From: Escherichia coli | GTDB taxonomy: Bacteria > Pseudomonadota > Gammaproteobacteria > Enterobacterales > Enterobacteriaceae | Reading direction: 5' to 3' (one strand) | NCBI RefSeq assembly: GCF_003334305.1 | Contig: NZ_QOWS01000005.1 | DNA length: 64,000 nt | Shown here: positions 1 through 64,000 of the stretch, one piece after another | How the letters are laid out: each line of letters begins with the position of its first letter | Position numbering within the stretch: the stretch's first letter is position 1 | The notes under the pieces: generated by a model | Database searches by the model: none | The model's input: only the letters and a program-made list of their open reading frames with translations | Told to the model about the DNA's origin: nothing | Made by a program: the position numbers and the translations under genes

Positions 1-26921: not shown

Positions 26922-27968
26922 TCAGAAGCGGGTATCTACCGCAGAGGCAAGTTTTTCGACCAGGCGTTCGGTATCTTCCCAGCCCAGACACGGGTCGGTA
27001 ATGGATTGACCGTAAGTGAGCGGCTGACCGCCGACGATTTTTTGCGTTCCTTCGCGCAGGAAACTTTCCGCCATAATTCCAGCAATCGCCGTAGAGCCAT
27101 TGCGGATTTGCTGACAAATATCCTCACAAACTTCTAACTGGCGACGGTGCTGCTTCTGGCAGTTACCGTGGCTGAAATCCACCACCAGATGTTCAGGTAA
27201 ATCAAACTCGTGCAGCGTATCGCAGGCTGCGGCGATATCATCGGCATGATAATTCGGTTTTTTGCCGCCACGCATAATAATGTGGCCATACGGGTTGCCG
27301 CTGGTCTGATAGATGGTCATCTGACCATTTTTGTCTGGCGAGAGAAACATATGGCTGGCGCGGGCTGCGCGGATAGCATCCACGGCAATCCGCGTGTTGC
27401 CATCGGTACCATTTTTAAAACCTACCGGACAGGAGAGTGCCGAAGCCATTTCACGGTGGATCTGACTTTCGGTAGTACGTGCGCCAATCGCGCCCCAACT
27501 GATTAAATCAGCAATAAACTGACCGGTCACCATATCGAGGAACTCAGTCGCGGTAGGGACACCCAGCTCATTTACCTGTAAAAGTAATTTGCGCGCCAGC
27601 TCCAGACCGTGATTTACCCGATAGCTGCCGTTTAAATCCGGATCGGAGATTAGCCCTTTCCAGCCGACAACAGTTCGTGGTTTTTCAAAATAGGTGCGCA
27701 TTACGATTTCCAGCCGTGACTGGTACTGGTTGCGCAGCGACTGCAGACGGGTGGCGTACTCCATTGCAGCGGTGAGATCGTGGATCGAGCAGGGGCCAAT
27801 AATGACCAACAGTCGCTTATCTTCACCATTCAGTATTTTTTCAATTCTGCGGCGGGAGTCGGTGACATGGGTGGCGACGCCAGGCGTTACGGGATACCGT
27901 AGCGCGAGTTCGGCGGGCGTTACCAGGCTCTCAATACGCGCAGTACGGAGTTCGTCAGTTCTGTTCAT
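26922..27968 (-). CDS. aroH: DAHP synthase, Trp-sensitive isozyme
   Basis: 348-aa ORF MNRTDELRTARIESLVTPAELALRYPVTP... recognised as AroH. Confidence 0.96.
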   Translation of the reverse strand: MNRTDELRTARIESLVTPAELALRYPVTPGVATHVTDSRRRIEKILNGEDKRLLVIIGPCSIHDLTAAMEYATRLQSLRNQYQSRLEIVMRTYFEKPRTVVGWKGLISDPDLNGSYRVNHGLELARKLLLQVNELGVPTATEFLDMVTGQFIADLISWGAIGARTTESQIHREMASALSCPVGFKNGTDGNTRIAVDAIRAARASHMFLSPDKNGQMTIYQTSGNPYGHIIMRGGKKPNYHADDIAAACDTLHEFDLPEHLVVDFSHGNCQKQHRRQLEVCEDICQQIRNGSTAIAGIMAESFLREGTQKIVGGQPLTYGQSITDPCLGWEDTERLVEKLASAVDTRF

Positions 27969-28056
27969 TACAAGTCTCAGAAATTTGTTGCTTCTACGGC
28001 AGGACTACCGGGAAGTGATGCGCATCACGATAAACCAATCGCAACTGATTTCAAGT

Positions 28057-28077
28057 GCGAGGTGTGTCACACCTCGC
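28057..28077. repeat. Perfect 21-bp palindrome in the aroH upstream/leader region
   Basis: gcgaggtgtg-t-cacacctcgc, 10-bp arms around a single central base. Confidence 0.9.
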
Positions 28078-28113
28078 CGGGTGGTTAGCATGATAACAAA
28101 AAAATAAGCTAAT

Positions 28114-28131
28114 GCACTAGTTCTCTAGTAC
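28114..28131. promoter_or_regulatory. TrpR operator of aroH
   Basis: gcactagttctctagtac (minus strand GTACTAGAGAACTAGTGC) fits the Trp repressor operator consensus built on CTAG half-sites; overlaps the ppsR stop codon. Confidence 0.75.
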
Positions 28132-28958
28132 ATTCGGCGGCTAAGCCCCATGATATCGAGGATCTTGGTGGCAATCTCTTCTACCGAATAATTGGTACTG
28201 TTAATCCACGGGATCTGATTTTTACGGTACAACGCTTCTACTTCCGCGACTTCCATCCTGCACTGACGAAGCGAGGCATAGCGGCTGTTCTCCCGACGTT
28301 CCTCGCGAATCGCCGCCAGACGTTCCGGGTCGATAGTCAGGCCGAACAATTTATGCTGAAGCGGTTTGAGCGACGCGGGTAGCACCAGATTGTCCATATC
28401 GTCGGCAATAAAGGGGTAGTTTGCCGCGCGGATACCAAACTGCATTGCCAGATACAGACTGGTGGGGGTTTTACCACAGCGAGAAACACCGAGCAGGATC
28501 ACCTGAGCCTGGTCCAGATTGCGCAACGAAATGCCGTCATCGTGGGCGAGGGTGTAATCAATCGCCGCAATGCGCGCATCATATTTATTGAGATTATTAG
28601 GGTTAAGGCCATGGGTACGATGAGCAATCGGCGTTGGATCCAGTTTCATCTCTTGTTGTAGCGGGGCAACCAGCGCCTGAACAATATCCTGGCAAAAGCC
28701 TTCACTTTGCAAGATGATGGCGCGAATCTCCGGCAACACGATGGAGTAGAAGACCAGCGGGCGCACACCTGTCTGGTGATAAATTGCGTCAATCTGATCC
28801 TTCACTGCCCGTGCACGGCTCTCATTTTCGACAAACGGCAGCGTAATGCTGCTGATAGTGACGGGAAATTGTGACATTACTGCGTGTCCTAATACCTCCG
28901 CAGTTATTGCCGTACCATCAGAAATATAAAAAACGTGGCGATCAACAGCATTATCCAT
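28125..28958 (-). CDS. ppsR: PEP synthetase regulatory protein (bifunctional kinase/pyrophosphorylase)
   Basis: 277-aa [30 protein letters not shown]... recognised as YdiA/PpsR; P-loop GVSRCGKT. Confidence 0.94.
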
Positions 28959-29188
28959 TTTGTTCTTCCCGTGATGCAGACATAATTCTATGAAAGCATA
29001 AATTAAAAACGCACAGAAGCGTAGGACGTAATGTCTGGTTTATAAAATGAACCTTCAATTTTATTTTTTATGAAAACAGCATTTCATTTTTATGGTTTCG
29101 TTTATACCGATGGTTTATGTGGAAATTGTCGAATAGAGCAGGTTTGCGCAACGCTGGGATCAGTCTTAAAAAGTAAAAAAATATATTT

Positions 29189-29204
29189 GCTTGAACGATT
29201 CACC
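29189..29204. promoter_or_regulatory. Putative Cra (FruR) site upstream of ppsA
   Basis: gcttgaacgattcacc matches the Cra consensus GCTGAAACGTTTCAGC at about 13 of 16 positions, roughly 90 bp upstream of the ppsA ATG. Confidence 0.45.
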
Positions 29205-29290
29205 GTTTTTTTCATCCGGTTAAATATGCAAAGATAAATGCGCAGAAATGTGTTTCTCAAACCGTTCATTTATCACAAAAGGATTGTTCG

Positions 29291-31669
29291 ATGTCCAACA
29301 ATGGCTCGTCACCGCTGGTGCTTTGGTATAACCAACTCGGCATGAATGATGTAGACAGGGTTGGGGGCAAAAATGCCTCCCTGGGTGAAATGATTACTAA
29401 CCTTTCCGGAATGGGTGTTTCCGTTCCGAATGGTTTCGCCACAACCGCCGACGCGTTTAACCAGTTTCTGGACCAAAGCGGCGTAAACCAGCGCATTTAT
29501 GAACTGCTGGATAAAACGGATATTGACGATGTTACCCAGCTTGCGAAAGCGGGCGCGCAAATCCGCCAGTGGATTATCGACACTCCCTTCCAGCCTGAGC
29601 TGGAAAACGCCATCCGCGAAGCCTATGCACAGCTTTCCGCCGATGACGAAAACGCCTCTTTTGCGGTGCGCTCCTCCGCCACCGCAGAAGATATGCCGGA
29701 CGCTTCCTTTGCCGGTCAGCAGGAAACCTTCCTCAACGTTCAGGGGTTTGACGCCGTTCTCGTGGCAGTGAAACATGTATTTGCTTCTCTGTTTAACGAT
29801 CGCGCCATCTCTTATCGTGTGCACCAGGGTTACGATCACCGTGGCGTGGCGCTCTCCGCCGGTGTTCAACGGATGGTGCGCTCTGACCTCGCATCATCTG
29901 GCGTTATGTTCTCCATTGATACCGAATCCGGCTTTGACCAGGTGGTGTTTATCACTTCCGCATGGGGCCTTGGGGAAATGGTCGTGCAGGGTGCGGTTAA
30001 CCCGGATGAGTTTTACGTCCATAAACCGACACTGGCGGCGAATCGCCCGGCTATCGTGCGCCGCACCATGGGGTCGAAAAAAATCCGCATGGTTTACGCG
30101 CCGACCCAGGAGCACGGCAAGCAGGTTAAAATCGAAGACGTACCGCAGGAACAGCGTGACATCTTCTCGCTGACCAACGAAGAAGTGCAGGAACTGGCAA
30201 AACAGGCCGTACAAATTGAGAAACACTACGGTCGCCCAATGGATATTGAGTGGGCGAAAGATGGCCACACCGGTAAACTGTTCATTGTGCAGGCGCGTCC
30301 GGAAACCGTGCGCTCACGCGGTCAGGTCATGGAGCGTTATACGCTGCATTCACAGGGTAAGATTATCGCCGAAGGCCGTGCTATCGGTCATCGCATCGGC
30401 GCGGGTCCGGTGAAAGTCATCCATGACATCAGCGAAATGAACCGCATCGAACCTGGCGACGTGCTGGTTACTGACATGACCGACCCGGACTGGGAACCGA
30501 TCATGAAGAAAGCATCTGCCATCGTCACCAACCGTGGCGGTCGTACCTGTCACGCGGCGATCATCGCTCGTGAACTGGGCATTCCGGCGGTAGTGGGCTG
30601 TGGAGATGCAACAGAACGGATGAAAGACGGTGAGAAAGTCACTGTTTCTTGTGCCGAAGGTGATACCGGTTACGTCTATGCGGAGTTGCTGGAATTTAGC
30701 GTGAAAAGCTCCAGCGTAGAAACGATGCCGGATCTGCCGTTGAAAGTGATGATGAACGTCGGTAACCCGGACCGTGCTTTCGACTTCGCCTGCCTGCCGA
30801 ACGAAGGCGTGGGCCTTGCGCGTCTGGAATTTATCATCAACCGTATGATTGGCGTCCACCCACGCGCACTGCTTGAGTTTGACGATCAGGAACCGCAGTT
30901 GCAAAACGAAATCCGCGAGATGATGAAAGGTTTTGATTCTCCGCGTGAATTTTACGTTGGTCGTCTGACTGAAGGGATCGCGACGCTGGGTGCCGCGTTT
31001 TATCCGAAGCGCGTCATTGTCCGTCTCTCTGATTTTAAATCGAACGAATATGCCAACCTGGTCGGTGGTGAGCGTTACGAGCCAGATGAAGAGAACCCGA
31101 TGCTCGGCTTCCGTGGCGCGGGCCGCTATGTTTCCGACAGCTTCCGCGACTGCTTCGCGCTGGAGTGTGAAGCAGTGAAACGAGTGCGCAACGACATGGG
31201 GCTGACCAACGTTGAGATCATGATCCCGTTCGTGCGTACCGTAGATCAGGCGAAAGCGGTGGTTGAAGAACTGGCGCGTCAGGGGCTGAAACGTGGCGAG
31301 AACGGGCTGAAAATCATCATGATGTGTGAAATTCCGTCCAACGCCTTGCTGGCAGAGCAGTTCCTCGAATATTTCGACGGCTTCTCAATTGGCTCAAACG
31401 ATATGACACAGCTGGCGCTCGGTCTGGATCGTGACTCCGGCGTGGTGTCTGAATTGTTCGATGAGCGCAACGATGCGGTGAAAGCATTGCTGTCGATGGC
31501 TATCCGTGCCGCGAAGAAACAGGGCAAATATGTCGGGATTTGCGGTCAGGGTCCGTCCGACCATGAAGACTTTGCCGCATGGTTGATGGAAGAGGGGATC
31601 GATAGCCTGTCTCTGAACCCGGACACCGTGGTGCAAACCTGGTTAAGCCTGGCTGAACTGAAGAAATAA
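29291..31669 (+). CDS. ppsA: Phosphoenolpyruvate synthase
   Basis: 792-aa [37 protein letters not shown]... recognised as PpsA. Confidence 0.97.
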
Positions 31670-31676
31670 AATAAAT

Positions 31677-31706
31677 CCCCGGCGGCGTTCAGTCGCCGGG
31701 TTTATG
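31677..31706. terminator. Hairpin terminator between convergent ppsA and fadK
   Basis: cccggcgg-cgttcagt-cgccggg stem followed by ttt. Confidence 0.6.
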
Positions 31707-31725
31707 TGATCCCCGAAGATGAAAC

Positions 31726-33426
31726 TTATTCAATCTCTTCACAGACATCCTGCGTTAATCGCCGCATAATATCTTTTCTTAACAAAAACTTTTGTATTTT
31801 ACCTGAGGCAGTGCGCGGTAGTTTTTCGATTACCACGATATGTTCAGGATATTTATATTTTGCGACCCGTTTACGGCTAAAAAAAGCCACCACCTCTTCC
31901 AGCGATAATGAATGATGCGGCGCTTTCAGCACGACATAAGCGCATGATCGTTCACCTAAACGTTCATCGGGCATTGCAACCACACAGGCATCGTGAATTT
32001 TAGGATGCTGCAATAAAATATCTTCCACTTCACGGCTGCTAATATTTTCGCCGCCGCGGACAATAATATCTTTTTTGCGTCCGGTAATTTTTATATAGCC
32101 AGCCTCATCCATACGGCAGAGATCGCCGCTGTAATACCAGCCTTCTTCATCCAGCGCACGGGCGGTTAATTCAGGTTCATCAAAATATCCCATAAACACA
32201 TTGGGGCCACGCGAGGCTTCTTCACCTTCGCAACCTGGCGGTAAGGTCTTGCGTGCGTCATCGACCACTTTAATCTCTACACCTGCGGCAGCGTAACCAT
32301 CGGTGTGCATAAAGCGCGACAAAGGATCATCGAGATTCACCACCGCATGCGGCGAACTTTCTGTGGAACCATAAACACTTAATAATTTAATGCCGAGCTG
32401 CTGGCATTCACGCGCCACTTTTTTGGGGATTGTGGTTCCGCCGCAAAGAAAGAAACGCAGCGCTGACAGGTCCGCGGGTTGTTTCTCTAGTACATTCAAA
32501 AGATCATAGACAAACGGCGTTGCGCCTAGCATACAGGTGCAACGCTGCTGCTCAAGCAGCGCGAGACACGCATCAGGAGTGAAAATATCTAACAACACGC
32601 TGCGAGCGCCAATTAAGAATGGTGCCGTTACGCCATGCAGAAAGCCCGTTGCGTGGCCGAGTGGCGCAGGCATCATAAAGACATCCTGCCAGGTCAGATT
32701 CAGCCGCGCGCAATAAGCCCGCTCACTGGCGAGAATATTGTTATGCGTTAGCATCACGCCCTTTGGCAGACCCTCGGTTCCGGAGGTAAACAGCACCGCA
32801 GCTAATTCATCGCCGTGGGTCGTTATCGCCGTGGTCAGTGGGGTATTGTCGGCGATAATCTGACTTAATGAGAGGGAAGAGGTGGCGGGAGCCAGTTTGT
32901 CCACGCCGACAATTTGTTGTAGTTGTGGAAGCTGATTTTGCAGCGGCAGGATTAAATCTACCGGGCGCGTTTGTTTAAACAACGTCGGTGCAAAGAACAT
33001 TTTTGCCTGACACTTATTGAGCACCCACACCAGTTCTGCTTCCCGCCAGGAAGGCAACAGCGGCACGGAAACCGCACCGATTTTCAGGCAGGCAAGATAG
33101 ATAACGGTAAATTCACACCAGCCAGGCAGTTGAAATGCGATGCGATCGCCTGATTCAATACCCTTCGCTAACATCCAGTTTGCCAGACAGCTCGCGGCGT
33201 GATCGAGCGCGCTATAGTTGTACGATGCACCATGATTATCGACCACGGCAATTTTGTCTGGCATCGCACGAGCGGTCTGCTGCCAGTAATCGGCCAGCGA
33301 AGCATCGCCCCATAGCCCTTGCTGACGATACGCCGCACGACGTTGTTCGTTGAACGTTAATGTCACTTTCATGTTGGACTCTCGAAACAGAACATCAGGC
33401 CCGAGATGCGGGCCTGTGGGATGCAT
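31726..33426 (-). CDS. fadK: Short-chain acyl-CoA synthetase (anaerobic)
   Basis: 566-aa AMP-binding-enzyme-family ORF recognised as YdiD/FadK; an alternative internal start at MKVTLTF is possible. Confidence 0.9.
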   Translation of the reverse strand: MHPTGPHLGPDVLFRESNMKVTLTFNEQRRAAYRQQGLWGDASLADYWQQTARAMPDKIAVVDNHGASYNYSALDHAASCLANWMLAKGIESGDRIAFQLPGWCEFTVIYLACLKIGAVSVPLLPSWREAELVWVLNKCQAKMFFAPTLFKQTRPVDLILPLQNQLPQLQQIVGVDKLAPATSSLSLSQIIADNTPLTTAITTHGDELAAVLFTSGTEGLPKGVMLTHNNILASERAYCARLNLTWQDVFMMPAPLGHATGFLHGVTAPFLIGARSVLLDIFTPDACLALLEQQRCTCMLGATPFVYDLLNVLEKQPADLSALRFFLCGGTTIPKKVARECQQLGIKLLSVYGSTESSPHAVVNLDDPLSRFMHTDGYAAAGVEIKVVDDARKTLPPGCEGEEASRGPNVFMGYFDEPELTARALDEEGWYYSGDLCRMDEAGYIKITGRKKDIIVRGGENISSREVEDILLQHPKIHDACVVAMPDERLGERSCAYVVLKAPHHSLSLEEVVAFFSRKRVAKYKYPEHIVVIEKLPRTASGKIQKFLLRKDIMRRLTQDVCEEIE

Positions 33427-33428
33427 GA

Positions 33429-33722
33429 TTAGCCGTAGCGAAAATCAATACCGAAGGTGCCTGCGGGATATTGCCACTGTTCGAGAATAGTGTTACCGCA
33501 CAGCACCCGACAGGTGCCGCACTCCAGACAACCGGCAGAATCAAAATGAATGTTGCCGGCGTCATCCTGCTTATAAAGTCCGGCAGGGCAGGCTTTCATT
33601 AATTTACGGAATTCATTGATATCGGGATTTGCCGCCAGAATGATATGCGGGTGGCCCTCATCAACATGGAATTTATTGACGCCTAATTTGATGTCGACGT
33701 TAACCGTAGCGTTCTGGCTCAT
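33429..33722 (-). CDS. ydiT: Ferredoxin-like protein (FixX homologue)
   Basis: 97-aa ORF with Cys cluster (CPAGLYKQD...CLECGTCRVLC). Confidence 0.9.
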   Translation of the reverse strand: MSQNATVNVDIKLGVNKFHVDEGHPHIILAANPDINEFRKLMKACPAGLYKQDDAGNIHFDSAGCLECGTCRVLCGNTILEQWQYPAGTFGIDFRYG

Positions 33723-35008
33723 AGCGCGGTTGCTCCCTTAATGCCATCTTTCAGCAAGTTGATCAGCCCAATTTTCTTCGCATGTCCCATGATCATTTTG
33801 CGTACCGGCTGGTTTGGTTTGCCGTCAATGGTGAACATCTCGTTCATGATGTCGGCGACCATTCGTGGGTATTGGCTAAACAGGCGCGGGTTTTCCATCA
33901 GCGCCGGGATCTTGCGGAAATGCTGCATATCGCGCATGACGCAGCTTTGTTCCAGCTCACGTTTGTATTGCGCCAGACTGCTGGCGGAGAAATCCTCGCG
34001 TTCTTTGGCGGCGATCACCGTTGTGGCGGCAGCCTGAGCCGATGCAATGGCTAAATCCATGCCACGAACTGTAAAACCCAAATTCAGGCAGAAGCCTGCG
34101 GCGTCACCAACGATCATCACGCCATCGTTAACCATCTGCGGCACCATTGCCAGACCGCCTTCTGGCACCATATGCCCGGAATATTCAAGCAGTTTGCCGC
34201 CGCTAATTAGTGGGCGAATGGCGGGGTGTTGTTTAAAATCTTCCAGCATTTGCGGCACGCTTTTTTGCGCATGGGCGATATCACCCAATCCACAAACCAG
34301 CCCCAAGGATATGGAATCCTTGTTGGTATAGAGAAATCCCCCGCCCATCAGGCCGTCAGAAGGGGAACCGGCAAACAGCCAGGCGGCACCTTCCTCGCCC
34401 GTAATATTAAAGCGATCGTTGATCTGTTCTGGTGTGAGGCCAATAACCTCTTTAACACCAACAGCGTAATGATGCGGATCGGAAGCGGGAACCATTCCCA
34501 GCGAGCGGCCAAGCATCGAGTTAACGCCATCAGCCAGAATCACCACATTCGCTTCGAGAATATCATCCCCAGCCTGCACGCCAGTGACCTTGTTTCCTTC
34601 ACGAACCAGCGCATCGACGCGAACGCCTGGGATAAACTGCGCGCCCGCCTGCTCGGCTTGTTCCATCAACCACGGGTCCAGACGATTACGCAATACGGTA
34701 TAAGATGCGTGTTGCGGAACATCTGGTTGCTCGCGGTGAAAATCGAGGGTAACGGCGCTTTCTTCGGTTAAGAAGGAGATTTTCTCGCGTGTGACCTTGC
34801 GTTCTACCGGCGCTGATACTGCAAAGCCTGGAATGATTGCTTCAAGTGTGTGGGCATAAAGACGCCCGCCGGTCATGTTTTTACATCCGGCACTGTCGCC
34901 GCGTTCTATCACCAGGACATCCAGCCCGGCTCGCGCCATGACCAGTGCGGCAACGCTACCAGCAACGCCCGCACCGACCACAATGGCATCAAATTTGTCT
35001 TCCGACAT
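33719..35008 (-). CDS. ydiS: FAD-dependent oxidoreductase (FixC homologue, ETF-QO-like)
   Basis: 429-aa ORF with N-terminal dinucleotide-binding motif (DAIVVGAGVAGSVAA); 4-nt overlap with ydiT. Confidence 0.9.
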   Translation of the reverse strand: MSEDKFDAIVVGAGVAGSVAALVMARAGLDVLVIERGDSAGCKNMTGGRLYAHTLEAIIPGFAVSAPVERKVTREKISFLTEESAVTLDFHREQPDVPQHASYTVLRNRLDPWLMEQAEQAGAQFIPGVRVDALVREGNKVTGVQAGDDILEANVVILADGVNSMLGRSLGMVPASDPHHYAVGVKEVIGLTPEQINDRFNITGEEGAAWLFAGSPSDGLMGGGFLYTNKDSISLGLVCGLGDIAHAQKSVPQMLEDFKQHPAIRPLISGGKLLEYSGHMVPEGGLAMVPQMVNDGVMIVGDAAGFCLNLGFTVRGMDLAIASAQAAATTVIAAKEREDFSASSLAQYKRELEQSCVMRDMQHFRKIPALMENPRLFSQYPRMVADIMNEMFTIDGKPNQPVRKMIMGHAKKIGLINLLKDGIKGATAL

Positions 35009-35063
35009 GCGTTATGCTCCCTTCCCGCTGCGTTTACAGCGGGAGATGTGGTTGAAAGGGGAA

Positions 35064-36002
35064 TTAGCGGCTCAACTGGCTAATCAGGGCAGGGACGACT
35101 TTGTAGATATCGCCCACCAGACCGTAGTCGGCATAATTGAAGATTGGCGCATTTTTATCTTTATTGATGGCGACAATCACTTTTGCGCCGTTGCCGCCAA
35201 CCATATGCTGGATCTGCCCGGAGATCCCCAGCGTCAGGTAGAGATCGGATTTCAGCAACACGCCGGAGACACCGATATAACGTTCACGCTCCATCCAGTT
35301 CTCGCCTTCGGCAATTGGACGTGAACAGCCGACTTCAGCATTCAGCACCGCCGCCAGTTCGTGGACCATTTTCAGGTCATCCTGCGCCGCCAGACCACGA
35401 CCGACGCCAACCACACGTTTTGCTTTGCTCAGGTCCACGCTGCTTGCGGCTTTCGCACGGCGTTCGCGACAGAGAATTTCATGACGCGGAGCAACATAAG
35501 GTACCGTTTCTGTCGGGCACTGATGAGAGGTATCACTGGTGCACGGTTCCTGAACACCGGGTGCAAGGGTAATGATCGCCAGCGGGCTGTTGATCTTTTC
35601 CTGAGCGAACGCTAACCCGCCATACATCCGGTGTTCGGCGCAAATGTGACCATCGATAATATCCACCGCCGTGGCATCGTTCACCAGCGCCGCATTCAGT
35701 TGCACACTTAACCGTGCTGCCAGAGCTTTACCACGTTTCGTCGCGGCCAACAGCAACATAGCGGGGTGTTTATCTTTCAGCAGGGCAGCAATGCTTTCGG
35801 CGTAATTTTCAGTGCGTTGCAGCGCGTCGTTTTGCTCAAGAACATAAATACATTTTGGACCATAAGGCATAACTGCCTGCGCCTGGTCGGTATTTTGTAC
35901 AATGGCATACACCTGTTGGCCCCATTGCTGAGCGCCGCCAAACAGTTCAGCATAACGTTCAGGATTATCGCTAAAGACCCAGACGCTGTTTAATTGACTC
36001 AT
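35064..36002 (-). CDS. ydiR: Electron transfer flavoprotein alpha subunit (FixB homologue)
   Basis: 312-aa ORF recognised as YdiR. Confidence 0.9.
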   Translation of the reverse strand: MSQLNSVWVFSDNPERYAELFGGAQQWGQQVYAIVQNTDQAQAVMPYGPKCIYVLEQNDALQRTENYAESIAALLKDKHPAMLLLAATKRGKALAARLSVQLNAALVNDATAVDIIDGHICAEHRMYGGLAFAQEKINSPLAIITLAPGVQEPCTSDTSHQCPTETVPYVAPRHEILCRERRAKAASSVDLSKAKRVVGVGRGLAAQDDLKMVHELAAVLNAEVGCSRPIAEGENWMERERYIGVSGVLLKSDLYLTLGISGQIQHMVGGNGAKVIVAINKDKNAPIFNYADYGLVGDIYKVVPALISQLSR

Positions 36003-36021
36003 CGTTTCTTCTCCGTAGGCT

Positions 36022-36786
36022 TCAGTTCAGGGCTTTCTTCAGATGTTCCGCCAGCTCGGCAATGGCCTCCGGCGAATCGTTATCGATAATGATGTGCTTA
36101 CGTTCTGTTTGCGGCGGTACGCGAATGCCGACCAGTTCAGCAAGTGGCGCGCTCTGGCTCCAGTCAATATCACTTGCCTGCCACTGATTTACCGGTTTTT
36201 TACCCGCGCCGAGAATGGCTTTCATCGAAGGAATGCGTGGCACGTTAATATCGGAGGTGACGCAGAGCACGGCTGGAACAGAGAGTTCAATAACTTCAAC
36301 ATCATCTTCAAGCGTGCGTTCAATCACCAGTGTATTGCCCTGACGCTGAATAGCACTCACTGCATTAATCACCGGAAGTTGCAGAATTTCTCCGACCAGC
36401 AAGCCAGCCTGCTGGGCATAAAGGTCGCCGGAACCTTCACCAAAGATCAGTAAATCGAAGCCGATCTTTTCAACTGCTGCTGCCAGCGCTTTTGCGGTAT
36501 CGAGAGGCAGTGCATGTTCAAGTTGCGCATCCTGCACCAAATACAGGCTGTGCGGCCCGCGGGATAGCACGTCTTTGCGCACTTTCGAGTTCTGCAACAA
36601 TGAGCCGCCAACGGTCAGCGCGGCTATCTCATCGTCATCTGTTGCAAGCTGGCTTGCAGCTTCAATGGCATTGAGATCGAACTGGCTGATTTTGGCGTCG
36701 GCATTGTCGAAATTCAGGGTGTATTCTGGAGTGACAACAATGTCCTGTTCTTCAGGCACCAGCTTAAAGCAGGTTATTATTTTCAT
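36022..36786 (-). CDS. ydiQ: Electron transfer flavoprotein beta subunit (FixA homologue)
   Basis: 254-aa product from MKIITCFKLVPEEQDIVV...; the track ORF (287 aa) extends upstream without support. Confidence 0.88.
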   Translation of the reverse strand: MKIITCFKLVPEEQDIVVTPEYTLNFDNADAKISQFDLNAIEAASQLATDDDEIAALTVGGSLLQNSKVRKDVLSRGPHSLYLVQDAQLEHALPLDTAKALAAAVEKIGFDLLIFGEGSGDLYAQQAGLLVGEILQLPVINAVSAIQRQGNTLVIERTLEDDVEVIELSVPAVLCVTSDINVPRIPSMKAILGAGKKPVNQWQASDIDWSQSAPLAELVGIRVPPQTERKHIIIDNDSPEAIAELAEHLKKALN

Positions 36787-37101
36787 GATTTCTCCTGTGA
36801 GTCGCATACGGAACCATCTCCGATGGAAGGTAAAAATGGCCTGAAAATAGTGTGCGATAGCGGTGCGGGGTTTTCGACGGAGCAAGCTGTTTTCCTTGCC
36901 AACAATCTTGCAAAAAAAATGCGATCGCTAAAACAAAAGTGCAATTTGCGGCAATATAGTTATTCCATGACCGTACAATCTTGCATTCAGTGTAAATAAT
37001 CTTGTTTAGCTCTCGCTAAACGCGGTTGTATAACCGCAATACACGCCGTATTTTATCCGGCATATATTGTTTTTGCTTGCTCATGGAATAGGGAGGTTGT
37101 C

Positions 37102-38013
37102 ATGTATCAACGCTGTTTTGATAATGCCAGTGAAACGCTGTTTGTCGCCGGTAAAACGCCACGGCTTTCACGTTTTGCAATTAGCGATGATCCAAAATGG
37201 GAGTCTGGACATCACGTTCATGACAATGAAACCGAGCTGATTTACGTCAAGAAAGGGGTAGCAAGGTTTACCATCGATTCATCGTTATATGTCGCACATG
37301 CCGATGATATAGTGGTGATAGAACGCGGCAGGCTGCATGCGGTGGCCTCTGACGTTAACGATCCGGCAACGACGTGTACCTGTGCGCTGTACGGCTTTCA
37401 GTTTCAGGGGGCTGAGGAAAATCAGCTACTGCAACCGCATTCTTGTCCGGTAATTGCCGCGGGGCAGGGAAAAGAAGTCATAAAAACCTTATTTAATGAG
37501 CTAAGTGTGATTTTGCCGCAAAGTAAAAATAGCCAAACATCTTCGTTATGGGATGCATTTGCCTATACGTTAGCCATTCTTTACTACGAAAACTTTAAAA
37601 ATGCTTATCGTTCGGAGCAGGGGTATATTAAAAAAGATGTTCTGATAAAAGATATTCTTTTTTATCTGAATAATAATTATCGCGAAAAAATCACTTTAGA
37701 ACAGTTATCGAAAAAATTTCGTGCCAGCGTCAGTTATATTTGCCATGAATTTACCAAAGAGTATCGTATTTCCCCTATTAACTATGTTATTCAACGGCGT
37801 ATGACGGAAGCGAAATGGTCACTCACTAATACTGAATTATCACAGGCAGAGATCTCCTGGCGTGTGGGTTATGAAAATGTCGATCACTTTGCCAAACTGT
37901 TTTTGCGCCATGTCGGTTGTTCGCCCAGCGATTACCGCAGGCAATTTAAAAACTGTTTTGCGGAACAAGAAATCCTATCTGAATTTCCTCAACCGGTAAG
38001 TCTTGCCGGGTAA
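37102..38013 (+). CDS. ydiP: AraC-family transcriptional regulator
   Basis: 303-aa ORF with C-terminal AraC-type HTH; divergent from the ydiQRST-fadK cluster. Confidence 0.88.
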   Translation: MYQRCFDNASETLFVAGKTPRLSRFAISDDPKWESGHHVHDNETELIYVKKGVARFTIDSSLYVAHADDIVVIERGRLHAVASDVNDPATTCTCALYGFQFQGAEENQLLQPHSCPVIAAGQGKEVIKTLFNELSVILPQSKNSQTSSLWDAFAYTLAILYYENFKNAYRSEQGYIKKDVLIKDILFYLNNNYREKITLEQLSKKFRASVSYICHEFTKEYRISPINYVIQRRMTEAKWSLTNTELSQAEISWRVGYENVDHFAKLFLRHVGCSPSDYRRQFKNCFAEQEILSEFPQPVSLAG

Positions 38014-38055
38014 ATCTGGCGGCGCAGTTTGTTAAGAAGCTGCGCCGCCTGCAGA

Positions 38056-39207
38056 TTATTTGTTCTGATAATCTTTCAGGATCTGCCGACCCGCAACGTA
38101 AATCATAATTTCGTCTGTACCGCCGCCGATACGTTCACAACGGACATCACGCCAGAAGCGGGAGACGCGCGCCTCATCGGTATAGCCCAGACCGCCCATG
38201 ATTTGAATCGCATCATCAATGACTTCCATTGCGGTACGTGCACAGTACAGTTTTGCCAGCGCCGCGCTGGTGCGCAGTGACTGATGCTGATCGGCTTGCC
38301 ATGCCACTTTCAGCACCATGTTGCGCATGTTGTCGATCTTAATCGCCATCAGCGCCAGTTTTTCCTGGATCATCTGGTTATGACCAATGGGCTTACCAAA
38401 AGCGATACGTTGGTTGGCATAGCGGGCGGCATCTTCAAAGGCGCATTCGGCAAAGCCGGTGCTGCGCGCGGCGTTGATCAGGCGCTCCATCTCAAAGTTG
38501 TACATCACATTGAGGAAACCCATTCCTTCTTCGCCCACCATGTCGCTCTCTTCAACCTCCACGTTGTCGAGATAGACTTCGCAGGTGCTGAGCATATGCC
38601 AGCCGATTTTATGCAGCGGGTTAATCTTAATGCCGGGCTTACTGGAGTCGACCCACCACAGGGTGAAGGCTTTTTTGGGATCTTTCGGTTGCGGATCGCG
38701 CGCCAGCACCAGCATATACGGGTACTCTTTCGCACCGGTAATAAAGGTTTTTTGTCCGTTGATGTAGACCTTGCCGTTTTTACGCGTGTAAGTGGTAGTG
38801 GCACTGTTGTTATCTGAGCCAGCACCTGGTTCCGTCAACGCCAGGGCATAGGCGGGATCACCCGTTTCCAGGGTGCTCTCTGCCGTTTTACGTAGCTGCT
38901 CTGCAGAACCGAAACGGCGCATACTGTGAATACATTGACCGTTGGTAATTAAAAATGCCGGAGCACCGCATTTTGACACTTCCATCAGCGCCAGCATTTG
39001 GGTGACGTAATCCGCAGGGATACCACCAAATTCTTCCGGCACGCCAAGCATGGAAATACCGTTATCCGCCAGCGCCCGCATAAACTCACGCGGATATGTC
39101 CCGTTTTGATCGCAGGTGCGGAAATACTCTTCCGGAAAGTTAGTCGTAATCAGTTCGCGAATACTGGCCAGCAGCAGTTCTTGTTCTTCAGTTAAAGAAA
39201 AATCCAT
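38056..39207 (-). CDS. ydiO: Acyl-CoA dehydrogenase family protein
   Basis: 383-aa product from MDFSLTEEQELLLASIREL...; AGGAG Shine-Dalgarno upstream. Confidence 0.9.
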   Translation of the reverse strand: MDFSLTEEQELLLASIRELITTNFPEEYFRTCDQNGTYPREFMRALADNGISMLGVPEEFGGIPADYVTQMLALMEVSKCGAPAFLITNGQCIHSMRRFGSAEQLRKTAESTLETGDPAYALALTEPGAGSDNNSATTTYTRKNGKVYINGQKTFITGAKEYPYMLVLARDPQPKDPKKAFTLWWVDSSKPGIKINPLHKIGWHMLSTCEVYLDNVEVEESDMVGEEGMGFLNVMYNFEMERLINAARSTGFAECAFEDAARYANQRIAFGKPIGHNQMIQEKLALMAIKIDNMRNMVLKVAWQADQHQSLRTSAALAKLYCARTAMEVIDDAIQIMGGLGYTDEARVSRFWRDVRCERIGGGTDEIMIYVAGRQILKDYQNK

Positions 39208-39220
39208 CATTATACTCCTG

Positions 39221-40816
39221 TTAATGAGCCGCTTCAGGCAGGACAAAACCCATCGCCGCATCGATAAATAATCTTTCGTTCATCAGTTTGAGTTCTGGCG
39301 AAATCACTGGGGTGAAGTCCATTTTGTCGAGAATATCTTTTTGTAAATCGACGCCAGGGGCGATTTCGATTAAATGCAGGCCGTCTTCTTTCAGCGTGAA
39401 TACAGCACGTTCGGTGATGTAACGAACATCCAGTCCCCGTTCGAGCGCGATTTTTCCGCTAAAAGTAATTTCCGGTAGTTCCCGAATAAATTTATTTACC
39501 CGTCCTTCCTGGACGATATGCAATTTGCCATCGGCAATTTCTGTTTTTAAACTGCCCGCAGTTAACGTGCCGCAGAAAATAATTTTCTTCGAGGTGGCAC
39601 TGATATCAATAAATCCACCGGTACCCATGATTTTGCCATTGAATTTATGCACGCCGACGTTACCGTGCTGGTCGACTTCAGCAAAACTCAAATAACAAAC
39701 ATCCAGACCACCACCGTGATAAAAATCAAACTGGGACGTCATATCCAGAATGGCGCGGGTATTCACGTTCGCGCCAAAGGCGATACCCTGTGAAGTAATT
39801 CCGCCAATCGGACCTGTTTCTACCGTCAGAATAAAGTCATCAGCACAACCTTCTTCCCGGGCGACCAGGCCAATACCGTCAGCAATACCGACGCCGACAT
39901 TCCCCACCGCGCCTTTACGCATTTCGAATAATGCACGCCGCGCAACTAATTTACGTTGGTTTAGGGGCAGGCTAAGTTTGGTGCTGTCATCAAGGGTGAA
40001 GTCACCAGAAATAAAACGGTTAACCGGCGCACCGCCATACAGTTGGCTTTGATCCGGATCGACCACCACAATATCCACCAGATAACCCGGAATACGGACA
40101 GATTTAGGATGCAGCGTGGCTTTCTTAACCATTTTCTGCACCTGCATCATCACAATACCGCCGTTATTGTGCACCGCCTGGGCAATAACCAATGCGTCGA
40201 GATACATCACCTCATCTTCAAAAGTGGCGTAGCCTTCACTGTCGCAGGTGGTAGCGCGAATGAAGGCGATATCTGGCGCAATCGCTTTGTAATAGAGATA
40301 TTCTTTGTTATCAAACTCGACCAGTTTAATCAGGTCTTCTTTCGTGACTTCATTCAGTTTGCCGCCTTGCTGGCGTGGATCGACAAATGTCCCGATGCCA
40401 ATATCACTAATAATACCAGGCTGGTGGGCTGCGGCGGCGCGTAAGGTTTGTGTAAGTACACCTTGTGGATAGTTATAAGCAATAATTTTATTTTGTTCTG
40501 CGAGTTCAGAAATACGCGGCGATTGTCCCCAGTGACCACATAATGCCCATTTCACCAGACCTTCTTGCGCCAGAGGACTAATACCACGGTCGGCGCGATC
40601 GCCAAGCCCTGTCGGACTAATAATCGATAAATTACGTGGCGTTTGAGTCTGTTTATATTTATCAGCAAGAGCTGTAATTAACGTGGTGGCTTCCAGAATA
40701 CCGCCGCCAGCGCCTAACACACAAAGTGTTGCTTCGTCGGGAATATAATTCACCGCTTCCTGTGCCGACAGGACCGGCACTCGTCCATTAATACGAGGTG
40801 GTTTTACAGGTTTCAT
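39221..40816 (-). CDS. ydiF: Fused acyl-CoA:acetate CoA-transferase (alpha/beta subunits)
   Basis: 531-aa ORF recognised as YdiF. Confidence 0.9.
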   Translation of the reverse strand: MKPVKPPRINGRVPVLSAQEAVNYIPDEATLCVLGAGGGILEATTLITALADKYKQTQTPRNLSIISPTGLGDRADRGISPLAQEGLVKWALCGHWGQSPRISELAEQNKIIAYNYPQGVLTQTLRAAAAHQPGIISDIGIGTFVDPRQQGGKLNEVTKEDLIKLVEFDNKEYLYYKAIAPDIAFIRATTCDSEGYATFEDEVMYLDALVIAQAVHNNGGIVMMQVQKMVKKATLHPKSVRIPGYLVDIVVVDPDQSQLYGGAPVNRFISGDFTLDDSTKLSLPLNQRKLVARRALFEMRKGAVGNVGVGIADGIGLVAREEGCADDFILTVETGPIGGITSQGIAFGANVNTRAILDMTSQFDFYHGGGLDVCYLSFAEVDQHGNVGVHKFNGKIMGTGGFIDISATSKKIIFCGTLTAGSLKTEIADGKLHIVQEGRVNKFIRELPEITFSGKIALERGLDVRYITERAVFTLKEDGLHLIEIAPGVDLQKDILDKMDFTPVISPELKLMNERLFIDAAMGFVLPEAAH

Positions 40817-40959
40817 TGTTAATTCCTGATTCAGATGTGATTTTCCCTACGCCAGATGGAGAATTAGCGCACAGAGACTCACGAAATATTTTTATTAAAT
40901 ACGGTTAAATATATTTTTTAAGTTCGGCGGGGAGGGTGTTCCCGCCGAAATATTATTGC

Positions 40960-41718
40960 TTATGCCTGGTGTAAAATAGTTAATACCGTGCGTAAATCAT
41001 TTACCGAGATTTGCCCTGGTGCAGAGGCTTTTTTTACCGCACCAAAAGTTGCCGCCGAGCCAAATACTTCACCAGCCAGACGAGAAATTACGCCAGTTTT
41101 TGCCATCGACATCGTGATGATTGGACGATCGGCATACTGCTCCTGCATCTCCAGGGTCGCGGTAAGCAACGTCAGCACATCGCTGGTACTTTGCGGCATC
41201 AGCGCAATCTTAGGAATATCGGCGTCGAAGGACTGCATTTTGCGCAGACGGGCAATGATTTCTTCGGCTTCCGGCGTTTTATGGAAGTCATGGTTGGACA
41301 TGACAACTTTCACATCATGCGCGTGGGCGTAGGCGACGGTTTCTTTAACCTGATCATCGCCGGTAAATAACTCCAGATCGATCATATCAACCAGGCCGCT
41401 GTCGATGGCTGCACGATTGAGAGCAATATAAGCCTCGGTGGAAATCGCCTGCTCGCCGCCTTCTTTGGCACTGCGGAAGGTAAACAGCAGCGGTTTTTCT
41501 GGCATGGTTTCACGGAGAATTTTTGCCGCCGCCATGACAGACTCCACATTGGAGAGGTCGGCAAAGTGGTCCACACGCCATTCCAGAATATCAAAGTCCG
41601 CTTCACGATAGGCGAGAGCTTCGGATTTCACGCGGGCGATATCTTTCGCCATCAGCGAGACGATGATTTTAGGTGCGCCCGTACCAATGACGAGATCTTT
41701 TACAGTTACGGTTTTCAT
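40960..41718 (-). CDS. aroD: 3-dehydroquinate dehydratase (type I)
   Basis: 252-aa [40 protein letters not shown]... recognised as AroD. Confidence 0.96.
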
Positions 41719-41748
41719 TTTTTACCCTTTCTGCACGCGGTCAGCCTG

Positions 41749-42615
41749 TCAGGCACCGAACCCCATGACCTGTTTAACATATTCCAGAGGGAAATCTTTG
41801 CCAGTCCATAACGTGAACTGTTCAGCCCCTTGCCACAACAACATGCCGTATCCATCAATCGTTTTGCAACCAGCTTGTTGCGCCTGCTGCAATAACTTCG
41901 TCATATGCGGGTTATACACGCATTCAGTGACCAGCAGTCCCGGATGTAACAGACTGATATCATTAACTAATGATTCATTCTCAAGGGGTTTCATACCCAC
42001 TTTTGTGCCATTGGTTAAAATGTCGGCGGAAGCCAGGGCTTCAGCAAAGGCTTGCTGATCGGCGAGATCGGTAACCGTGACGACACAATCGGTGTTTTCG
42101 TTAACCCGCTGCGCGAAGGCGAGGGCTTTATCGAAGAACTCATCCCGACGGTTAAAGAGTTTAATTTCTTTTAAACCTTCAATTGCCCCCTGCGCGCCAA
42201 TCGCCGTTGAGGCACCTCCGGCCCCTAACAGCACCATTGTTTTGCCTTTGATATCAAAACCGCTCTCTTTAATGGCGCGAATATGGCCCGTGCCGTCGGT
42301 GTTATAGCCGCGCAGGTAGCCATCATCATTAACGATGGTGTTGATGGCACCCACCAGTTTGGCTGCTGGCGTTAATTCATCAACATATTCACACGCCAGT
42401 TGTTTGTTCGGCATTGATATACCAGTTCCGCGCATTTTGAGGGCTTTTAATCCTTCAATTGCTCCGGGAAAACTATCGTTATCCACTTCAAAGGCCATAT
42501 AGGTAAATGGCAATCCCGCTTTTTCTAAGGCTTTATTCTGCATTTCAGGCGATAAACTGTGGCGGATAGGATAGGCCATCAGCCCAATCAATTCGTATTT
42601 TGCGGTAACATCCAT
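41749..42615 (-). CDS. ydiB: Quinate/shikimate dehydrogenase
   Basis: 288-aa [38 protein letters not shown]... recognised as YdiB. Confidence 0.95.
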
Positions 42616-42626
42616 AATTAACTCCT

Positions 42627-43892
42627 TTAACCTCTATGCTTAATTGTGTTTAACCGGGTGCTAAATTTACGCTCGCCAAACCGCACATCATTCTCAGGAA
42701 TAATAAAAACGCGGTAATAGCGGATAAAAACAATAATTGCGGTAATCAGGGCCAGCAGCGCGAAAGTAAAATCGAGAACAATGATATATTGAAGGCCGAT
42801 GTTCGACAGATAACCGGTAATCAGCGGAATAACAAAGTTAGCCAGTCCACCCATCATCATATAAATACTGGTGACTTTGGCTTTGCTTTTTGGGAAAAAC
42901 TCTGACATGACCGAAACACCGAGCTGTAAAATGCCGCCAGCTGCTGAGAAACCGATAACAAAGGCGCCGGCATTACACACCAGTGGAGAAGGGTACAGGT
43001 AGATAATGGCTGCTGTTATTGTTGCCAGTGCAGAGTTAAATACATTAGCCCAGATGGGCCGGACCATTTTTTTCAGTAGTGCGGCAAAAATAAAGACACA
43101 GACCAACGAGCCCATACTGTAATAAGAGATGGTTTTTAATGCCTCAGCTTCTGACATACCAGCAAAAGCCATCGCATATTTGGGCATCCACACCACAATC
43201 ACATAAAAGGTCGAGAATGCGGCTACACCGAACAGTACCGATGAAACACCTTCCAGCCAGACTAACGGTTTGCTGTTCATTTGCGGTAATTCATTAGCTA
43301 CGCTGGCGTCCACCAACTGGCTGGGGAATTTGCTTTTCAACAGCATCAGCGTGATCAGTACAAACAGAATACCCGGAATAATCAGCCCATAGCCGTACCA
43401 GATATTATTGAGCAACATATAGCTCACCAGCATTGGGTAGAACATTTGCCCAAATGACACCATCGCTTTAACCAGTATGACCGCCGAACCAGAGGCTTTC
43501 GGAAAGCATTCCATGAGCGCGGGGTAGCCACCCGTATCCAGCGCTGAGTTAGCGATACCTACGCACACTGCCAGACCGTAGGCGAGAGTTAAATTCGGGC
43601 AAGCGGGAATACCAAAGAAGAATAGCAGATACATTATTACTGCCATTAATATCACCGCCCGACGACCAAACTTATCGGAGATCACACCGAAGAATAAAAT
43701 ACTGATCAATCGCCCCAAACCAATACCGGAAATTAAGTAGGCAATGCCCGCGTTGTCAGTGGAAAACTTTTCCGCCAGAGATGACATGTTTTGGGCAAGC
43801 GTAATAACACTAATGCCGTGCAGGAAGTAGCTGAAGTAAATACAAAGAACAGCCAGGATAAATGGCGTGCTGAAAGCCTTATTTTGAGACAT
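42627..43892 (-). CDS. ydiN: MFS transporter
   Basis: About 421-aa 12-TM ORF recognised as YdiN; start chosen at the second Met. Confidence 0.88.
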
Positions 43893-44118
43893 TTTCACAG
43901 CTCCTTGCTGAAAGATAATTTCGTTACCGTACGTATTGTTCTTCGACGGTTTACATAATTACTATACTGAAGATGATTTTCCCTGGGTACATGGCATAAA
44001 GTTTATGTTTCCAGGAATATTGCATGTCATAGTTTGTTTTTGATCGCGATTTTCCTTAGTTAGCGCAGAAAGAGTTATTTATCCGTAAGATCTTGCATGA
44101 CCTGAAAAGAATATTGCA

Positions 44119-45333
44119 TTACCCACCCGGAGCAACATTTTCCTTTAGCGAGTGATGCCGCGTTTTTTTGCGGCTGCGTAAGCCGATAAACAGTGCCAGT
44201 AAAAAACCGATGGCAGCGATGGCGGTATCGAACCACATAATATCGGCAATACTTCTTTGGGACAGATGAGCCGTAATCAACGGAATAGTAAAGGTCGCAA
44301 TACTGCCCGCACTGTAATAGATCCCTGTAGCTTTACCTTTAGCGTAAGGGAAACGTTCAGCCATTAACGTCAGGCCAATTTGCACAACACCTCCAGCAGA
44401 GGTAAAACCAATGACAAAAGCAAATATTATCACCACATAAAATGTGGGATGCAGGCAGACGGTAAACAGAGCAATAAATGAGATAAAGGTGTACAGCATC
44501 AGTAATGTTGTTGGGCGAACGGTATTACGAATGAGTGGAGCGGTAATAAATACACAAAGCAGCGAACCCACGGTGTAGATACTGAGTAGTTTAATCGACA
44601 TAGTGTATGACATGCCTGCAACAAATTGTCCGTACTGTGCCAGCCACTGGCTAACCAGATAAAACGTTGCCATTGAGATATAGCCATATAAGGTATAACT
44701 GGCTAAATCGATAATTGAACAGCGATGTTCCGTAGAGCTGGTGGTTTTCTTTATGACAGGTAAGCGATGACCCGGATGGGGTGGGAACGTACAACGGTAT
44801 AAAAACAGAGCGTTAATAAACATAATGCCTGCAGCAATCATAAAGGACCAACCGAACCACAGTTCAGCCCACACTAACAGGCTAATGATTAGCGGTAATA
44901 AAAATTGTCCGCTGGAAACAAATGCTTTAATTAAAATATTGGCTGTCCCAGGTGAGCGTGGAAAAGCTTCCATCAAACTGGGATAAGTGCCTGCATCGAG
45001 AAAACTGTTTGCCATTCCTGCCAGAAAGCCAAAAACATAAGCGATAATGATGTTATTGGTGTGCAGGATGCCAAAAAAGAAGGCCATATAGCAGCACATC
45101 CCGAGCATGATAAAAGGGCGGCGACCAAAGCGATCGGATAATAATCCTGCAAAAAGCAAGACACTTAATCGACCAATGCCCAGCGATGAGATAACTATCG
45201 AGACACCCGCGGCATTAGTCTGCCAAAGTGTCTCCAGCGAGGCCATATTCAGGCTCATCAAAATGACGCCCATACCATGCACCAGGTAATTAAAATACAA
45301 CCCAAGTGCGGTAGGGTAATAGGGATTTTTCAT
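44119..45333 (-). CDS. ydiM: MFS transporter
   Basis: 404-aa polytopic ORF recognised as YdiM. Confidence 0.88.
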   Translation of the reverse strand: MKNPYYPTALGLYFNYLVHGMGVILMSLNMASLETLWQTNAAGVSIVISSLGIGRLSVLLFAGLLSDRFGRRPFIMLGMCCYMAFFFGILHTNNIIIAYVFGFLAGMANSFLDAGTYPSLMEAFPRSPGTANILIKAFVSSGQFLLPLIISLLVWAELWFGWSFMIAAGIMFINALFLYRCTFPPHPGHRLPVIKKTTSSTEHRCSIIDLASYTLYGYISMATFYLVSQWLAQYGQFVAGMSYTMSIKLLSIYTVGSLLCVFITAPLIRNTVRPTTLLMLYTFISFIALFTVCLHPTFYVVIIFAFVIGFTSAGGVVQIGLTLMAERFPYAKGKATGIYYSAGSIATFTIPLITAHLSQRSIADIMWFDTAIAAIGFLLALFIGLRSRKKTRHHSLKENVAPGG

Positions 45334-45432
45334 AGGTTCTACTTAGCAAAGGTGCTTTAAAAAGTGTAGCGATGTTGTGTCAGTATCCATTCATTATTGT
45401 TGTAACAACGACAATTCCTTTCTGTGGAAAAA

Positions 45433-45789
45433 TTAACAAAGCCGCTCCAGATCGTGTGCATATAATTCAGCGGCTACCGATTGATAGATCTTCCAGTCAA
45501 TAAAATTGCCATCAGGGTAGACTCGTTGAAATGCGGTTAAGTCGGGGAAAAAACGCATGGTGTTGTTGCCGATGCGGTTATTTATTTTCTCTATGATGGC
45601 ATGAAGATGTTTTTTTCTTTGCTGACGCATAGCCAACAGTTGCTCGACTACACGCTCAGGAATGGCACACTTGCCATTTTCCCACTGACGCCAGCTTTCA
45701 CTGTCACCGGTCTGGGCAATCCAGGTCGCGCATTCATCAATAGTCATGGCAAAAATATGGCGGAGTGCCTGGAGTTCATAAGCGTTCAT
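45433..45789 (-). CDS. ydiL: Uncharacterized protein YdiL
   Basis: 118-aa product from MNAYELQALRHIFAMTIDECATW...; the track ORF extends 9 codons upstream. Confidence 0.8.
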   Translation of the reverse strand: MNAYELQALRHIFAMTIDECATWIAQTGDSESWRQWENGKCAIPERVVEQLLAMRQQRKKHLHAIIEKINNRIGNNTMRFFPDLTAFQRVYPDGNFIDWKIYQSVAAELYAHDLERLC

Positions 45790-45927
45790 CGTGTAATGGC
45801 TGCATGAAATAAACAATAAAATATAAATAACATTATCAGCCTGCTGACGGCTTGAAGAGAGTCACAGTATCTTGTGCAACATTATTGGAAAGAGTGAGGG
45901 GCGAGGTAGCGAAGCGGAAAAATGTTA

Positions 45928-46032
45928 AAAAAAAGCCCATCGTGGGAGATGGGCAAAGACTACACACAGCAATTCGTTGTTTCACTCAGGGGATTTCCAT
46001 GCTTATAAATCAATATGTTGATTTATAACCGT
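45928..46032 (-). ncRNA. rprA: RprA small regulatory RNA (Hfq-dependent activator of rpoS translation, RcsB-controlled)
   Basis: Minus-strand read ACGGTTATAAATCAACATATTGATTTATAAGCATGGAAATCCCCTGAGTGAAACAACGAATTGCTGTGTGTAGTCTTTGCCCATCTCCCACGATGGGCTTTTTTT matches the recalled 105-nt RprA sequence exactly, including the 3' terminator hairpin and U-run; located between ydiL and ydiK as in K-12. Confidence 0.9.
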
Positions 46033-46217
46033 AAGCTAATAGTAGGCATACGGACTTTTTGCGTCGATCAGATTCGTCTCATTAGTTTAAAAACTGTAAA
46101 GAATTTGCGACAGGTACTACCAGCTGAATGGCGGTAAGCAGGAAAATATGGGGAAGAGCAAGCAAATATCAATTAGCGGGGGTTAACAATCAGGCGGCAG
46201 AGCCGCCTGATGAGAAA

Positions 46218-47330
46218 TTACTTATTCGGTTTCTCGATTTCGCCAAGTTCTTCGAGAATTTCTTCCGGTTGGTCCGTCGGCGGCGGGACTTCTTCCACCC
46301 ACGCGGCAAACAGACGCCAGGAAACGGCTAACAGAACCGGACCAATAAACAGACCGATCATCCCGAAAGCAATCAAACCACCAATAACACCAGAGAGGAT
46401 CAGGATCAGCGGTAAATCGGCACCCATGCGAATTAACATTGGGCGGATGACGTTATCCAGCGTGCCAACCACACCGCTCCACACTAACAATACCGTTCCC
46501 CAGGTGGTATCGCCGGTCCAGTAGAGCCAGATAATCGCCGGAATCAGTACCGGCAACGGGCCAAGCTGGACAAGGCAGGAAAGGATCATTAACACCGTTA
46601 GCAACGTTGCATAAGGTACGCCGGATACGGCGAGGCCGATACCGCCAAGCACTGCCTGTACTAACGCCGTCACCACCACACCCAGCGCCACCGCGCGGAT
46701 AGCCTGTGCCGCCAGCAGTACGGCGGCATCTCCGCGAACGCCTGCCAGACGGGTTGCAAAATGGCGAATGCCTTGTGCCACCTGTTCACCGCGCCAGTAC
46801 AGCAGGGCACTGAAGAGAAGCATCAGCGCACAATGCACCATAAAGCGCCCGATATGCGCCGCTTGCCCAACGAACCAGGTGGTGGTGGTGCCAATATAAG
46901 GGCGGACTTTCGCCATGATCGCAGTCCCCCCCATATCCAGCAAGTTGTGCCAGCCTGCATACAGCTTCGCGCCAATCACCGGAATGGTATTAAGCCACGC
47001 CAGATCGGGTAACGTCATGTCGCCGCTGGAAATGGCTTTAATTAGCGGGCCGCTGCCGTCGACGATACTGTTAACCAGCAAAGCAATAGGGATGATAAAC
47101 ACCATCACTAATAACAGCGTCATCACCAGAACGGCGAGAGAGCGGCGGCCAAACATGATCTTTTGCAAACGTAACAATACCGGCCAGGTGGCGATAACCA
47201 CCGTACCGGCCCATGCAAAGCCGAGAATAAAGGGTTGAACAATCCACAGACATGCCACAATCATGATGGCTAAAAACAGCACCGAAAGCAGAATTTGTGC
47301 GACATCCCTGGGCTGACGAACATTTACCAT
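46218..47330 (-). CDS. ydiK: AI-2E / UPF0118 family membrane transporter
   Basis: 370-aa polytopic ORF recognised as YdiK. Confidence 0.88.
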   Translation of the reverse strand: MVNVRQPRDVAQILLSVLFLAIMIVACLWIVQPFILGFAWAGTVVIATWPVLLRLQKIMFGRRSLAVLVMTLLLVMVFIIPIALLVNSIVDGSGPLIKAISSGDMTLPDLAWLNTIPVIGAKLYAGWHNLLDMGGTAIMAKVRPYIGTTTTWFVGQAAHIGRFMVHCALMLLFSALLYWRGEQVAQGIRHFATRLAGVRGDAAVLLAAQAIRAVALGVVVTALVQAVLGGIGLAVSGVPYATLLTVLMILSCLVQLGPLPVLIPAIIWLYWTGDTTWGTVLLVWSGVVGTLDNVIRPMLIRMGADLPLILILSGVIGGLIAFGMIGLFIGPVLLAVSWRLFAAWVEEVPPPTDQPEEILEELGEIEKPNK

Positions 47331-47718
47331 AACTACTTTTCACCTTTTTTGTGCGTCAAATCGTCGACGCGACGTGAACACGCGAAACTCACCTGCATAA
47401 TGATGAGCAATTTCAGCGGTTTTTAACAGGCCGATTCTGCCCTTAATTCTGATGGGCGTGTTAGAAAAAAATGTGGTACAACAACTCAGGCAACACGCAA
47501 ACGATTTACTCGTCGTATTTCAAGTTGCATGTGCTGCGGCTACGTTCGTTCACCCCAGTCACTTACTATTGTAAGCTCCTGGAGTTCACTCGCTTGCCGC
47601 CTTCCTGCAACTCGAAATCCATAGAGTAAATAAACATCACCTTTCAGTGCGCTATTGCAGCCGCCTGAAAGAATAGTGTATCGACCTACATCACAGACCG
47701 CAGGAAAGGGTCAATATA

Positions 47719-50700
47719 ATGATTCCACAGATTTCCCAGGCACCCGGCGTCGTTCAACTGGTGCTTAATTTTTTGCAAGAGCTGGAGCAACAAGGTTTTA
47801 CCGGCGATACGGCGACAAGTTATGCCGATCGTCTGACAATGTCGACCGACAACAGTATTTACCAACTTCTCCCCGATGCGGTGGTATTTCCGCGTTCAAC
47901 CGCAGATGTGGCGCTGATCGCCCGTCTTGCCGCGCAGGAACGCTATTCATCGCTGATCTTTACCCCCCGCGGCGGCGGCACCGGCACTAACGGTCAGGCG
48001 CTCAACCAGGGGATTATTGTTGATATGTCCCGCCATATGAACCGCATCATCGAAATTAACCCTGAAGAGGGCTGGGTGCGCGTTGAGGCCGGGGTGATAA
48101 AAGATCAACTCAATCAGTACCTGAAACCGTTCGGCTACTTTTTTGCGCCGGAACTTTCGACCAGCAACCGGGCAACGCTCGGTGGGATGATCAATACCGA
48201 TGCATCCGGTCAGGGATCGCTGGTCTATGGCAAAACGTCAGATCACGTACTTGGCGTACGCGCGGTGTTGTTGGGGGGCGATATTCTCGATACGCAACCT
48301 TTACCCGTCGAATTGGCGGAAACGCTGGGTAAATCCAATACCACAATCGGGCGAATTTATAACACGGTTTATCAACGTTGCCGTCAGCAACGCCAGTTAA
48401 TTATCGACAACTTCCCCAAACTTAACCGCTTTCTTACCGGTTACGATCTGCGTCATGTCTTTAACGATGAGATGACCGAGTTCGACCTGACGCGCATTCT
48501 GACGGGTTCAGAAGGGACGCTGGCCTTTATTACCGAAGCGCGGCTGGATATTACGCCCTTGCCTAAAGTGCGCCGTCTGGTGAACGTCAAATATGACTCT
48601 TTTGACTCCGCGCTGCGTAACGCGCCGTTTATGGTTGAGGCGCGGGCGCTTTCGGTAGAGACGGTGGACTCAAAAGTGCTGAATCTGGCGCGGGAAGATA
48701 TTGTCTGGCATTCCGTCAGCGAGTTGATTACCGATGTGCCTGACAAAGAGATGCTCGGGCTGAACATTGTGGAGTTTGCTGGTGATGATGAGGCGCTGAT
48801 TGACGAGCGAGTTAATGCTCTCTGTGTGCGGCTTGATGAGCTGATTGCCAGCCAACAGGCAGGTGTGATTGGCTGGCAGGTGTGCCGCGAGCTGGCGGGT
48901 GTTGAACGTATCTATGCGATGCGTAAAAAAGCCGTTGGTCTGCTTGGCAATGCCAAAGGTGCCGCTAAGCCAATTCCGTTTGCTGAGGATACCTGCGTAC
49001 CGCCGGAACATCTGGCGGATTATATTGCTGAATTTCGCGCGCTGCTCGACAGCCACGGCTTAAGCTACGGTATGTTCGGTCACGTCGACGCAGGTGTTTT
49101 GCACGTCCGTCCAGCGCTGGATATGTGCGATCCTCAACAAGAGATTTTGATGAAGCAAATCTCTGATGACGTGGTGGCGCTGACTGCGAAATACGGTGGT
49201 TTGTTGTGGGGCGAGCACGGCAAAGGTTTTCGCGCTGAATACAGCCCGGCGTTTTTCGGTGAGGAACTTTTTGCAGAACTGCGCAAAGTGAAAGCGGCAT
49301 TTGACCCGCATAACCGACTCAACCCAGGGAAGATTTGCCCGCCAGAAGGTCTCGATGCGCCGATGATGAAAGTGGACGCGGTGAAGCGCGGTACATTCGA
49401 TCGGCAGATCCCCATTGCGGTACGCCAGCAGTGGCGCGGTGCGATGGAGTGTAACGGCAACGGTTTATGCTTCAACTTTGATGCCCGTAGTCCGATGTGT
49501 CCGTCGATGAAGATCACCCAGAGCCGGATTCATTCACCGAAAGGGCGCGCAACGCTGGTGCGTGAATGGCTGCGTTTGTTGGCGGATCGCGGCGTTGATC
49601 CACTCAAACTGGAACAAGAACTGCCTGAATCCGGCGTCAGTTTGCGGACGTTAATTGCCCGCACGCGCAATAGCTGGCATGCGAATAAAGGCGAATATGA
49701 CTTCTCACACGAAGTCAAAGAGGCGATGTCGGGCTGTCTGGCCTGTAAAGCGTGTTCGACCCAGTGCCCCATCAAAATTGATGTGCCGGAGTTTCGCTCT
49801 CGTTTTCTGCAGCTCTATCACACCCGTTATTTACGCCCGCTGCGCGACCACCTCGTCGCTACGGTCGAGAGCTACGCGCCGCTGATGGCACGCGCGCCGA
49901 AAACCTTTAACTTCTTCATTAACCAGCCGCTGGTGCGCAAACTCTCGGAAAAACATATCGGCATGGTTGATTTGCCACTGCTGTCGGTCCCCTCGCTACA
50001 ACAACAAATGGTGGGGCATCGCTCGGCAAACATGACGCTGGAACAGCTTGAAGCTCTCAATGCAGAGCAGAAAGCGCGCACGGTGTTGGTGGTGCAGGAC
50101 CCCTTTACCAGCTATTACGATGCGCAAGTGGTGGCGGATTTTGTCCGTCTGGTTGAAAAATTAGGTTTCCAGCCGGTGTTACTGCCATTTTCGCCAAATG
50201 GCAAAGCCCAGCATATTAAAGGTTTTCTTAATCGTTTTGCGAAGACGGCGAAAAAGACGGCGGATTTCCTCAACCGTATGGCGAAGCTGGGGATGCCAAT
50301 GGTGGGCGTCGATCCGGCGCTGGTACTTTGTTATCGCGATGAATATAAACTGGCGCTGGGCGAGGAACGTGGCGAGTTTAACGTCTTACTGGCGAATGAA
50401 TGGCTGGCAAGCGCACTTGAGTCACAGCCAGTGGCTACAGTCAGCGGTGAATCATGGTATTTCTTTGGTCACTGTACCGAGGTTACCGCCTTGCCGGGCG
50501 CGCCAGCACAATGGGCCGCGATATTTGCCCGTTTTGGCGCGAAACTGGAAAATGTCAGCGTGGGTTGCTGCGGCATGGCAGGGACTTACGGACATGAAGA
50601 GAAAAACCATAAAAATTCGCTCGGGATCTATGAGTTATCCTGGCATCAGGCTATGCAGCGACTGCCGCGTAACCGCTGTCTGGCGACCGGATATTCCTGC

Positions 50701-50775
50701 CGTAGCCAGGTCAAACGGGTTGAAGGCACGGGGGTACGCCATCCTGTGCAGGCTTTACTGGAGATTATTAAATGA
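47719..50775 (+). CDS. ydiJ: FAD-linked oxidoreductase with Fe-S/CCG domains (D-2-hydroxyglutarate dehydrogenase-like)
   Basis: 1018-aa ORF recognised as YdiJ. Confidence 0.9.
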   Translation: MIPQISQAPGVVQLVLNFLQELEQQGFTGDTATSYADRLTMSTDNSIYQLLPDAVVFPRSTADVALIARLAAQERYSSLIFTPRGGGTGTNGQALNQGIIVDMSRHMNRIIEINPEEGWVRVEAGVIKDQLNQYLKPFGYFFAPELSTSNRATLGGMINTDASGQGSLVYGKTSDHVLGVRAVLLGGDILDTQPLPVELAETLGKSNTTIGRIYNTVYQRCRQQRQLIIDNFPKLNRFLTGYDLRHVFNDEMTEFDLTRILTGSEGTLAFITEARLDITPLPKVRRLVNVKYDSFDSALRNAPFMVEARALSVETVDSKVLNLAREDIVWHSVSELITDVPDKEMLGLNIVEFAGDDEALIDERVNALCVRLDELIASQQAGVIGWQVCRELAGVERIYAMRKKAVGLLGNAKGAAKPIPFAEDTCVPPEHLADYIAEFRALLDSHGLSYGMFGHVDAGVLHVRPALDMCDPQQEILMKQISDDVVALTAKYGGLLWGEHGKGFRAEYSPAFFGEELFAELRKVKAAFDPHNRLNPGKICPPEGLDAPMMKVDAVKRGTFDRQIPIAVRQQWRGAMECNGNGLCFNFDARSPMCPSMKITQSRIHSPKGRATLVREWLRLLADRGVDPLKLEQELPESGVSLRTLIARTRNSWHANKGEYDFSHEVKEAMSGCLACKACSTQCPIKIDVPEFRSRFLQLYHTRYLRPLRDHLVATVESYAPLMARAPKTFNFFINQPLVRKLSEKHIGMVDLPLLSVPSLQQQMVGHRSANMTLEQLEALNAEQKARTVLVVQDPFTSYYDAQVVADFVRLVEKLGFQPVLLPFSPNGKAQHIKGFLNRFAKTAKKTADFLNRMAKLGMPMVGVDPALVLCYRDEYKLALGEERGEFNVLLANEWLASALESQPVATVSGESWYFFGHCTEVTALPGAPAQWAAIFARFGAKLENVSVGCCGMAGTYGHEEKNHKNSLGIYELSWHQAMQRLPRNRCLATGYSCRSQVKRVEGTGVRHPVQALLEIIK

Positions 50776-51182
50776 TATGGAAACGAAAAATCACCCTGGA
50801 AGCACTGAATGCTATGGGTGAAGGAAACATGGTGGGGTTGCTGGATATTCGCTTTGAACATATTGGTGATGACACCCTTGAAGCGACAATGCCAGTAGAC
50901 TCGCGGACAAAGCAGCCTTTCGGGTTGCTGCATGGAGGCGCATCCGTGGTGCTGGCCGAAAGTATCGGTTCCGTTGCCGGTTATTTATGTACTGAAGGTG
51001 AGCAAAAAGTGGTTGGCCTGGAAATCAATGCTAACCACGTCCGCTCGGCACGAGAAGGGCGGGTGCGCGGCGTATGCAAACCGTTGCATCTCGGTTCGCG
51101 TCACCAGGTCTGGCAGATTGAAATCTTCGATGAGAAAGGGCGTTTGTGCTGTTCGTCACGATTGACGACCGCCATTTTGTGA
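50772..51182 (+). CDS. menI: 1,4-dihydroxy-2-naphthoyl-CoA hydrolase (hotdog thioesterase)
   Basis: 136-aa ORF recognised as YdiI/MenI; ATGA overlap with the ydiJ stop. Confidence 0.9.
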   Translation: MIWKRKITLEALNAMGEGNMVGLLDIRFEHIGDDTLEATMPVDSRTKQPFGLLHGGASVVLAESIGSVAGYLCTEGEQKVVGLEINANHVRSAREGRVRGVCKPLHLGSRHQVWQIEIFDEKGRLCCSSRLTTAIL

Positions 51183-51281
51183 CGTTGTCACCAGAAAAGT
51201 GTGACGCATATTGCTTTTGGTCATTATCTGCACAGTAAACGGTGGTATACTGTGCAGGTCTTGTCTAAAAGCGAGGATGCT

Positions 51282-51470
51282 ATGTCTACTCAACTTGATC
51301 CCACCCAACTGGCCATTGAATTTTTACGCCGTGACCAGAGCAATCTTTCACCTGCCCAATATCTCAAACGTCTGAAACAACTAGAACTTGAATTTGCTGA
51401 CCTGCTTACTCTCTCTTCTGCTGAATTAAAAGAAGAAATCTACTTTGCCTGGCGTCTGGGCGTGCATTGA
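51282..51470 (+). CDS. ydiH: Uncharacterized small protein YdiH
   Basis: 62-aa product MSTQLDPTQLAIEFLRRDQSNLSPAQYLKRLKQLELEFADLL...; track ORF extended upstream. Confidence 0.75.
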   Translation: MSTQLDPTQLAIEFLRRDQSNLSPAQYLKRLKQLELEFADLLTLSSAELKEEIYFAWRLGVH

Positions 51471-51639
51471 TCCTGACTTAATGCCGCAAGTTCGCCAAAT
51501 CGACCTGGATTAACCTCCGTCCAGGTTCGATGACCTTCTTAATACTGCTTATCTACCGCCTGATATTGTTCAAAAATAATACTAATCGCAGTTTGTGTTA
51601 AAACGGCGGGTTAGCTTTATGAGATTATTCTTATCGCCC

Positions 51640-51745
51640 CTTCAAGAGCTAAGCCACTGAGAGTGCCGGAGATAAGCGCCGGATGGGGTAGAAACCCTTA
51701 AGCCTGTGTTGCACAGACTTAAGGGTTTTCTTATTTCTGAACGCT
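51640..51745 (+). ncRNA. Candidate small RNA with intrinsic terminator in the ydiH-sufA intergenic region (possibly RydB)
   Basis: Strong hairpin aaacccttaag-cctgtgttgcacaga-cttaagggttt followed by tcttatttct on the plus strand, in a 550-bp non-coding gap; I recall an sRNA (rydB) mapping between ydiH and sufA in K-12 but cannot recall its sequence. Confidence 0.35.
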
Positions 51746-51956
51746 GCACTTTTTTACCTATCTCTTAAATAGTCATTTTCAATACAACTTTTTCTTTTTC
51801 ATCACAGCCTTAATGCTCCTTAGATAATAACCATTATCTAACAATGAGATACCTAATTCTTAGCGTGCCTGTTAACCCACACATCAGGGTCTATGCTTAT
51901 TAAAAGCAGGCAAAAAGCATGTTTTACGGTAAAGCCCCTGCGTTTGCTGGGTTGTA

Positions 51957-51977
51957 CTGATAATCATTATCACTAAC
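51957..51977. promoter_or_regulatory. Fur box in the sufA promoter
   Basis: ctGATAATCATTATCactaac closely matches the Fur consensus GATAATGATAATCATTATC, about 45 bp upstream of sufA. Confidence 0.75.
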
Positions 51978-52017
51978 ATGCTGTTATACGCTGAAAGCGA
52001 TGAAGTGAGGTAAATCG

Positions 52018-52386
52018 ATGGACATGCATTCAGGAACCTTTAACCCACAAGATTTCGCCTGGCAAGGCTTAACGCTGACACCCGCAGCGGCGATACACAT
52101 CCGTGAGCTGGTGGCAAAGCAGCCGGGTATGGTCGGCGTGCGCTTAGGCGTGAAGCAAACGGGCTGCGCGGGCTTTGGCTATGTGCTCGACAGTGTTAGC
52201 GAGCCGGACAAAGACGATCTGCTGTTTGAACACGACGGCGCGAAGCTGTTTGTCCCGCTGCAAGCGATGCCGTTTATTGATGGCACGGAAGTCGATTTCG
52301 TTCGTGAAGGACTTAATCAGATATTCAAATTTCACAACCCTAAAGCCCAGAATGAATGTGGCTGTGGCGAAAGCTTTGGGGTATAG
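52018..52386 (+). CDS. sufA: Fe-S cluster A-type carrier protein
   Basis: 122-aa ORF ending in the CGCGESF motif. Confidence 0.95.
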
Positions 52387-52394
52387 GCGGTACT

Positions 52395-53882
52395 ATGTCT
52401 CGTAATACTGAAGCAACTGACGATGTCAAAACCTGGACCGGCGGCCCGCTGAATTATAAAGAAGGATTCTTCACCCAGTTAGCCACCGATGAGCTGGCAA
52501 AGGGGATAAACGAAGAGGTGGTGCGCGCAATTTCGGCGAAGCGTAATGAGCCGGAGTGGATGCTGAAGTTTCGTCTAAACGCCTATCGCGCATGGCTGGA
52601 GATGGAAGAACCGCACTGGTTGAAAGCGCACTACGACAAGCTGAATTATCAGGATTACAGCTACTACTCAGCACCATCGTGCGGTAATTGTGACGACACT
52701 TGCGCGTCTGAACCTGGCGCGGTGCAGCAAACTGGCGCGAACGCCTTTTTAAGTAAAGAGGTGGAGGCGGCGTTTGAGCAGTTGGGCGTTCCCGTGCGGG
52801 AAGGCAAAGAGGTGGCGGTGGATGCCATTTTCGACTCAGTTTCGGTTGCCACTACTTATCGCGAAAAACTGGCGGAGCAGGGAATTATTTTCTGTTCCTT
52901 TGGTGAGGCGATCCACGATCACCCGGAACTGGTGCGTAAATATCTCGGCACCGTGGTGCCGGGGAATGACAACTTCTTTGCCGCGCTTAATGCGGCGGTA
53001 GCCTCTGACGGTACGTTTATTTATGTGCCTAAAGGCGTGCGCTGCCCGATGGAACTTTCCACCTATTTTCGCATTAACGCGGAAAAAACCGGGCAGTTTG
53101 AGCGCACCATTCTGGTGGCCGACGAAGACAGCTACGTCAGCTACATTGAAGGCTGTTCCGCTCCGGTGCGTGACAGCTATCAGTTACACGCGGCAGTGGT
53201 GGAAGTCATCATCCATAAAAACGCCGAGGTGAAATATTCCACGGTACAAAACTGGTTCCCTGGCGATAACAACACCGGCGGTATTCTCAACTTCGTCACC
53301 AAGCGTGCTTTGTGCGAAGGCGAAAACAGCAAAATGTCATGGACGCAATCAGAAACCGGGTCCGCGATTACGTGGAAATATCCCAGCTGCATTTTGCGCG
53401 GCGATAACTCCATTGGTGAGTTTTACTCAGTGGCGCTGACCAGCGGTCATCAGCAAGCGGATACCGGCACCAAGATGATCCACATCGGTAAAAACACCAA
53501 ATCGACCATTATCTCGAAAGGGATCTCTGCCGGACATAGTCAGAACAGTTATCGCGGCTTAGTGAAAATCATGCCGACGGCAACCAATGCGCGCAATTTC
53601 ACTCAGTGCGACTCAATGCTGATTGGCGCTAATTGTGGGGCGCATACCTTCCCGTATGTCGAATGTCGCAATAACAGCGCACAACTGGAGCACGAGGCAA
53701 CGACATCACGTATTGGTGAAGATCAACTGTTTTACTGCCTGCAACGCGGGATCAGCGAAGAAGACGCCATCTCGATGATTGTTAACGGTTTCTGCAAAGA
53801 CGTGTTCTCAGAACTGCCGCTGGAATTTGCCGTTGAAGCACAAAAACTCCTCGCCATCAGTCTTGAACACAGCGTCGGATAA
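52395..53882 (+). CDS. sufB: Fe-S cluster assembly scaffold protein SufB
   Basis: 495-aa product from [26 protein letters not shown]...; track ORF starts 13 codons upstream. Confidence 0.95.
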
Positions 53883-53891
53883 GGAATAAAC

Positions 53892-54638
53892 ATGTTAAGT
53901 ATTAAAGATTTACACGTCAGCGTGGAAGATAAAGCTATCCTGCGTGGATTAAGCCTCGCCGTTCGTCCCGGCGAAGTTCACGCCATTATGGGGCCAAACG
54001 GTTCGGGCAAAAGTACCTTATCGGCAACGCTTGCCGGGCGCGAAGATTATGAAGTGACGGGCGGCACGGTTGAGTTCAAAGGCAAAGATTTGCTTGCACT
54101 GTCGCCGGAAGATCGTGCAGGCGAAGGCATCTTTATGGCCTTCCAGTATCCGGTGGAGATTCCAGGCGTCAGTAACCAGTTTTTCCTGCAAACGGCACTT
54201 AATGCGGTGCGCAGCTATCGCGGCCAGGAAACGCTCGACCGCTTTGATTTTCAGGATTTGATGGAAGAGAAAATCGCTCTCCTGAAGATGCCGGAAGATT
54301 TATTAACCCGTTCGGTAAACGTTGGTTTTTCCGGCGGCGAGAAAAAGCGCAACGATATTTTGCAAATGGCGGTGCTGGAACCGGAGTTATGCATTCTTGA
54401 TGAGTCGGACTCCGGGCTGGATATTGACGCATTAAAAGTGGTCGCCGATGGCGTGAACTCGCTGCGTGATGGCAAGCGCTCATTCATCATTGTTACGCAC
54501 TACCAACGCATTCTCGACTACATCAAGCCTGATTACGTTCATGTGCTATATCAGGGACGAATTGTGAAATCCGGCGATTTCACGTTGGTCAAACAACTGG
54601 AGGAGCAGGGTTATGGCTGGCTTACCGAACAGCAGTAA
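53892..54638 (+). CDS. sufC: Fe-S cluster assembly ATPase SufC
   Basis: 248-aa ABC-type ATPase (GPNGSGKST). Confidence 0.96.
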   Translation: MLSIKDLHVSVEDKAILRGLSLAVRPGEVHAIMGPNGSGKSTLSATLAGREDYEVTGGTVEFKGKDLLALSPEDRAGEGIFMAFQYPVEIPGVSNQFFLQTALNAVRSYRGQETLDRFDFQDLMEEKIALLKMPEDLLTRSVNVGFSGGEKKRNDILQMAVLEPELCILDESDSGLDIDALKVVADGVNSLRDGKRSFIIVTHYQRILDYIKPDYVHVLYQGRIVKSGDFTLVKQLEEQGYGWLTEQQ

Positions 54639-55884
54639 TGCGCTGCAACAGTGGCATCACTTGTTTGAAGCTGAAGGGACAAAACGCTCACCGCAAGCAC
54701 AGCAGCATTTACAACAATTGCTGCGTACCGGACTGCCGACACGTAAACATGAAAACTGGAAATATACGCCGCTGGAAGGGCTGACCAATAGCCAGTTTGT
54801 CAGCATTGCGGGGGAGATATCCCCACAGCAGCGTGATGCCTTAGCGTTAACGTTAGACGCTGTGCGGCTGGTATTTGTCGATGGACGTTACGTGTCAGCA
54901 CTGAGCGATGCGACTGAAGGCAGCGGGTATGAAGTGAGCATTAACGACGACCGTCAGGGGGTACCCGACGCTATTCAGGCGGAAGTGTTTCTGCATTTGA
55001 CGGAAAGCCTGGCACAAAGCGTGACGCATATCGCCGTGAAGCGCGGTCAACGGCCGGCAAAGCCATTGCTGTTAATGCATATTACCCAGGGCGTGGCAGG
55101 TGAAGAGGTCAACACTGCCCATTACCGACATCATCTGGATCTGGCGGAAGGTGCCGAAGCAACGGTGATCGAACATTTTGTCAGCCTTAATGATGCTCGT
55201 CACTTCACCGGCGCACGGTTCACTATCAATGTCGCAGCGAACGCCCACTTGCAGCATATCAAGCTGGCGTTTGAAAACCCGGTCAGTCACCACTTTGCCC
55301 ATAACGATTTGTTGCTGGCTGACGATGCCACCGCATTTAGCCATAGTTTCCTGCTGGGTGGCGCAGTGTTACGACACAACACCAGTACGCAACTCAATGG
55401 CGAAAACAGCACGCTGCGGATCAATAGCCTGGCGATGCCGGTGAAAAACGAGGTGTGTGATACCCGTACCTGGCTGGAACACAATAAAGGTTTTTGTAAC
55501 AGCCGACAGTTGCACAAAACTATCGTCAGCGACAAAGGCCGCGCGGTATTTAACGGTTTGATCAACGTCGCGCAGCACGCCATCAAAACGGATGGTCAGA
55601 TGACCAACAATAATCTGCTGATGGGCAAACTGGCGGAAGTGGATACAAAACCGCAGCTGGAAATCTATGCAGATGATGTGAAATGCAGCCACGGCGCGAC
55701 GGTGGGGCGTATTGATGATGAACAGATGTTCTATCTGCGCTCGCGCGGGATCAATCAGCAGGATGCCCAGCAGATGATCATTTACGCCTTTGCTGCCGAA
55801 CTGACGGAAGCACTGCGTGATGAGGGGCTTAAACAGCAGGTGCTGGCCCGAATCGGTCAACGGCTGCCAGGAGGTGCAAGATGA
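54613..55884 (+). CDS. sufD: Fe-S cluster assembly protein SufD
   Basis: 423-aa [25 protein letters not shown]...; overlaps the sufC 3' end by 26 nt. Confidence 0.93.
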
Positions 55885-57101
55885 CTTTTTCCGTCGACAA
55901 AGTGCGGGCCGACTTTCCGGTGCTTTCGCGTGAGGTAAACGGTTTGCCGCTGGCTTATCTCGACAGCGCCGCCAGTGCACAGAAACCGAGCCAGGTGATT
56001 GACGCCGAGGCCGAGTTTTATCGTCATGGCTACGCGGCGGTGCATCGCGGTATTCATACCTTAAGCGCTCAGGCGACCGAGAAAATGGAGAACGTGCGCA
56101 AGCGGGCATCGCTGTTTATTAATGCCCGTTCGGCGGAAGAGCTGGTGTTCGTCCGCGGCACGACGGAAGGGATCAATCTGGTCGCCAATAGCTGGGGCAA
56201 CAGCAATGTGCGGGCGGGCGATAACATCATCATCAGTCAGATGGAGCACCACGCTAACATTGTCCCCTGGCAGATGCTTTGCGCACGCGTTGGCGCAGAG
56301 CTGCGTGTGATCCCTCTCAACCCCGACGGTACGCTGCAACTGGAGACGCTGCCTACGCTGTTTGATGAGAAAACTCGCCTGCTGGCAATTACTCATGTCT
56401 CCAACGTGCTGGGAACAGAAAATCCGCTGGCGGAAATAATCACGCTTGCGCACCAGCATGGCGCAAAAGTGCTGGTGGATGGCGCTCAGGCGGTGATGCA
56501 TCATCCGGTGGATGTTCAGGCGCTGGATTGCGACTTTTACGTGTTCTCCGGGCATAAACTGTATGGCCCCACCGGAATTGGCATTCTTTATGTGAAAGAA
56601 GCCTTGTTGCAGGAGATGCCGCCGTGGGAAGGGGGCGGTTCTATGATCGCCACCGTCAGCCTGAGTGAAGGCACTACCTGGACCAAAGCACCATGGCGGT
56701 TTGAAGCCGGTACACCCAATACCGGGGGCATCATTGGTCTTGGCGCGGCGCTGGAGTATGTTTCGGCGCTGGGGCTTAATAACATAGCCGAGTATGAACA
56801 GAATCTGATGCACTACGCGCTATCACAGCTGGAATCTGTACCGGATCTCACTCTCTATGGCCCGCGGAACAGGCTTGGCGTTATTGCTTTTAATCTTGGT
56901 AAACACCACGCCTATGATGTTGGCAGTTTTCTCGATAACTACGGCATTGCTGTGCGTACCGGACATCACTGCGCTATGCCATTAATGGCCTATTACAACG
57001 TCCCTGCTATGTGTCGGGCGTCGCTGGCCATGTATAACACCCATGAAGAAGTGGATCGTCTGGTGACCGGACTGCAACGTATTCACCGTCTGCTGGGATA
57101 A
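55881..57101 (+). CDS. sufS: Cysteine desulfurase SufS (PLP-dependent)
   Basis: 406-aa [34 protein letters not shown]...; ATGA overlap with sufD. Confidence 0.96.
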
Positions 57102-57113
57102 CAGGGAGGCACT

Positions 57114-57530
57114 ATGGCTTTATTGCCGGATAAAGAAAAATTGCTGCGTAATTTTTTACGCTGCGCCAACTGGGAAGAGAAATATCTCTACATTATTGAG
57201 CTGGGCCAGCGTCTGCCAGAATTACGCGCCGAAGACCGAAGCCCACAAAATAGCATTCAGGGCTGCCAGAGTCAGGTGTGGATTGTCATGCGCCAGAATG
57301 CGCAGGGAATTATTGAATTGCAGGGCGACAGCGATGCGGCGATTGTGAAAGGGCTTATTGCGGTCGTCTTTATTCTCTACGATCAGATGACGCCGCAGGA
57401 TATTGTCAATTTCGATGTGCGTCCGTGGTTTGAAAAAATGGCGCTCACCCAACATCTCACCCCATCTCGTTCACAAGGTCTGGAAGCGATGATTCGCGCA
57501 ATTCGCGCCAAAGCCGCTGCACTTAGCTAA
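57114..57530 (+). CDS. sufE: Sulfur acceptor protein SufE
   Basis: 138-aa [40 protein letters not shown]... Confidence 0.95.
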
Positions 57531-57678
57531 ACTAAAGGGACAGCTTTCATCCGGTTGGCTCACATTGCCGGATGGTCAATGTTTACACTGACCTGCACAG
57601 GAGTGTTTTGGTTTCAGGTGAACATAAGCGCCATCCGACGTTTCAGCGTGAGTCTCCGGCAAATACAGGAGGTTTACA

Positions 57679-58683
57679 ATGAAACGCGCTTCTTTGCTTA
57701 CACTCACGCTTATCGGCGCTTTTAGCGCCATCCAGGCTGCCTGGGCGGTTGATTATCCGCTACCACCAACCGGAAGCCGACTGGTTGGGCAAAATCAAAC
57801 GTATACGGTGCAAGAAGGGGATAAAAACCTTCAGGCTATTGCCCGACGTTTTGATACTGCGGCAATGTTGATCCTTGAAGCCAATAACACTATCGCCCCG
57901 GTGCCAAAACCTGGTACGACGATAACTATTCCTTCACAACTGTTATTACCTGATGCACCGCGTCAGGGGATTATCGTTAACCTTGCAGAGCTGCGCCTTT
58001 ATTATTATCCGCCGGGAGAAAATATTGTGCAGGTTTATCCAATAGGTATTGGATTGCAGGGGCTGGAAACGCCGGTGATGGAAACGCGTGTTGGGCAGAA
58101 AATCCCTAACCCAACCTGGACGCCTACGGCAGGCATTCGTCAGCGTTCGCTGGAGCGTGGCATTAAATTACCGCCAGTCGTTCCTGCCGGACCAAATAAC
58201 CCGCTAGGACGTTACGCACTGCGCCTCGCGCATGGTAATGGCGAATACCTCATTCATGGCACCAGTGCGCCGGACAGCGTTGGTTTGCGCGTCAGTTCAG
58301 GGTGTATTCGCATGAATGCACCGGATATTAAAGCCTTGTTCTCCAGCGTGCGGACGGGAACGCCGGTGAAAGTGATCAACGAACCGGTGAAATATTCCGT
58401 GGAACCTAACGGGATGCGTTATGTTGAAGTACATCGACCACTATCAGCAGAAGAACAGCAAAACGTTCAGACAATGCCATACACACTGCCAGCAGGCTTT
58501 ACGCAATTTAAAGACAATAAGGCTGTAGATCAGAAGTTAGTCGATAAAGCGTTGTATCGTCGGGCAGGGTATCCGGTTTCGGTGAGCAGTGGAGCAACTC
58601 CCGCAGCCAGCAATGCGCCTTCAGTAGAGTCAGCGCAGAATGGTGAACCAGAGCAAGGGAATATGTTACGCGCGACGCAGTAG
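57679..58683 (+). CDS. ldtE: L,D-transpeptidase (LysM + YkuD domains)
   Basis: 334-aa ORF with signal peptide, recognised as YnhG/LdtE; active-site SSGCIRM motif. Confidence 0.92.
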
Positions 58684-58698
58684 CGGTAAACGGCAGAC

Positions 58699-58731
58699 AA
58701 AAAAAATGGCGCACAATGTGCGCCATTTTTC
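58699..58731. terminator. Bidirectional rho-independent terminator between ldtE and lpp
   Basis: aaaaaaaatggcgcaca-atg-tgcgccattttt: GC-rich stem flanked by an A-run and a T-run, able to terminate both convergent transcripts. Confidence 0.85.
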
Positions 58732-58746
58732 ACTTCACAGGTACTA

Positions 58747-58995
<249 letters not shown>

Positions 58996-59237
58996 CTAGA
59001 TTGAGTTAATCTCCATGTAGCGTTACAAGTATTACACAAAGTTTTTTATGTTGAGAATATTTTTTTGATGGGAAGGCACTTATTTTTGATCGTTCGCTCA
59101 AAGAAGCATCGAACGCTGGGTTTTAGATAAAAAAATTGAGAGAAAACAGGATGCTTCCATCGGATTCATCTTAGATAAAGTGAGATTATATAGTGAAATC
59201 CGATTTGATTTTTTATTGCTTCTGGTTATCGATTAAA

Positions 59238-59266
59238 TAAAAAAAGCGCCCATCAGGGCGCTTCGA
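59238..59266 (-). terminator. Rho-independent terminator of pykF
   Basis: Minus-strand read cgaagcgccc-tgat-gggcgc followed by a 7-U run. Confidence 0.8.
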
Positions 59267-59293
59267 TATACAAATTAATTCACAAAAGCAATA

Positions 59294-64000: not shown

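Follow-up and report, generated by a model that had tools for sequence, protein, structure and literature searches.

The 21-bp palindrome that separates ppsR from aroH in Escherichia coli is best explained, with a probability that we put at about one half, as a conserved stem-loop carried in the leader of the upstream aroH promoter and in the tail of ppsR transcripts, together with a CRP site in the Escherichia/Salmonella lineage. The best-supported statement is that selection appears to act on the base pairing of the palindrome, as judged from the alignment of related loci. Which transcript the stem would serve, whether it alters RNA stability and in which direction CRP would act are what we infer. 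That a TrpR operator lies here and overlaps the ppsR stop codon is classical knowledge, and the operator, the two aroH promoters and a CRP peak are already published; no description was found, in the literature searched, of the covarying stem or of how deeply the start-overlapping CRP box is conserved.

The DNA analysed, termed here the window, is a stretch of 64,000 nucleotides in which ppsR is followed by aroH, according to the RefSeq annotation of identical E. coli DNA. Both genes lie on the minus strand. The open reading frame list and the RefSeq annotation place ppsR at 28958..28125 and aroH at 27968..26922, with the aroH ATG start codon at 27966..27968. The final ppsR codons, ATG-TAC-TAG, span 28133-28125, with ATG TAC at 28133-28128 and the stop TAG, also read directly from the sequence, at 28125..28127, within the TrpR operator. 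A 351-bp query taken at the finding has matches in 5423 of 5426 complete E. coli genomes.

The TrpR operator, GCACTAGTTCTCTAGTAC (GTACTAGAGAACTAGTGC on the aroH strand), occupies 28114..28131 on the minus strand as an 18-bp dyad with paired CTAG cores. It departs from the TrpR consensus GTACTAGTTAACTAGTAC by 3 mismatches, and at this tolerance (<=3 mismatches) the consensus is matched once in the 64-kb window and not at all in 100 shuffles. The initial annotation, which had set the operator over the ppsR stop codon, was exact on this point: the sole consensus match has the TAG inside it. Its statement that the aroH promoter is embedded in the 3' end of ppsR holds for the operator overlap, but the -35 and -10 hexamers of the upstream promoter lie just past the stop codon. 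The gene aroH is a textbook TrpR target whose control by TrpR is established, and the binding of TrpR at aroH reportedly goes back to the work of Kumamoto in 1987 and of Grove & Gunsalus in 1987. Among the TrpR operators of trpEDCBA, aroH and trpR, the dyad at 28114-28131 is the aroH operator itself, with no difference in kind. It differs from the other TrpR operators in that its left half-site, GTACTA, is contributed by the end codons of ppsR (ATG TAC TAG/TAA), an arrangement kept across the Enterobacteriaceae, where the locus comparison finds the operator beside or over the ppsR stop. According to the same comparison, the operator and the upstream promoter are mainly confined to the Enterobacteriaceae. 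In Erwinia, a genus without the operator, ppsR still ends in ...ATGTACTGA (loci L035 and L080). Since operator-less genera keep that ending, the comparison suggests that the operator grew from pre-existing ppsR coding sequence. A terminator scan called the operator dyad and the following TTATTTTTTT (28101-28134, minus strand) terminator-like for ppsR. The T-run after the operator is also the spacer of the upstream promoter, and is kept in Escherichia, Salmonella and Citrobacter and not in Enterobacter.

The initial annotation had assumed a single aroH promoter, and two exist, aroHp1 and aroHp2 (hereafter p1 and p2). Two promoters of aroH are published (Hudson et al. 1991), and the guides designed for the curated aroHp1 and aroHp2 in a CRISPRa preprint (Table S3) put the two starts at ~28085 and 28019. 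The TrpR operator overlaps the -35 region of p1 and ends 18 nt upstream of its -10 hexamer, TATCAT (28090..28095, minus strand), whose A2 and T6, like its spacing from the operator, are kept from genus to genus. The guide positions yield the p1 start at ~28085 (A) indirectly, to within about 1-3 nt. The downstream promoter is sigma-70-like in the promoter scan (TTGAAA-16 nt-TATCGT), lies downstream of the palindrome and is the only promoter that the scan of the region returned; its -35 hexamer TTGAAA (28049..28054, minus strand) and its -10 hexamer TATCGT (28027..28032, minus strand) are both identified by the scan and by conservation. Its start is the A at 28019 (minus strand), which leaves a 51-nt 5' UTR. 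With 414 reads from MG1655 in M9 glucose, Kim et al. (2012) placed an aroH start at NC_000913.2:1786408; this is the sole aroH start mapped in that medium, and the upstream sequence that they give ends in ...TATCGTGATGCGCA, placing the start at window position 28019. The same 51-nt 5' UTR was used in a study of GcvB.

The p2 block, TTGAAW-16 nt-TATYGTGAT-N4-ATCACTTCCCGG, is kept from Escherichia as far as Yersinia, Serratia, Edwardsiella and Providencia. The rest of the p2 5' UTR (27969..28018, minus strand) is also strongly conserved in sequence, with the motifs AUCACUUCCCGGYA..UGCCG..GAAG..UUCUGAGA recognizable out to Yersinia, Serratia and Edwardsiella, and a covariation analysis of this UTR returned just a 4-bp stem with little support. 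In E. coli JNE151685 (locus L081, at about 240-385) an insertion of ~110 bp separates the aroHp2 -10 region from the -35 box.

The palindrome itself, GCGAGGTGTG-A-CACACCTCGC, was identified by an inverted-repeat check as a perfect 10+1+10 arrangement at 28057..28077 on the minus strand. Its arms (28057-28066 and 28068-28077) complement each other fully (100%) across a single central nt, and the next bases are ACTTGAAATCAG, in agreement with the initial annotation, which had described a perfect palindrome with no U-run behind it. It starts at a distance of 48 nt from the ppsR stop, and 2 bp separate its end from the p2 -35 box, so that p2 transcripts are without it. Relative to p2 it spans -38..-58; if the curated p1 start (~28085) is right, it lies within the p1 RNA, at +9..+29. 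The proposal that it forms an RNA hairpin in the aroH leader thus stands for the hairpin, which covariation supports, would hold for the p1 leader, and falls for the p2 leader. The initial annotation had also named an observation that would count against its own proposal, namely a palindrome that is not conserved and lies upstream of the mapped start with no effect on expression; it is indeed upstream of the dominant mapped start, yet it is conserved as a structure.

As RNA, the palindrome folds into a hairpin of -15.6 kcal/mol (z = -4.4 against shuffles of a 34-nt segment), and in the ensemble of the p1 leader its lower nine pairs form with probabilities of 0.81-1.0. Perfect inverted repeats with arms >=10 bp and loops <=8 nt number 0.63 on average per shuffled window, compared with nine loci in the real window. 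The eight others lie at 245-268, 6321-6348, 17019-17043, 21163-21187, 24149-24175, 46003-46028, 46189-46211 and 58703-58729, and several of them have the flanking A/T runs typical of bidirectional terminators. Within E. coli, a 31-nt stretch around the palindrome occurs at one locus, with 100% identity in 5369 of the 5423 genomes, and the palindrome is unchanged in 8 diverse strains. Polymorphisms are so few among E. coli strains, however (~16 variable sites per 190 nt, by a manual count from the alignment), that zero changes in 21 nt are not significant.

Comparison between genera was based on 80 orthologous loci, 7 more found through protein look-ups and 57 metagenomic loci. Across these loci the sequence from the p1 -10 to the p2 -35 varies. 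Immediately before the p2 -35 box, E. coli, Salmonella, the genus represented by loci L099, L122 and L142, Enterobacter, Lelliottia and Leclercia have a strong hairpin. Its conserved stem is the lower 8 bp of the palindrome, and Escherichia, Salmonella, Enterobacter, Lelliottia and Leclercia all have this 8-bp stem at the identical position, with loops that vary in length and sequence. No strong hairpin was found at this place in E. albertii (degraded), Citrobacter youngae (deleted) or C. freundii (replaced), nor in Klebsiella oxytoca, Kosakonia, Pseudocitrobacter, Pluralibacter, Cedecea and more distant genera. The stem is thus dispensable, since it is absent or degraded in genera that still carry p1 and the TrpR operator. 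In C. youngae (L039) a deletion of ~40 nt takes away the palindrome together with the p2 -35 box, and C. freundii (L088) has an unrelated segment of ~80 nt there, with a long inverted repeat of its own; the CRP box described below and the 5' UTR are kept in both.

The Salmonella palindrome matches that of E. coli at 20 of 21 positions, the single change giving a U.G pair, and the 12 nt that lead from the p1 -10 to the palindrome match at 5/12 by manual count. Three types of stem were recognized, an E. coli type (GCGAGGTG / CACCTCGC), an Enterobacter type (TCGGGGCG / CGCCCCGA) and a Leclercia type (GCAGGGCG / CGCCCTGC), which align pair for pair when registered from the 3' end, at a fixed distance from the p2 -35. 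Between the first two types there are double changes at three pairs (G-C/U-A, A-U/G-C and U-A/C-G), and the Leclercia type differs at further pairs. In an alignment of 46 distinct sequences, registered by hand and with the loop length of each sequence chosen for maximal pairing, 91% of the cells hold standard pairs, as against 31-46% after a shift of the 3' partner by 1-3 columns, and 6 of the 8 pairs are changed on both sides, as against 0-3. Cells changed on both sides number 38, compared with 11.8 +/- 2.5 after shuffling (0/500 shuffles reach 38), a signal that amounts to approximately three lineages and a few within-lineage events. The rows with the hairpin contain 12 G.U cells as against 3 A.C cells, which mildly favours RNA of the aroH sense as the molecule in which the pairing takes place.

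The conserved stem-loop would thus be transcribed near the 5' end of the aroHp1 mRNA and in any read-through from ppsR. Its GC-rich stem could form a stable barrier to 5'-end-dependent decay in the p1 leader, which is long and untranslated, and might also block the 3' exonucleases that trim ppsR transcripts. By analogy, it may be likened to 5'-proximal stabilising stem-loops such as that of ompA, and to structures that obstruct scanning by RNase E, in being a GC-rich stem with a variable loop, conserved as a structure and close to where an untranslated leader begins. Classical stabilisers, ompA among them, allow about 0-4 unpaired nt at the 5' end. The stem of the p1 RNA differs from these in being preceded by ~8 unpaired nt, which counts against a stabiliser role, and in belonging to just one of the two aroH transcripts. 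An effect of the stem on the accessibility of the Shine-Dalgarno sequence was discarded, as the p1, p2 and stem-disrupted p1 leaders showed no clear difference.

The second component of the proposed explanation is the CRP site. Haycocks et al. (2015, Table 1) list aroH among 111 high-confidence CRP ChIP-seq targets in ETEC H10407, with two MEME-predicted sites for the peak, AGTGATGCGCATCACG (first listed) and TGCGAGGTGTGTCACA. The centre of the peak (1887513) is about 170-210 bp from both sites; the peak covers the two and does not separate the distal site from the stronger proximal one. The proximal site, CGTGATGCGCATCACT, is at 28014..28029 on the minus strand; it is centred at -2.5 of p2 and spans -10..+6, covering the edge of the -10 and the start. 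The distal CRP-like site, TGCGAGGTGTGTCACA, is at 28056..28071 on the plus strand; on the aroH strand it reads TGTGA-CACACC-TCGCA, in the apical part and 3' arm of the palindrome, and its centre, 28063.5, falls at -44.5 relative to p2 and at about +22 relative to p1. A PWM built from the 97 other sites of Haycocks Table 1 and scored at 63,985 positions of the window ranks the proximal site first (14.6) and the distal site third (12.8), where the median of true sites is 13.1; 3 of the 63,985 positions reach 12.8. Other high matches in the window are 39715-39730 (13.5), 51145-51160 (12.6) and 23264-23279 (12.3). The two sites are 42 bp apart from centre to centre, or ~four helical turns. The suggestion that the palindrome may be a protein-binding site has in this way acquired a plausible candidate in CRP, whose motif lies near a published ChIP-seq peak.

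The two sites differ in their distribution. The proximal site scores 13-17 in 39 of the 43 Enterobacterales with a p2 anchor, an anchor that includes its left half. The distal site is restricted to the family of E. coli/Salmonella-type sequences, in which TGTGA and TCGCA are kept and the N6 spacer varies (CACACC, CACGCC, CGCACC, TCCACC); both half-sites are also retained at L099, L122 and L142, although the aroH of these loci is only ~82% identical to any reference. Near-consensus CRP boxes stand in the place of the palindrome, at -50.5, in Pluralibacter, Escherichia sp. ESNIH1 and Enterobacter sp. ENT03. The position of the proximal box, at -2.5 of p2, fits a repressing position and predicts repression of p2 by CRP. 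In the proposed explanation, CRP-cAMP would occlude p2 when carbon is poor, through the proximal site with the distal one assisting, and could possibly impede p1 as well. A promoter repressed by a CRP site over its start is known from cyaA. The aroH region resembles such start-covering or tandem CRP operators in having two motif matches at the level of true sites and a published in vivo occupancy; it differs from the standard ones in that its distal site, at -44.5, is not at a standard position (-41.5, -61.5 or the core promoter), and in being absent from the regulatory network checked, that of a 2021 study, in which TrpR is the sole listed regulator of aroH.

A stronger version of the same idea, which we regard as doubtful, is that the 21 bp are doubly coded, being at once a p1-specific covarying stem-loop and the more distant of the two sites in a CRP switch around aroHp2. 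If this were true, carbon status would select, through cAMP-CRP, the aroH promoter by which PEP is fed into the aromatic pathway, a carbon-dependent aroH switch would adjoin the gene that regulates PEP synthase, and CRP control of aroH, through the proximal site, would be ancestral to the Enterobacterales.

It is unlikely that the palindrome is purely a DNA operator, that is, the distal site of a two-site CRP arrangement round aroHp2, with a perfect dyad that arose incidentally, for example when template switching perfected a quasi-palindrome. The exact 16-mer is listed under the ETEC peak, its PWM score is about the true-site median and third in 64 kb, its half-sites are invariant in three genera with variation in the spacer only, and strong CRP boxes occupy the same place in other genera, all of which favour such an operator. 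The centre of the dyad (28067), however, is 3.5 bp off that of the CRP site (28063.5), so that the symmetry of CRP cannot explain the palindrome. Moreover, the Enterobacter-type and Leclercia-type stems contain no CRP motif, the covarying stem being present without it in Enterobacter, Lelliottia and Leclercia, and another Escherichia lineage (L123) retains the stem and lacks TGTGA.

Quite unlikely is a hairpin that serves the 3' end of ppsR, either as a weak or factor-assisted terminator or as a 3'-protecting stem, and that shields aroHp2 from transcription arriving from upstream. In its favour are the GC content of the stem, the variability of its loop and its place 48 nt past a stop codon; several other perfect palindromes of the window are terminator-like, and more distant Enterobacterales have, by eye, a hairpin and T-run between ppsR and p2. 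Yet no lineage has a U-tract behind the stem, the types of Enterobacter and Leclercia included; the bases there are (A)ACUUGAAAU. No matching 3' end appears among the entries listed from the Term-seq data of Adams et al. (2021), which contain neither an aroH 3' end nor a sense-strand ppsR 3' end. An efficient terminator would also abort p1 transcripts, and TrpR control is established; the stem is not an efficient terminator, because p1 must read through it to express aroH. The same Term-seq data include a strong antisense 3' end within ppsR (K-12 coordinate 1787648, minus strand).

The stem does share with Rho-independent terminators a strong GC-rich stem-loop past a stop codon (10-bp arms, -15.6 kcal/mol). 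It differs from them in the missing U-tract and in the read-through required of p1, and an intrinsic terminator at the palindrome was rejected, as the next bases are ACUUGAAAUCAG and the terminator scan makes no call. The canonical terminator is the least likely reading, one that nothing supports, and the initial annotation's alternative of a terminator fragment is accordingly the least supported of its three, its overall reading being partly supported.

That the palindrome is a functionless, neutral feature of one lineage is very unlikely, for its loss in E. albertii and Citrobacter while aroH and p1 persist, and the non-significance of its invariance within E. coli, are set against compensatory changes across genera and near-identity in E. 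coli, Salmonella and the L099/L122/L142 genus while adjacent bases diverge.

Several other identities were considered and set aside. The palindrome resembles REP/BIME elements in being GC-rich and intergenic, but a repeat family was rejected, as it has a median of one place per genome (5423 genomes) and no REP consensus. A leader peptide or attenuator was also rejected: short leader frames, read from the sequences, are not conserved and none has Trp codons; the frame ATG CGC ATC ACT TCC CGG TAG stops in E. coli and continues in Yersinia. Published reporter data show that aroH is not regulated by GcvB, and a target of this sRNA was discarded. No convincing antisense promoter was found in the ppsR-aroH spacer, and a class II CRP-dependent antisense promoter was rejected by eye, there being no acceptable -10 hexamer 41.5 bp from either CRP site. 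A permissive scan of 27700-28400 against Rfam 15 gave no match up to E = 10, and the entries listed from the SMRT-Cappable-seq supplements include neither aroH nor ppsR.

The present work is a modest refinement of a well-studied locus and introduces no new kind of mechanism. The palindrome belongs to the upstream aroH promoter and not to the main mapped leader, and the two CRP motifs of the region sit under a published, uncharacterised ChIP-seq peak, the one that covers the start being conserved from Escherichia to Yersinia. If confirmed, this arrangement would tie carbon status to the entry of the aromatic amino-acid pathway, and would bear on the metabolic engineering of strains for shikimate and tryptophan in which aroH is manipulated.

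Follow-up and report, generated by a model that had tools for sequence, protein, structure and literature searches.

The Cra (FruR) operator of ppsA in the divergent ppsR-ppsA spacer of Escherichia coli and its conserved distance to the ppsA promoter

Introduction

The Cra (FruR) operator of Escherichia coli K-12 ppsA is the closest described system to the element analysed here, and its role is a textbook case of how flux controls the PEP-pyruvate node. According to the passages of PMC7897506 that cite Negre 1998, the operator bound by the E. coli protein (EcFruR) is centred at -45.5 and mediates strong stimulation of ppsA transcription, this stimulation by FruR is direct in vitro, and EcFruR at ppsA belongs to the class I activators, strengthening the binding of the alpha C-terminal domain. 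The same passages report that a significant amount of ppsA transcript is made without FruR, activation not being all-or-none, and those on the effector state that fructose-1-phosphate (F1P) interferes with EcFruR binding at the ppsA operator (PMC7897506). Fructose-1-phosphate is the effector of Cra, while the binding and role of F-1,6-BP are disputed (PMC10760178). Acetate, relative to glucose, induces the ppsA promoter 16-fold, in a study that used a ppsA promoter whose Cra site had been scrambled as its Cra-independent internal control and also compared a delta-cra strain; the operator is already in use as the sensing part of glycolytic-flux biosensors (PMC5555440). By ChIP-exo the Cra motif has been given as ctgaAtCGaTtcag, with ppsA and fbp up-regulated by Cra (PMC5888115).

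Here we describe a stretch of 64,000 nucleotides of the E. coli chromosome (the window, to which all positions refer) that contains the ppsR and ppsA genes. An earlier sequence-only reading of this DNA had drawn attention to a near-palindrome between the two genes, resembling the Cra consensus. We examined the match of this box to Cra binding sites, its position relative to the mapped promoters of both genes, and its conservation.

Results

The ppsR-ppsA locus

The genes ppsR and ppsA diverge across a spacer of 332 bp (28959..29290), which bears out the sequence-only reading: ppsR on the minus strand and ppsA on the plus strand had been said to start 330 bp apart, and both genes lie where they had been placed (Table 1). 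PpsR scored 430.6 bits against the NCBIfam equivalog NF049928 (cut-off 350) and PpsA 1317.3 bits against NF005057 (cut-off 598); their adjacency, with both scores above the equivalog cut-offs, identifies the PpsA/PpsR (DUF299) enzyme-regulator pair. The spacer is 100% identical to that of strain E2865 and was found in 5421/5426 complete E. coli genomes. Window positions 29144..29310, which include the box, the core promoter and the ppsA start codon, are identical to K-12 MG1655, and the 4 SNPs relative to that strain all lie upstream of 29144 (29025, 29030, 29134 and 29143). No Rfam family reached its gathering score in 28959..29290. Small open reading frames in the spacer (27-55 aa, called mechanically) were dismissed, the sequence there being poorly conserved.

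Table 1. Coordinates of the genes, promoter elements, operators and RNA features in the window.
Feature	Position	Strand	Basis or remark
ppsR (ydiA) CDS	28125..28958	minus	PEP synthase regulatory kinase/phosphorylase; ppsR annotation in 100%-identical E. coli record
ppsR TSSs, weak promoter	28988, 28983	minus	Kim et al. 2012 (PMC3415461) suppl. file 2, mapped
Probable ppsR -10 hexamer TATGCT	28995..29000	minus	-12..-7 from 28988 start; inferred assignment
Conserved element	29047..29087		ATGAAC at 29047; palindrome TGAAA-N6-TTTCA 29071..29086; AGCATTTCAT 29078..29087
A/T-rich tract	29169..29188	plus	-73..-54, directly upstream of Cra box
Cra (FruR) operator GCTTGAACGATTCACC	29189..29204		-53..-38 from ppsA TSS, centre -45.5
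ppsA -35 position	29207..29212	plus	TTTTTT, 2/6 to TTGACA; counted back from TSS
Extended -10 of ppsA promoter	29227..29235	plus	TG (-15/-14), c, weak hexamer AAAGAT (-12..-7)
ppsA TSS	29242	plus	Kim et al. 2012 (PMC3415461) suppl. file 2, mapped to window
ppsA CDS (PEP synthase)	29291..31669	plus	ORF and annotation
Published PdhR box AgTTGGTtatACCAAag	29322..29338		Inside ppsA codons 11-16; reverse complement CTTTGGTATAACCAACT in window
pykF Cra operator GCTGAAACCATTCAAG	60912..60927		Upstream of pykF (minus, 59293..60705); 14.09 bits, rank 3; 14/14 consensus
pheST leader (Phe_leader)	17127..17251	plus	Rfam gathering score
STnc540	21092..21250	plus	Rfam gathering score
RprA sRNA	45925..46032	minus	Rfam gathering score
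RydB sRNA	51636..51696	plus	Rfam gathering score

Sequence match of the Cra box

The box GCTTGAACGATTCACC has its centre 94.5 bp and its near edge 86 bp before the ppsA ATG. It matches the palindromic Cra consensus GCTGAAWCGWTTCAGC at 13/16 positions, the same count as had been claimed from the sequence alone. Taken by itself this is a weak criterion, as five such matches occur in the window where 1.16 are expected, and at this level of specificity the box might be a chance near-palindrome without a regulatory role. Read on the minus strand, GGTGAATCGTTCAA (29191..29204) agrees at 14/14 positions with the asymmetric FruR consensus RSTGAAWCSNTHHW, which was experimentally defined by Negre 1996 in the wording quoted in PMC5829826; matches of 14/14 to RSTGAAWCSNTHHW number three in the window against 0.63 expected, another of them being the site upstream of pykF.

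A Cra matrix was derived de novo with a palindromic Gibbs sampler, run with 40 restarts and without a seed motif on the promoter regions of 13 other K-12 genes known or reported to be Cra-controlled (fruB, pfkA, tpiA, pck, fbp, aceB, icd, epd, edd, ptsH, mtlA, adhE and nirB). The sampler converged on GCTGAATCGATTCAGC in 19/40 restarts. Under this matrix the box scores 15.75 bits, more than 9/13 of the leave-one-out training scores (range 8.9-19.9), and ranks first among 63,985 window positions; a matrix scan had been proposed as a check on the original observation, and it sets the box above background and well above the majority of bona fide sites. Hits of this strength are expected 0.2 times per random 64 kb and only about 0.001 times per spacer of 332 bp, which argues against a chance near-palindrome. 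The matrix gave no second Cra site in the spacer, where the next best position scored 4.0 bits. A full-text literature search with the exact operator sequence in both orientations gave no paper. The gene for the regulator itself, cra (b0080), is annotated in K-12 and is present in 5424/5426 complete E. coli genomes, a species-level count.

Architecture of the ppsA promoter

The ppsA transcription start site (TSS) lies at NC_000913.2 1785185, is supported by 420 reads and gives a 49-nt 5' UTR (Kim et al. 2012, PMC3415461). Coordinates were transferred by taking K-12 v3 as 1816403 minus the window position, and v3 as v2 + 1976; the upstream sequence listed for this start, TGAACGATTCACCG...AAATGCG, agrees with the window. 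The box centre, 29196.5, then falls exactly at -45.5 from the mapped start at 29242, and so coincides with the operator centre given for ppsA in the part of PMC7897506 that treats it. The sequence-only reading had placed the box about 90 bp upstream of ppsA, which is right when measured from the start codon, but the relevant figure is the -45.5 from the TSS. At -53..-38 the operator lies upstream of the RNA polymerase site, as for an activated target.

No plus-strand promoter was called in the spacer by a simple sigma-70 scan. The scan missed the ppsA promoter because a usable -35 is absent, and it gives no independent support; the same absence of a -35 means that an activator is needed. Of the tract that precedes the box, the AAAA at 29169..29172 is conserved, and 42 Enterobacterales share the high A/T content of the tract. 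By analogy with the class I description, it is a possible docking surface for the alpha C-terminal domain of RNA polymerase.

Cra is not the sole regulator of ppsA, since a PdhR box and a CRP hit by genomic SELEX have also been reported. For PdhR, genomic SELEX gave a peak for ppsA/ppsR with the 17-mer AgTTGGTtatACCAAag at 1785098 (PMC7660256 Table 1), and ppsA mRNA is down more than 2-fold in a pdhR mutant, the effect of PdhR on ppsA being positive (PMC7660256). CRP genomic SELEX includes ppsA among its targets, with no site mapped (PMC3105977). A weak CRP-like match, TGTGGaaattgTCGAA, is present at 29118..29133, centred about -116.5 from the ppsA start, and its TGTGG part is partly conserved.

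Conservation of the box and its spacing

A scan of representative genomes covered 80 ppsA loci. The divergent ppsR-ppsA arrangement is retained in 77/80 of these gammaproteobacterial loci, and the box is present in the same orientation, at 11.9-18.5 bits, in each of the 42 Enterobacterales loci whose upstream sequence was long enough. Its promoter-proximal half, CGATTCA, is nearly invariant (41/42 Enterobacterales loci), while the distal half varies. The 37 spacers from Alteromonadales and other gammaproteobacteria contained no Cra box (0/37), with no position above 9.8 bits. When 18 Enterobacteriaceae spacers were aligned, the conserved non-coding block of greatest length was 29186..29212, which comprises the box and the T-tract.

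In 41/42 Enterobacterales loci the box is followed, at 23 nt in 18 loci and at 24 nt in 23 loci, by the start of an extended -10, defined as TGn and a hexamer that has A as its second and T as its sixth base. The distance from box to ATG ranges from 90.5 to 214.5 in Enterobacterales loci, and spacer length across loci from 160 to 643 bp. Because the 23/24-nt spacing is fixed while the distance to the ATG varies, the conserved quantity is the phasing of operator and promoter, which is as would be expected of an activator that works from one face of the helix. A chance near-palindrome would hardly be the most conserved non-coding block of its spacer or recur in every Enterobacterales locus at a fixed promoter distance, and the K-12 sequence, which is identical, has published binding and function data (PMC5555440, and the passages on ppsA in PMC7897506). 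We give that reading next to no credence, and regard it as already refuted by conservation and literature.

Within E. coli, identity over the 86-bp core reaches 99% or more in 4182/5418 genomes, and the box is intact in both divergent alleles that were inspected. In one of these, from strain SCU-485 (corresponding to window 29165..29212), T6 replaces T7 between box and promoter, which would shift the box to -44.5, and the A-tract upstream of the box is expanded. This tract difference may reflect either true variation or an error in sequencing the homopolymer.

Operators of the LacI family share a central CG and A/T flanks. The box might accordingly be occupied in vivo mainly by another LacI/GalR-family regulator that shares the core AANCGNTT, with Cra control being indirect, and a distal half that is degenerate and differs between genera would agree with this. 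However, the nearly invariant half GGTGAATCG contains the Cra-specific TGAAWC and belongs to the 14/14 match to the Cra-specific 14-mer, and the box tops the window under a matrix that was trained solely on Cra promoters. Cra is known as a global regulator specifically in Enterobacterales, and it is to Enterobacterales loci that the box is confined, with none in the other gammaproteobacterial loci sampled. Moreover, FruR stimulates ppsA directly in vitro in the account given by the relevant passages of PMC7897506, and the promoter with a scrambled site served as a Cra-independent control (PMC5555440). Occupancy mainly by another family member is thus very unlikely, and we retain Cra as the regulator that acts at this box.

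The ppsR promoter and the question of shared control

Kim et al. 2012 (PMC3415461) mapped the ppsR start sites to NC_000913.2 1785439, with 8 reads, and 1785444, with 7 reads. The probable -10 hexamer of this promoter, TATGCT, lies inside a block, 28993..29006, that is conserved in 18 Enterobacteriaceae. The ppsR and ppsA promoters are arranged back-to-back, 254 bp apart, and, seen from ppsR, the Cra box has its centre at -208.5. It had been proposed from the sequence that ppsR is transcribed in the opposite direction from the same region as ppsA; this holds for the divergence of the genes from a common spacer, but ppsR has a weak promoter of its own and the operator is not demonstrably shared.

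If the box were a shared bidirectional operator that also regulated ppsR, the enzyme and its regulator would be coupled. Such co-regulation would be biologically sensible, and the two genes do diverge from a single 332-bp spacer in an arrangement kept in nearly all loci (77/80). Nevertheless, at -208.5 from the ppsR start the box is far outside the distance over which class I activators usually work, and there is no second Cra box in the spacer that might serve ppsR (next best 4.0 bits). The spacing between box and ppsA promoter is constant to within 1 bp in 41/42 loci whose spacers vary in length from 160 to 643 bp, and as the one is fixed while the other varies, the constraint lies on the ppsA side. 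Divergence of the genes is also retained in Alteromonadales and other lineages that have no box. The literature searched contained no report of Cra-dependent ppsR expression. A bidirectional operator is therefore improbable in our judgement: as ppsR starts 254 bp away, its control by Cra is unlikely, and from this arrangement ppsR is probably not under the Cra box.

A further conserved element between the promoters

Beyond the Cra box, the spacer contains a further conserved element at 29047..29087, which is a modest addition to the description of this region. Across Enterobacteriaceae its half-sites are conserved and the spacers between them are not; it is absent in Yersinia, Proteus and Photorhabdus. 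Part of the element, CATTTCAT, occurs a single time in the 64 kb. Relative to the start of ppsR transcription the element occupies -59..-99.

Within it, AGCATTTCAT agrees at 9/10 positions with the YpdB/PyrR motif GGCATTTCAT, a motif that was picked post hoc. LytTR sites, the type recognised by YpdB/PyrR, consist of two repeats of 9-11 nt with 11-13 nt between them, and YpdB has no direct target other than yhjX (PMC4847170). In Enterobacteriaceae genera other than that of E. coli two nnCATTTCAT copies 13 nt apart occur on the ppsR strand; in Kluyvera, Superficieibacter and Enterobacter BIGb0383 the two copies, with a 13-nt spacer, reach 8-9/10. E. coli has one copy at 9/10 (29078..29087), with no direct partner 21 nt to either side on the same strand, and its opposite-strand copies, 13 nt apart, reach 6/10 each by hand count, where the threshold for listing was 7/10. 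We do not assign 29047..29087 to YpdB, since the repeat architecture is not found in E. coli itself. It is doubtful that the element is an unrecognised site through which a transcription factor, possibly of the pyruvate-responsive LytTR type (YpdB/PyrR), acts on the weak ppsR promoter; if this were true, external pyruvate sensing would be linked to the kinase/phosphorylase that gates PEP synthase. Alternatively, the element could be an upstream minus-strand promoter, with ATGAAA (29087..29082) as -35 and TAAAAT (29063..29058) as -10.

Other features of the window

The RNA features RprA, RydB, Phe_leader and STnc540 are all normal for this region of E. coli and were expected here. Cra-like matches at 12700, 15383 and 26508 are inside coding sequence and compatible with chance. 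The first of these, GCTGTATGGATTCAAC at 12700..12715, scores 14.4 bits and is second in the window; by coordinate mapping it falls in what the E2865 annotation gives as a frameshifted pseudogene of the type III effector espL1. Chance is its probable origin, because random stretches of 64 kb have a mean best score of about 14 bits. The annotation of strain E2865 (NZ_AP018808.1) has ydiF, espL1 and ydjO as frameshifted pseudogenes, which map to about 38474..40068, 11410..13309 and 3270..4074 of the window, respectively, and an IS621-family transposase that starts at the window's left edge.

Discussion

The sequence match, the matrix rank, the identity to K-12, the position relative to the TSS, and the conservation of both box and spacing are the evidence contributed by this analysis. 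We take the element to be the Cra (FruR) operator of K-12 ppsA (Negre et al. 1998, J Mol Biol 276:355; Ramseier et al. 1993/1995). Together with binding and activation reported in the literature for the identical K-12 sequence, our data leave us with little doubt that the box at 29189..29204 is the operator by which Cra activates the sigma-70 ppsA promoter. Gluconeogenic activation of ppsA through the box, as the sequence-only reading had it, is supported by the matrix score, by the published operator position and by the induction on acetate. The box is a long-known Cra activator site of ppsA; it is textbook knowledge, and there is nothing new in the operator itself. Its re-finding indicates that a real operator can be recognised from sequence alone and adds no biology. 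A modest addition is that the distance between box and extended -10 is fixed within 1 bp in 41/42 Enterobacterales loci, and that none of the other gammaproteobacteria sampled has the box.

The following mechanism would account for these features. With an extended -10 (TGcAAAGAT) and essentially no -35, the ppsA promoter is predicted to have low activity unaided. A Cra dimer bound at -53..-38, beside the upstream A/T tract, would help RNA polymerase to bind; class I-type activation is taken from the literature, and from it we infer a contact of the alpha C-terminal domain with the A/T tract. At high glycolytic flux, fructose-1-phosphate would free Cra from the DNA and ppsA would drop to its basal level, while on acetate or pyruvate Cra would remain bound and PEP synthase would be induced. 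The divergent ppsR, which has a weak promoter of its own at a distance of 254 bp, encodes the kinase/phosphorylase by which PpsA is switched post-translationally off and on.

Compared with known systems, the K-12 ppsA Cra operator is the same element, with identical sequence, its centre at -45.5 and activation of ppsA at low glycolytic flux. Operator and core promoter are without difference from those of the K-12 ppsA region, and the 4 SNPs are confined to sequence further upstream. The Cra operator of pykF, also in this window, has the regulator, the motif and the PEP-pyruvate node in common with the ppsA box. The upstream pykF start site is at NC_000913.2 1753493, and relative to it the pykF site occupies +8..+23. 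Because it overlaps the transcribed region, the pykF operator is a repressing one; activation is the role of the ppsA box, which stands upstream of its promoter. Opposing enzymes of the PEP-pyruvate node encoded in one window, ppsA and pykF, thus both carry Cra sites, with opposite sign.

Activation of the CRP type, class I or class II, offers a wider comparison, as there an upstream dimeric activator likewise compensates for a poor -35. At -45.5, the Cra box is further upstream than the canonical class II position (-41.5) and short of that of class I (-61.5). Unlike CRP, Cra binds through a LacI/GalR-type helix-turn-helix with a hinge helix, and its effector takes the activator off the DNA, whereas the effector of CRP loads the activator. 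The Vibrio cholerae FruR at the fru promoter is a homologous regulator that is also a transcription activator; VcFruR binds between -35 and -10 in a MerR-like manner, requires F1P and is essential for fru expression (PMC7897506). In contrast, EcFruR at ppsA, as described in the passages of PMC7897506 citing Negre 1998, binds upstream, does not require F1P and boosts a promoter that already has basal activity.

Follow-up and report, generated by a model that had tools for sequence, protein, structure and literature searches.

Positions 31726-40816 of the E. coli window (the whole stretch of DNA analysed, 64,000 nucleotides) hold a core-genome locus, fadK-ydiTSRQ / ydiP / ydiO-ydiF, which makes up half of a larger conserved unit at about 31726-44119, ydiN-ydiB-aroD-ydiF-ydiO, ydiP, ydiQRST-fadK. 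The constant presence of quinate/shikimate genes as partners, together with a predicted control site shared by both halves, suggested plant acids as an electron sink. We tentatively propose, at slightly less than even confidence, that the unit encodes a cytoplasmic enoate reductase working on hydroaromatic acids by way of a CoA loop, by which shikimate or 3-dehydroshikimate would be reduced and which quinate would enter via YdiB and AroD. If true, the cluster would let the cell dispose of electrons onto quinate and shikimate in the anoxic gut and would not serve to burn fatty acids. The ydi cluster itself is already catalogued; the substrate hypothesis appears to be new.

Gene content and conservation in E. 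coli

All eight open reading frames of 31726-40816 were present in an ORF check of the window, on the strands given by an earlier note on this DNA, whose gene identities proved correct, as the RefSeq names (fadK, ydiT, ydiS, ydiR, ydiQ, ydiP, ydiO, ydiF) and the NCBIfam models agree (Table 1). For seven of the 8 proteins the score exceeded the curated NCBIfam cut-off of the corresponding equivalog or subfamily model, which identified, among others, a medium-chain fatty-acid-CoA ligase, a FixC-like FAD oxidoreductase, both ETF subunits (alpha and beta) and an acyl-CoA dehydrogenase. The outer limits of the locus coincide with two codons: 31726 is where the stop codon of fadK finishes, and 40816 is where the start codon of ydiF opens. 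By megablast, 31000-41500 (10,501 bases) was 100% identical to several E. coli chromosomes and matched 5,426 of 5,426 complete E. coli genomes, with at least 80% of the query covered in 5,349 of them. Intergenic spacers measured -4 (ydiS/ydiT), 13 (ydiF/ydiO), 19 (ydiQ/ydiR), 55 (ydiR/ydiS) and 56 nt (ydiT/fadK), so the tight packing claimed previously is only partly borne out; the 4-base ATGA overlap of ydiS and ydiT points to translational coupling of that pair only, and the co-translation claim does not extend to the remaining genes.

Table 1 Features of the ydi unit and its predicted operators, in window coordinates.
Feature	Position	Strand	Basis
fadK, acyl-CoA synthetase, 548 aa	31726..33372	-	NF004758 score; start conserved across genera
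ydiT, FixX-like ferredoxin, 97 aa	33429..33722	-	FixX identity; T. maritima EtfX match
ydiS, FixC / ETF-quinone-oxidoreductase-like flavoprotein, 429 aa	33719..35008	-	4-base overlap with ydiT
ydiR, ETF alpha subunit, 312 aa	35064..36002	-	without N-terminal ferredoxin domain
ydiQ, ETF beta subunit, 254 aa	36022..36786	-	motif GEGSGDLYAQQAG
Predicted proximal operator, ydiQ promoter, TGCAAGATTGTTGGCAAGGAAAACAGCTTGCTCCGTCGA	36874..36912	-	kept in 13 genomes; near-identical counterpart upstream of ydiN
Predicted distal operator, ydiP-ydiQ divergent region	36974..37007	-	two WRCAAKAT half-sites 21 bp apart
ydiP, AraC-family regulator	37102..38013	+	Pfam domains; synteny
ydiO, CaiA-like acyl-CoA dehydrogenase/reductase, 383 aa	38056..39207	-	NF008997; CaiA identity
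ydiF, family I CoA-transferase, 531 aa	39221..40816	-	identical to PDB 2AHU/2AHV/2AHW
aroD, type I 3-dehydroquinate dehydratase (outside 31726-40816, in conserved unit)	40960..41718	-	RefSeq; co-clustering
ydiB, NAD(P)-dependent quinate/shikimate dehydrogenase (outside 31726-40816, in conserved unit)	41749..42615	-	RefSeq; synteny
ydiN, MFS transporter, first gene of the ydiN-ydiB-aroD-ydiF-ydiO run	42627..43892	-	RefSeq; synteny
Predicted proximal operator, ydiN promoter, TGCAATATTCCTGGAAACATAAACTTTATGCCATGTACC	43986..44024	-	matrix search with ydiQ-upstream sites
Predicted distal operator, ydiN promoter, two half-sites 21 bp apart	44086..44119	-	94 bp upstream of proximal site, as at ydiQ

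FadK scored 1086 bits against NF004758 (cut-off 736); its second-best NCBIfam model was a cyclohexanecarboxylate-CoA ligase, below the cut-off of that model, and its identity to CaiC was 29%. Cross-genus conservation placed its start at 33372; the ATG at 33426 was rejected, the resulting 18-residue extension being unconserved and interrupted by in-frame stops in other genera. YdiO (787 bits against NF008997) starts at 39207, aligned with Met1 of CaiA, and is 91-97% identical among enterobacterial genera. Its MCAD-type catalytic glutamate is replaced (GGG instead of YEG) and a Glu241-Arg242 pair occupies the IVD/LCAD position, the same relocated glutamate being found in CaiA. The best NCBIfam model for YdiF was staphylococcal FadX, below cut-off. 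YdiF, whose sequence is that of PDB 2AHU, was reportedly crystallised (by Rangarajan, in 2005) as a short-chain acyl-CoA:acetate transferase, which counts against the hydroaromatic substrate proposed here; its gene adjoins ydiO in all loci, those of Sutterella and the metagenome contigs included.

The paralogy to fixABCX and caiA noted earlier was borne out, with 48% identity between YdiO and CaiA and 44-62% between YdiQRST and FixABCX (YdiQ/FixA 56%, YdiR/FixB 44%, YdiS/FixC 61%, YdiT/FixX 62%, all from E. coli). YdiS matched T. maritima FixC (7koe_C) at 8.7e-70 and pig ETF-QO at 3e-24, which upholds its description as ETF-QO-like. For YdiT, the best NCBIfam model was FixX, below cut-off, and T. 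maritima EtfX (7koe_D) matched at 2e-14. YdiT retains only the cysteines C45-P and C65xxC68xxC71xxxC75, and therefore probably binds one [4Fe-4S] cluster.

The locus belongs to a larger syntenic unit

The search with YdiO yielded 45 species loci, and the order ydiN-ydiB-aroD-ydiF-ydiO-ydiP-ydiQRST-fadK was found in every one with enough flanking sequence (Escherichia, Citrobacter, Kosakonia, Intestinirhabdus, Yersinia, Brenneria, Dickeya, Serratia, Prodigiosinella and Symbiopectobacterium). Two Sutterella species carry ydiTSRQ divergent from ydiN-ydiB-aroD-ydiF-ydiO, and the Sutterella YdiB orthologue scored 520 bits, above the cut-off of the YdiB equivalog model. Two low-GC metagenome contigs showed a shuffled gene order, with the dehydroquinase gene after etfA and before fixC: MFS-ydiF-ydiO-etfB-etfA-dehydroquinase I-fixC-fixX-ligase in L054, and araC / MFS-ydiF-ydiO-etfB-etfA-shikimate DH-dehydroquinase I-fixC-fixX in L055 (GC 0.42), where the YdiB orthologue is 77% identical. 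The Sutterella and L055 versions have no fadK. The earlier note had taken 31726-40816 for a complete unit, which does not hold, since all the orthologous loci that were inspected, in 10 enterobacterial genera, in Sutterella and on the two contigs, have ydiN, ydiB and aroD joined to the module; judged by gene order, ydiF-ydiO is grouped with the upstream ydiN-ydiB-aroD and is not a separate pair. Two observations count against the substrate proposal: one YdiO relative, 74% identical, stands without partner genes, and the biosynthetic dehydroquinase of E. coli, which is essential, is AroD too, so that housekeeping could account for part of its linkage.

A predicted operator shared by the ydiQ and ydiN promoters

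In 13 of 13 genomes, a composite direct-repeat operator (WRCAAKAT, 21-bp spacing) was predicted upstream of ydiQ and again upstream of ydiN. When matrices were built from the ydiQ-upstream sites alone, the ydiN-upstream site was the best non-self match of the proximal matrix in the 64-kb window (18.2 bits versus 5.7 for the next), and the distal matrix gave it 27.9 bits versus 9.5. Genome by genome, the ydiN-upstream site was the best other match in 13/13 for the proximal and 12/13 for the distal operator. In E. coli, the half-sites of either promoter are spaced by 21 bp and its distal site is offset from the proximal one by 94 bp. The two promoters thus share a predicted control site. WRCAAKAT-type repeats also occur in the Sutterella spacer and in L055, where they adjoin a divergent, 45%-identical YdiP homologue.

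YdiP combines a cupin ligand domain (Pfam Cupin_2/AraC_binding, residues 29-144) with a double helix-turn-helix (HTH_18, 202-281), its gene is syntenic in all Enterobacterales loci, and it is the probable regulator binding the predicted operators. The aroD-ydiF spacer was poorly conserved and contained a hairpin lacking a T-run; we infer that aroD is co-transcribed with ydiF. As a point against the proposal, ydiP is said to have been linked to cold-shock adaptation in a 2022 genetic-interaction study. The abstract of that study names the gene.

Proposed CoA-loop reduction of hydroaromatic acids

In the CoA loop that we propose, YdiN would import quinate or shikimate, and YdiB and AroD would convert quinate via 3-dehydroquinate into 3-dehydroshikimate and shikimate, giving the ring a C1=C2 double bond in conjugation with its carboxylate. 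FadK would form the initial CoA thioester, an ATP-dependent priming of the loop, YdiF would move CoA from the product onto fresh substrate, and YdiO would reduce the enoyl-CoA double bond, dihydroshikimate being released. Electrons would not be bifurcated but would take a single linear path, leaving (mena)quinol and reaching YdiO by way of YdiS (FAD), YdiT ([4Fe-4S]) and YdiQR, acting as a single-electron ETF. On sensing the substrate, YdiP would switch on the two promoters via the WRCAAKAT direct repeats.

The nearest parallel is the carnitine system of E. coli (caiTABCDE, caiF and fixABCX), in which roles would correspond pairwise (CaiT/YdiN, CaiA/YdiO, CaiB/YdiF, CaiC/FadK, CaiD/AroD, CaiF/YdiP, FixABCX/YdiQRST), CaiD and AroD each form an enoate by dehydration, and fixC and fixX overlap by 4 bases as ydiS and ydiT do. 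However, YdiF belongs to CoA-transferase family I and CaiB to family III, AroD dehydrates the free acid after oxidation by YdiB whereas CaiD acts on the CoA ester, the transporters (MFS versus BCCT) and regulators (AraC-type versus CaiF) differ, and the predicted ydi substrate is a hydroaromatic acid rather than a betaine. In addition, the cai operon lies next to the fix operon and diverges from it, while the ydi regulator sits between its two operons. The caffeate respiration system CarABCDE of Acetobacterium woodii likewise comprises a CoA-transferase, an ATP-dependent priming ligase, an acyl-CoA-dehydrogenase-type enoyl-CoA reductase (CarC versus YdiO, 2e-45) and EtfAB (CarD being the best PDB match of YdiQ, 5e-22), and uses a plant-derived alpha,beta-unsaturated acid as electron acceptor, as predicted for ydi. 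Shikimate is also handled as a CoA thioester, with enoyl-CoA ring reductions, in the shikimate-to-cyclohexanecarboxyl-CoA pathway of Streptomyces collinus and Alicyclobacillus; that pathway is biosynthetic and has NADPH-dependent reductases, without ETF or FixCX.

Shikimate is an alpha,beta-unsaturated carboxylate, and S. wadsworthensis, which carries the ydiN-ydiB-aroD-ydiF-ydiO and ydiQRST cluster, grows better on formate plus shikimate, reducing the enoate to hydro-shikimate, which is excreted (Little et al., bioRxiv 2022.12.26.521950). This reaction and its growth benefit, described for Eggerthella lenta and Sutterella wadsworthensis, are those predicted for ydi; nevertheless, the candidates in that study were respiratory, fumarate-reductase-like flavin reductases acting on the free acid, one of them, in E. 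lenta, a different reductase identified by its induction by shikimate, and it neither considered a CoA-dependent route nor assigned a Sutterella enzyme (bioRxiv 2022.12.26.521950). Sutterella has many flavin reductases, which could explain its shikimate phenotype just as well. In engineered E. coli strains in stationary phase, ydiB, aroD and ydiN were up-regulated in one shikimate accumulator, and ydiQ, ydiR, ydiS and ydiT were among the most up-regulated genes in another. The degradation of ydiFO, ydiQRST and ydiP in extraintestinal Salmonella serovars fits a gut-specific function.

Anaerobic beta-oxidation of short- and medium-chain fatty acids (Campbell, Morgan-Kiss and Cronan 2003), with FadK activating, YdiO dehydrogenating and FadIJ completing the cycle while YdiQR and YdiST carry the electrons of YdiO into the quinone pool, for delivery to nitrate or some other acceptor, seems to us an unlikely role. 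It would account for the activity of FadK, highest in vitro on C6-C8 fatty acids, and for the failure of a fadD fadK double mutant to use fatty acids (2022 review), Salmonella literature groups ydiFO, ydiQRST and fadHIJK under that pathway, and an ETF-to-ETF-QO topology is that of the classical oxidative route. However, hydratase, hydroxyacyl-CoA dehydrogenase and thiolase genes are all missing from the RefSeq annotation of the locus, the partners kept across lineages are quinate/shikimate enzymes and not fad genes, fadK itself being dispensed with in Sutterella and L055, and the catalytic arrangement of YdiO is of the CaiA/IVD type and not the straight-chain MCAD/SCAD type. Moreover, fadK showed no anaerobic induction in transcriptomes and no FadR or CRP control, and YdiQR are 'of unknown function', 'experimental evidence lacking' (2022 review), in line with the earlier remark that the physiological substrate was not settled.

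The same gene content would also serve an oxidative salvage, which we hold to be improbable, somewhat more so than beta-oxidation: dihydroshikimate or related cyclohexane carboxylates from other gut microbes would be imported, esterified to CoA and desaturated by YdiO, with electrons passing through the ETF and YdiST to quinone; YdiB and AroD would then channel the product into central metabolism or the synthesis of aromatic amino acids. In principle an ETF/ETF-QO chain can run either way, and aroD and ydiB are directly linked to the biosynthetic shikimate pathway. Sequence does not show which way the electrons flow. Against it, the nearest characterised relative, CaiA with FixABCX, runs reductively, cluster-bearing Sutterella consumes shikimate and excretes hydro-shikimate, and quinate could enter the shikimate pathway without an acyl-CoA dehydrogenase.

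The YdiQR pair lacks the bifurcation signature

The earlier reading of the module as electron-bifurcating in style was not borne out by YdiQ. The bifurcating EtfB signature is DGDTAQ, whose Thr is present in 100% of 216 sequences and whose Gly is present in 95%. Both YdiQ and E. coli FixA have DLYAQQ in its place, and the YdiQ motif GEGSGDLYAQQAG differs from the canonical signature as well as from the bifurcating one. Among 95 full-length EtfB sequences aligned from the 150 best representatives, nearly all had the YdiQ-type motif and only one had the bifurcating motif; by this alignment YdiQ sits in a large separate ETF-beta clade. CarDE, in contrast, is a true bifurcating ETF, with DGDTAQ and a ferredoxin domain but without FixCX, whereas the ydi ETF is tied to a quinone-linked FixC/FixX pair. 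The ydi proteins comprise the same four subunits as A. vinelandii FixABCX and T. maritima EtfABCX (PDB 7KOE), but YdiT has one cluster motif, not two, and the ETF partner is an acyl-CoA dehydrogenase, with no nitrogenase or ferredoxin link. A bifurcating or confurcating FixABCX-type complex, in which YdiQR would oxidise NADH at a second FAD and send part of the electrons to YdiO or quinone and the rest to a low-potential ferredoxin or flavodoxin, an assumption also made when reversed beta-oxidation is modelled, is thus very improbable despite the shared EtfB-EtfA-FixC-FixX architecture and the bifurcating ETFs (CarD, LctB, C. difficile ETF) among the best PDB matches of YdiQ and YdiR, given the missing invariant Thr, the separate clade, the lack in YdiT of three first-cluster-motif cysteines found in T. 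maritima EtfX, and a RefSeq annotation with no further ferredoxin or flavodoxin gene at the locus. Also against such a complex, butyrate formation by reversed beta-oxidation was barely altered by deletion or over-expression of YdiO, the reduction being carried out by FabI.

The ydi locus and its occurrence in E. coli

The stretch from fadK to ydiF contains eight long ORFs, seven on the minus strand and one on the plus strand, whose coordinates were taken from the RefSeq annotation of an identical strain and converted to window positions. The ORF listing, RefSeq and NCBIfam agreed on genes and strands, so that the description of the locus in the earlier note proved accurate apart from small start-codon corrections. 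NCBIfam backed the family of each protein, the best models of YdiT and YdiF scoring below cut-off, and the next-best models were those of FixA, FixB, FixC and FixX for YdiQRST and of crotonobetainyl-CoA dehydrogenase for YdiO. The ydiS and ydiT genes overlap by 4 bases (ATGA), and the ydiO start codon aligns with Met1 of CaiA. A longer, 566-aa fadK ORF was discarded, its 18 added residues being unconserved and interrupted by in-frame stops in other genera. This unconserved 5' extension holds an 8-bp GC-rich stem-loop (CAGGCCCGCATCTCGGGCCTG), situated in the 56-nt ydiT-fadK spacer, which could act in the processing, stability or attenuation of the mRNA, separating fadK expression from that of ydiQRST. 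According to the RefSeq annotation, aroD, ydiB, ydiN and ydiM lie beyond ydiF, and ppsA beyond fadK.

Positions of genes, predicted operators and other features in the window
Feature	Position	Strand	Source or remark
fadK	31726-33372	-	RefSeq annotation
ydiT-fadK spacer	33373-33428
Stem-loop in ydiT-fadK spacer	33396-33416	-	8-bp stem
ydiT	33429-33722	-	RefSeq annotation
ydiS	33719-35008	-	RefSeq annotation
ydiR	35064-36002	-	RefSeq annotation
ydiQ	36022-36786	-	RefSeq annotation
Predicted proximal ydiQ operator	36874-36912
Predicted distal ydiQ operator	36974-37007
ydiP	37102-38013	+	RefSeq annotation
ydiO	38056-39207	-	RefSeq annotation
ydiF	39221-40816	-	RefSeq annotation
Hairpin after aroD	40923-40949		11-bp stem
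Predicted proximal ydiN operator	43986-44024		18.2 bits (next match, 5.7)
Predicted distal ydiN operator	44086-44119		27.9 bits (next match, 9.5)
ydiM	44119-45333		MFS paralogue of ydiN
RprA small RNA	45925-46032	-	Rfam, 118.5 bits

The locus itself is already known in E. coli. When positions 31000-41500 were compared with E. coli chromosomes by megablast, 100% identity was found across 10,501 bases, and each of the 5426 complete E. coli genomes contained the region, with query coverage of 80% or more in 5349. In the same search the median genome had matches in 2 places, with 5 places on plasmids, and some short stretch of the query must therefore be repeated elsewhere in E. coli genomes. In E. 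coli strain E69 (CP089930.1), the YdiO match comprised the first 71 residues only and the tblastn map retained only ydiF and ppsA, an apparent natural deletion from ydiO' through fadK; this strain is probably among the 77 complete genomes with less than 80% of the region covered.

The conserved block includes quinate/shikimate genes

A scan for YdiO using one genome per species produced 45 loci, onto all of which the E. coli neighbours were mapped. Wherever the flanks were long enough we found one block, consisting of a ydiM-like gene, ydiN, ydiB, aroD, ydiF, ydiO, ydiP (on the opposite strand), ydiQ, ydiR, ydiS, ydiT and fadK, in Escherichia, Citrobacter, Kosakonia, Intestinirhabdus, Yersinia, Brenneria, Dickeya, Serratia, Prodigiosinella and Symbiopectobacterium. 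Conservation of YdiO was unusually high (92-93% identity between E. coli and Yersinia, compared with about 65% for YdiP). In Enterobacter sp. EA-1 (CP025776.1), the matches to ydiP were spread over three reading frames (11195-12085 of that locus) and several cluster proteins showed unusually low identity, so this copy of the cluster looks like one decaying into pseudogenes. The ydiM gene, upstream of ydiN and about 37% identical to it, was syntenic in nearly all Enterobacterales loci; a paper title (PMC10588857) connects ydiM with the formation of active bo3 quinol oxidase.

Similar membership was found in other gene orders. In two Sutterella species (Betaproteobacteria), ydiTSRQ is divergent from ydiN-ydiB-aroD-ydiF-ydiO and YdiO is 80-84% identical to that of E. 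coli; the YdiB of these species scores above the cut-off of the YdiB-specific NCBIfam model, and their dehydroquinase is of type I. Two metagenome contigs carried shuffled clusters. One of them (L055, GC 0.42) encodes in a single operon an MFS transporter, YdiF, YdiO (83% identity), EtfB, EtfA, a shikimate dehydrogenase (77% to YdiB), dehydroquinase I, FixC and FixX, next to a divergent AraC-type gene (45% to YdiP), and the other (L054, GC 0.43) encodes an MFS transporter, YdiF, YdiO (77%), EtfB, EtfA, dehydroquinase I, FixC, FixX and a ligase. A ligase gene was absent from the Sutterella and L055 clusters, and ydiP was not found in the 21 kb of Sutterella sequence examined. Directly 3' of ydiO in Sutterella wadsworthensis (positions 11219-12355 of that locus) there are two ORFs (163 and 211 aa) with no NCBIfam match, which could be components of the cluster peculiar to that lineage. 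Altogether, four different gene orders with like membership were observed, two of them with the hydroaromatic genes inside the electron-transfer module, and these would be hard to explain unless the quinate/shikimate enzymes worked together with YdiF, YdiO and the ETF. The earlier note had taken the stretch from fadK to ydiF for a complete unit; the conserved block also takes in ydiN, ydiB and aroD, in Enterobacterales as in Sutterella, and the right-hand boundary at 40816 is too narrow.

More distant YdiO relatives (63-68% identity) sat in sibling modules without shikimate genes, found in Desulfovibrio desulfuricans and as a second copy in Escherichia albertii. Besides the YdiO relative, each module encodes another acyl-CoA dehydrogenase, ETF beta/alpha, an MFS transporter and a family III CoA-transferase; an AraC-type regulator is also present in the E. 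albertii module, and the Desulfovibrio modules additionally hold a ligase, FixC/X and a metallo-beta-lactamase-fold protein. One further relative, 74% identical, stood without partner genes. The YdiO family is therefore modular, the ydi type being its hydroaromatic-linked member, and since the relatives at 63-74% identity lack shikimate genes, the link is confined to YdiO orthologues of at least about 77% identity. A search for YdiB homologues returned matches swamped by E. coli variants.

A predicted operator common to the ydiQ and ydiN promoters

Alignment of the ydiP-ydiQ spacer from 13 genomes revealed, besides the ydiP ribosome-binding site, two conserved blocks. The distal one is a pair of half-sites (AACAAGATTATTT and TGCAAGAT, separated by 8 bases; half-site spacing of 21 bp) and the proximal one a site of about 39 bp (TGCAAGATTGTTGGCAAGGAAAACAGCTTGCTCCGTCGA). 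Initial consensus-pattern searches were circular, the patterns having been derived from both promoters, and were replaced by matrices built from the ydiQ-upstream sites only and by leave-one-out matrices. When the ydiQ-only position weight matrices were scanned across the 64-kb window, the best non-self match of both fell in the ydiM-ydiN spacer, far ahead of the next match in each case (see table), and the distal-to-proximal offset in E. coli was 94 bp at both promoters. With leave-one-out matrices, scanned in the roughly 21-kb locus of each of the 13 genomes, the ydiN-upstream site ranked second for the proximal element in all 13, scoring 11.7-35.6 bits where the third match never exceeded 4.9, and for the distal element in 12 of 13. 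The 21-bp repeat pair also occurred beside the YdiP homologue of the L055 contig and in the Sutterella ydiQ-ydiN spacer. In E. coli the distal ydiN operator abuts the ydiM stop codon.

YdiP combines an N-terminal cupin/AraC ligand-binding domain with a C-terminal double helix-turn-helix (Pfam), as expected of an AraC/XylS protein, and members of this family typically bind direct repeats two helical turns apart. These features suggest that ydiN-ydiB-aroD-ydiF-ydiO and ydiQRST-fadK are two co-regulated units, both probably activated by YdiP through the predicted operators. The first unit would require read-through from aroD into ydiF. The 143-bp aroD-ydiF spacer is poorly conserved across genera outside a hairpin located just after aroD (11-bp stem, TTCGGCGGGGA...TCCCCGCCGAA); this hairpin has no T-run in the direction of transcription and could be a weak terminator or a stabiliser between the two genes. 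Promoter and terminator consensus scans gave sites no commoner than in shuffled sequence and were for that reason not used to place operon borders. No riboswitch or leader RNA that might explain the long ydiP-ydiQ spacer was found in an Rfam scan of 31000-46500, whose sole match was the RprA small RNA, lying beyond ydiM and ydiL, outside the ydi cluster and unrelated to it. A genomic SELEX peak for FlhDC has been located inside ydiP, between ydiO and ydiQ, at about 1,776,868 of K-12 (PMC9962212).

Paralogy with the carnitine system

The ydi proteins were compared with those of the K-12 cai/fix and ygc loci. Identities to the fix and ygc counterparts were, respectively, 56% (FixA) and 23% (YgcR) for YdiQ, 44% (FixB) and 25% (YgcQ) for YdiR, 61% (FixC) and 42% (YgcN) for YdiS, and 62% (FixX) and 42% (YgcO) for YdiT. 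Full-length YdiO shared 48% identity with CaiA and had no paralogue in the ygc locus examined. With adjacent EtfB, EtfA, FixC and FixX genes, ydi holds the four-subunit FixABCX/EtfABCX gene set, ydiQ-R-S-T following the order of fixA-B-C-X, and E. coli fixC and fixX overlap by 4 bases as ydiS and ydiT do. These identities and the like gene order bear out the view that the module is paralogous and fixABCX-like. Similarity was lower for the ligases (FadK and CaiC, 29%) and undetectable between CaiB and YdiF, a family I CoA-transferase. The E. coli cluster contains genes for both a CoA-transferase (ydiF) and an ATP-dependent ligase (fadK).

YdiO has the N-terminal, middle and C-terminal domains of an acyl-CoA dehydrogenase (PF02771, PF02770 and PF00441 in the Pfam record of the identical cluster protein), together with a catalytic Glu at the isovaleryl-CoA (IVD)/long-chain (LCAD) dehydrogenase position and not at that of MCAD. 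Both YdiO and CaiA lack the MCAD-type Glu in YEG (GGGTDE, at about residues 361-363 of YdiO, versus YEGTxE elsewhere) and carry a Glu-Arg pair at residues 241-242, the IVD/LCAD base position; both assignments are ones that we take from the established acyl-CoA dehydrogenase literature. An IVD/LCAD-type layout goes with substrates that are bulky or branched, not with straight chains. YdiO thus appears from its sequence to be a CaiA-family acyl-CoA dehydrogenase with the features expected of a CoA-loop enoyl-CoA reductase.

YdiQ is of neither the bifurcating nor the canonical ETF type

In 216 bifurcating ETFs the EtfB loop at the second FAD, a 'zipper' motif, reads D-G-D-T-A-Q (Thr in 100%, Gly in 95%), whereas in 449 canonical ETFs the loop, here at the AMP site, reads D-D-D-x-N-Q (PMC8958531). 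YdiQ was aligned by phmmer with three bifurcating ETFs of known structure, namely CarD (6FAH), LctB (7QH2) and the EtfB of C. difficile (5OL2); these independent, high-confidence alignments agreed in register at the motif and placed D-L-Y-A-Q-Q at this loop, as in E. coli FixA. The canonical group 1 motif (DNDMNA in Paracoccus, DDDCNQ in human) was likewise absent from YdiQ. When 1.84 billion representatives were searched exhaustively with HMMER, 4249 YdiQ relatives emerged. Of 95 full-length proteins aligned from the best 150 of these, nearly all showed G-[ED]-G-S-x-D-x-[YF]-x-x-Q, and the bifurcating signature occurred in a single one. As it matches neither known motif, YdiQ falls into a third motif class, G-[ED]-G-S-x-D-x-Y-x-Q-Q, and with E. 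coli FixA it belongs to a large separate ETF-beta clade, two distant members of which likewise adjoin acyl-CoA dehydrogenases. The 'ADTxAT' region of EtfB was considered as a second bifurcation signature and dropped, since it varies inside the YdiQ clade.

The partner proteins pointed in the same direction. YdiR (312 aa) has no N-terminal ferredoxin domain, and no ferredoxin or flavodoxin gene besides ydiT was present in the 22.5-kb annotated locus. In YdiT only the C-P of cysteine motif 1 is left while motif 2 (CxxCxxCxxxC) is intact, in contrast to T. maritima EtfX, which has two full [4Fe-4S] cysteine motifs. FixX (11464-11751 of the K-12 cai/fix locus, L002) and YgcO (5920-6180 of the K-12 ygc locus, L003) also have one CxxCxxCxxxC and a lone C-P, and all three proteins probably bind a single [4Fe-4S] cluster. 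The DLYAQQ motif, the separate clade, the lack of a ferredoxin domain or partner gene and the single YdiT motif mean that electron bifurcation by YdiQR is not supported by the sequences. The interpretation in the earlier note was consequently upheld as regards its fix/cai-like character, and failed where it saw an electron-bifurcating-style and complete unit.

A possible CoA loop for quinate and shikimate

Both shikimate and 3-dehydroshikimate are alpha,beta-unsaturated acids of the cyclohex-1-ene-1-carboxylate type. We tentatively propose that E. coli, other Enterobacterales and gut Sutterella have a dedicated, YdiP-controlled 'hydroaromatic respiration' of plant quinate and shikimate, a reading that we take seriously while judging it somewhat short of probable. 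Quinate or shikimate from plants would be converted to a CoA-activated ring enoate, which YdiO would reduce with quinol electrons delivered through a non-bifurcating ETF/FixCX chain, YdiQRST. Menaquinol (about -74 mV) can reduce enoyl-CoA (about -10 mV) without bifurcation, and a non-bifurcating ETF fits this scheme. By analogy with the carnitine system, the extended cluster would supply every role: YdiN that of the transporter CaiT, YdiB plus AroD that of CaiD in forming the enoate by dehydration, FadK that of the priming ligase CaiC, YdiF that of the CoA-recycling transferase CaiB, YdiO that of the reductase CaiA, YdiQRST that of FixABCX in electron supply and YdiP that of the activator CaiF. 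The genes for the dehydratase (aroD), the transporter (ydiN) and the putative activator (ydiP) are syntenic, and the predicted operator is common to PydiN and PydiQ.

Published observations fit this hydroaromatic reading. In Sutterella wadsworthensis, whose genome carries a ydi-like cluster, shikimate is a growth-stimulating electron acceptor that is converted to hydro-shikimate, the enzyme being unassigned there (bioRxiv 2022.12.26.521950). In addition, ydiB, aroD and ydiN were induced in a shikimate-accumulating E. coli strain, ydiQ, ydiR, ydiS and ydiT were among the most up-regulated genes of another shikimate-producing E. coli, and ydiFO, ydiQRST and ydiP have been lost from extraintestinal Salmonella serovars. 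We found no literature joining ydiF, ydiO or ydiQRST functionally with shikimate, in a search outside which most subscription journals fell.

What is added here to a known locus is an extended unit, conserved across phyla, with quinate/shikimate genes, a common predicted operator, and a substrate hypothesis, both specific and testable, for genes that typify the E. coli 'y-ome'. If true, the hypothesis would add a third CoA-loop electron sink to those for carnitine and caffeate, and a new anaerobic electron acceptor to the gut physiology of E. coli and Salmonella. It would also assign roles to some ten little-understood genes (ydiN, ydiB, ydiF, ydiO, ydiP, ydiQRST and fadK), account for the second shikimate dehydrogenase kept by E. 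coli, explain the ydi gene loss in extraintestinal Salmonella, provide a candidate enzyme system for shikimate respiration in Sutterella and correct metabolic models. Should it be wrong, the predicted common operator and the extended synteny would still redefine a regulon needing explanation.

Several alternatives were weighed. The same chain could run oxidatively, as a dihydroshikimate salvage route. The Sutterella phenotype could be due to the flavin reductases of that organism and not to its ydi cluster, and aroD is also the housekeeping dehydroquinase gene of E. coli. The classical view, on which metabolic models carry the ydi genes as anaerobic or reversed beta-oxidation, rests on thin evidence. 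For the anaerobic pathway, a 2022 review cites the preference of FadK for C6-C8 acids in vitro and the phenotype of a fadD fadK double mutant, yet finds evidence for YdiQR lacking, doubts an anaerobic role of FadK and records no control of fadK by FadR or CRP. Moreover, genes for the other beta-oxidation enzymes (enoyl-CoA hydratase, 3-hydroxyacyl-CoA dehydrogenase and thiolase) were absent from the E. coli locus and from the orthologous clusters. The conserved quinate/shikimate partners, the predicted operator on both operons and the non-bifurcating type of ETF offer an alternative to beta-oxidation. A part for YdiO in reversed beta-oxidation is undercut by a 2026 review, according to which changed YdiO levels matter little and FabI does the reduction.

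Follow-up and report, generated by a model that had tools for sequence, protein, structure and literature searches.

The gap between ydiK and ydiL in the window (the whole stretch of 64,000 nucleotides of Escherichia coli DNA analyzed here) is shown as empty by an ORF-based track, though a functional regulator sits there. The minus strand from 46032 down to 45928, read from the sequence, is ACGGTTATAAATCAACATATTGATTTATAAGCATGGAAATCCCCTGAGTGAAACAACGAATTGCTGTGTGTAGTCTTTGCCCATCTCCCACGATGGGCTTTTTTT, with the A at 46032 as the transcription start (+1). The preliminary description of this DNA had named the lack of an Rfam RprA match at these coordinates as grounds for abandoning the assignment. A scan of the whole window with Rfam 15 identified RF00034 (RprA) at 45925–46032 on the minus strand with a score of 118.5 bits, compared with a gathering score of 70 (E = 1.6e-16), and the match covers model positions 1–108 of 108 without truncation. 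In an alignment with the K-12 MG1655 genome the RNA is 100% identical, at all bases, to rprA (b4431; NC_000913.3, 1770372–1770477), which is annotated there as "small regulatory RNA RprA". The earlier claim that the minus strand carries the 105-nt RprA sequence base for base is thus borne out at each position. The 3' end varies by convention, lying at 45928 for the 105-nt RNA, at 45927 for the 106-nt RefSeq annotation of K-12, and at 45925 for the 108-nt form of Rfam and PGAP. The features of the locus are collected in Table 1.

Table 1. Genes, RNA features and predicted promoter elements at the rprA locus. Promoter positions are relative to +1 and RNA positions are numbered from the 5' end.
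Feature	Position or sequence	Coordinates in the window	Strand	Basis
ydiM		44119–45333	minus	ORF list, E2865 gene order
ydiL	downstream of rprA	45433–45789	minus	ORF list, E2865 gene order
Intrinsic terminator		45927–45954	minus	terminator scan, compensatory changes
RprA sRNA	105 nt	45928–46032	minus	Rfam match, K-12 identity, E. coli annotation
Highly conserved core	AATTGCTGTGTGTAGTCTTTGCC, nt 59–81	45952–45974	minus	exact 23-mer in at least 120 Enterobacterales stretches
Predicted rpoS-complementary single-stranded middle	nt 40–62	45971–45993	minus	predicted duplex with K-12 leader
5' stem-loop, A/U-rich	nt 3–32	46001–46030	minus	minimum-free-energy and centroid folds, compensatory changes
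Predicted -10	TACTAT, -12 to -7	46039–46044	minus	sequence, conservation
Predicted -35-like, adjoining RcsB box	TCGACG, -35 to -30	46062–46067	minus	sequence, conservation
Predicted RcsB box	TGAGACGAATCTGA, -49 to -36	46068–46081	minus	exact consensus match, crystallised-site identity
ydiK	upstream of rprA	46218–47330	minus	ORF list, E2865 gene order
ydiJ		47719–50775	plus	ORF list, E2865 gene order

The locus is nearly universal in the species. Using megablast, we found the 451-bp region 45800–46250 in 5424 of 5426 complete E. coli genomes, with an identity of at least 99% in 4,519 records. All of the matches listed carry the annotation "rprA: antisense sRNA RprA" together with ydiK, and the gene is, as had been stated, not novel. 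Strain E2865 matches the query at 100% identity and has the order ydiJ (on the opposite strand), ydiK, rprA, ydiL, and ydiM. This order corresponds exactly to the ORFs of the window, and ydiK and ydiL do flank the RNA as described, upstream and downstream respectively and both on the minus strand.

The RNA in the window is the same as RprA (RF00034; b4431), and its site downstream of ydiK, terminator, RcsB box, -10 and -35 are also the same. DsrA, ArcZ, and RprA are Hfq-dependent sRNAs that all raise RpoS (PMC3465796, PMC3937726). However, DsrA and ArcZ are unrelated to RprA in sequence, are encoded elsewhere, and answer to different signals, and the Rfam scan found neither of them within the window. 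We have hardly any doubt that 45928–46032 on the minus strand is E. coli rprA itself, equipped with its own RcsB-dependent sigma-70 promoter and encoding the rpoS-activating sRNA, and no observation speaks against this. It is an already known and well-studied gene at its usual E. coli location, and it represents no new biology.

The Rfam scan identified several further RNA elements in the window. A Phe_leader (RF01859), the phenylalanine attenuator leader with its terminator, is present at 17127–17251 on the plus strand (75 bits compared with a gathering score of 55). STnc540 (RF02082) matches at 21092–21250 on the plus strand with 67.4 bits compared with 38; this match, in which a large internal part of the 202-nt model is deleted, takes in a strong terminator hairpin. 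In addition, the sRNA rydB (RF00118) is found at full length at 51636–51696 on the plus strand (81.6 bits compared with 50), and is another RNA gene beyond the reach of an ORF track.

Structure of the RNA and its conservation among relatives

Folded alone, the 105-nt RNA consists of a long A/U-rich 5' hairpin (nt 3–32), a mostly open middle, and a terminator hairpin (nt 79–98). The minimum free energy is -25.8 kcal/mol (z = -2.26 relative to dinucleotide shuffles), and both hairpins are seen in the minimum-free-energy fold and in the centroid fold. The terminator is a 7-bp stem, GCCCATC/GATGGGC, with a 6-nt loop (45935–45954), followed by T8 (45927–45934). A terminal hairpin and a U-run had been described previously, and both are present; the hairpin quoted at that time, CCCATCTCCCACGATGGG, occupies 45935–45954 together with its closing G-C pair and directly precedes the eight T residues. 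A terminator hairpin with a U tail is typical of Hfq-binding sRNAs. The hairpin at 45935–45954 is the sole terminator-like site called by the terminator scan in 45700–46300.

A separate G+C-rich hairpin with a 9-bp stem, TCAGGCGGC-TCT-GCCGCCTGA, is found at 46190–46210 on the minus strand and starts 8 nt past the ydiK stop codon. It has no T-run and was not called by the terminator scan. This hairpin may be the 3' end of ydiK or may stabilize the mRNA.

We collected homologues by exact match to the 23-nt core AATTGCTGTGTGTAGTCTTTGCC (nt 59–81), using one genome per species. At least 120 stretches of Enterobacterales DNA contain the exact core 23-mer. The genera among the matches listed are Escherichia, Citrobacter, Enterobacter, Pantoea, Erwinia, Serratia, Yersinia, Dickeya, Pectobacterium, Hafnia, and Providencia. 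The invariance of nt 59–81 is by construction, as the loci were picked on that 23-mer, and more divergent homologues lie outside the sample. The small hairpin inside the core (helix 6) is likewise invariant by selection, and the collection is uninformative on that helix.

From the matches listed, 101 distinct homologues were aligned with the window using MAFFT, giving 102 sequences. Pairs were counted by projecting the window's own fold on this alignment, a procedure that somewhat favors the window's structure; by this count 86.5% of cells are paired over the whole structure, compared with 38–43% when the partner is slid. All five whole-structure measures beat 500 of 500 shuffles as well as every slid control. 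The terminator stem shows pairing in 99.9% of cells among the 102 sequences, and three of its seven pairs change on both sides (e.g. C-G to U-A). The main 5' helix is paired in 78.8% of cells, and five of its seven pairs have changes on both sides. RNAalifold, applied to the same 102-sequence alignment, gave only the terminator and the invariant small hairpin. The 5' hairpin was counted by projection because RNAalifold missed the 5' part, which is poorly aligned across distant genera. The RNAs of Providencia, Yersinia, and Serratia have a longer 5' part that cannot be aligned, whereas their nt 59–81 and terminator are nearly fixed.

The region could also encode a small protein instead of, or in addition to, the RNA, as two ORFs overlap it: one of 49 amino acids with a GTG start (45836–45985, minus strand) and one of 58 amino acids with a TTG start (45852–46028, plus strand). 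However, the minus-strand ORF runs through the terminator loop and the T-run, and among related species both the loop (TCCC, T-CA, AGCCC) and the T-run (T7 to T10) vary in length by non-multiples of three. Conservation past the terminator was not seen in the alignment of related species, and conservation within the RNA tracks the paired stems and the 23-nt core (which is invariant by locus selection) rather than codon positions. The E. coli annotations examined contain no CDS here. Based on the length steps in the terminator, the stem-based conservation and the lack of an annotated CDS, we rejected the coding reading of these ORFs, and we give a small protein next to no chance of being the correct description of the locus.

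An RNA gene, as opposed to a coding region, is thus the reading we retain, and its neighborhood differs in depth of conservation on the two sides. Among the matches listed, 109 of 120 Enterobacterales loci have a ydiK homologue upstream on the same strand, whereas ydiL follows rprA in only 8 of these 120. Therefore the "ydiK-ydiL gap" is an Escherichia-level description, and the stable partner of rprA is ydiK. Judging from gene order, ydiL is a recent and narrow neighbor. The annotation of ydiK is AI-2E family transporter. Because rprA and ydiK remain same-strand neighbors across the Enterobacterales, rprA might be functionally coupled to ydiK, for example if read-through from ydiK fed RprA or if RprA acted on ydiK-related physiology. 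We consider such a coupling quite improbable.

The predicted promoter and its RcsB box

The predicted promoter consists of a -10 hexamer and a -35-like hexamer separated by a 17-nt spacer, with a putative RcsB box adjoining the latter. The RcsB-box consensus obtained from crystal structures of RcsB bound to DNA is TN(G/A)GAN4TC(T/C)NA (PMC7913699). With positions counted from the A at 46032, the consensus matches once in the predicted promoter region, at 46068–46081, and this candidate box falls within the interval of about 46033–46100 to which the promoter and RcsB box had been assigned. The consensus is not rare, with 4 matches in the window compared with 2.8 expected by chance. However, we consider the box at 46068–46081 meaningful because it is identical to a crystallized box and is conserved across related loci. 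The Salmonella PrprA oligonucleotide (-33 to -53, CTATTGAGACGAATCTGATCG) has been co-crystallized with RcsB; the 14-nt box of the window is identical to the box in this oligonucleotide, and the numbering agrees (PMC7913699).

Of the 115 related loci among the matches listed whose flanks are long enough, 114 have a box no more than 190 nt upstream of the core. In 64 related loci among the matches listed the box starts 107 or 108 nt upstream of the core, and the window's own distance is 107 nt. The box sequences within the consensus across related loci include TGAGACGAATCTGA, TAAGAGGATTCTTA, and TAGGATGATTCTTA, among others. We also compared 109 distinct promoters among the matches listed, anchoring the comparison on the RcsB box. 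The GAC at -33 to -31, which forms the center of the -35-like hexamer, is kept in 103–108 of these 109 promoters and TAnTAT at -12 to -7 is kept in 77–102, depending on the position. The spacer between them is little conserved in the same set.

Transcription of rprA is considered strictly RcsB-dependent (PMC6298664). The predicted layout is that expected for an activator bound beside a weak -35. A generic sigma-70 promoter scan did not call the rprA promoter, and we attribute this to the weak -35, as would be expected with an activator-dependent promoter. The rprA promoter was instead recognized by its RcsB box, its spacing, and its conservation across species. The only call made by the scan is a TTGATA/CATATT pair at 46172–46143, approximately 110 nt from the RNA start, and we rejected it as the rprA promoter.

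The RcsB-box consensus is also matched perfectly by TGAGATTATTCTTA at 51620–51633, which stops 2 nt short of the 5' end given by Rfam for rydB. This match may be a coincidence, given the approximately 2.8 chance matches per window and a position that is not beside a -35.

Within the 451-bp region there are only two differences from K-12 MG1655, and both are in flanking sequence. One is a T for C at 46033 (-1), and the other is a C for A at 46180, approximately 150 nt upstream of the rprA start. Both the T at 46033 and the C at 46180 are common to many other E. coli strains. As the first substitution lies at -1 of the start, the copy in the window could in principle be decayed or silent, with a promoter that is dead in this strain. 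However, the RcsB box, the -35, the -10, the entire RNA, and the terminator are all intact and the same as in K-12, and many unrelated E. coli isolates carry the exact 451 bp, T at -1 included, at 100% identity. Position -1 is also variable in functional-looking promoters of other species (C in 71, T in 19, A in 14, and G in 5 of the 109 among the matches listed). A decayed copy is therefore most improbable, and the data are in keeping with an intact rprA gene.

Predicted pairing with the rpoS leader and proposed mechanism

RprA is a 105-nt RNA that involves Hfq and opens the rpoS leader by an anti-antisense mechanism (PMC3465796). It relieves an inhibitory pairing in the leader and thereby raises RpoS (PMC3465796). 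In addition, csgD and ydaM are direct targets of repression by RprA, and the 3' fragment RprA60–105 is reported to suffice for repressing csgD (PMC3465796). The conserved core at nt 59–81 falls inside this fragment.

Because rpoS lies outside the window, we used the rpoS leader of K-12. In its own predicted fold, -107 to -94 of the leader pairs with -18 to -1, beside the start codon. A search with full-length RprA and a 200-nt leader using RNAduplex gave a meaningless duplex over the whole molecule, and for this reason the search was narrowed to the single-stranded core. The best duplex between RprA core nt 32–77 and the 567-nt K-12 leader falls on -135 to -93, overlapping the arm that pairs with -18 to -1 and masks the ribosome-binding site. 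It contains an exact 8-nt word, with AACGAAUU of RprA (nt 55–62) opposite AAUUCGUU of the leader (-117 to -110), and UCCCCU (nt 40–45) opposite AGGGGA (-106 to -101). The duplex has an energy of -32.4 kcal/mol, which is not significant, as 96 of 1000 shuffled cores match it. The predicted pairing is located where the mechanism would require it, at an energy that lends it no statistical support.

The identity, boundaries, structure, promoter elements, and conservation described here come from our own analysis of the window. The dependence on RcsB, the involvement of Hfq, and the regulation of rpoS, csgD, and ydaM come from published studies of the identical RNA. Together they suggest the following course of events. 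The Rcs phosphorelay would sense envelope stress, and a dimer of RcsB would then occupy the box at -49 to -36 and turn on a sigma-70 promoter with a weak -35. Transcription would stop at the intrinsic terminator at 45927–45954, yielding a 105-nt RNA in which an A/U-rich 5' hairpin is followed by a single-stranded middle and, at the 3' end, by the terminator hairpin and its U tail. The single-stranded region would pair with the rpoS leader hairpin on its upstream arm, at about -117 to -101 from the AUG. This pairing would free the ribosome-binding site and lead to more translation of RpoS ("anti-antisense" activation). The single-stranded region and the conserved 3' core would also pair with the csgD and ydaM (dgcM) mRNAs, resulting in their repression.

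Genes of this kind are cleanly recovered by a covariance-model scan, and the present result matters as annotation only. The gene that it restores to the map links envelope stress, through Rcs, to RpoS, the sigma factor of the general stress response, and, through csgD and ydaM, to the control of biofilm formation.

Follow-up and report, generated by a model that had tools for sequence, protein, structure and literature searches.

Small stable RNAs mature through an endonucleolytic cut or exonuclease attack followed by trimming, which comes to a halt within a few nucleotides of a helix, and typical Hfq-dependent sRNAs retain their terminator as the Hfq-binding 3′ end. Intrinsic terminators of enterobacterial sRNA genes combine a stable stem-loop with a U-rich tract, and the sufABCDSE promoter is a known target of Fur, IscR, OxyR and IHF. 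The promoter rules of class II SoxS/MarA/Rob activation, for which micF serves as the example below, have been described (PMC12052159; PMC10268841). RydB is an sRNA still without an assigned function, and a recent paper gives it without a known transcription factor. In the published response to paraquat, rydB is a member of the SoxR-dependent cluster 3 together with marR and marB, and sufA is found in cluster 5 with genes of the Fur regulon.

The locus compared here with these systems is the 547-bp gap between ydiH and sufA on a 64-kb stretch of Escherichia coli DNA (the window), which differs from K-12 at 2 of the 547 gap positions (99.6% identity). It is flanked by the 62-aa ydiH coding sequence (51282–51470, + strand; translation MSTQLDP..., K-12 b1685 mapped onto the window) and by sufA (52018–52386, + strand) as the 3′ neighbour. 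The gap consists of two modules, both known before and independent of each other, one after the other: the complete rydB sRNA gene (approximately 51585–51738, + strand) and the sufABCDSE control region (approximately 51747–52017). The two-module reading with all its mechanistic parts, namely termination in the U-tract, subsequent removal of the terminator, a transcription start at G51636 and insulation of the suf promoter, is in our judgement probably correct. With respect to genome annotation the outcome is routine, with a known sRNA gene explaining the conspicuous hairpin in the gap and a textbook promoter region explaining the rest.

The identity of the first module follows from a full-length match to the Rfam family RF00118 at 51636–51696 on the + strand (81.6 bits with a gathering score of 50 bits, E 7e-19, model positions 1–61 of 61) and from the K-12 GenBank annotation b4430 (68 nt, + strand), which maps onto 51624–51691 with identical sequence. 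The element is thus RydB itself (RF00118; b4430; also called tpe7 or IS082), biologically no different from that of K-12, in the K-12 synteny of co-oriented ydiH, rydB and sufA. The original prediction had placed rydB between ydiH and sufA only tentatively; the Rfam scan it proposed, which might have put the gene elsewhere or on the opposite strand, did neither, and both records agree on the + strand and on a position directly 5′ of the hairpin. The K-12 coordinates are offset from the 61-nt mature RNA (51636–51696, + strand) delimited by the Rfam model and, at its 3′ end, by Term-seq, by 12 nt at the 5′ end and 5 nt at the 3′ end, the conserved terminator hairpin is outside both the K-12 GenBank and the Rfam annotation, and genomes annotated by PGAP carry rydB unannotated. 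The practical value of the present analysis is modest and lies in part in the K-12 rydB coordinates disagreeing with Rfam and Term-seq and omitting the terminator.

The RydB body is near-invariant in 26 aligned sequences and folds into three helices, with P1 (CCCC/GGGG), which covaries, as the closing one. Sub-threshold Rfam matches to mir-1278 and asX4 were regarded as chance. A small open reading frame starting at ATG51620 and running 13 codons into RydB was rejected, as a 1-nt indel at 51635 breaks the frame in 10 of the 26 sequences with the RNA body invariant, and a minus-strand frame of 35 aa (51642–51749) merely spans the palindrome.

The hairpin (51691–51729, + strand) consists of a 12-bp lower stem (51691–51702 with 51718–51729), within which the arms AAACCCTTAAG and CTTAAGGGTTT pair, a 1x1 C.A mismatch and a 5-bp upper stem (51704–51708 with 51712–51716) capped by a 3-nt loop. 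Its predicted free energy of −22 kcal/mol (z −5.1) is equalled by none of 200 shuffled sequences, and it ranks among the approximately seven strongest local hairpin loci of the 64-kb window. Directly 3′ of it stands UUUUCUUAUUUCU, and the U-tract TTTTCTTATTTCT (51726–51738, + strand) holds 10 T in 13 nt, the first four U pairing with GAAA at the base of the stem. The strong hairpin followed by a T-rich run, originally described as having the form of an intrinsic terminator, is thereby borne out, as is the remark that it follows no protein-coding gene: no coding sequence ends at the hairpin, and ydiH ends 221 nt upstream. A simple rule-based terminator scan made no call at this hairpin, probably because it disallows the internal mismatch.

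The hairpin was followed across 80 sampled species, 25 of which were rydB-positive and 55 negative in an nhmmer search that agreed with Rfam at 8 positive and 9 negative loci. In all 25 positive species the hairpin stands directly 3′ of the RydB body. Its pairing is under evident constraint, with 96.2% of alignment cells paired (18–61% in slid controls), double, compensatory changes in 12 of the 17 pairs and none of 500 shuffles reaching an equal value, and in four species the stem sequence is wholly replaced with pairing kept. Most of the 26 aligned sequences have a T-run after the hairpin; the run of the four whose stem has been replaced is weaker (of the TTCGTTG type). The distance from rydB to sufA ranges from 380 to 2311 nt between species; the hairpin stays with rydB throughout, whereas the OxyR-like and Fur sites keep their distance from sufA, and because of this partition the hairpin is assigned, on comparative sequence grounds, to rydB as its predicted terminator and not to suf control. 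In its stable stem-loop with U-rich tract, its short independent unit and its covariation, it is like other intrinsic terminators of enterobacterial sRNA genes. As the conserved terminator of the known rydB gene it is a correct finding but an ordinary one, with nothing new in the element itself.

Other functions considered for the hairpin were set aside. Bidirectional termination was rejected in E. coli, where the minus-strand tail UUUCUACCCC is not U-rich and nothing convergent is present; in Salmonella, where a convergent 448-aa open reading frame situated between rydB and sufA stops approximately 15–20 nt from the hairpin, it might matter. An antiterminator, in which the RydB 5′ end CCCCUUCAAG or the GGGG 3′ strand of P1 pairs with the terminator arms, can be drawn in E. 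coli but is lost in the four species with replaced stems. Against a riboswitch or attenuator speaks that the gene next downstream is not constant (in Salmonella it is convergent), and that possible alternative pairings (GGGG with CCC, 5′ end with 3′ arm) are not conserved.

With respect to the 3′ end of the RNA, published Term-seq data place the dominant end of RydB at K-12 position 1764708, equivalent to 51696 in the window, with 2.17 and 4.14 million reads; with 3.5 million reads for the aspV tRNA and 6 thousand for SgrS in comparison, RydB is at the tRNA level. This end is the exact end of the Rfam model and lies five bases inside the 5′ arm of the hairpin. The original proposal of a short independent transcript ending at the hairpin therefore holds for the independent unit, as the Rfam match, the K-12 record and the comparative data show, and not for the end of the abundant RNA, which is at 51696 according to Term-seq and not at the T-run. 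No 3′ end in the U-tract (K-12 approximately 1764666–1764674) is among those of the curated Term-seq lists, which cover three growth conditions, and RydB ends had no match in other published Term-seq supplements. In RepRanger, rydB is listed with a Rho-independent terminator, and the Salmonella gene is annotated with a length of 105 nt, which is the distance from promoter to U-tract.

The stable 61-nt RydB probably arises by removal of the terminator from a primary transcript, as judged from these end positions. RNA polymerase would end in the U-tract at approximately 51732–51738 and release a primary transcript some 100 nt long, which, as no U-tract end appears in the lists, would need to be transient or to have been removed by filtering. 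The terminator would then be removed by an endonucleolytic cut, or by attack of RNase R or PNPase, with subsequent 3′ exonuclease trimming stalling near the helix, so that the RNA is trimmed to 51696, eight nt 3′ of P1. The RydB body alone (dG −14.7, z +0.64) is no more stable than shuffled sequence, and a stop of trimming at 51696 would therefore need a bound protein or tertiary structure. The likeness to M1 RNA, 6S, 4.5S and tmRNA, which we infer from the end positions, consists in the very high abundance, in a 3′ end a few nucleotides past the closing helix and in a conserved downstream terminator not carried by the mature RNA. Unlike typical Hfq-dependent sRNAs, the abundant RydB lacks the terminator and ends in its 5′ arm; it shows little Hfq enrichment (4 versus 10 reads), is listed as Hfq-independent and would thus belong with the processed, Hfq-independent RNAs. 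The position of the end inside the terminator stem matters for overexpression constructs and for target searches.

The same end positions could be explained by the hairpin being an RNase III-type processing site in a longer transcript, cleavage in the 5′ arm creating the end at 51696 and termination occurring elsewhere or by Rho, an explanation we hold to be improbable. It would account for a dominant 3′ end that is very sharp and situated inside the 5′ arm with none listed at the U-tract, and the stem is long, with 17 pairs in a near-perfect helix of approximately 18 bp. RNase III, however, prefers roughly two helix turns, and the helix remains below this length. Furthermore, the T-run kept in most of the 26 sequences (weaker in four), even where the stem has been replaced, is expected of a terminator but not needed by a processing site. 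RNase III processing and the terminator function are compatible in principle, as RNase III could remove the terminator after termination.

Upstream of the RNA body, two conserved blocks (51585–51603 and 51618–51634) are separated by a variable spacer of 14 nt. The first contains a soxbox/marbox-like element, ATCGCAGTTTGTGTTAAAAC (51585–51604, + strand), a candidate class II site for SoxS/MarA/Rob with two mismatches to AYNGCACNNWNNRYYAAAYN (C7 to G/A and Y19 to A). By sequence alone such a match is no better than chance, with 12 matches at two mismatches in the window versus 18.8 expected; the RE1 GCA and RE2 GTTAAA columns are, however, invariant or nearly so in the 26 sequences. The second block contains the extended −10 TGaGATTAT (51620–51628, + strand), recognized by column conservation in the same 26 sequences, where T51620, G51621, A51624 and T51628 are invariant and A51627 is found in 25.

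Transcription would start at approximately G51636 from a promoter composed of the soxbox-like element and the extended −10 without a −35 hexamer. Counted from this putative start, the soxbox-like element points forward with its centre at −41.5, and the −10 hexamer occupies −13 to −8. With G51636 presumed as the start, this is the geometry of the class II promoter of micF, which has the same box centre of −41.5, the same forward orientation, a −10 at −13 to −8 (TAGAAT) and equally no −35 hexamer, and the rydB and micF boxes have the 3′ half GT(C/T)AAAAC in common. The micF geometry, if the start is G51636, suggests that the annotated K-12 5′ end (51624) should be placed 12 nt further downstream. 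A promoter serving 51624 was rejected, as its −10 region (51604–51617) would fall where the module is conserved least and the soxbox centre would move to −29.5, which corresponds to no known class. A CRP site was likewise rejected, the conserved TGTGT block having no conserved TCACA partner. The rydB start had no match in a Cappable-seq supplement, and the soxbox-like site is absent from the searchable supplementary tables of an E. coli MarA screen and a Salmonella ChIP-seq study. The micF-like geometry fits the published SoxR-dependent induction of RydB, for which the conserved, putative class II soxbox offers a concrete candidate explanation; SoxS, MarA and Rob may activate rydB directly.

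The promoter-like module bears also on the relation of rydB to its upstream neighbour. RydB could be a 3′ UTR fragment of the ydiH (or menI–ydiH) mRNA with both ends processed and the hairpin serving as terminator of the ydiH operon, which is, in our estimation, quite unlikely and somewhat less credible than an RNase III site. The two genes have a near-equal species distribution, ydiH being present in 22 of the 25 rydB-positive species and in 1 of the 55 negative ones, and read-through from ydiH is plausible in Escherichia, where the hairpin after ydiH, kept across the genus, has no T-run (51499–51531, + strand; dG −16.5, z −4.6). The original prediction had noticed this weaker hairpin correctly but misplaced it at 51513–51537. 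Its place is taken by a canonical terminator in Citrobacter and Leclercia and by a REP-like palindrome in Salmonella. Many Citrobacter, on the other hand, combine the canonical ydiH terminator with an insertion of approximately 1.8 kb between ydiH and rydB, and Leclercia adecarboxylata and Silvania possess rydB without ydiH. An origin from the ydiH transcript furthermore does not predict a conserved promoter-like module of micF-like geometry directly 5′ of the RydB body, nor that the paraquat response of rydB is SoxR-dependent.

Taking an independent rydB gene with its own promoter and terminator as the preferred reading, it is conceivable, though speculative, that RydB is a SoxS/MarA/Rob-induced, stable-RNA-like molecule and not a conventional base-pairing sRNA. 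The 61-nt, three-helix RNA, with loops as well as stems near-invariant across genera, would then reach tRNA-like levels once its conserved terminator has been cut off, and would have no Hfq-binding 3′ end. If so, RydB would be expected to bind a protein or a ligand in the response to superoxide or redox cycling, its gene adjoining the suf operon for Fe–S assembly but being regulated separately. In the preferred reading, the terminator would also insulate the tightly regulated suf promoter, stopping read-through from rydB or ydiH approximately 10 nt before the OxyR site.

That the hairpin itself serves suf, be it as a palindromic DNA target of a regulator or as a leader or attenuator element by which rydB transcription controls sufA, is very unlikely. 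In E. coli the end of the hairpin is a mere 10–20 nt or so from the OxyR-like site, but insertions split rydB from sufA in other species and leave the hairpin with rydB and the suf sites with sufA, and in Salmonella the convergent reading frame intervenes. The suf control module is moreover intact in the 55 rydB-negative species (the OxyR-like core in 32 of them), and conservation of pairing without conservation of sequence is the opposite of what a protein-binding palindrome displays. The idea that a REP element or another dispersed repeat came to lie here accidentally, for which REP-like palindromes nearby in Salmonella, downstream of ydiH, might be quoted, can practically be dismissed, as the hairpin sequence is single copy (a median of one place per genome in 5,421 E. 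coli genomes) and the hairpin invariably follows RydB and evolves by compensatory changes.

The second module has the layout of the described sufABCDSE promoter, with the Fur box between −35 and −10, an IscR-like site over the −35 hexamer and, here too, IHF-like and OxyR-like sites upstream at fixed spacing. The core promoter of sufA (51952–51979, + strand) comprises the −35 TTGTAC (51952–51957), the Fur box and the −10 TAACAT (51974–51979), and transcription presumably starts near A51986, as deduced from the position of the −10. One of the single-nucleotide differences to K-12 falls within the −35 hexamer (51955, T versus A).

The 19-bp Fur consensus, with up to three mismatches allowed, matches the window on either strand only at 51953–51977, where 0.02 matches are expected in the window, and the core at 51958–51972 is the perfect 7-1-7 palindrome TGATAATCATTATCA; the Fur box originally seen by eye at 51957–51977 is hence confirmed. 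The pattern TGAnAATCnTTATCA fits all 17 aligned sequences with two variable positions, the −10 being invariant in these, and Fur box and −10 are present in 70–75 of the 80 species. In all 25 rydB-positive species the Fur box (TGAnAATCnTTATCA) is located at −60 to −62 from the sufA ATG.

IscR, OxyR and IHF sites had been expected in the suf promoter without being placed, and phylogenetic footprinting located a similar site for each. The names OxyR, IHF and IscR are presumptive and follow the motifs, the footprinting and published positions. The IscR type-2-like site AAAGCCCCTGCGTTTGCTGGGTTGTA (51931–51956, + strand) is a conserved block overlapping the −35 hexamer, which presumably matches the type-2 consensus. 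The IHF-like site TAACAATGAGATA (51838–51850, + strand) represents a motif that 45 of the 80 species carry at −180 from the ATG and is the perfect WATCAANNNNTTR in Citrobacter. The stretch 51747–51783, a putative OxyR site going by published footprints, has the conserved core CTAT-N7-ATAG-N7-CAAT at 51758–51783; the full four-element OxyR consensus gave no match there within three mismatches. Its CTAT-N7-ATAG part keeps a position of −259 to −261 relative to the sufA ATG in every rydB-positive species (24 of 25) except L018, which lacks it, and occurs in 32 of the 55 negative ones.

One component differs from the described promoter, namely the strongly conserved block AACCC..CAGGGTCTATGCTTATTAAAAG at 51875–51905, which is not accounted for by Fur, IscR, OxyR or IHF and has a core, GGTCTATGCTTA, that 67 of the 80 species carry at −131 from the ATG.

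The gap between ydiH and sufA (51471-52017) carries the small RNA gene rydB, with a strong hairpin directly downstream of it. The Rfam scan proposed in the original prediction returned RF00118 (rydB) at 51636-51696 (+), full-length, scoring 81.6 bits (gathering threshold 50; E = 7e-19), and no other significant match within 49000-54000. In the K-12 MG1655 record rydB (b4430) occupies 1764713-1764780(-), equivalent to 51624-51691 in the window, with identical sequence. Both sources thus place rydB on the plus strand just 5' of the hairpin, and the tentative assignment to rydB was right, the strand being that of the flagged hairpin. The window runs as the reverse complement of K-12 with the gene order ydiJ, menI, ydiH (51282-51470, a 62-aa protein), gap, sufA (52018-52386) and sufB, all on the plus strand. 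The gap is found in 5,422 of 5,426 complete E. coli genomes, is 100% identical to that of strain E2865 and differs from K-12 at two positions only, 51955 and 51710, the latter in the hairpin loop. PGAP-annotated E. coli genomes show no feature under it. The elements of substance in the gap, rydB with its RF00118 family and the suf promoter, are already known.

The hairpin flagged by eye exists as a 12-bp lower stem (51691-51702 with 51718-51729, +) surmounted by a C.A mismatch, a 5-bp upper stem and a 3-nt loop, with a dG of -22 kcal/mol (z = -5.1; 0/200 shuffles fold equally well), and is followed by the T-rich TTTTCTTATTTCT, the last base of which is 51738. When all 64 kb were folded in sliding windows, it ranked among the approximately seven strongest hairpin loci. 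A rule-based scan for terminators missed it, probably due to intolerance of the internal mismatch. As claimed, no protein-coding gene ends at the hairpin, the ydiH stop being 221 nt upstream. A weaker ydiH-proximal hairpin does exist, at 51499-51531 (+) rather than 51513-51537, and lacks a T-run. Elsewhere in the window, six local hairpins of very high stability (approximately 245-283, 4030-4066, 6313-6352, 16320-16355, 24146-24180 and 38018-38050; dG -24 to -28 kcal/mol in 42-nt windows) are probably gene terminators.

The assignment of the hairpin is decided by its linkage across species. Sequence upstream of sufA was compared for 80 species of approximately 25 genera, each represented by one genome. 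There nhmmer detected rydB in 25, belonging to Escherichia, Citrobacter, Salmonella, Leclercia, Silvania and Pseudenterobacter, and none in the sampled Enterobacter, Klebsiella, Kluyvera, Kosakonia, Lelliottia, Atlantibacter and others; the Rfam model was concordant on 8 positive and 9 negative loci. The hairpin lies immediately 3' of the 61-nt RydB body in 25/25 rydB-positive species, among which this body is nearly invariant, and a T-run follows in most, being weaker in four with an alternative stem. In the hairpin alignment 96.2% of cells are paired and 12 of 17 pairs show both-sided changes, with 0/500 shuffles attaining any of five measures and pairing falling to 18-61% when the 3' partners are slid as a control. 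Four stems, those of C. koseri, Citrobacter sp. R56 and NCU1, and Pseudenterobacter, have a wholly different sequence that is nevertheless paired (GAACGGTCAG.../...CTGACCGTTC); the hairpin evolves by compensation. An insertion of approximately 1.8 kb separates ydiH from rydB in many Citrobacter (loci L007-L010, L012-L014, L016, L017, L022 and L024), and in Salmonella and the C. braakii group 0.4-1.9 kb of inserted DNA lies between rydB and sufA. Despite these insertions the hairpin always remains with rydB, and in the rydB-positive species the position relative to the sufA ATG remains -259 to -261 for an OxyR-like CTAT-N7-ATAG core (24/25) and -60 to -62 for the Fur box (25/25). Because of this linkage, and as E. 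coli genomes carry one copy of it, the hairpin is the 3' element of the rydB gene; the original observation is confirmed and its interpretation supported.

The stable RNA, however, ends at 51696 and not in the T-run, which corrects the predicted transcript end as far as the abundant RNA is concerned. Term-seq places the rydB 3' end at K-12 1764708(-), the equivalent of 51696 (second C of GAAACC/C, five bases into the 5' arm of the hairpin), with on average 2.17 million reads at LB OD 0.4 and 4.14 million in the second condition tab, apparently LB OD 2.0; for scale, the same table gives 3.5 million for the aspV tRNA, 0.18 million for lpp and 6 thousand for SgrS, and it lists no end in the U-tract (Adams et al., 2021; eLife, PMC7815308). 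As this end is exactly the last position of the Rfam model, the stable RydB RNA is 51636-51696, 61 nt, with the terminator absent. The K-12 GenBank feature of 68 nt does not coincide with the Rfam and Term-seq RNA: their 5' ends lie 12 nt apart and their 3' ends 5 nt, both together spanning 51624-51696 (K-12 1764708-1764780), an annotation offset of modest interest. The 105 nt given for Salmonella rydB (Sittka et al., 2008) correspond to the promoter-to-U-tract distance, a gene location and not a mapped RNA end, and the RepRanger study entered rydB with a Rho-independent terminator.

The primary transcript would terminate at the hairpin, in the U-tract, and the terminator would subsequently be removed and the 3' end trimmed until 8 nt remained beyond P1, the CCCC/GGGG helix closing the RydB body; RNase III cleavage of the approximately 18-bp helix may be the first processing step. 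Small stable RNAs mature by terminator removal and trimming, which the proposed RydB pathway would resemble. That the hairpin is an RNase III site only, without termination, is unlikely, and the T-run in most species counts against it; with termination, such cleavage would be compatible as the processing step just described. The RydB body alone is not unusually stable (z = +0.64), so its stability does not account for the trimming stop at 51696. Little Hfq enrichment of RydB (4 versus 10 reads) and the reported Hfq-independent class are consistent with loss of terminator and U-tail. A stable RNA ending within its own conserved terminator stem implies processing, which is of modest interest, and near-total sequence invariance together with tRNA-like abundance may leave room for a role that is not base pairing.

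Upstream of the RydB body are two conserved blocks, 51585-51603 and 51618-51634; the 14-nt spacer between them varies in sequence. The first, a soxbox-like ATCGCAGTTTGTGTTAAAAC (+), has two mismatches to the soxbox/marbox consensus AYNGCACNNWNNRYYAAAYN as quoted by Blanchard et al. (2007), and its invariant columns are both recognition elements, GCA and GTTAAA; with 12 matches in the window versus 18.8 expected, the match alone is no better than chance. In the second, on the plus strand, an invariant TG precedes GATTAT with one base in between, an extended -10 which predicts initiation around G51636, where the Rfam model begins. Given this inferred start, the box points forward with its centre at -41.5 and the -10 spans -13 to -8, exactly as in the class II SoxS/MarA/Rob promoter of K-12 micF (box ACAGCACTGAATGTCAAAAC centred at -41.5, TAGAAT at -13 to -8); class II sites are forward, near -41 and without a -35 hexamer according to two recent genome-wide studies. 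A start at the annotated 5' end, 51624, was rejected, as it would centre the box at -29.5 and put the -10 inside the unconserved spacer. In array data rydB falls into the SoxR-dependent cluster 3 with marR and marB, and sufA into cluster 5 with Fur-regulon genes (Blanchard et al., 2007); the two are therefore independently regulated neighbours. The MarA/SoxS site tables searched list no site at rydB, the transcription start data searched gave no rydB entry, and a 2024-25 paper describes RydB without known targets or transcription factors. Direct activation by SoxS/MarA/Rob is slightly favoured; a candidate micF-like class II soxbox would explain the reported superoxide response of RydB, again of modest interest.

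The promoter module of its own also makes it improbable that RydB derives from the ydiH 3'UTR, as do the insertions, separate ydiH terminators and two species with rydB but without ydiH. By its linkage the hairpin is also not the ydiH terminator; in Citrobacter and Leclercia a separate canonical terminator serves ydiH. Overall, ydiH occurs in 22/25 rydB-positive versus 1/55 rydB-negative species (L002-L081, the compared loci), an almost equal distribution, for which common descent of the block or a functional link may be responsible.

Phylogenetic footprinting of the gap, as had been suggested, used 17 sequences, with motif counts in all 80 species, and located suf blocks at fixed distances from the sufA ATG with or without rydB. 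An OxyR-like array CTAT-N7-ATAG-N7-CAAT (51758-51783, -260) emerged from motif and footprint, where the full four-element OxyR consensus has no match within 3 mismatches. An IHF-like site follows at 51838-51850 (-180), where Citrobacter has a perfect WATCAANNNNTTR and E. coli departs from it at two positions. An IscR type-2-like site (51931-51956) overlaps the -35 hexamer TTGTAC, and the Fur box TGATAATCATTATCA (51958-51972) lies between it and the sufA -10 TAACAT (51974-79). This box, noted at 51957-51977 in the original prediction, is the sole Fur-consensus match in the window, with 0.02 expected. The OxyR-, IHF- and IscR-like names follow motif resemblance and published footprints. Distinct from all four sites, AACCC..CAGGGTCTATGCTTATTAAAAG (51875-51905) is the block with the strongest conservation upstream of suf and contains a TGCTT-N5-AAGCA palindrome; its core GGTCTATGCTTA is present in 67/80 species at -131 from the sufA ATG, species without rydB included, and it might be an NsrR-type site. 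The 51955 difference changes the -35 hexamer from TTGAAC in K-12 to TTGTAC, the T being shared by E. albertii and Escherichia sp. MOD1-EC7003.

That the hairpin itself is a palindrome or attenuator of suf regulation is very improbable and was rejected: the suf sites keep their distance to sufA and the hairpin moves with rydB, its pairing is conserved and its sequence is not, and in Salmonella a convergent 448-aa ORF lies between rydB and sufA. A dispersed repeat (REP) is contradicted by the single copy in E. coli genomes. The convergent ORF (L020, S. enterica subsp. diarizonae, 2228-3574) stops approximately 15-20 nt short of the T-run of rydB, and the hairpin could therefore work in both directions in this species. 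Just downstream of ydiH, a REP-like palindrome (GCCGGATAAGGCG...GCCGCCATCCGGC) replaces the ydiH hairpin in both Salmonella subspecies (L020, L025). Between the menI stop and the ydiH start, at 51212-51273, a sub-threshold 'mir-1278' Rfam match drew attention to a perfect 10-bp inverted repeat, CTGCACAGTA-N10-TACTGTGCAG, which overlaps the -10-like hexamer TATACT and could be an operator or leader hairpin for ydiH.
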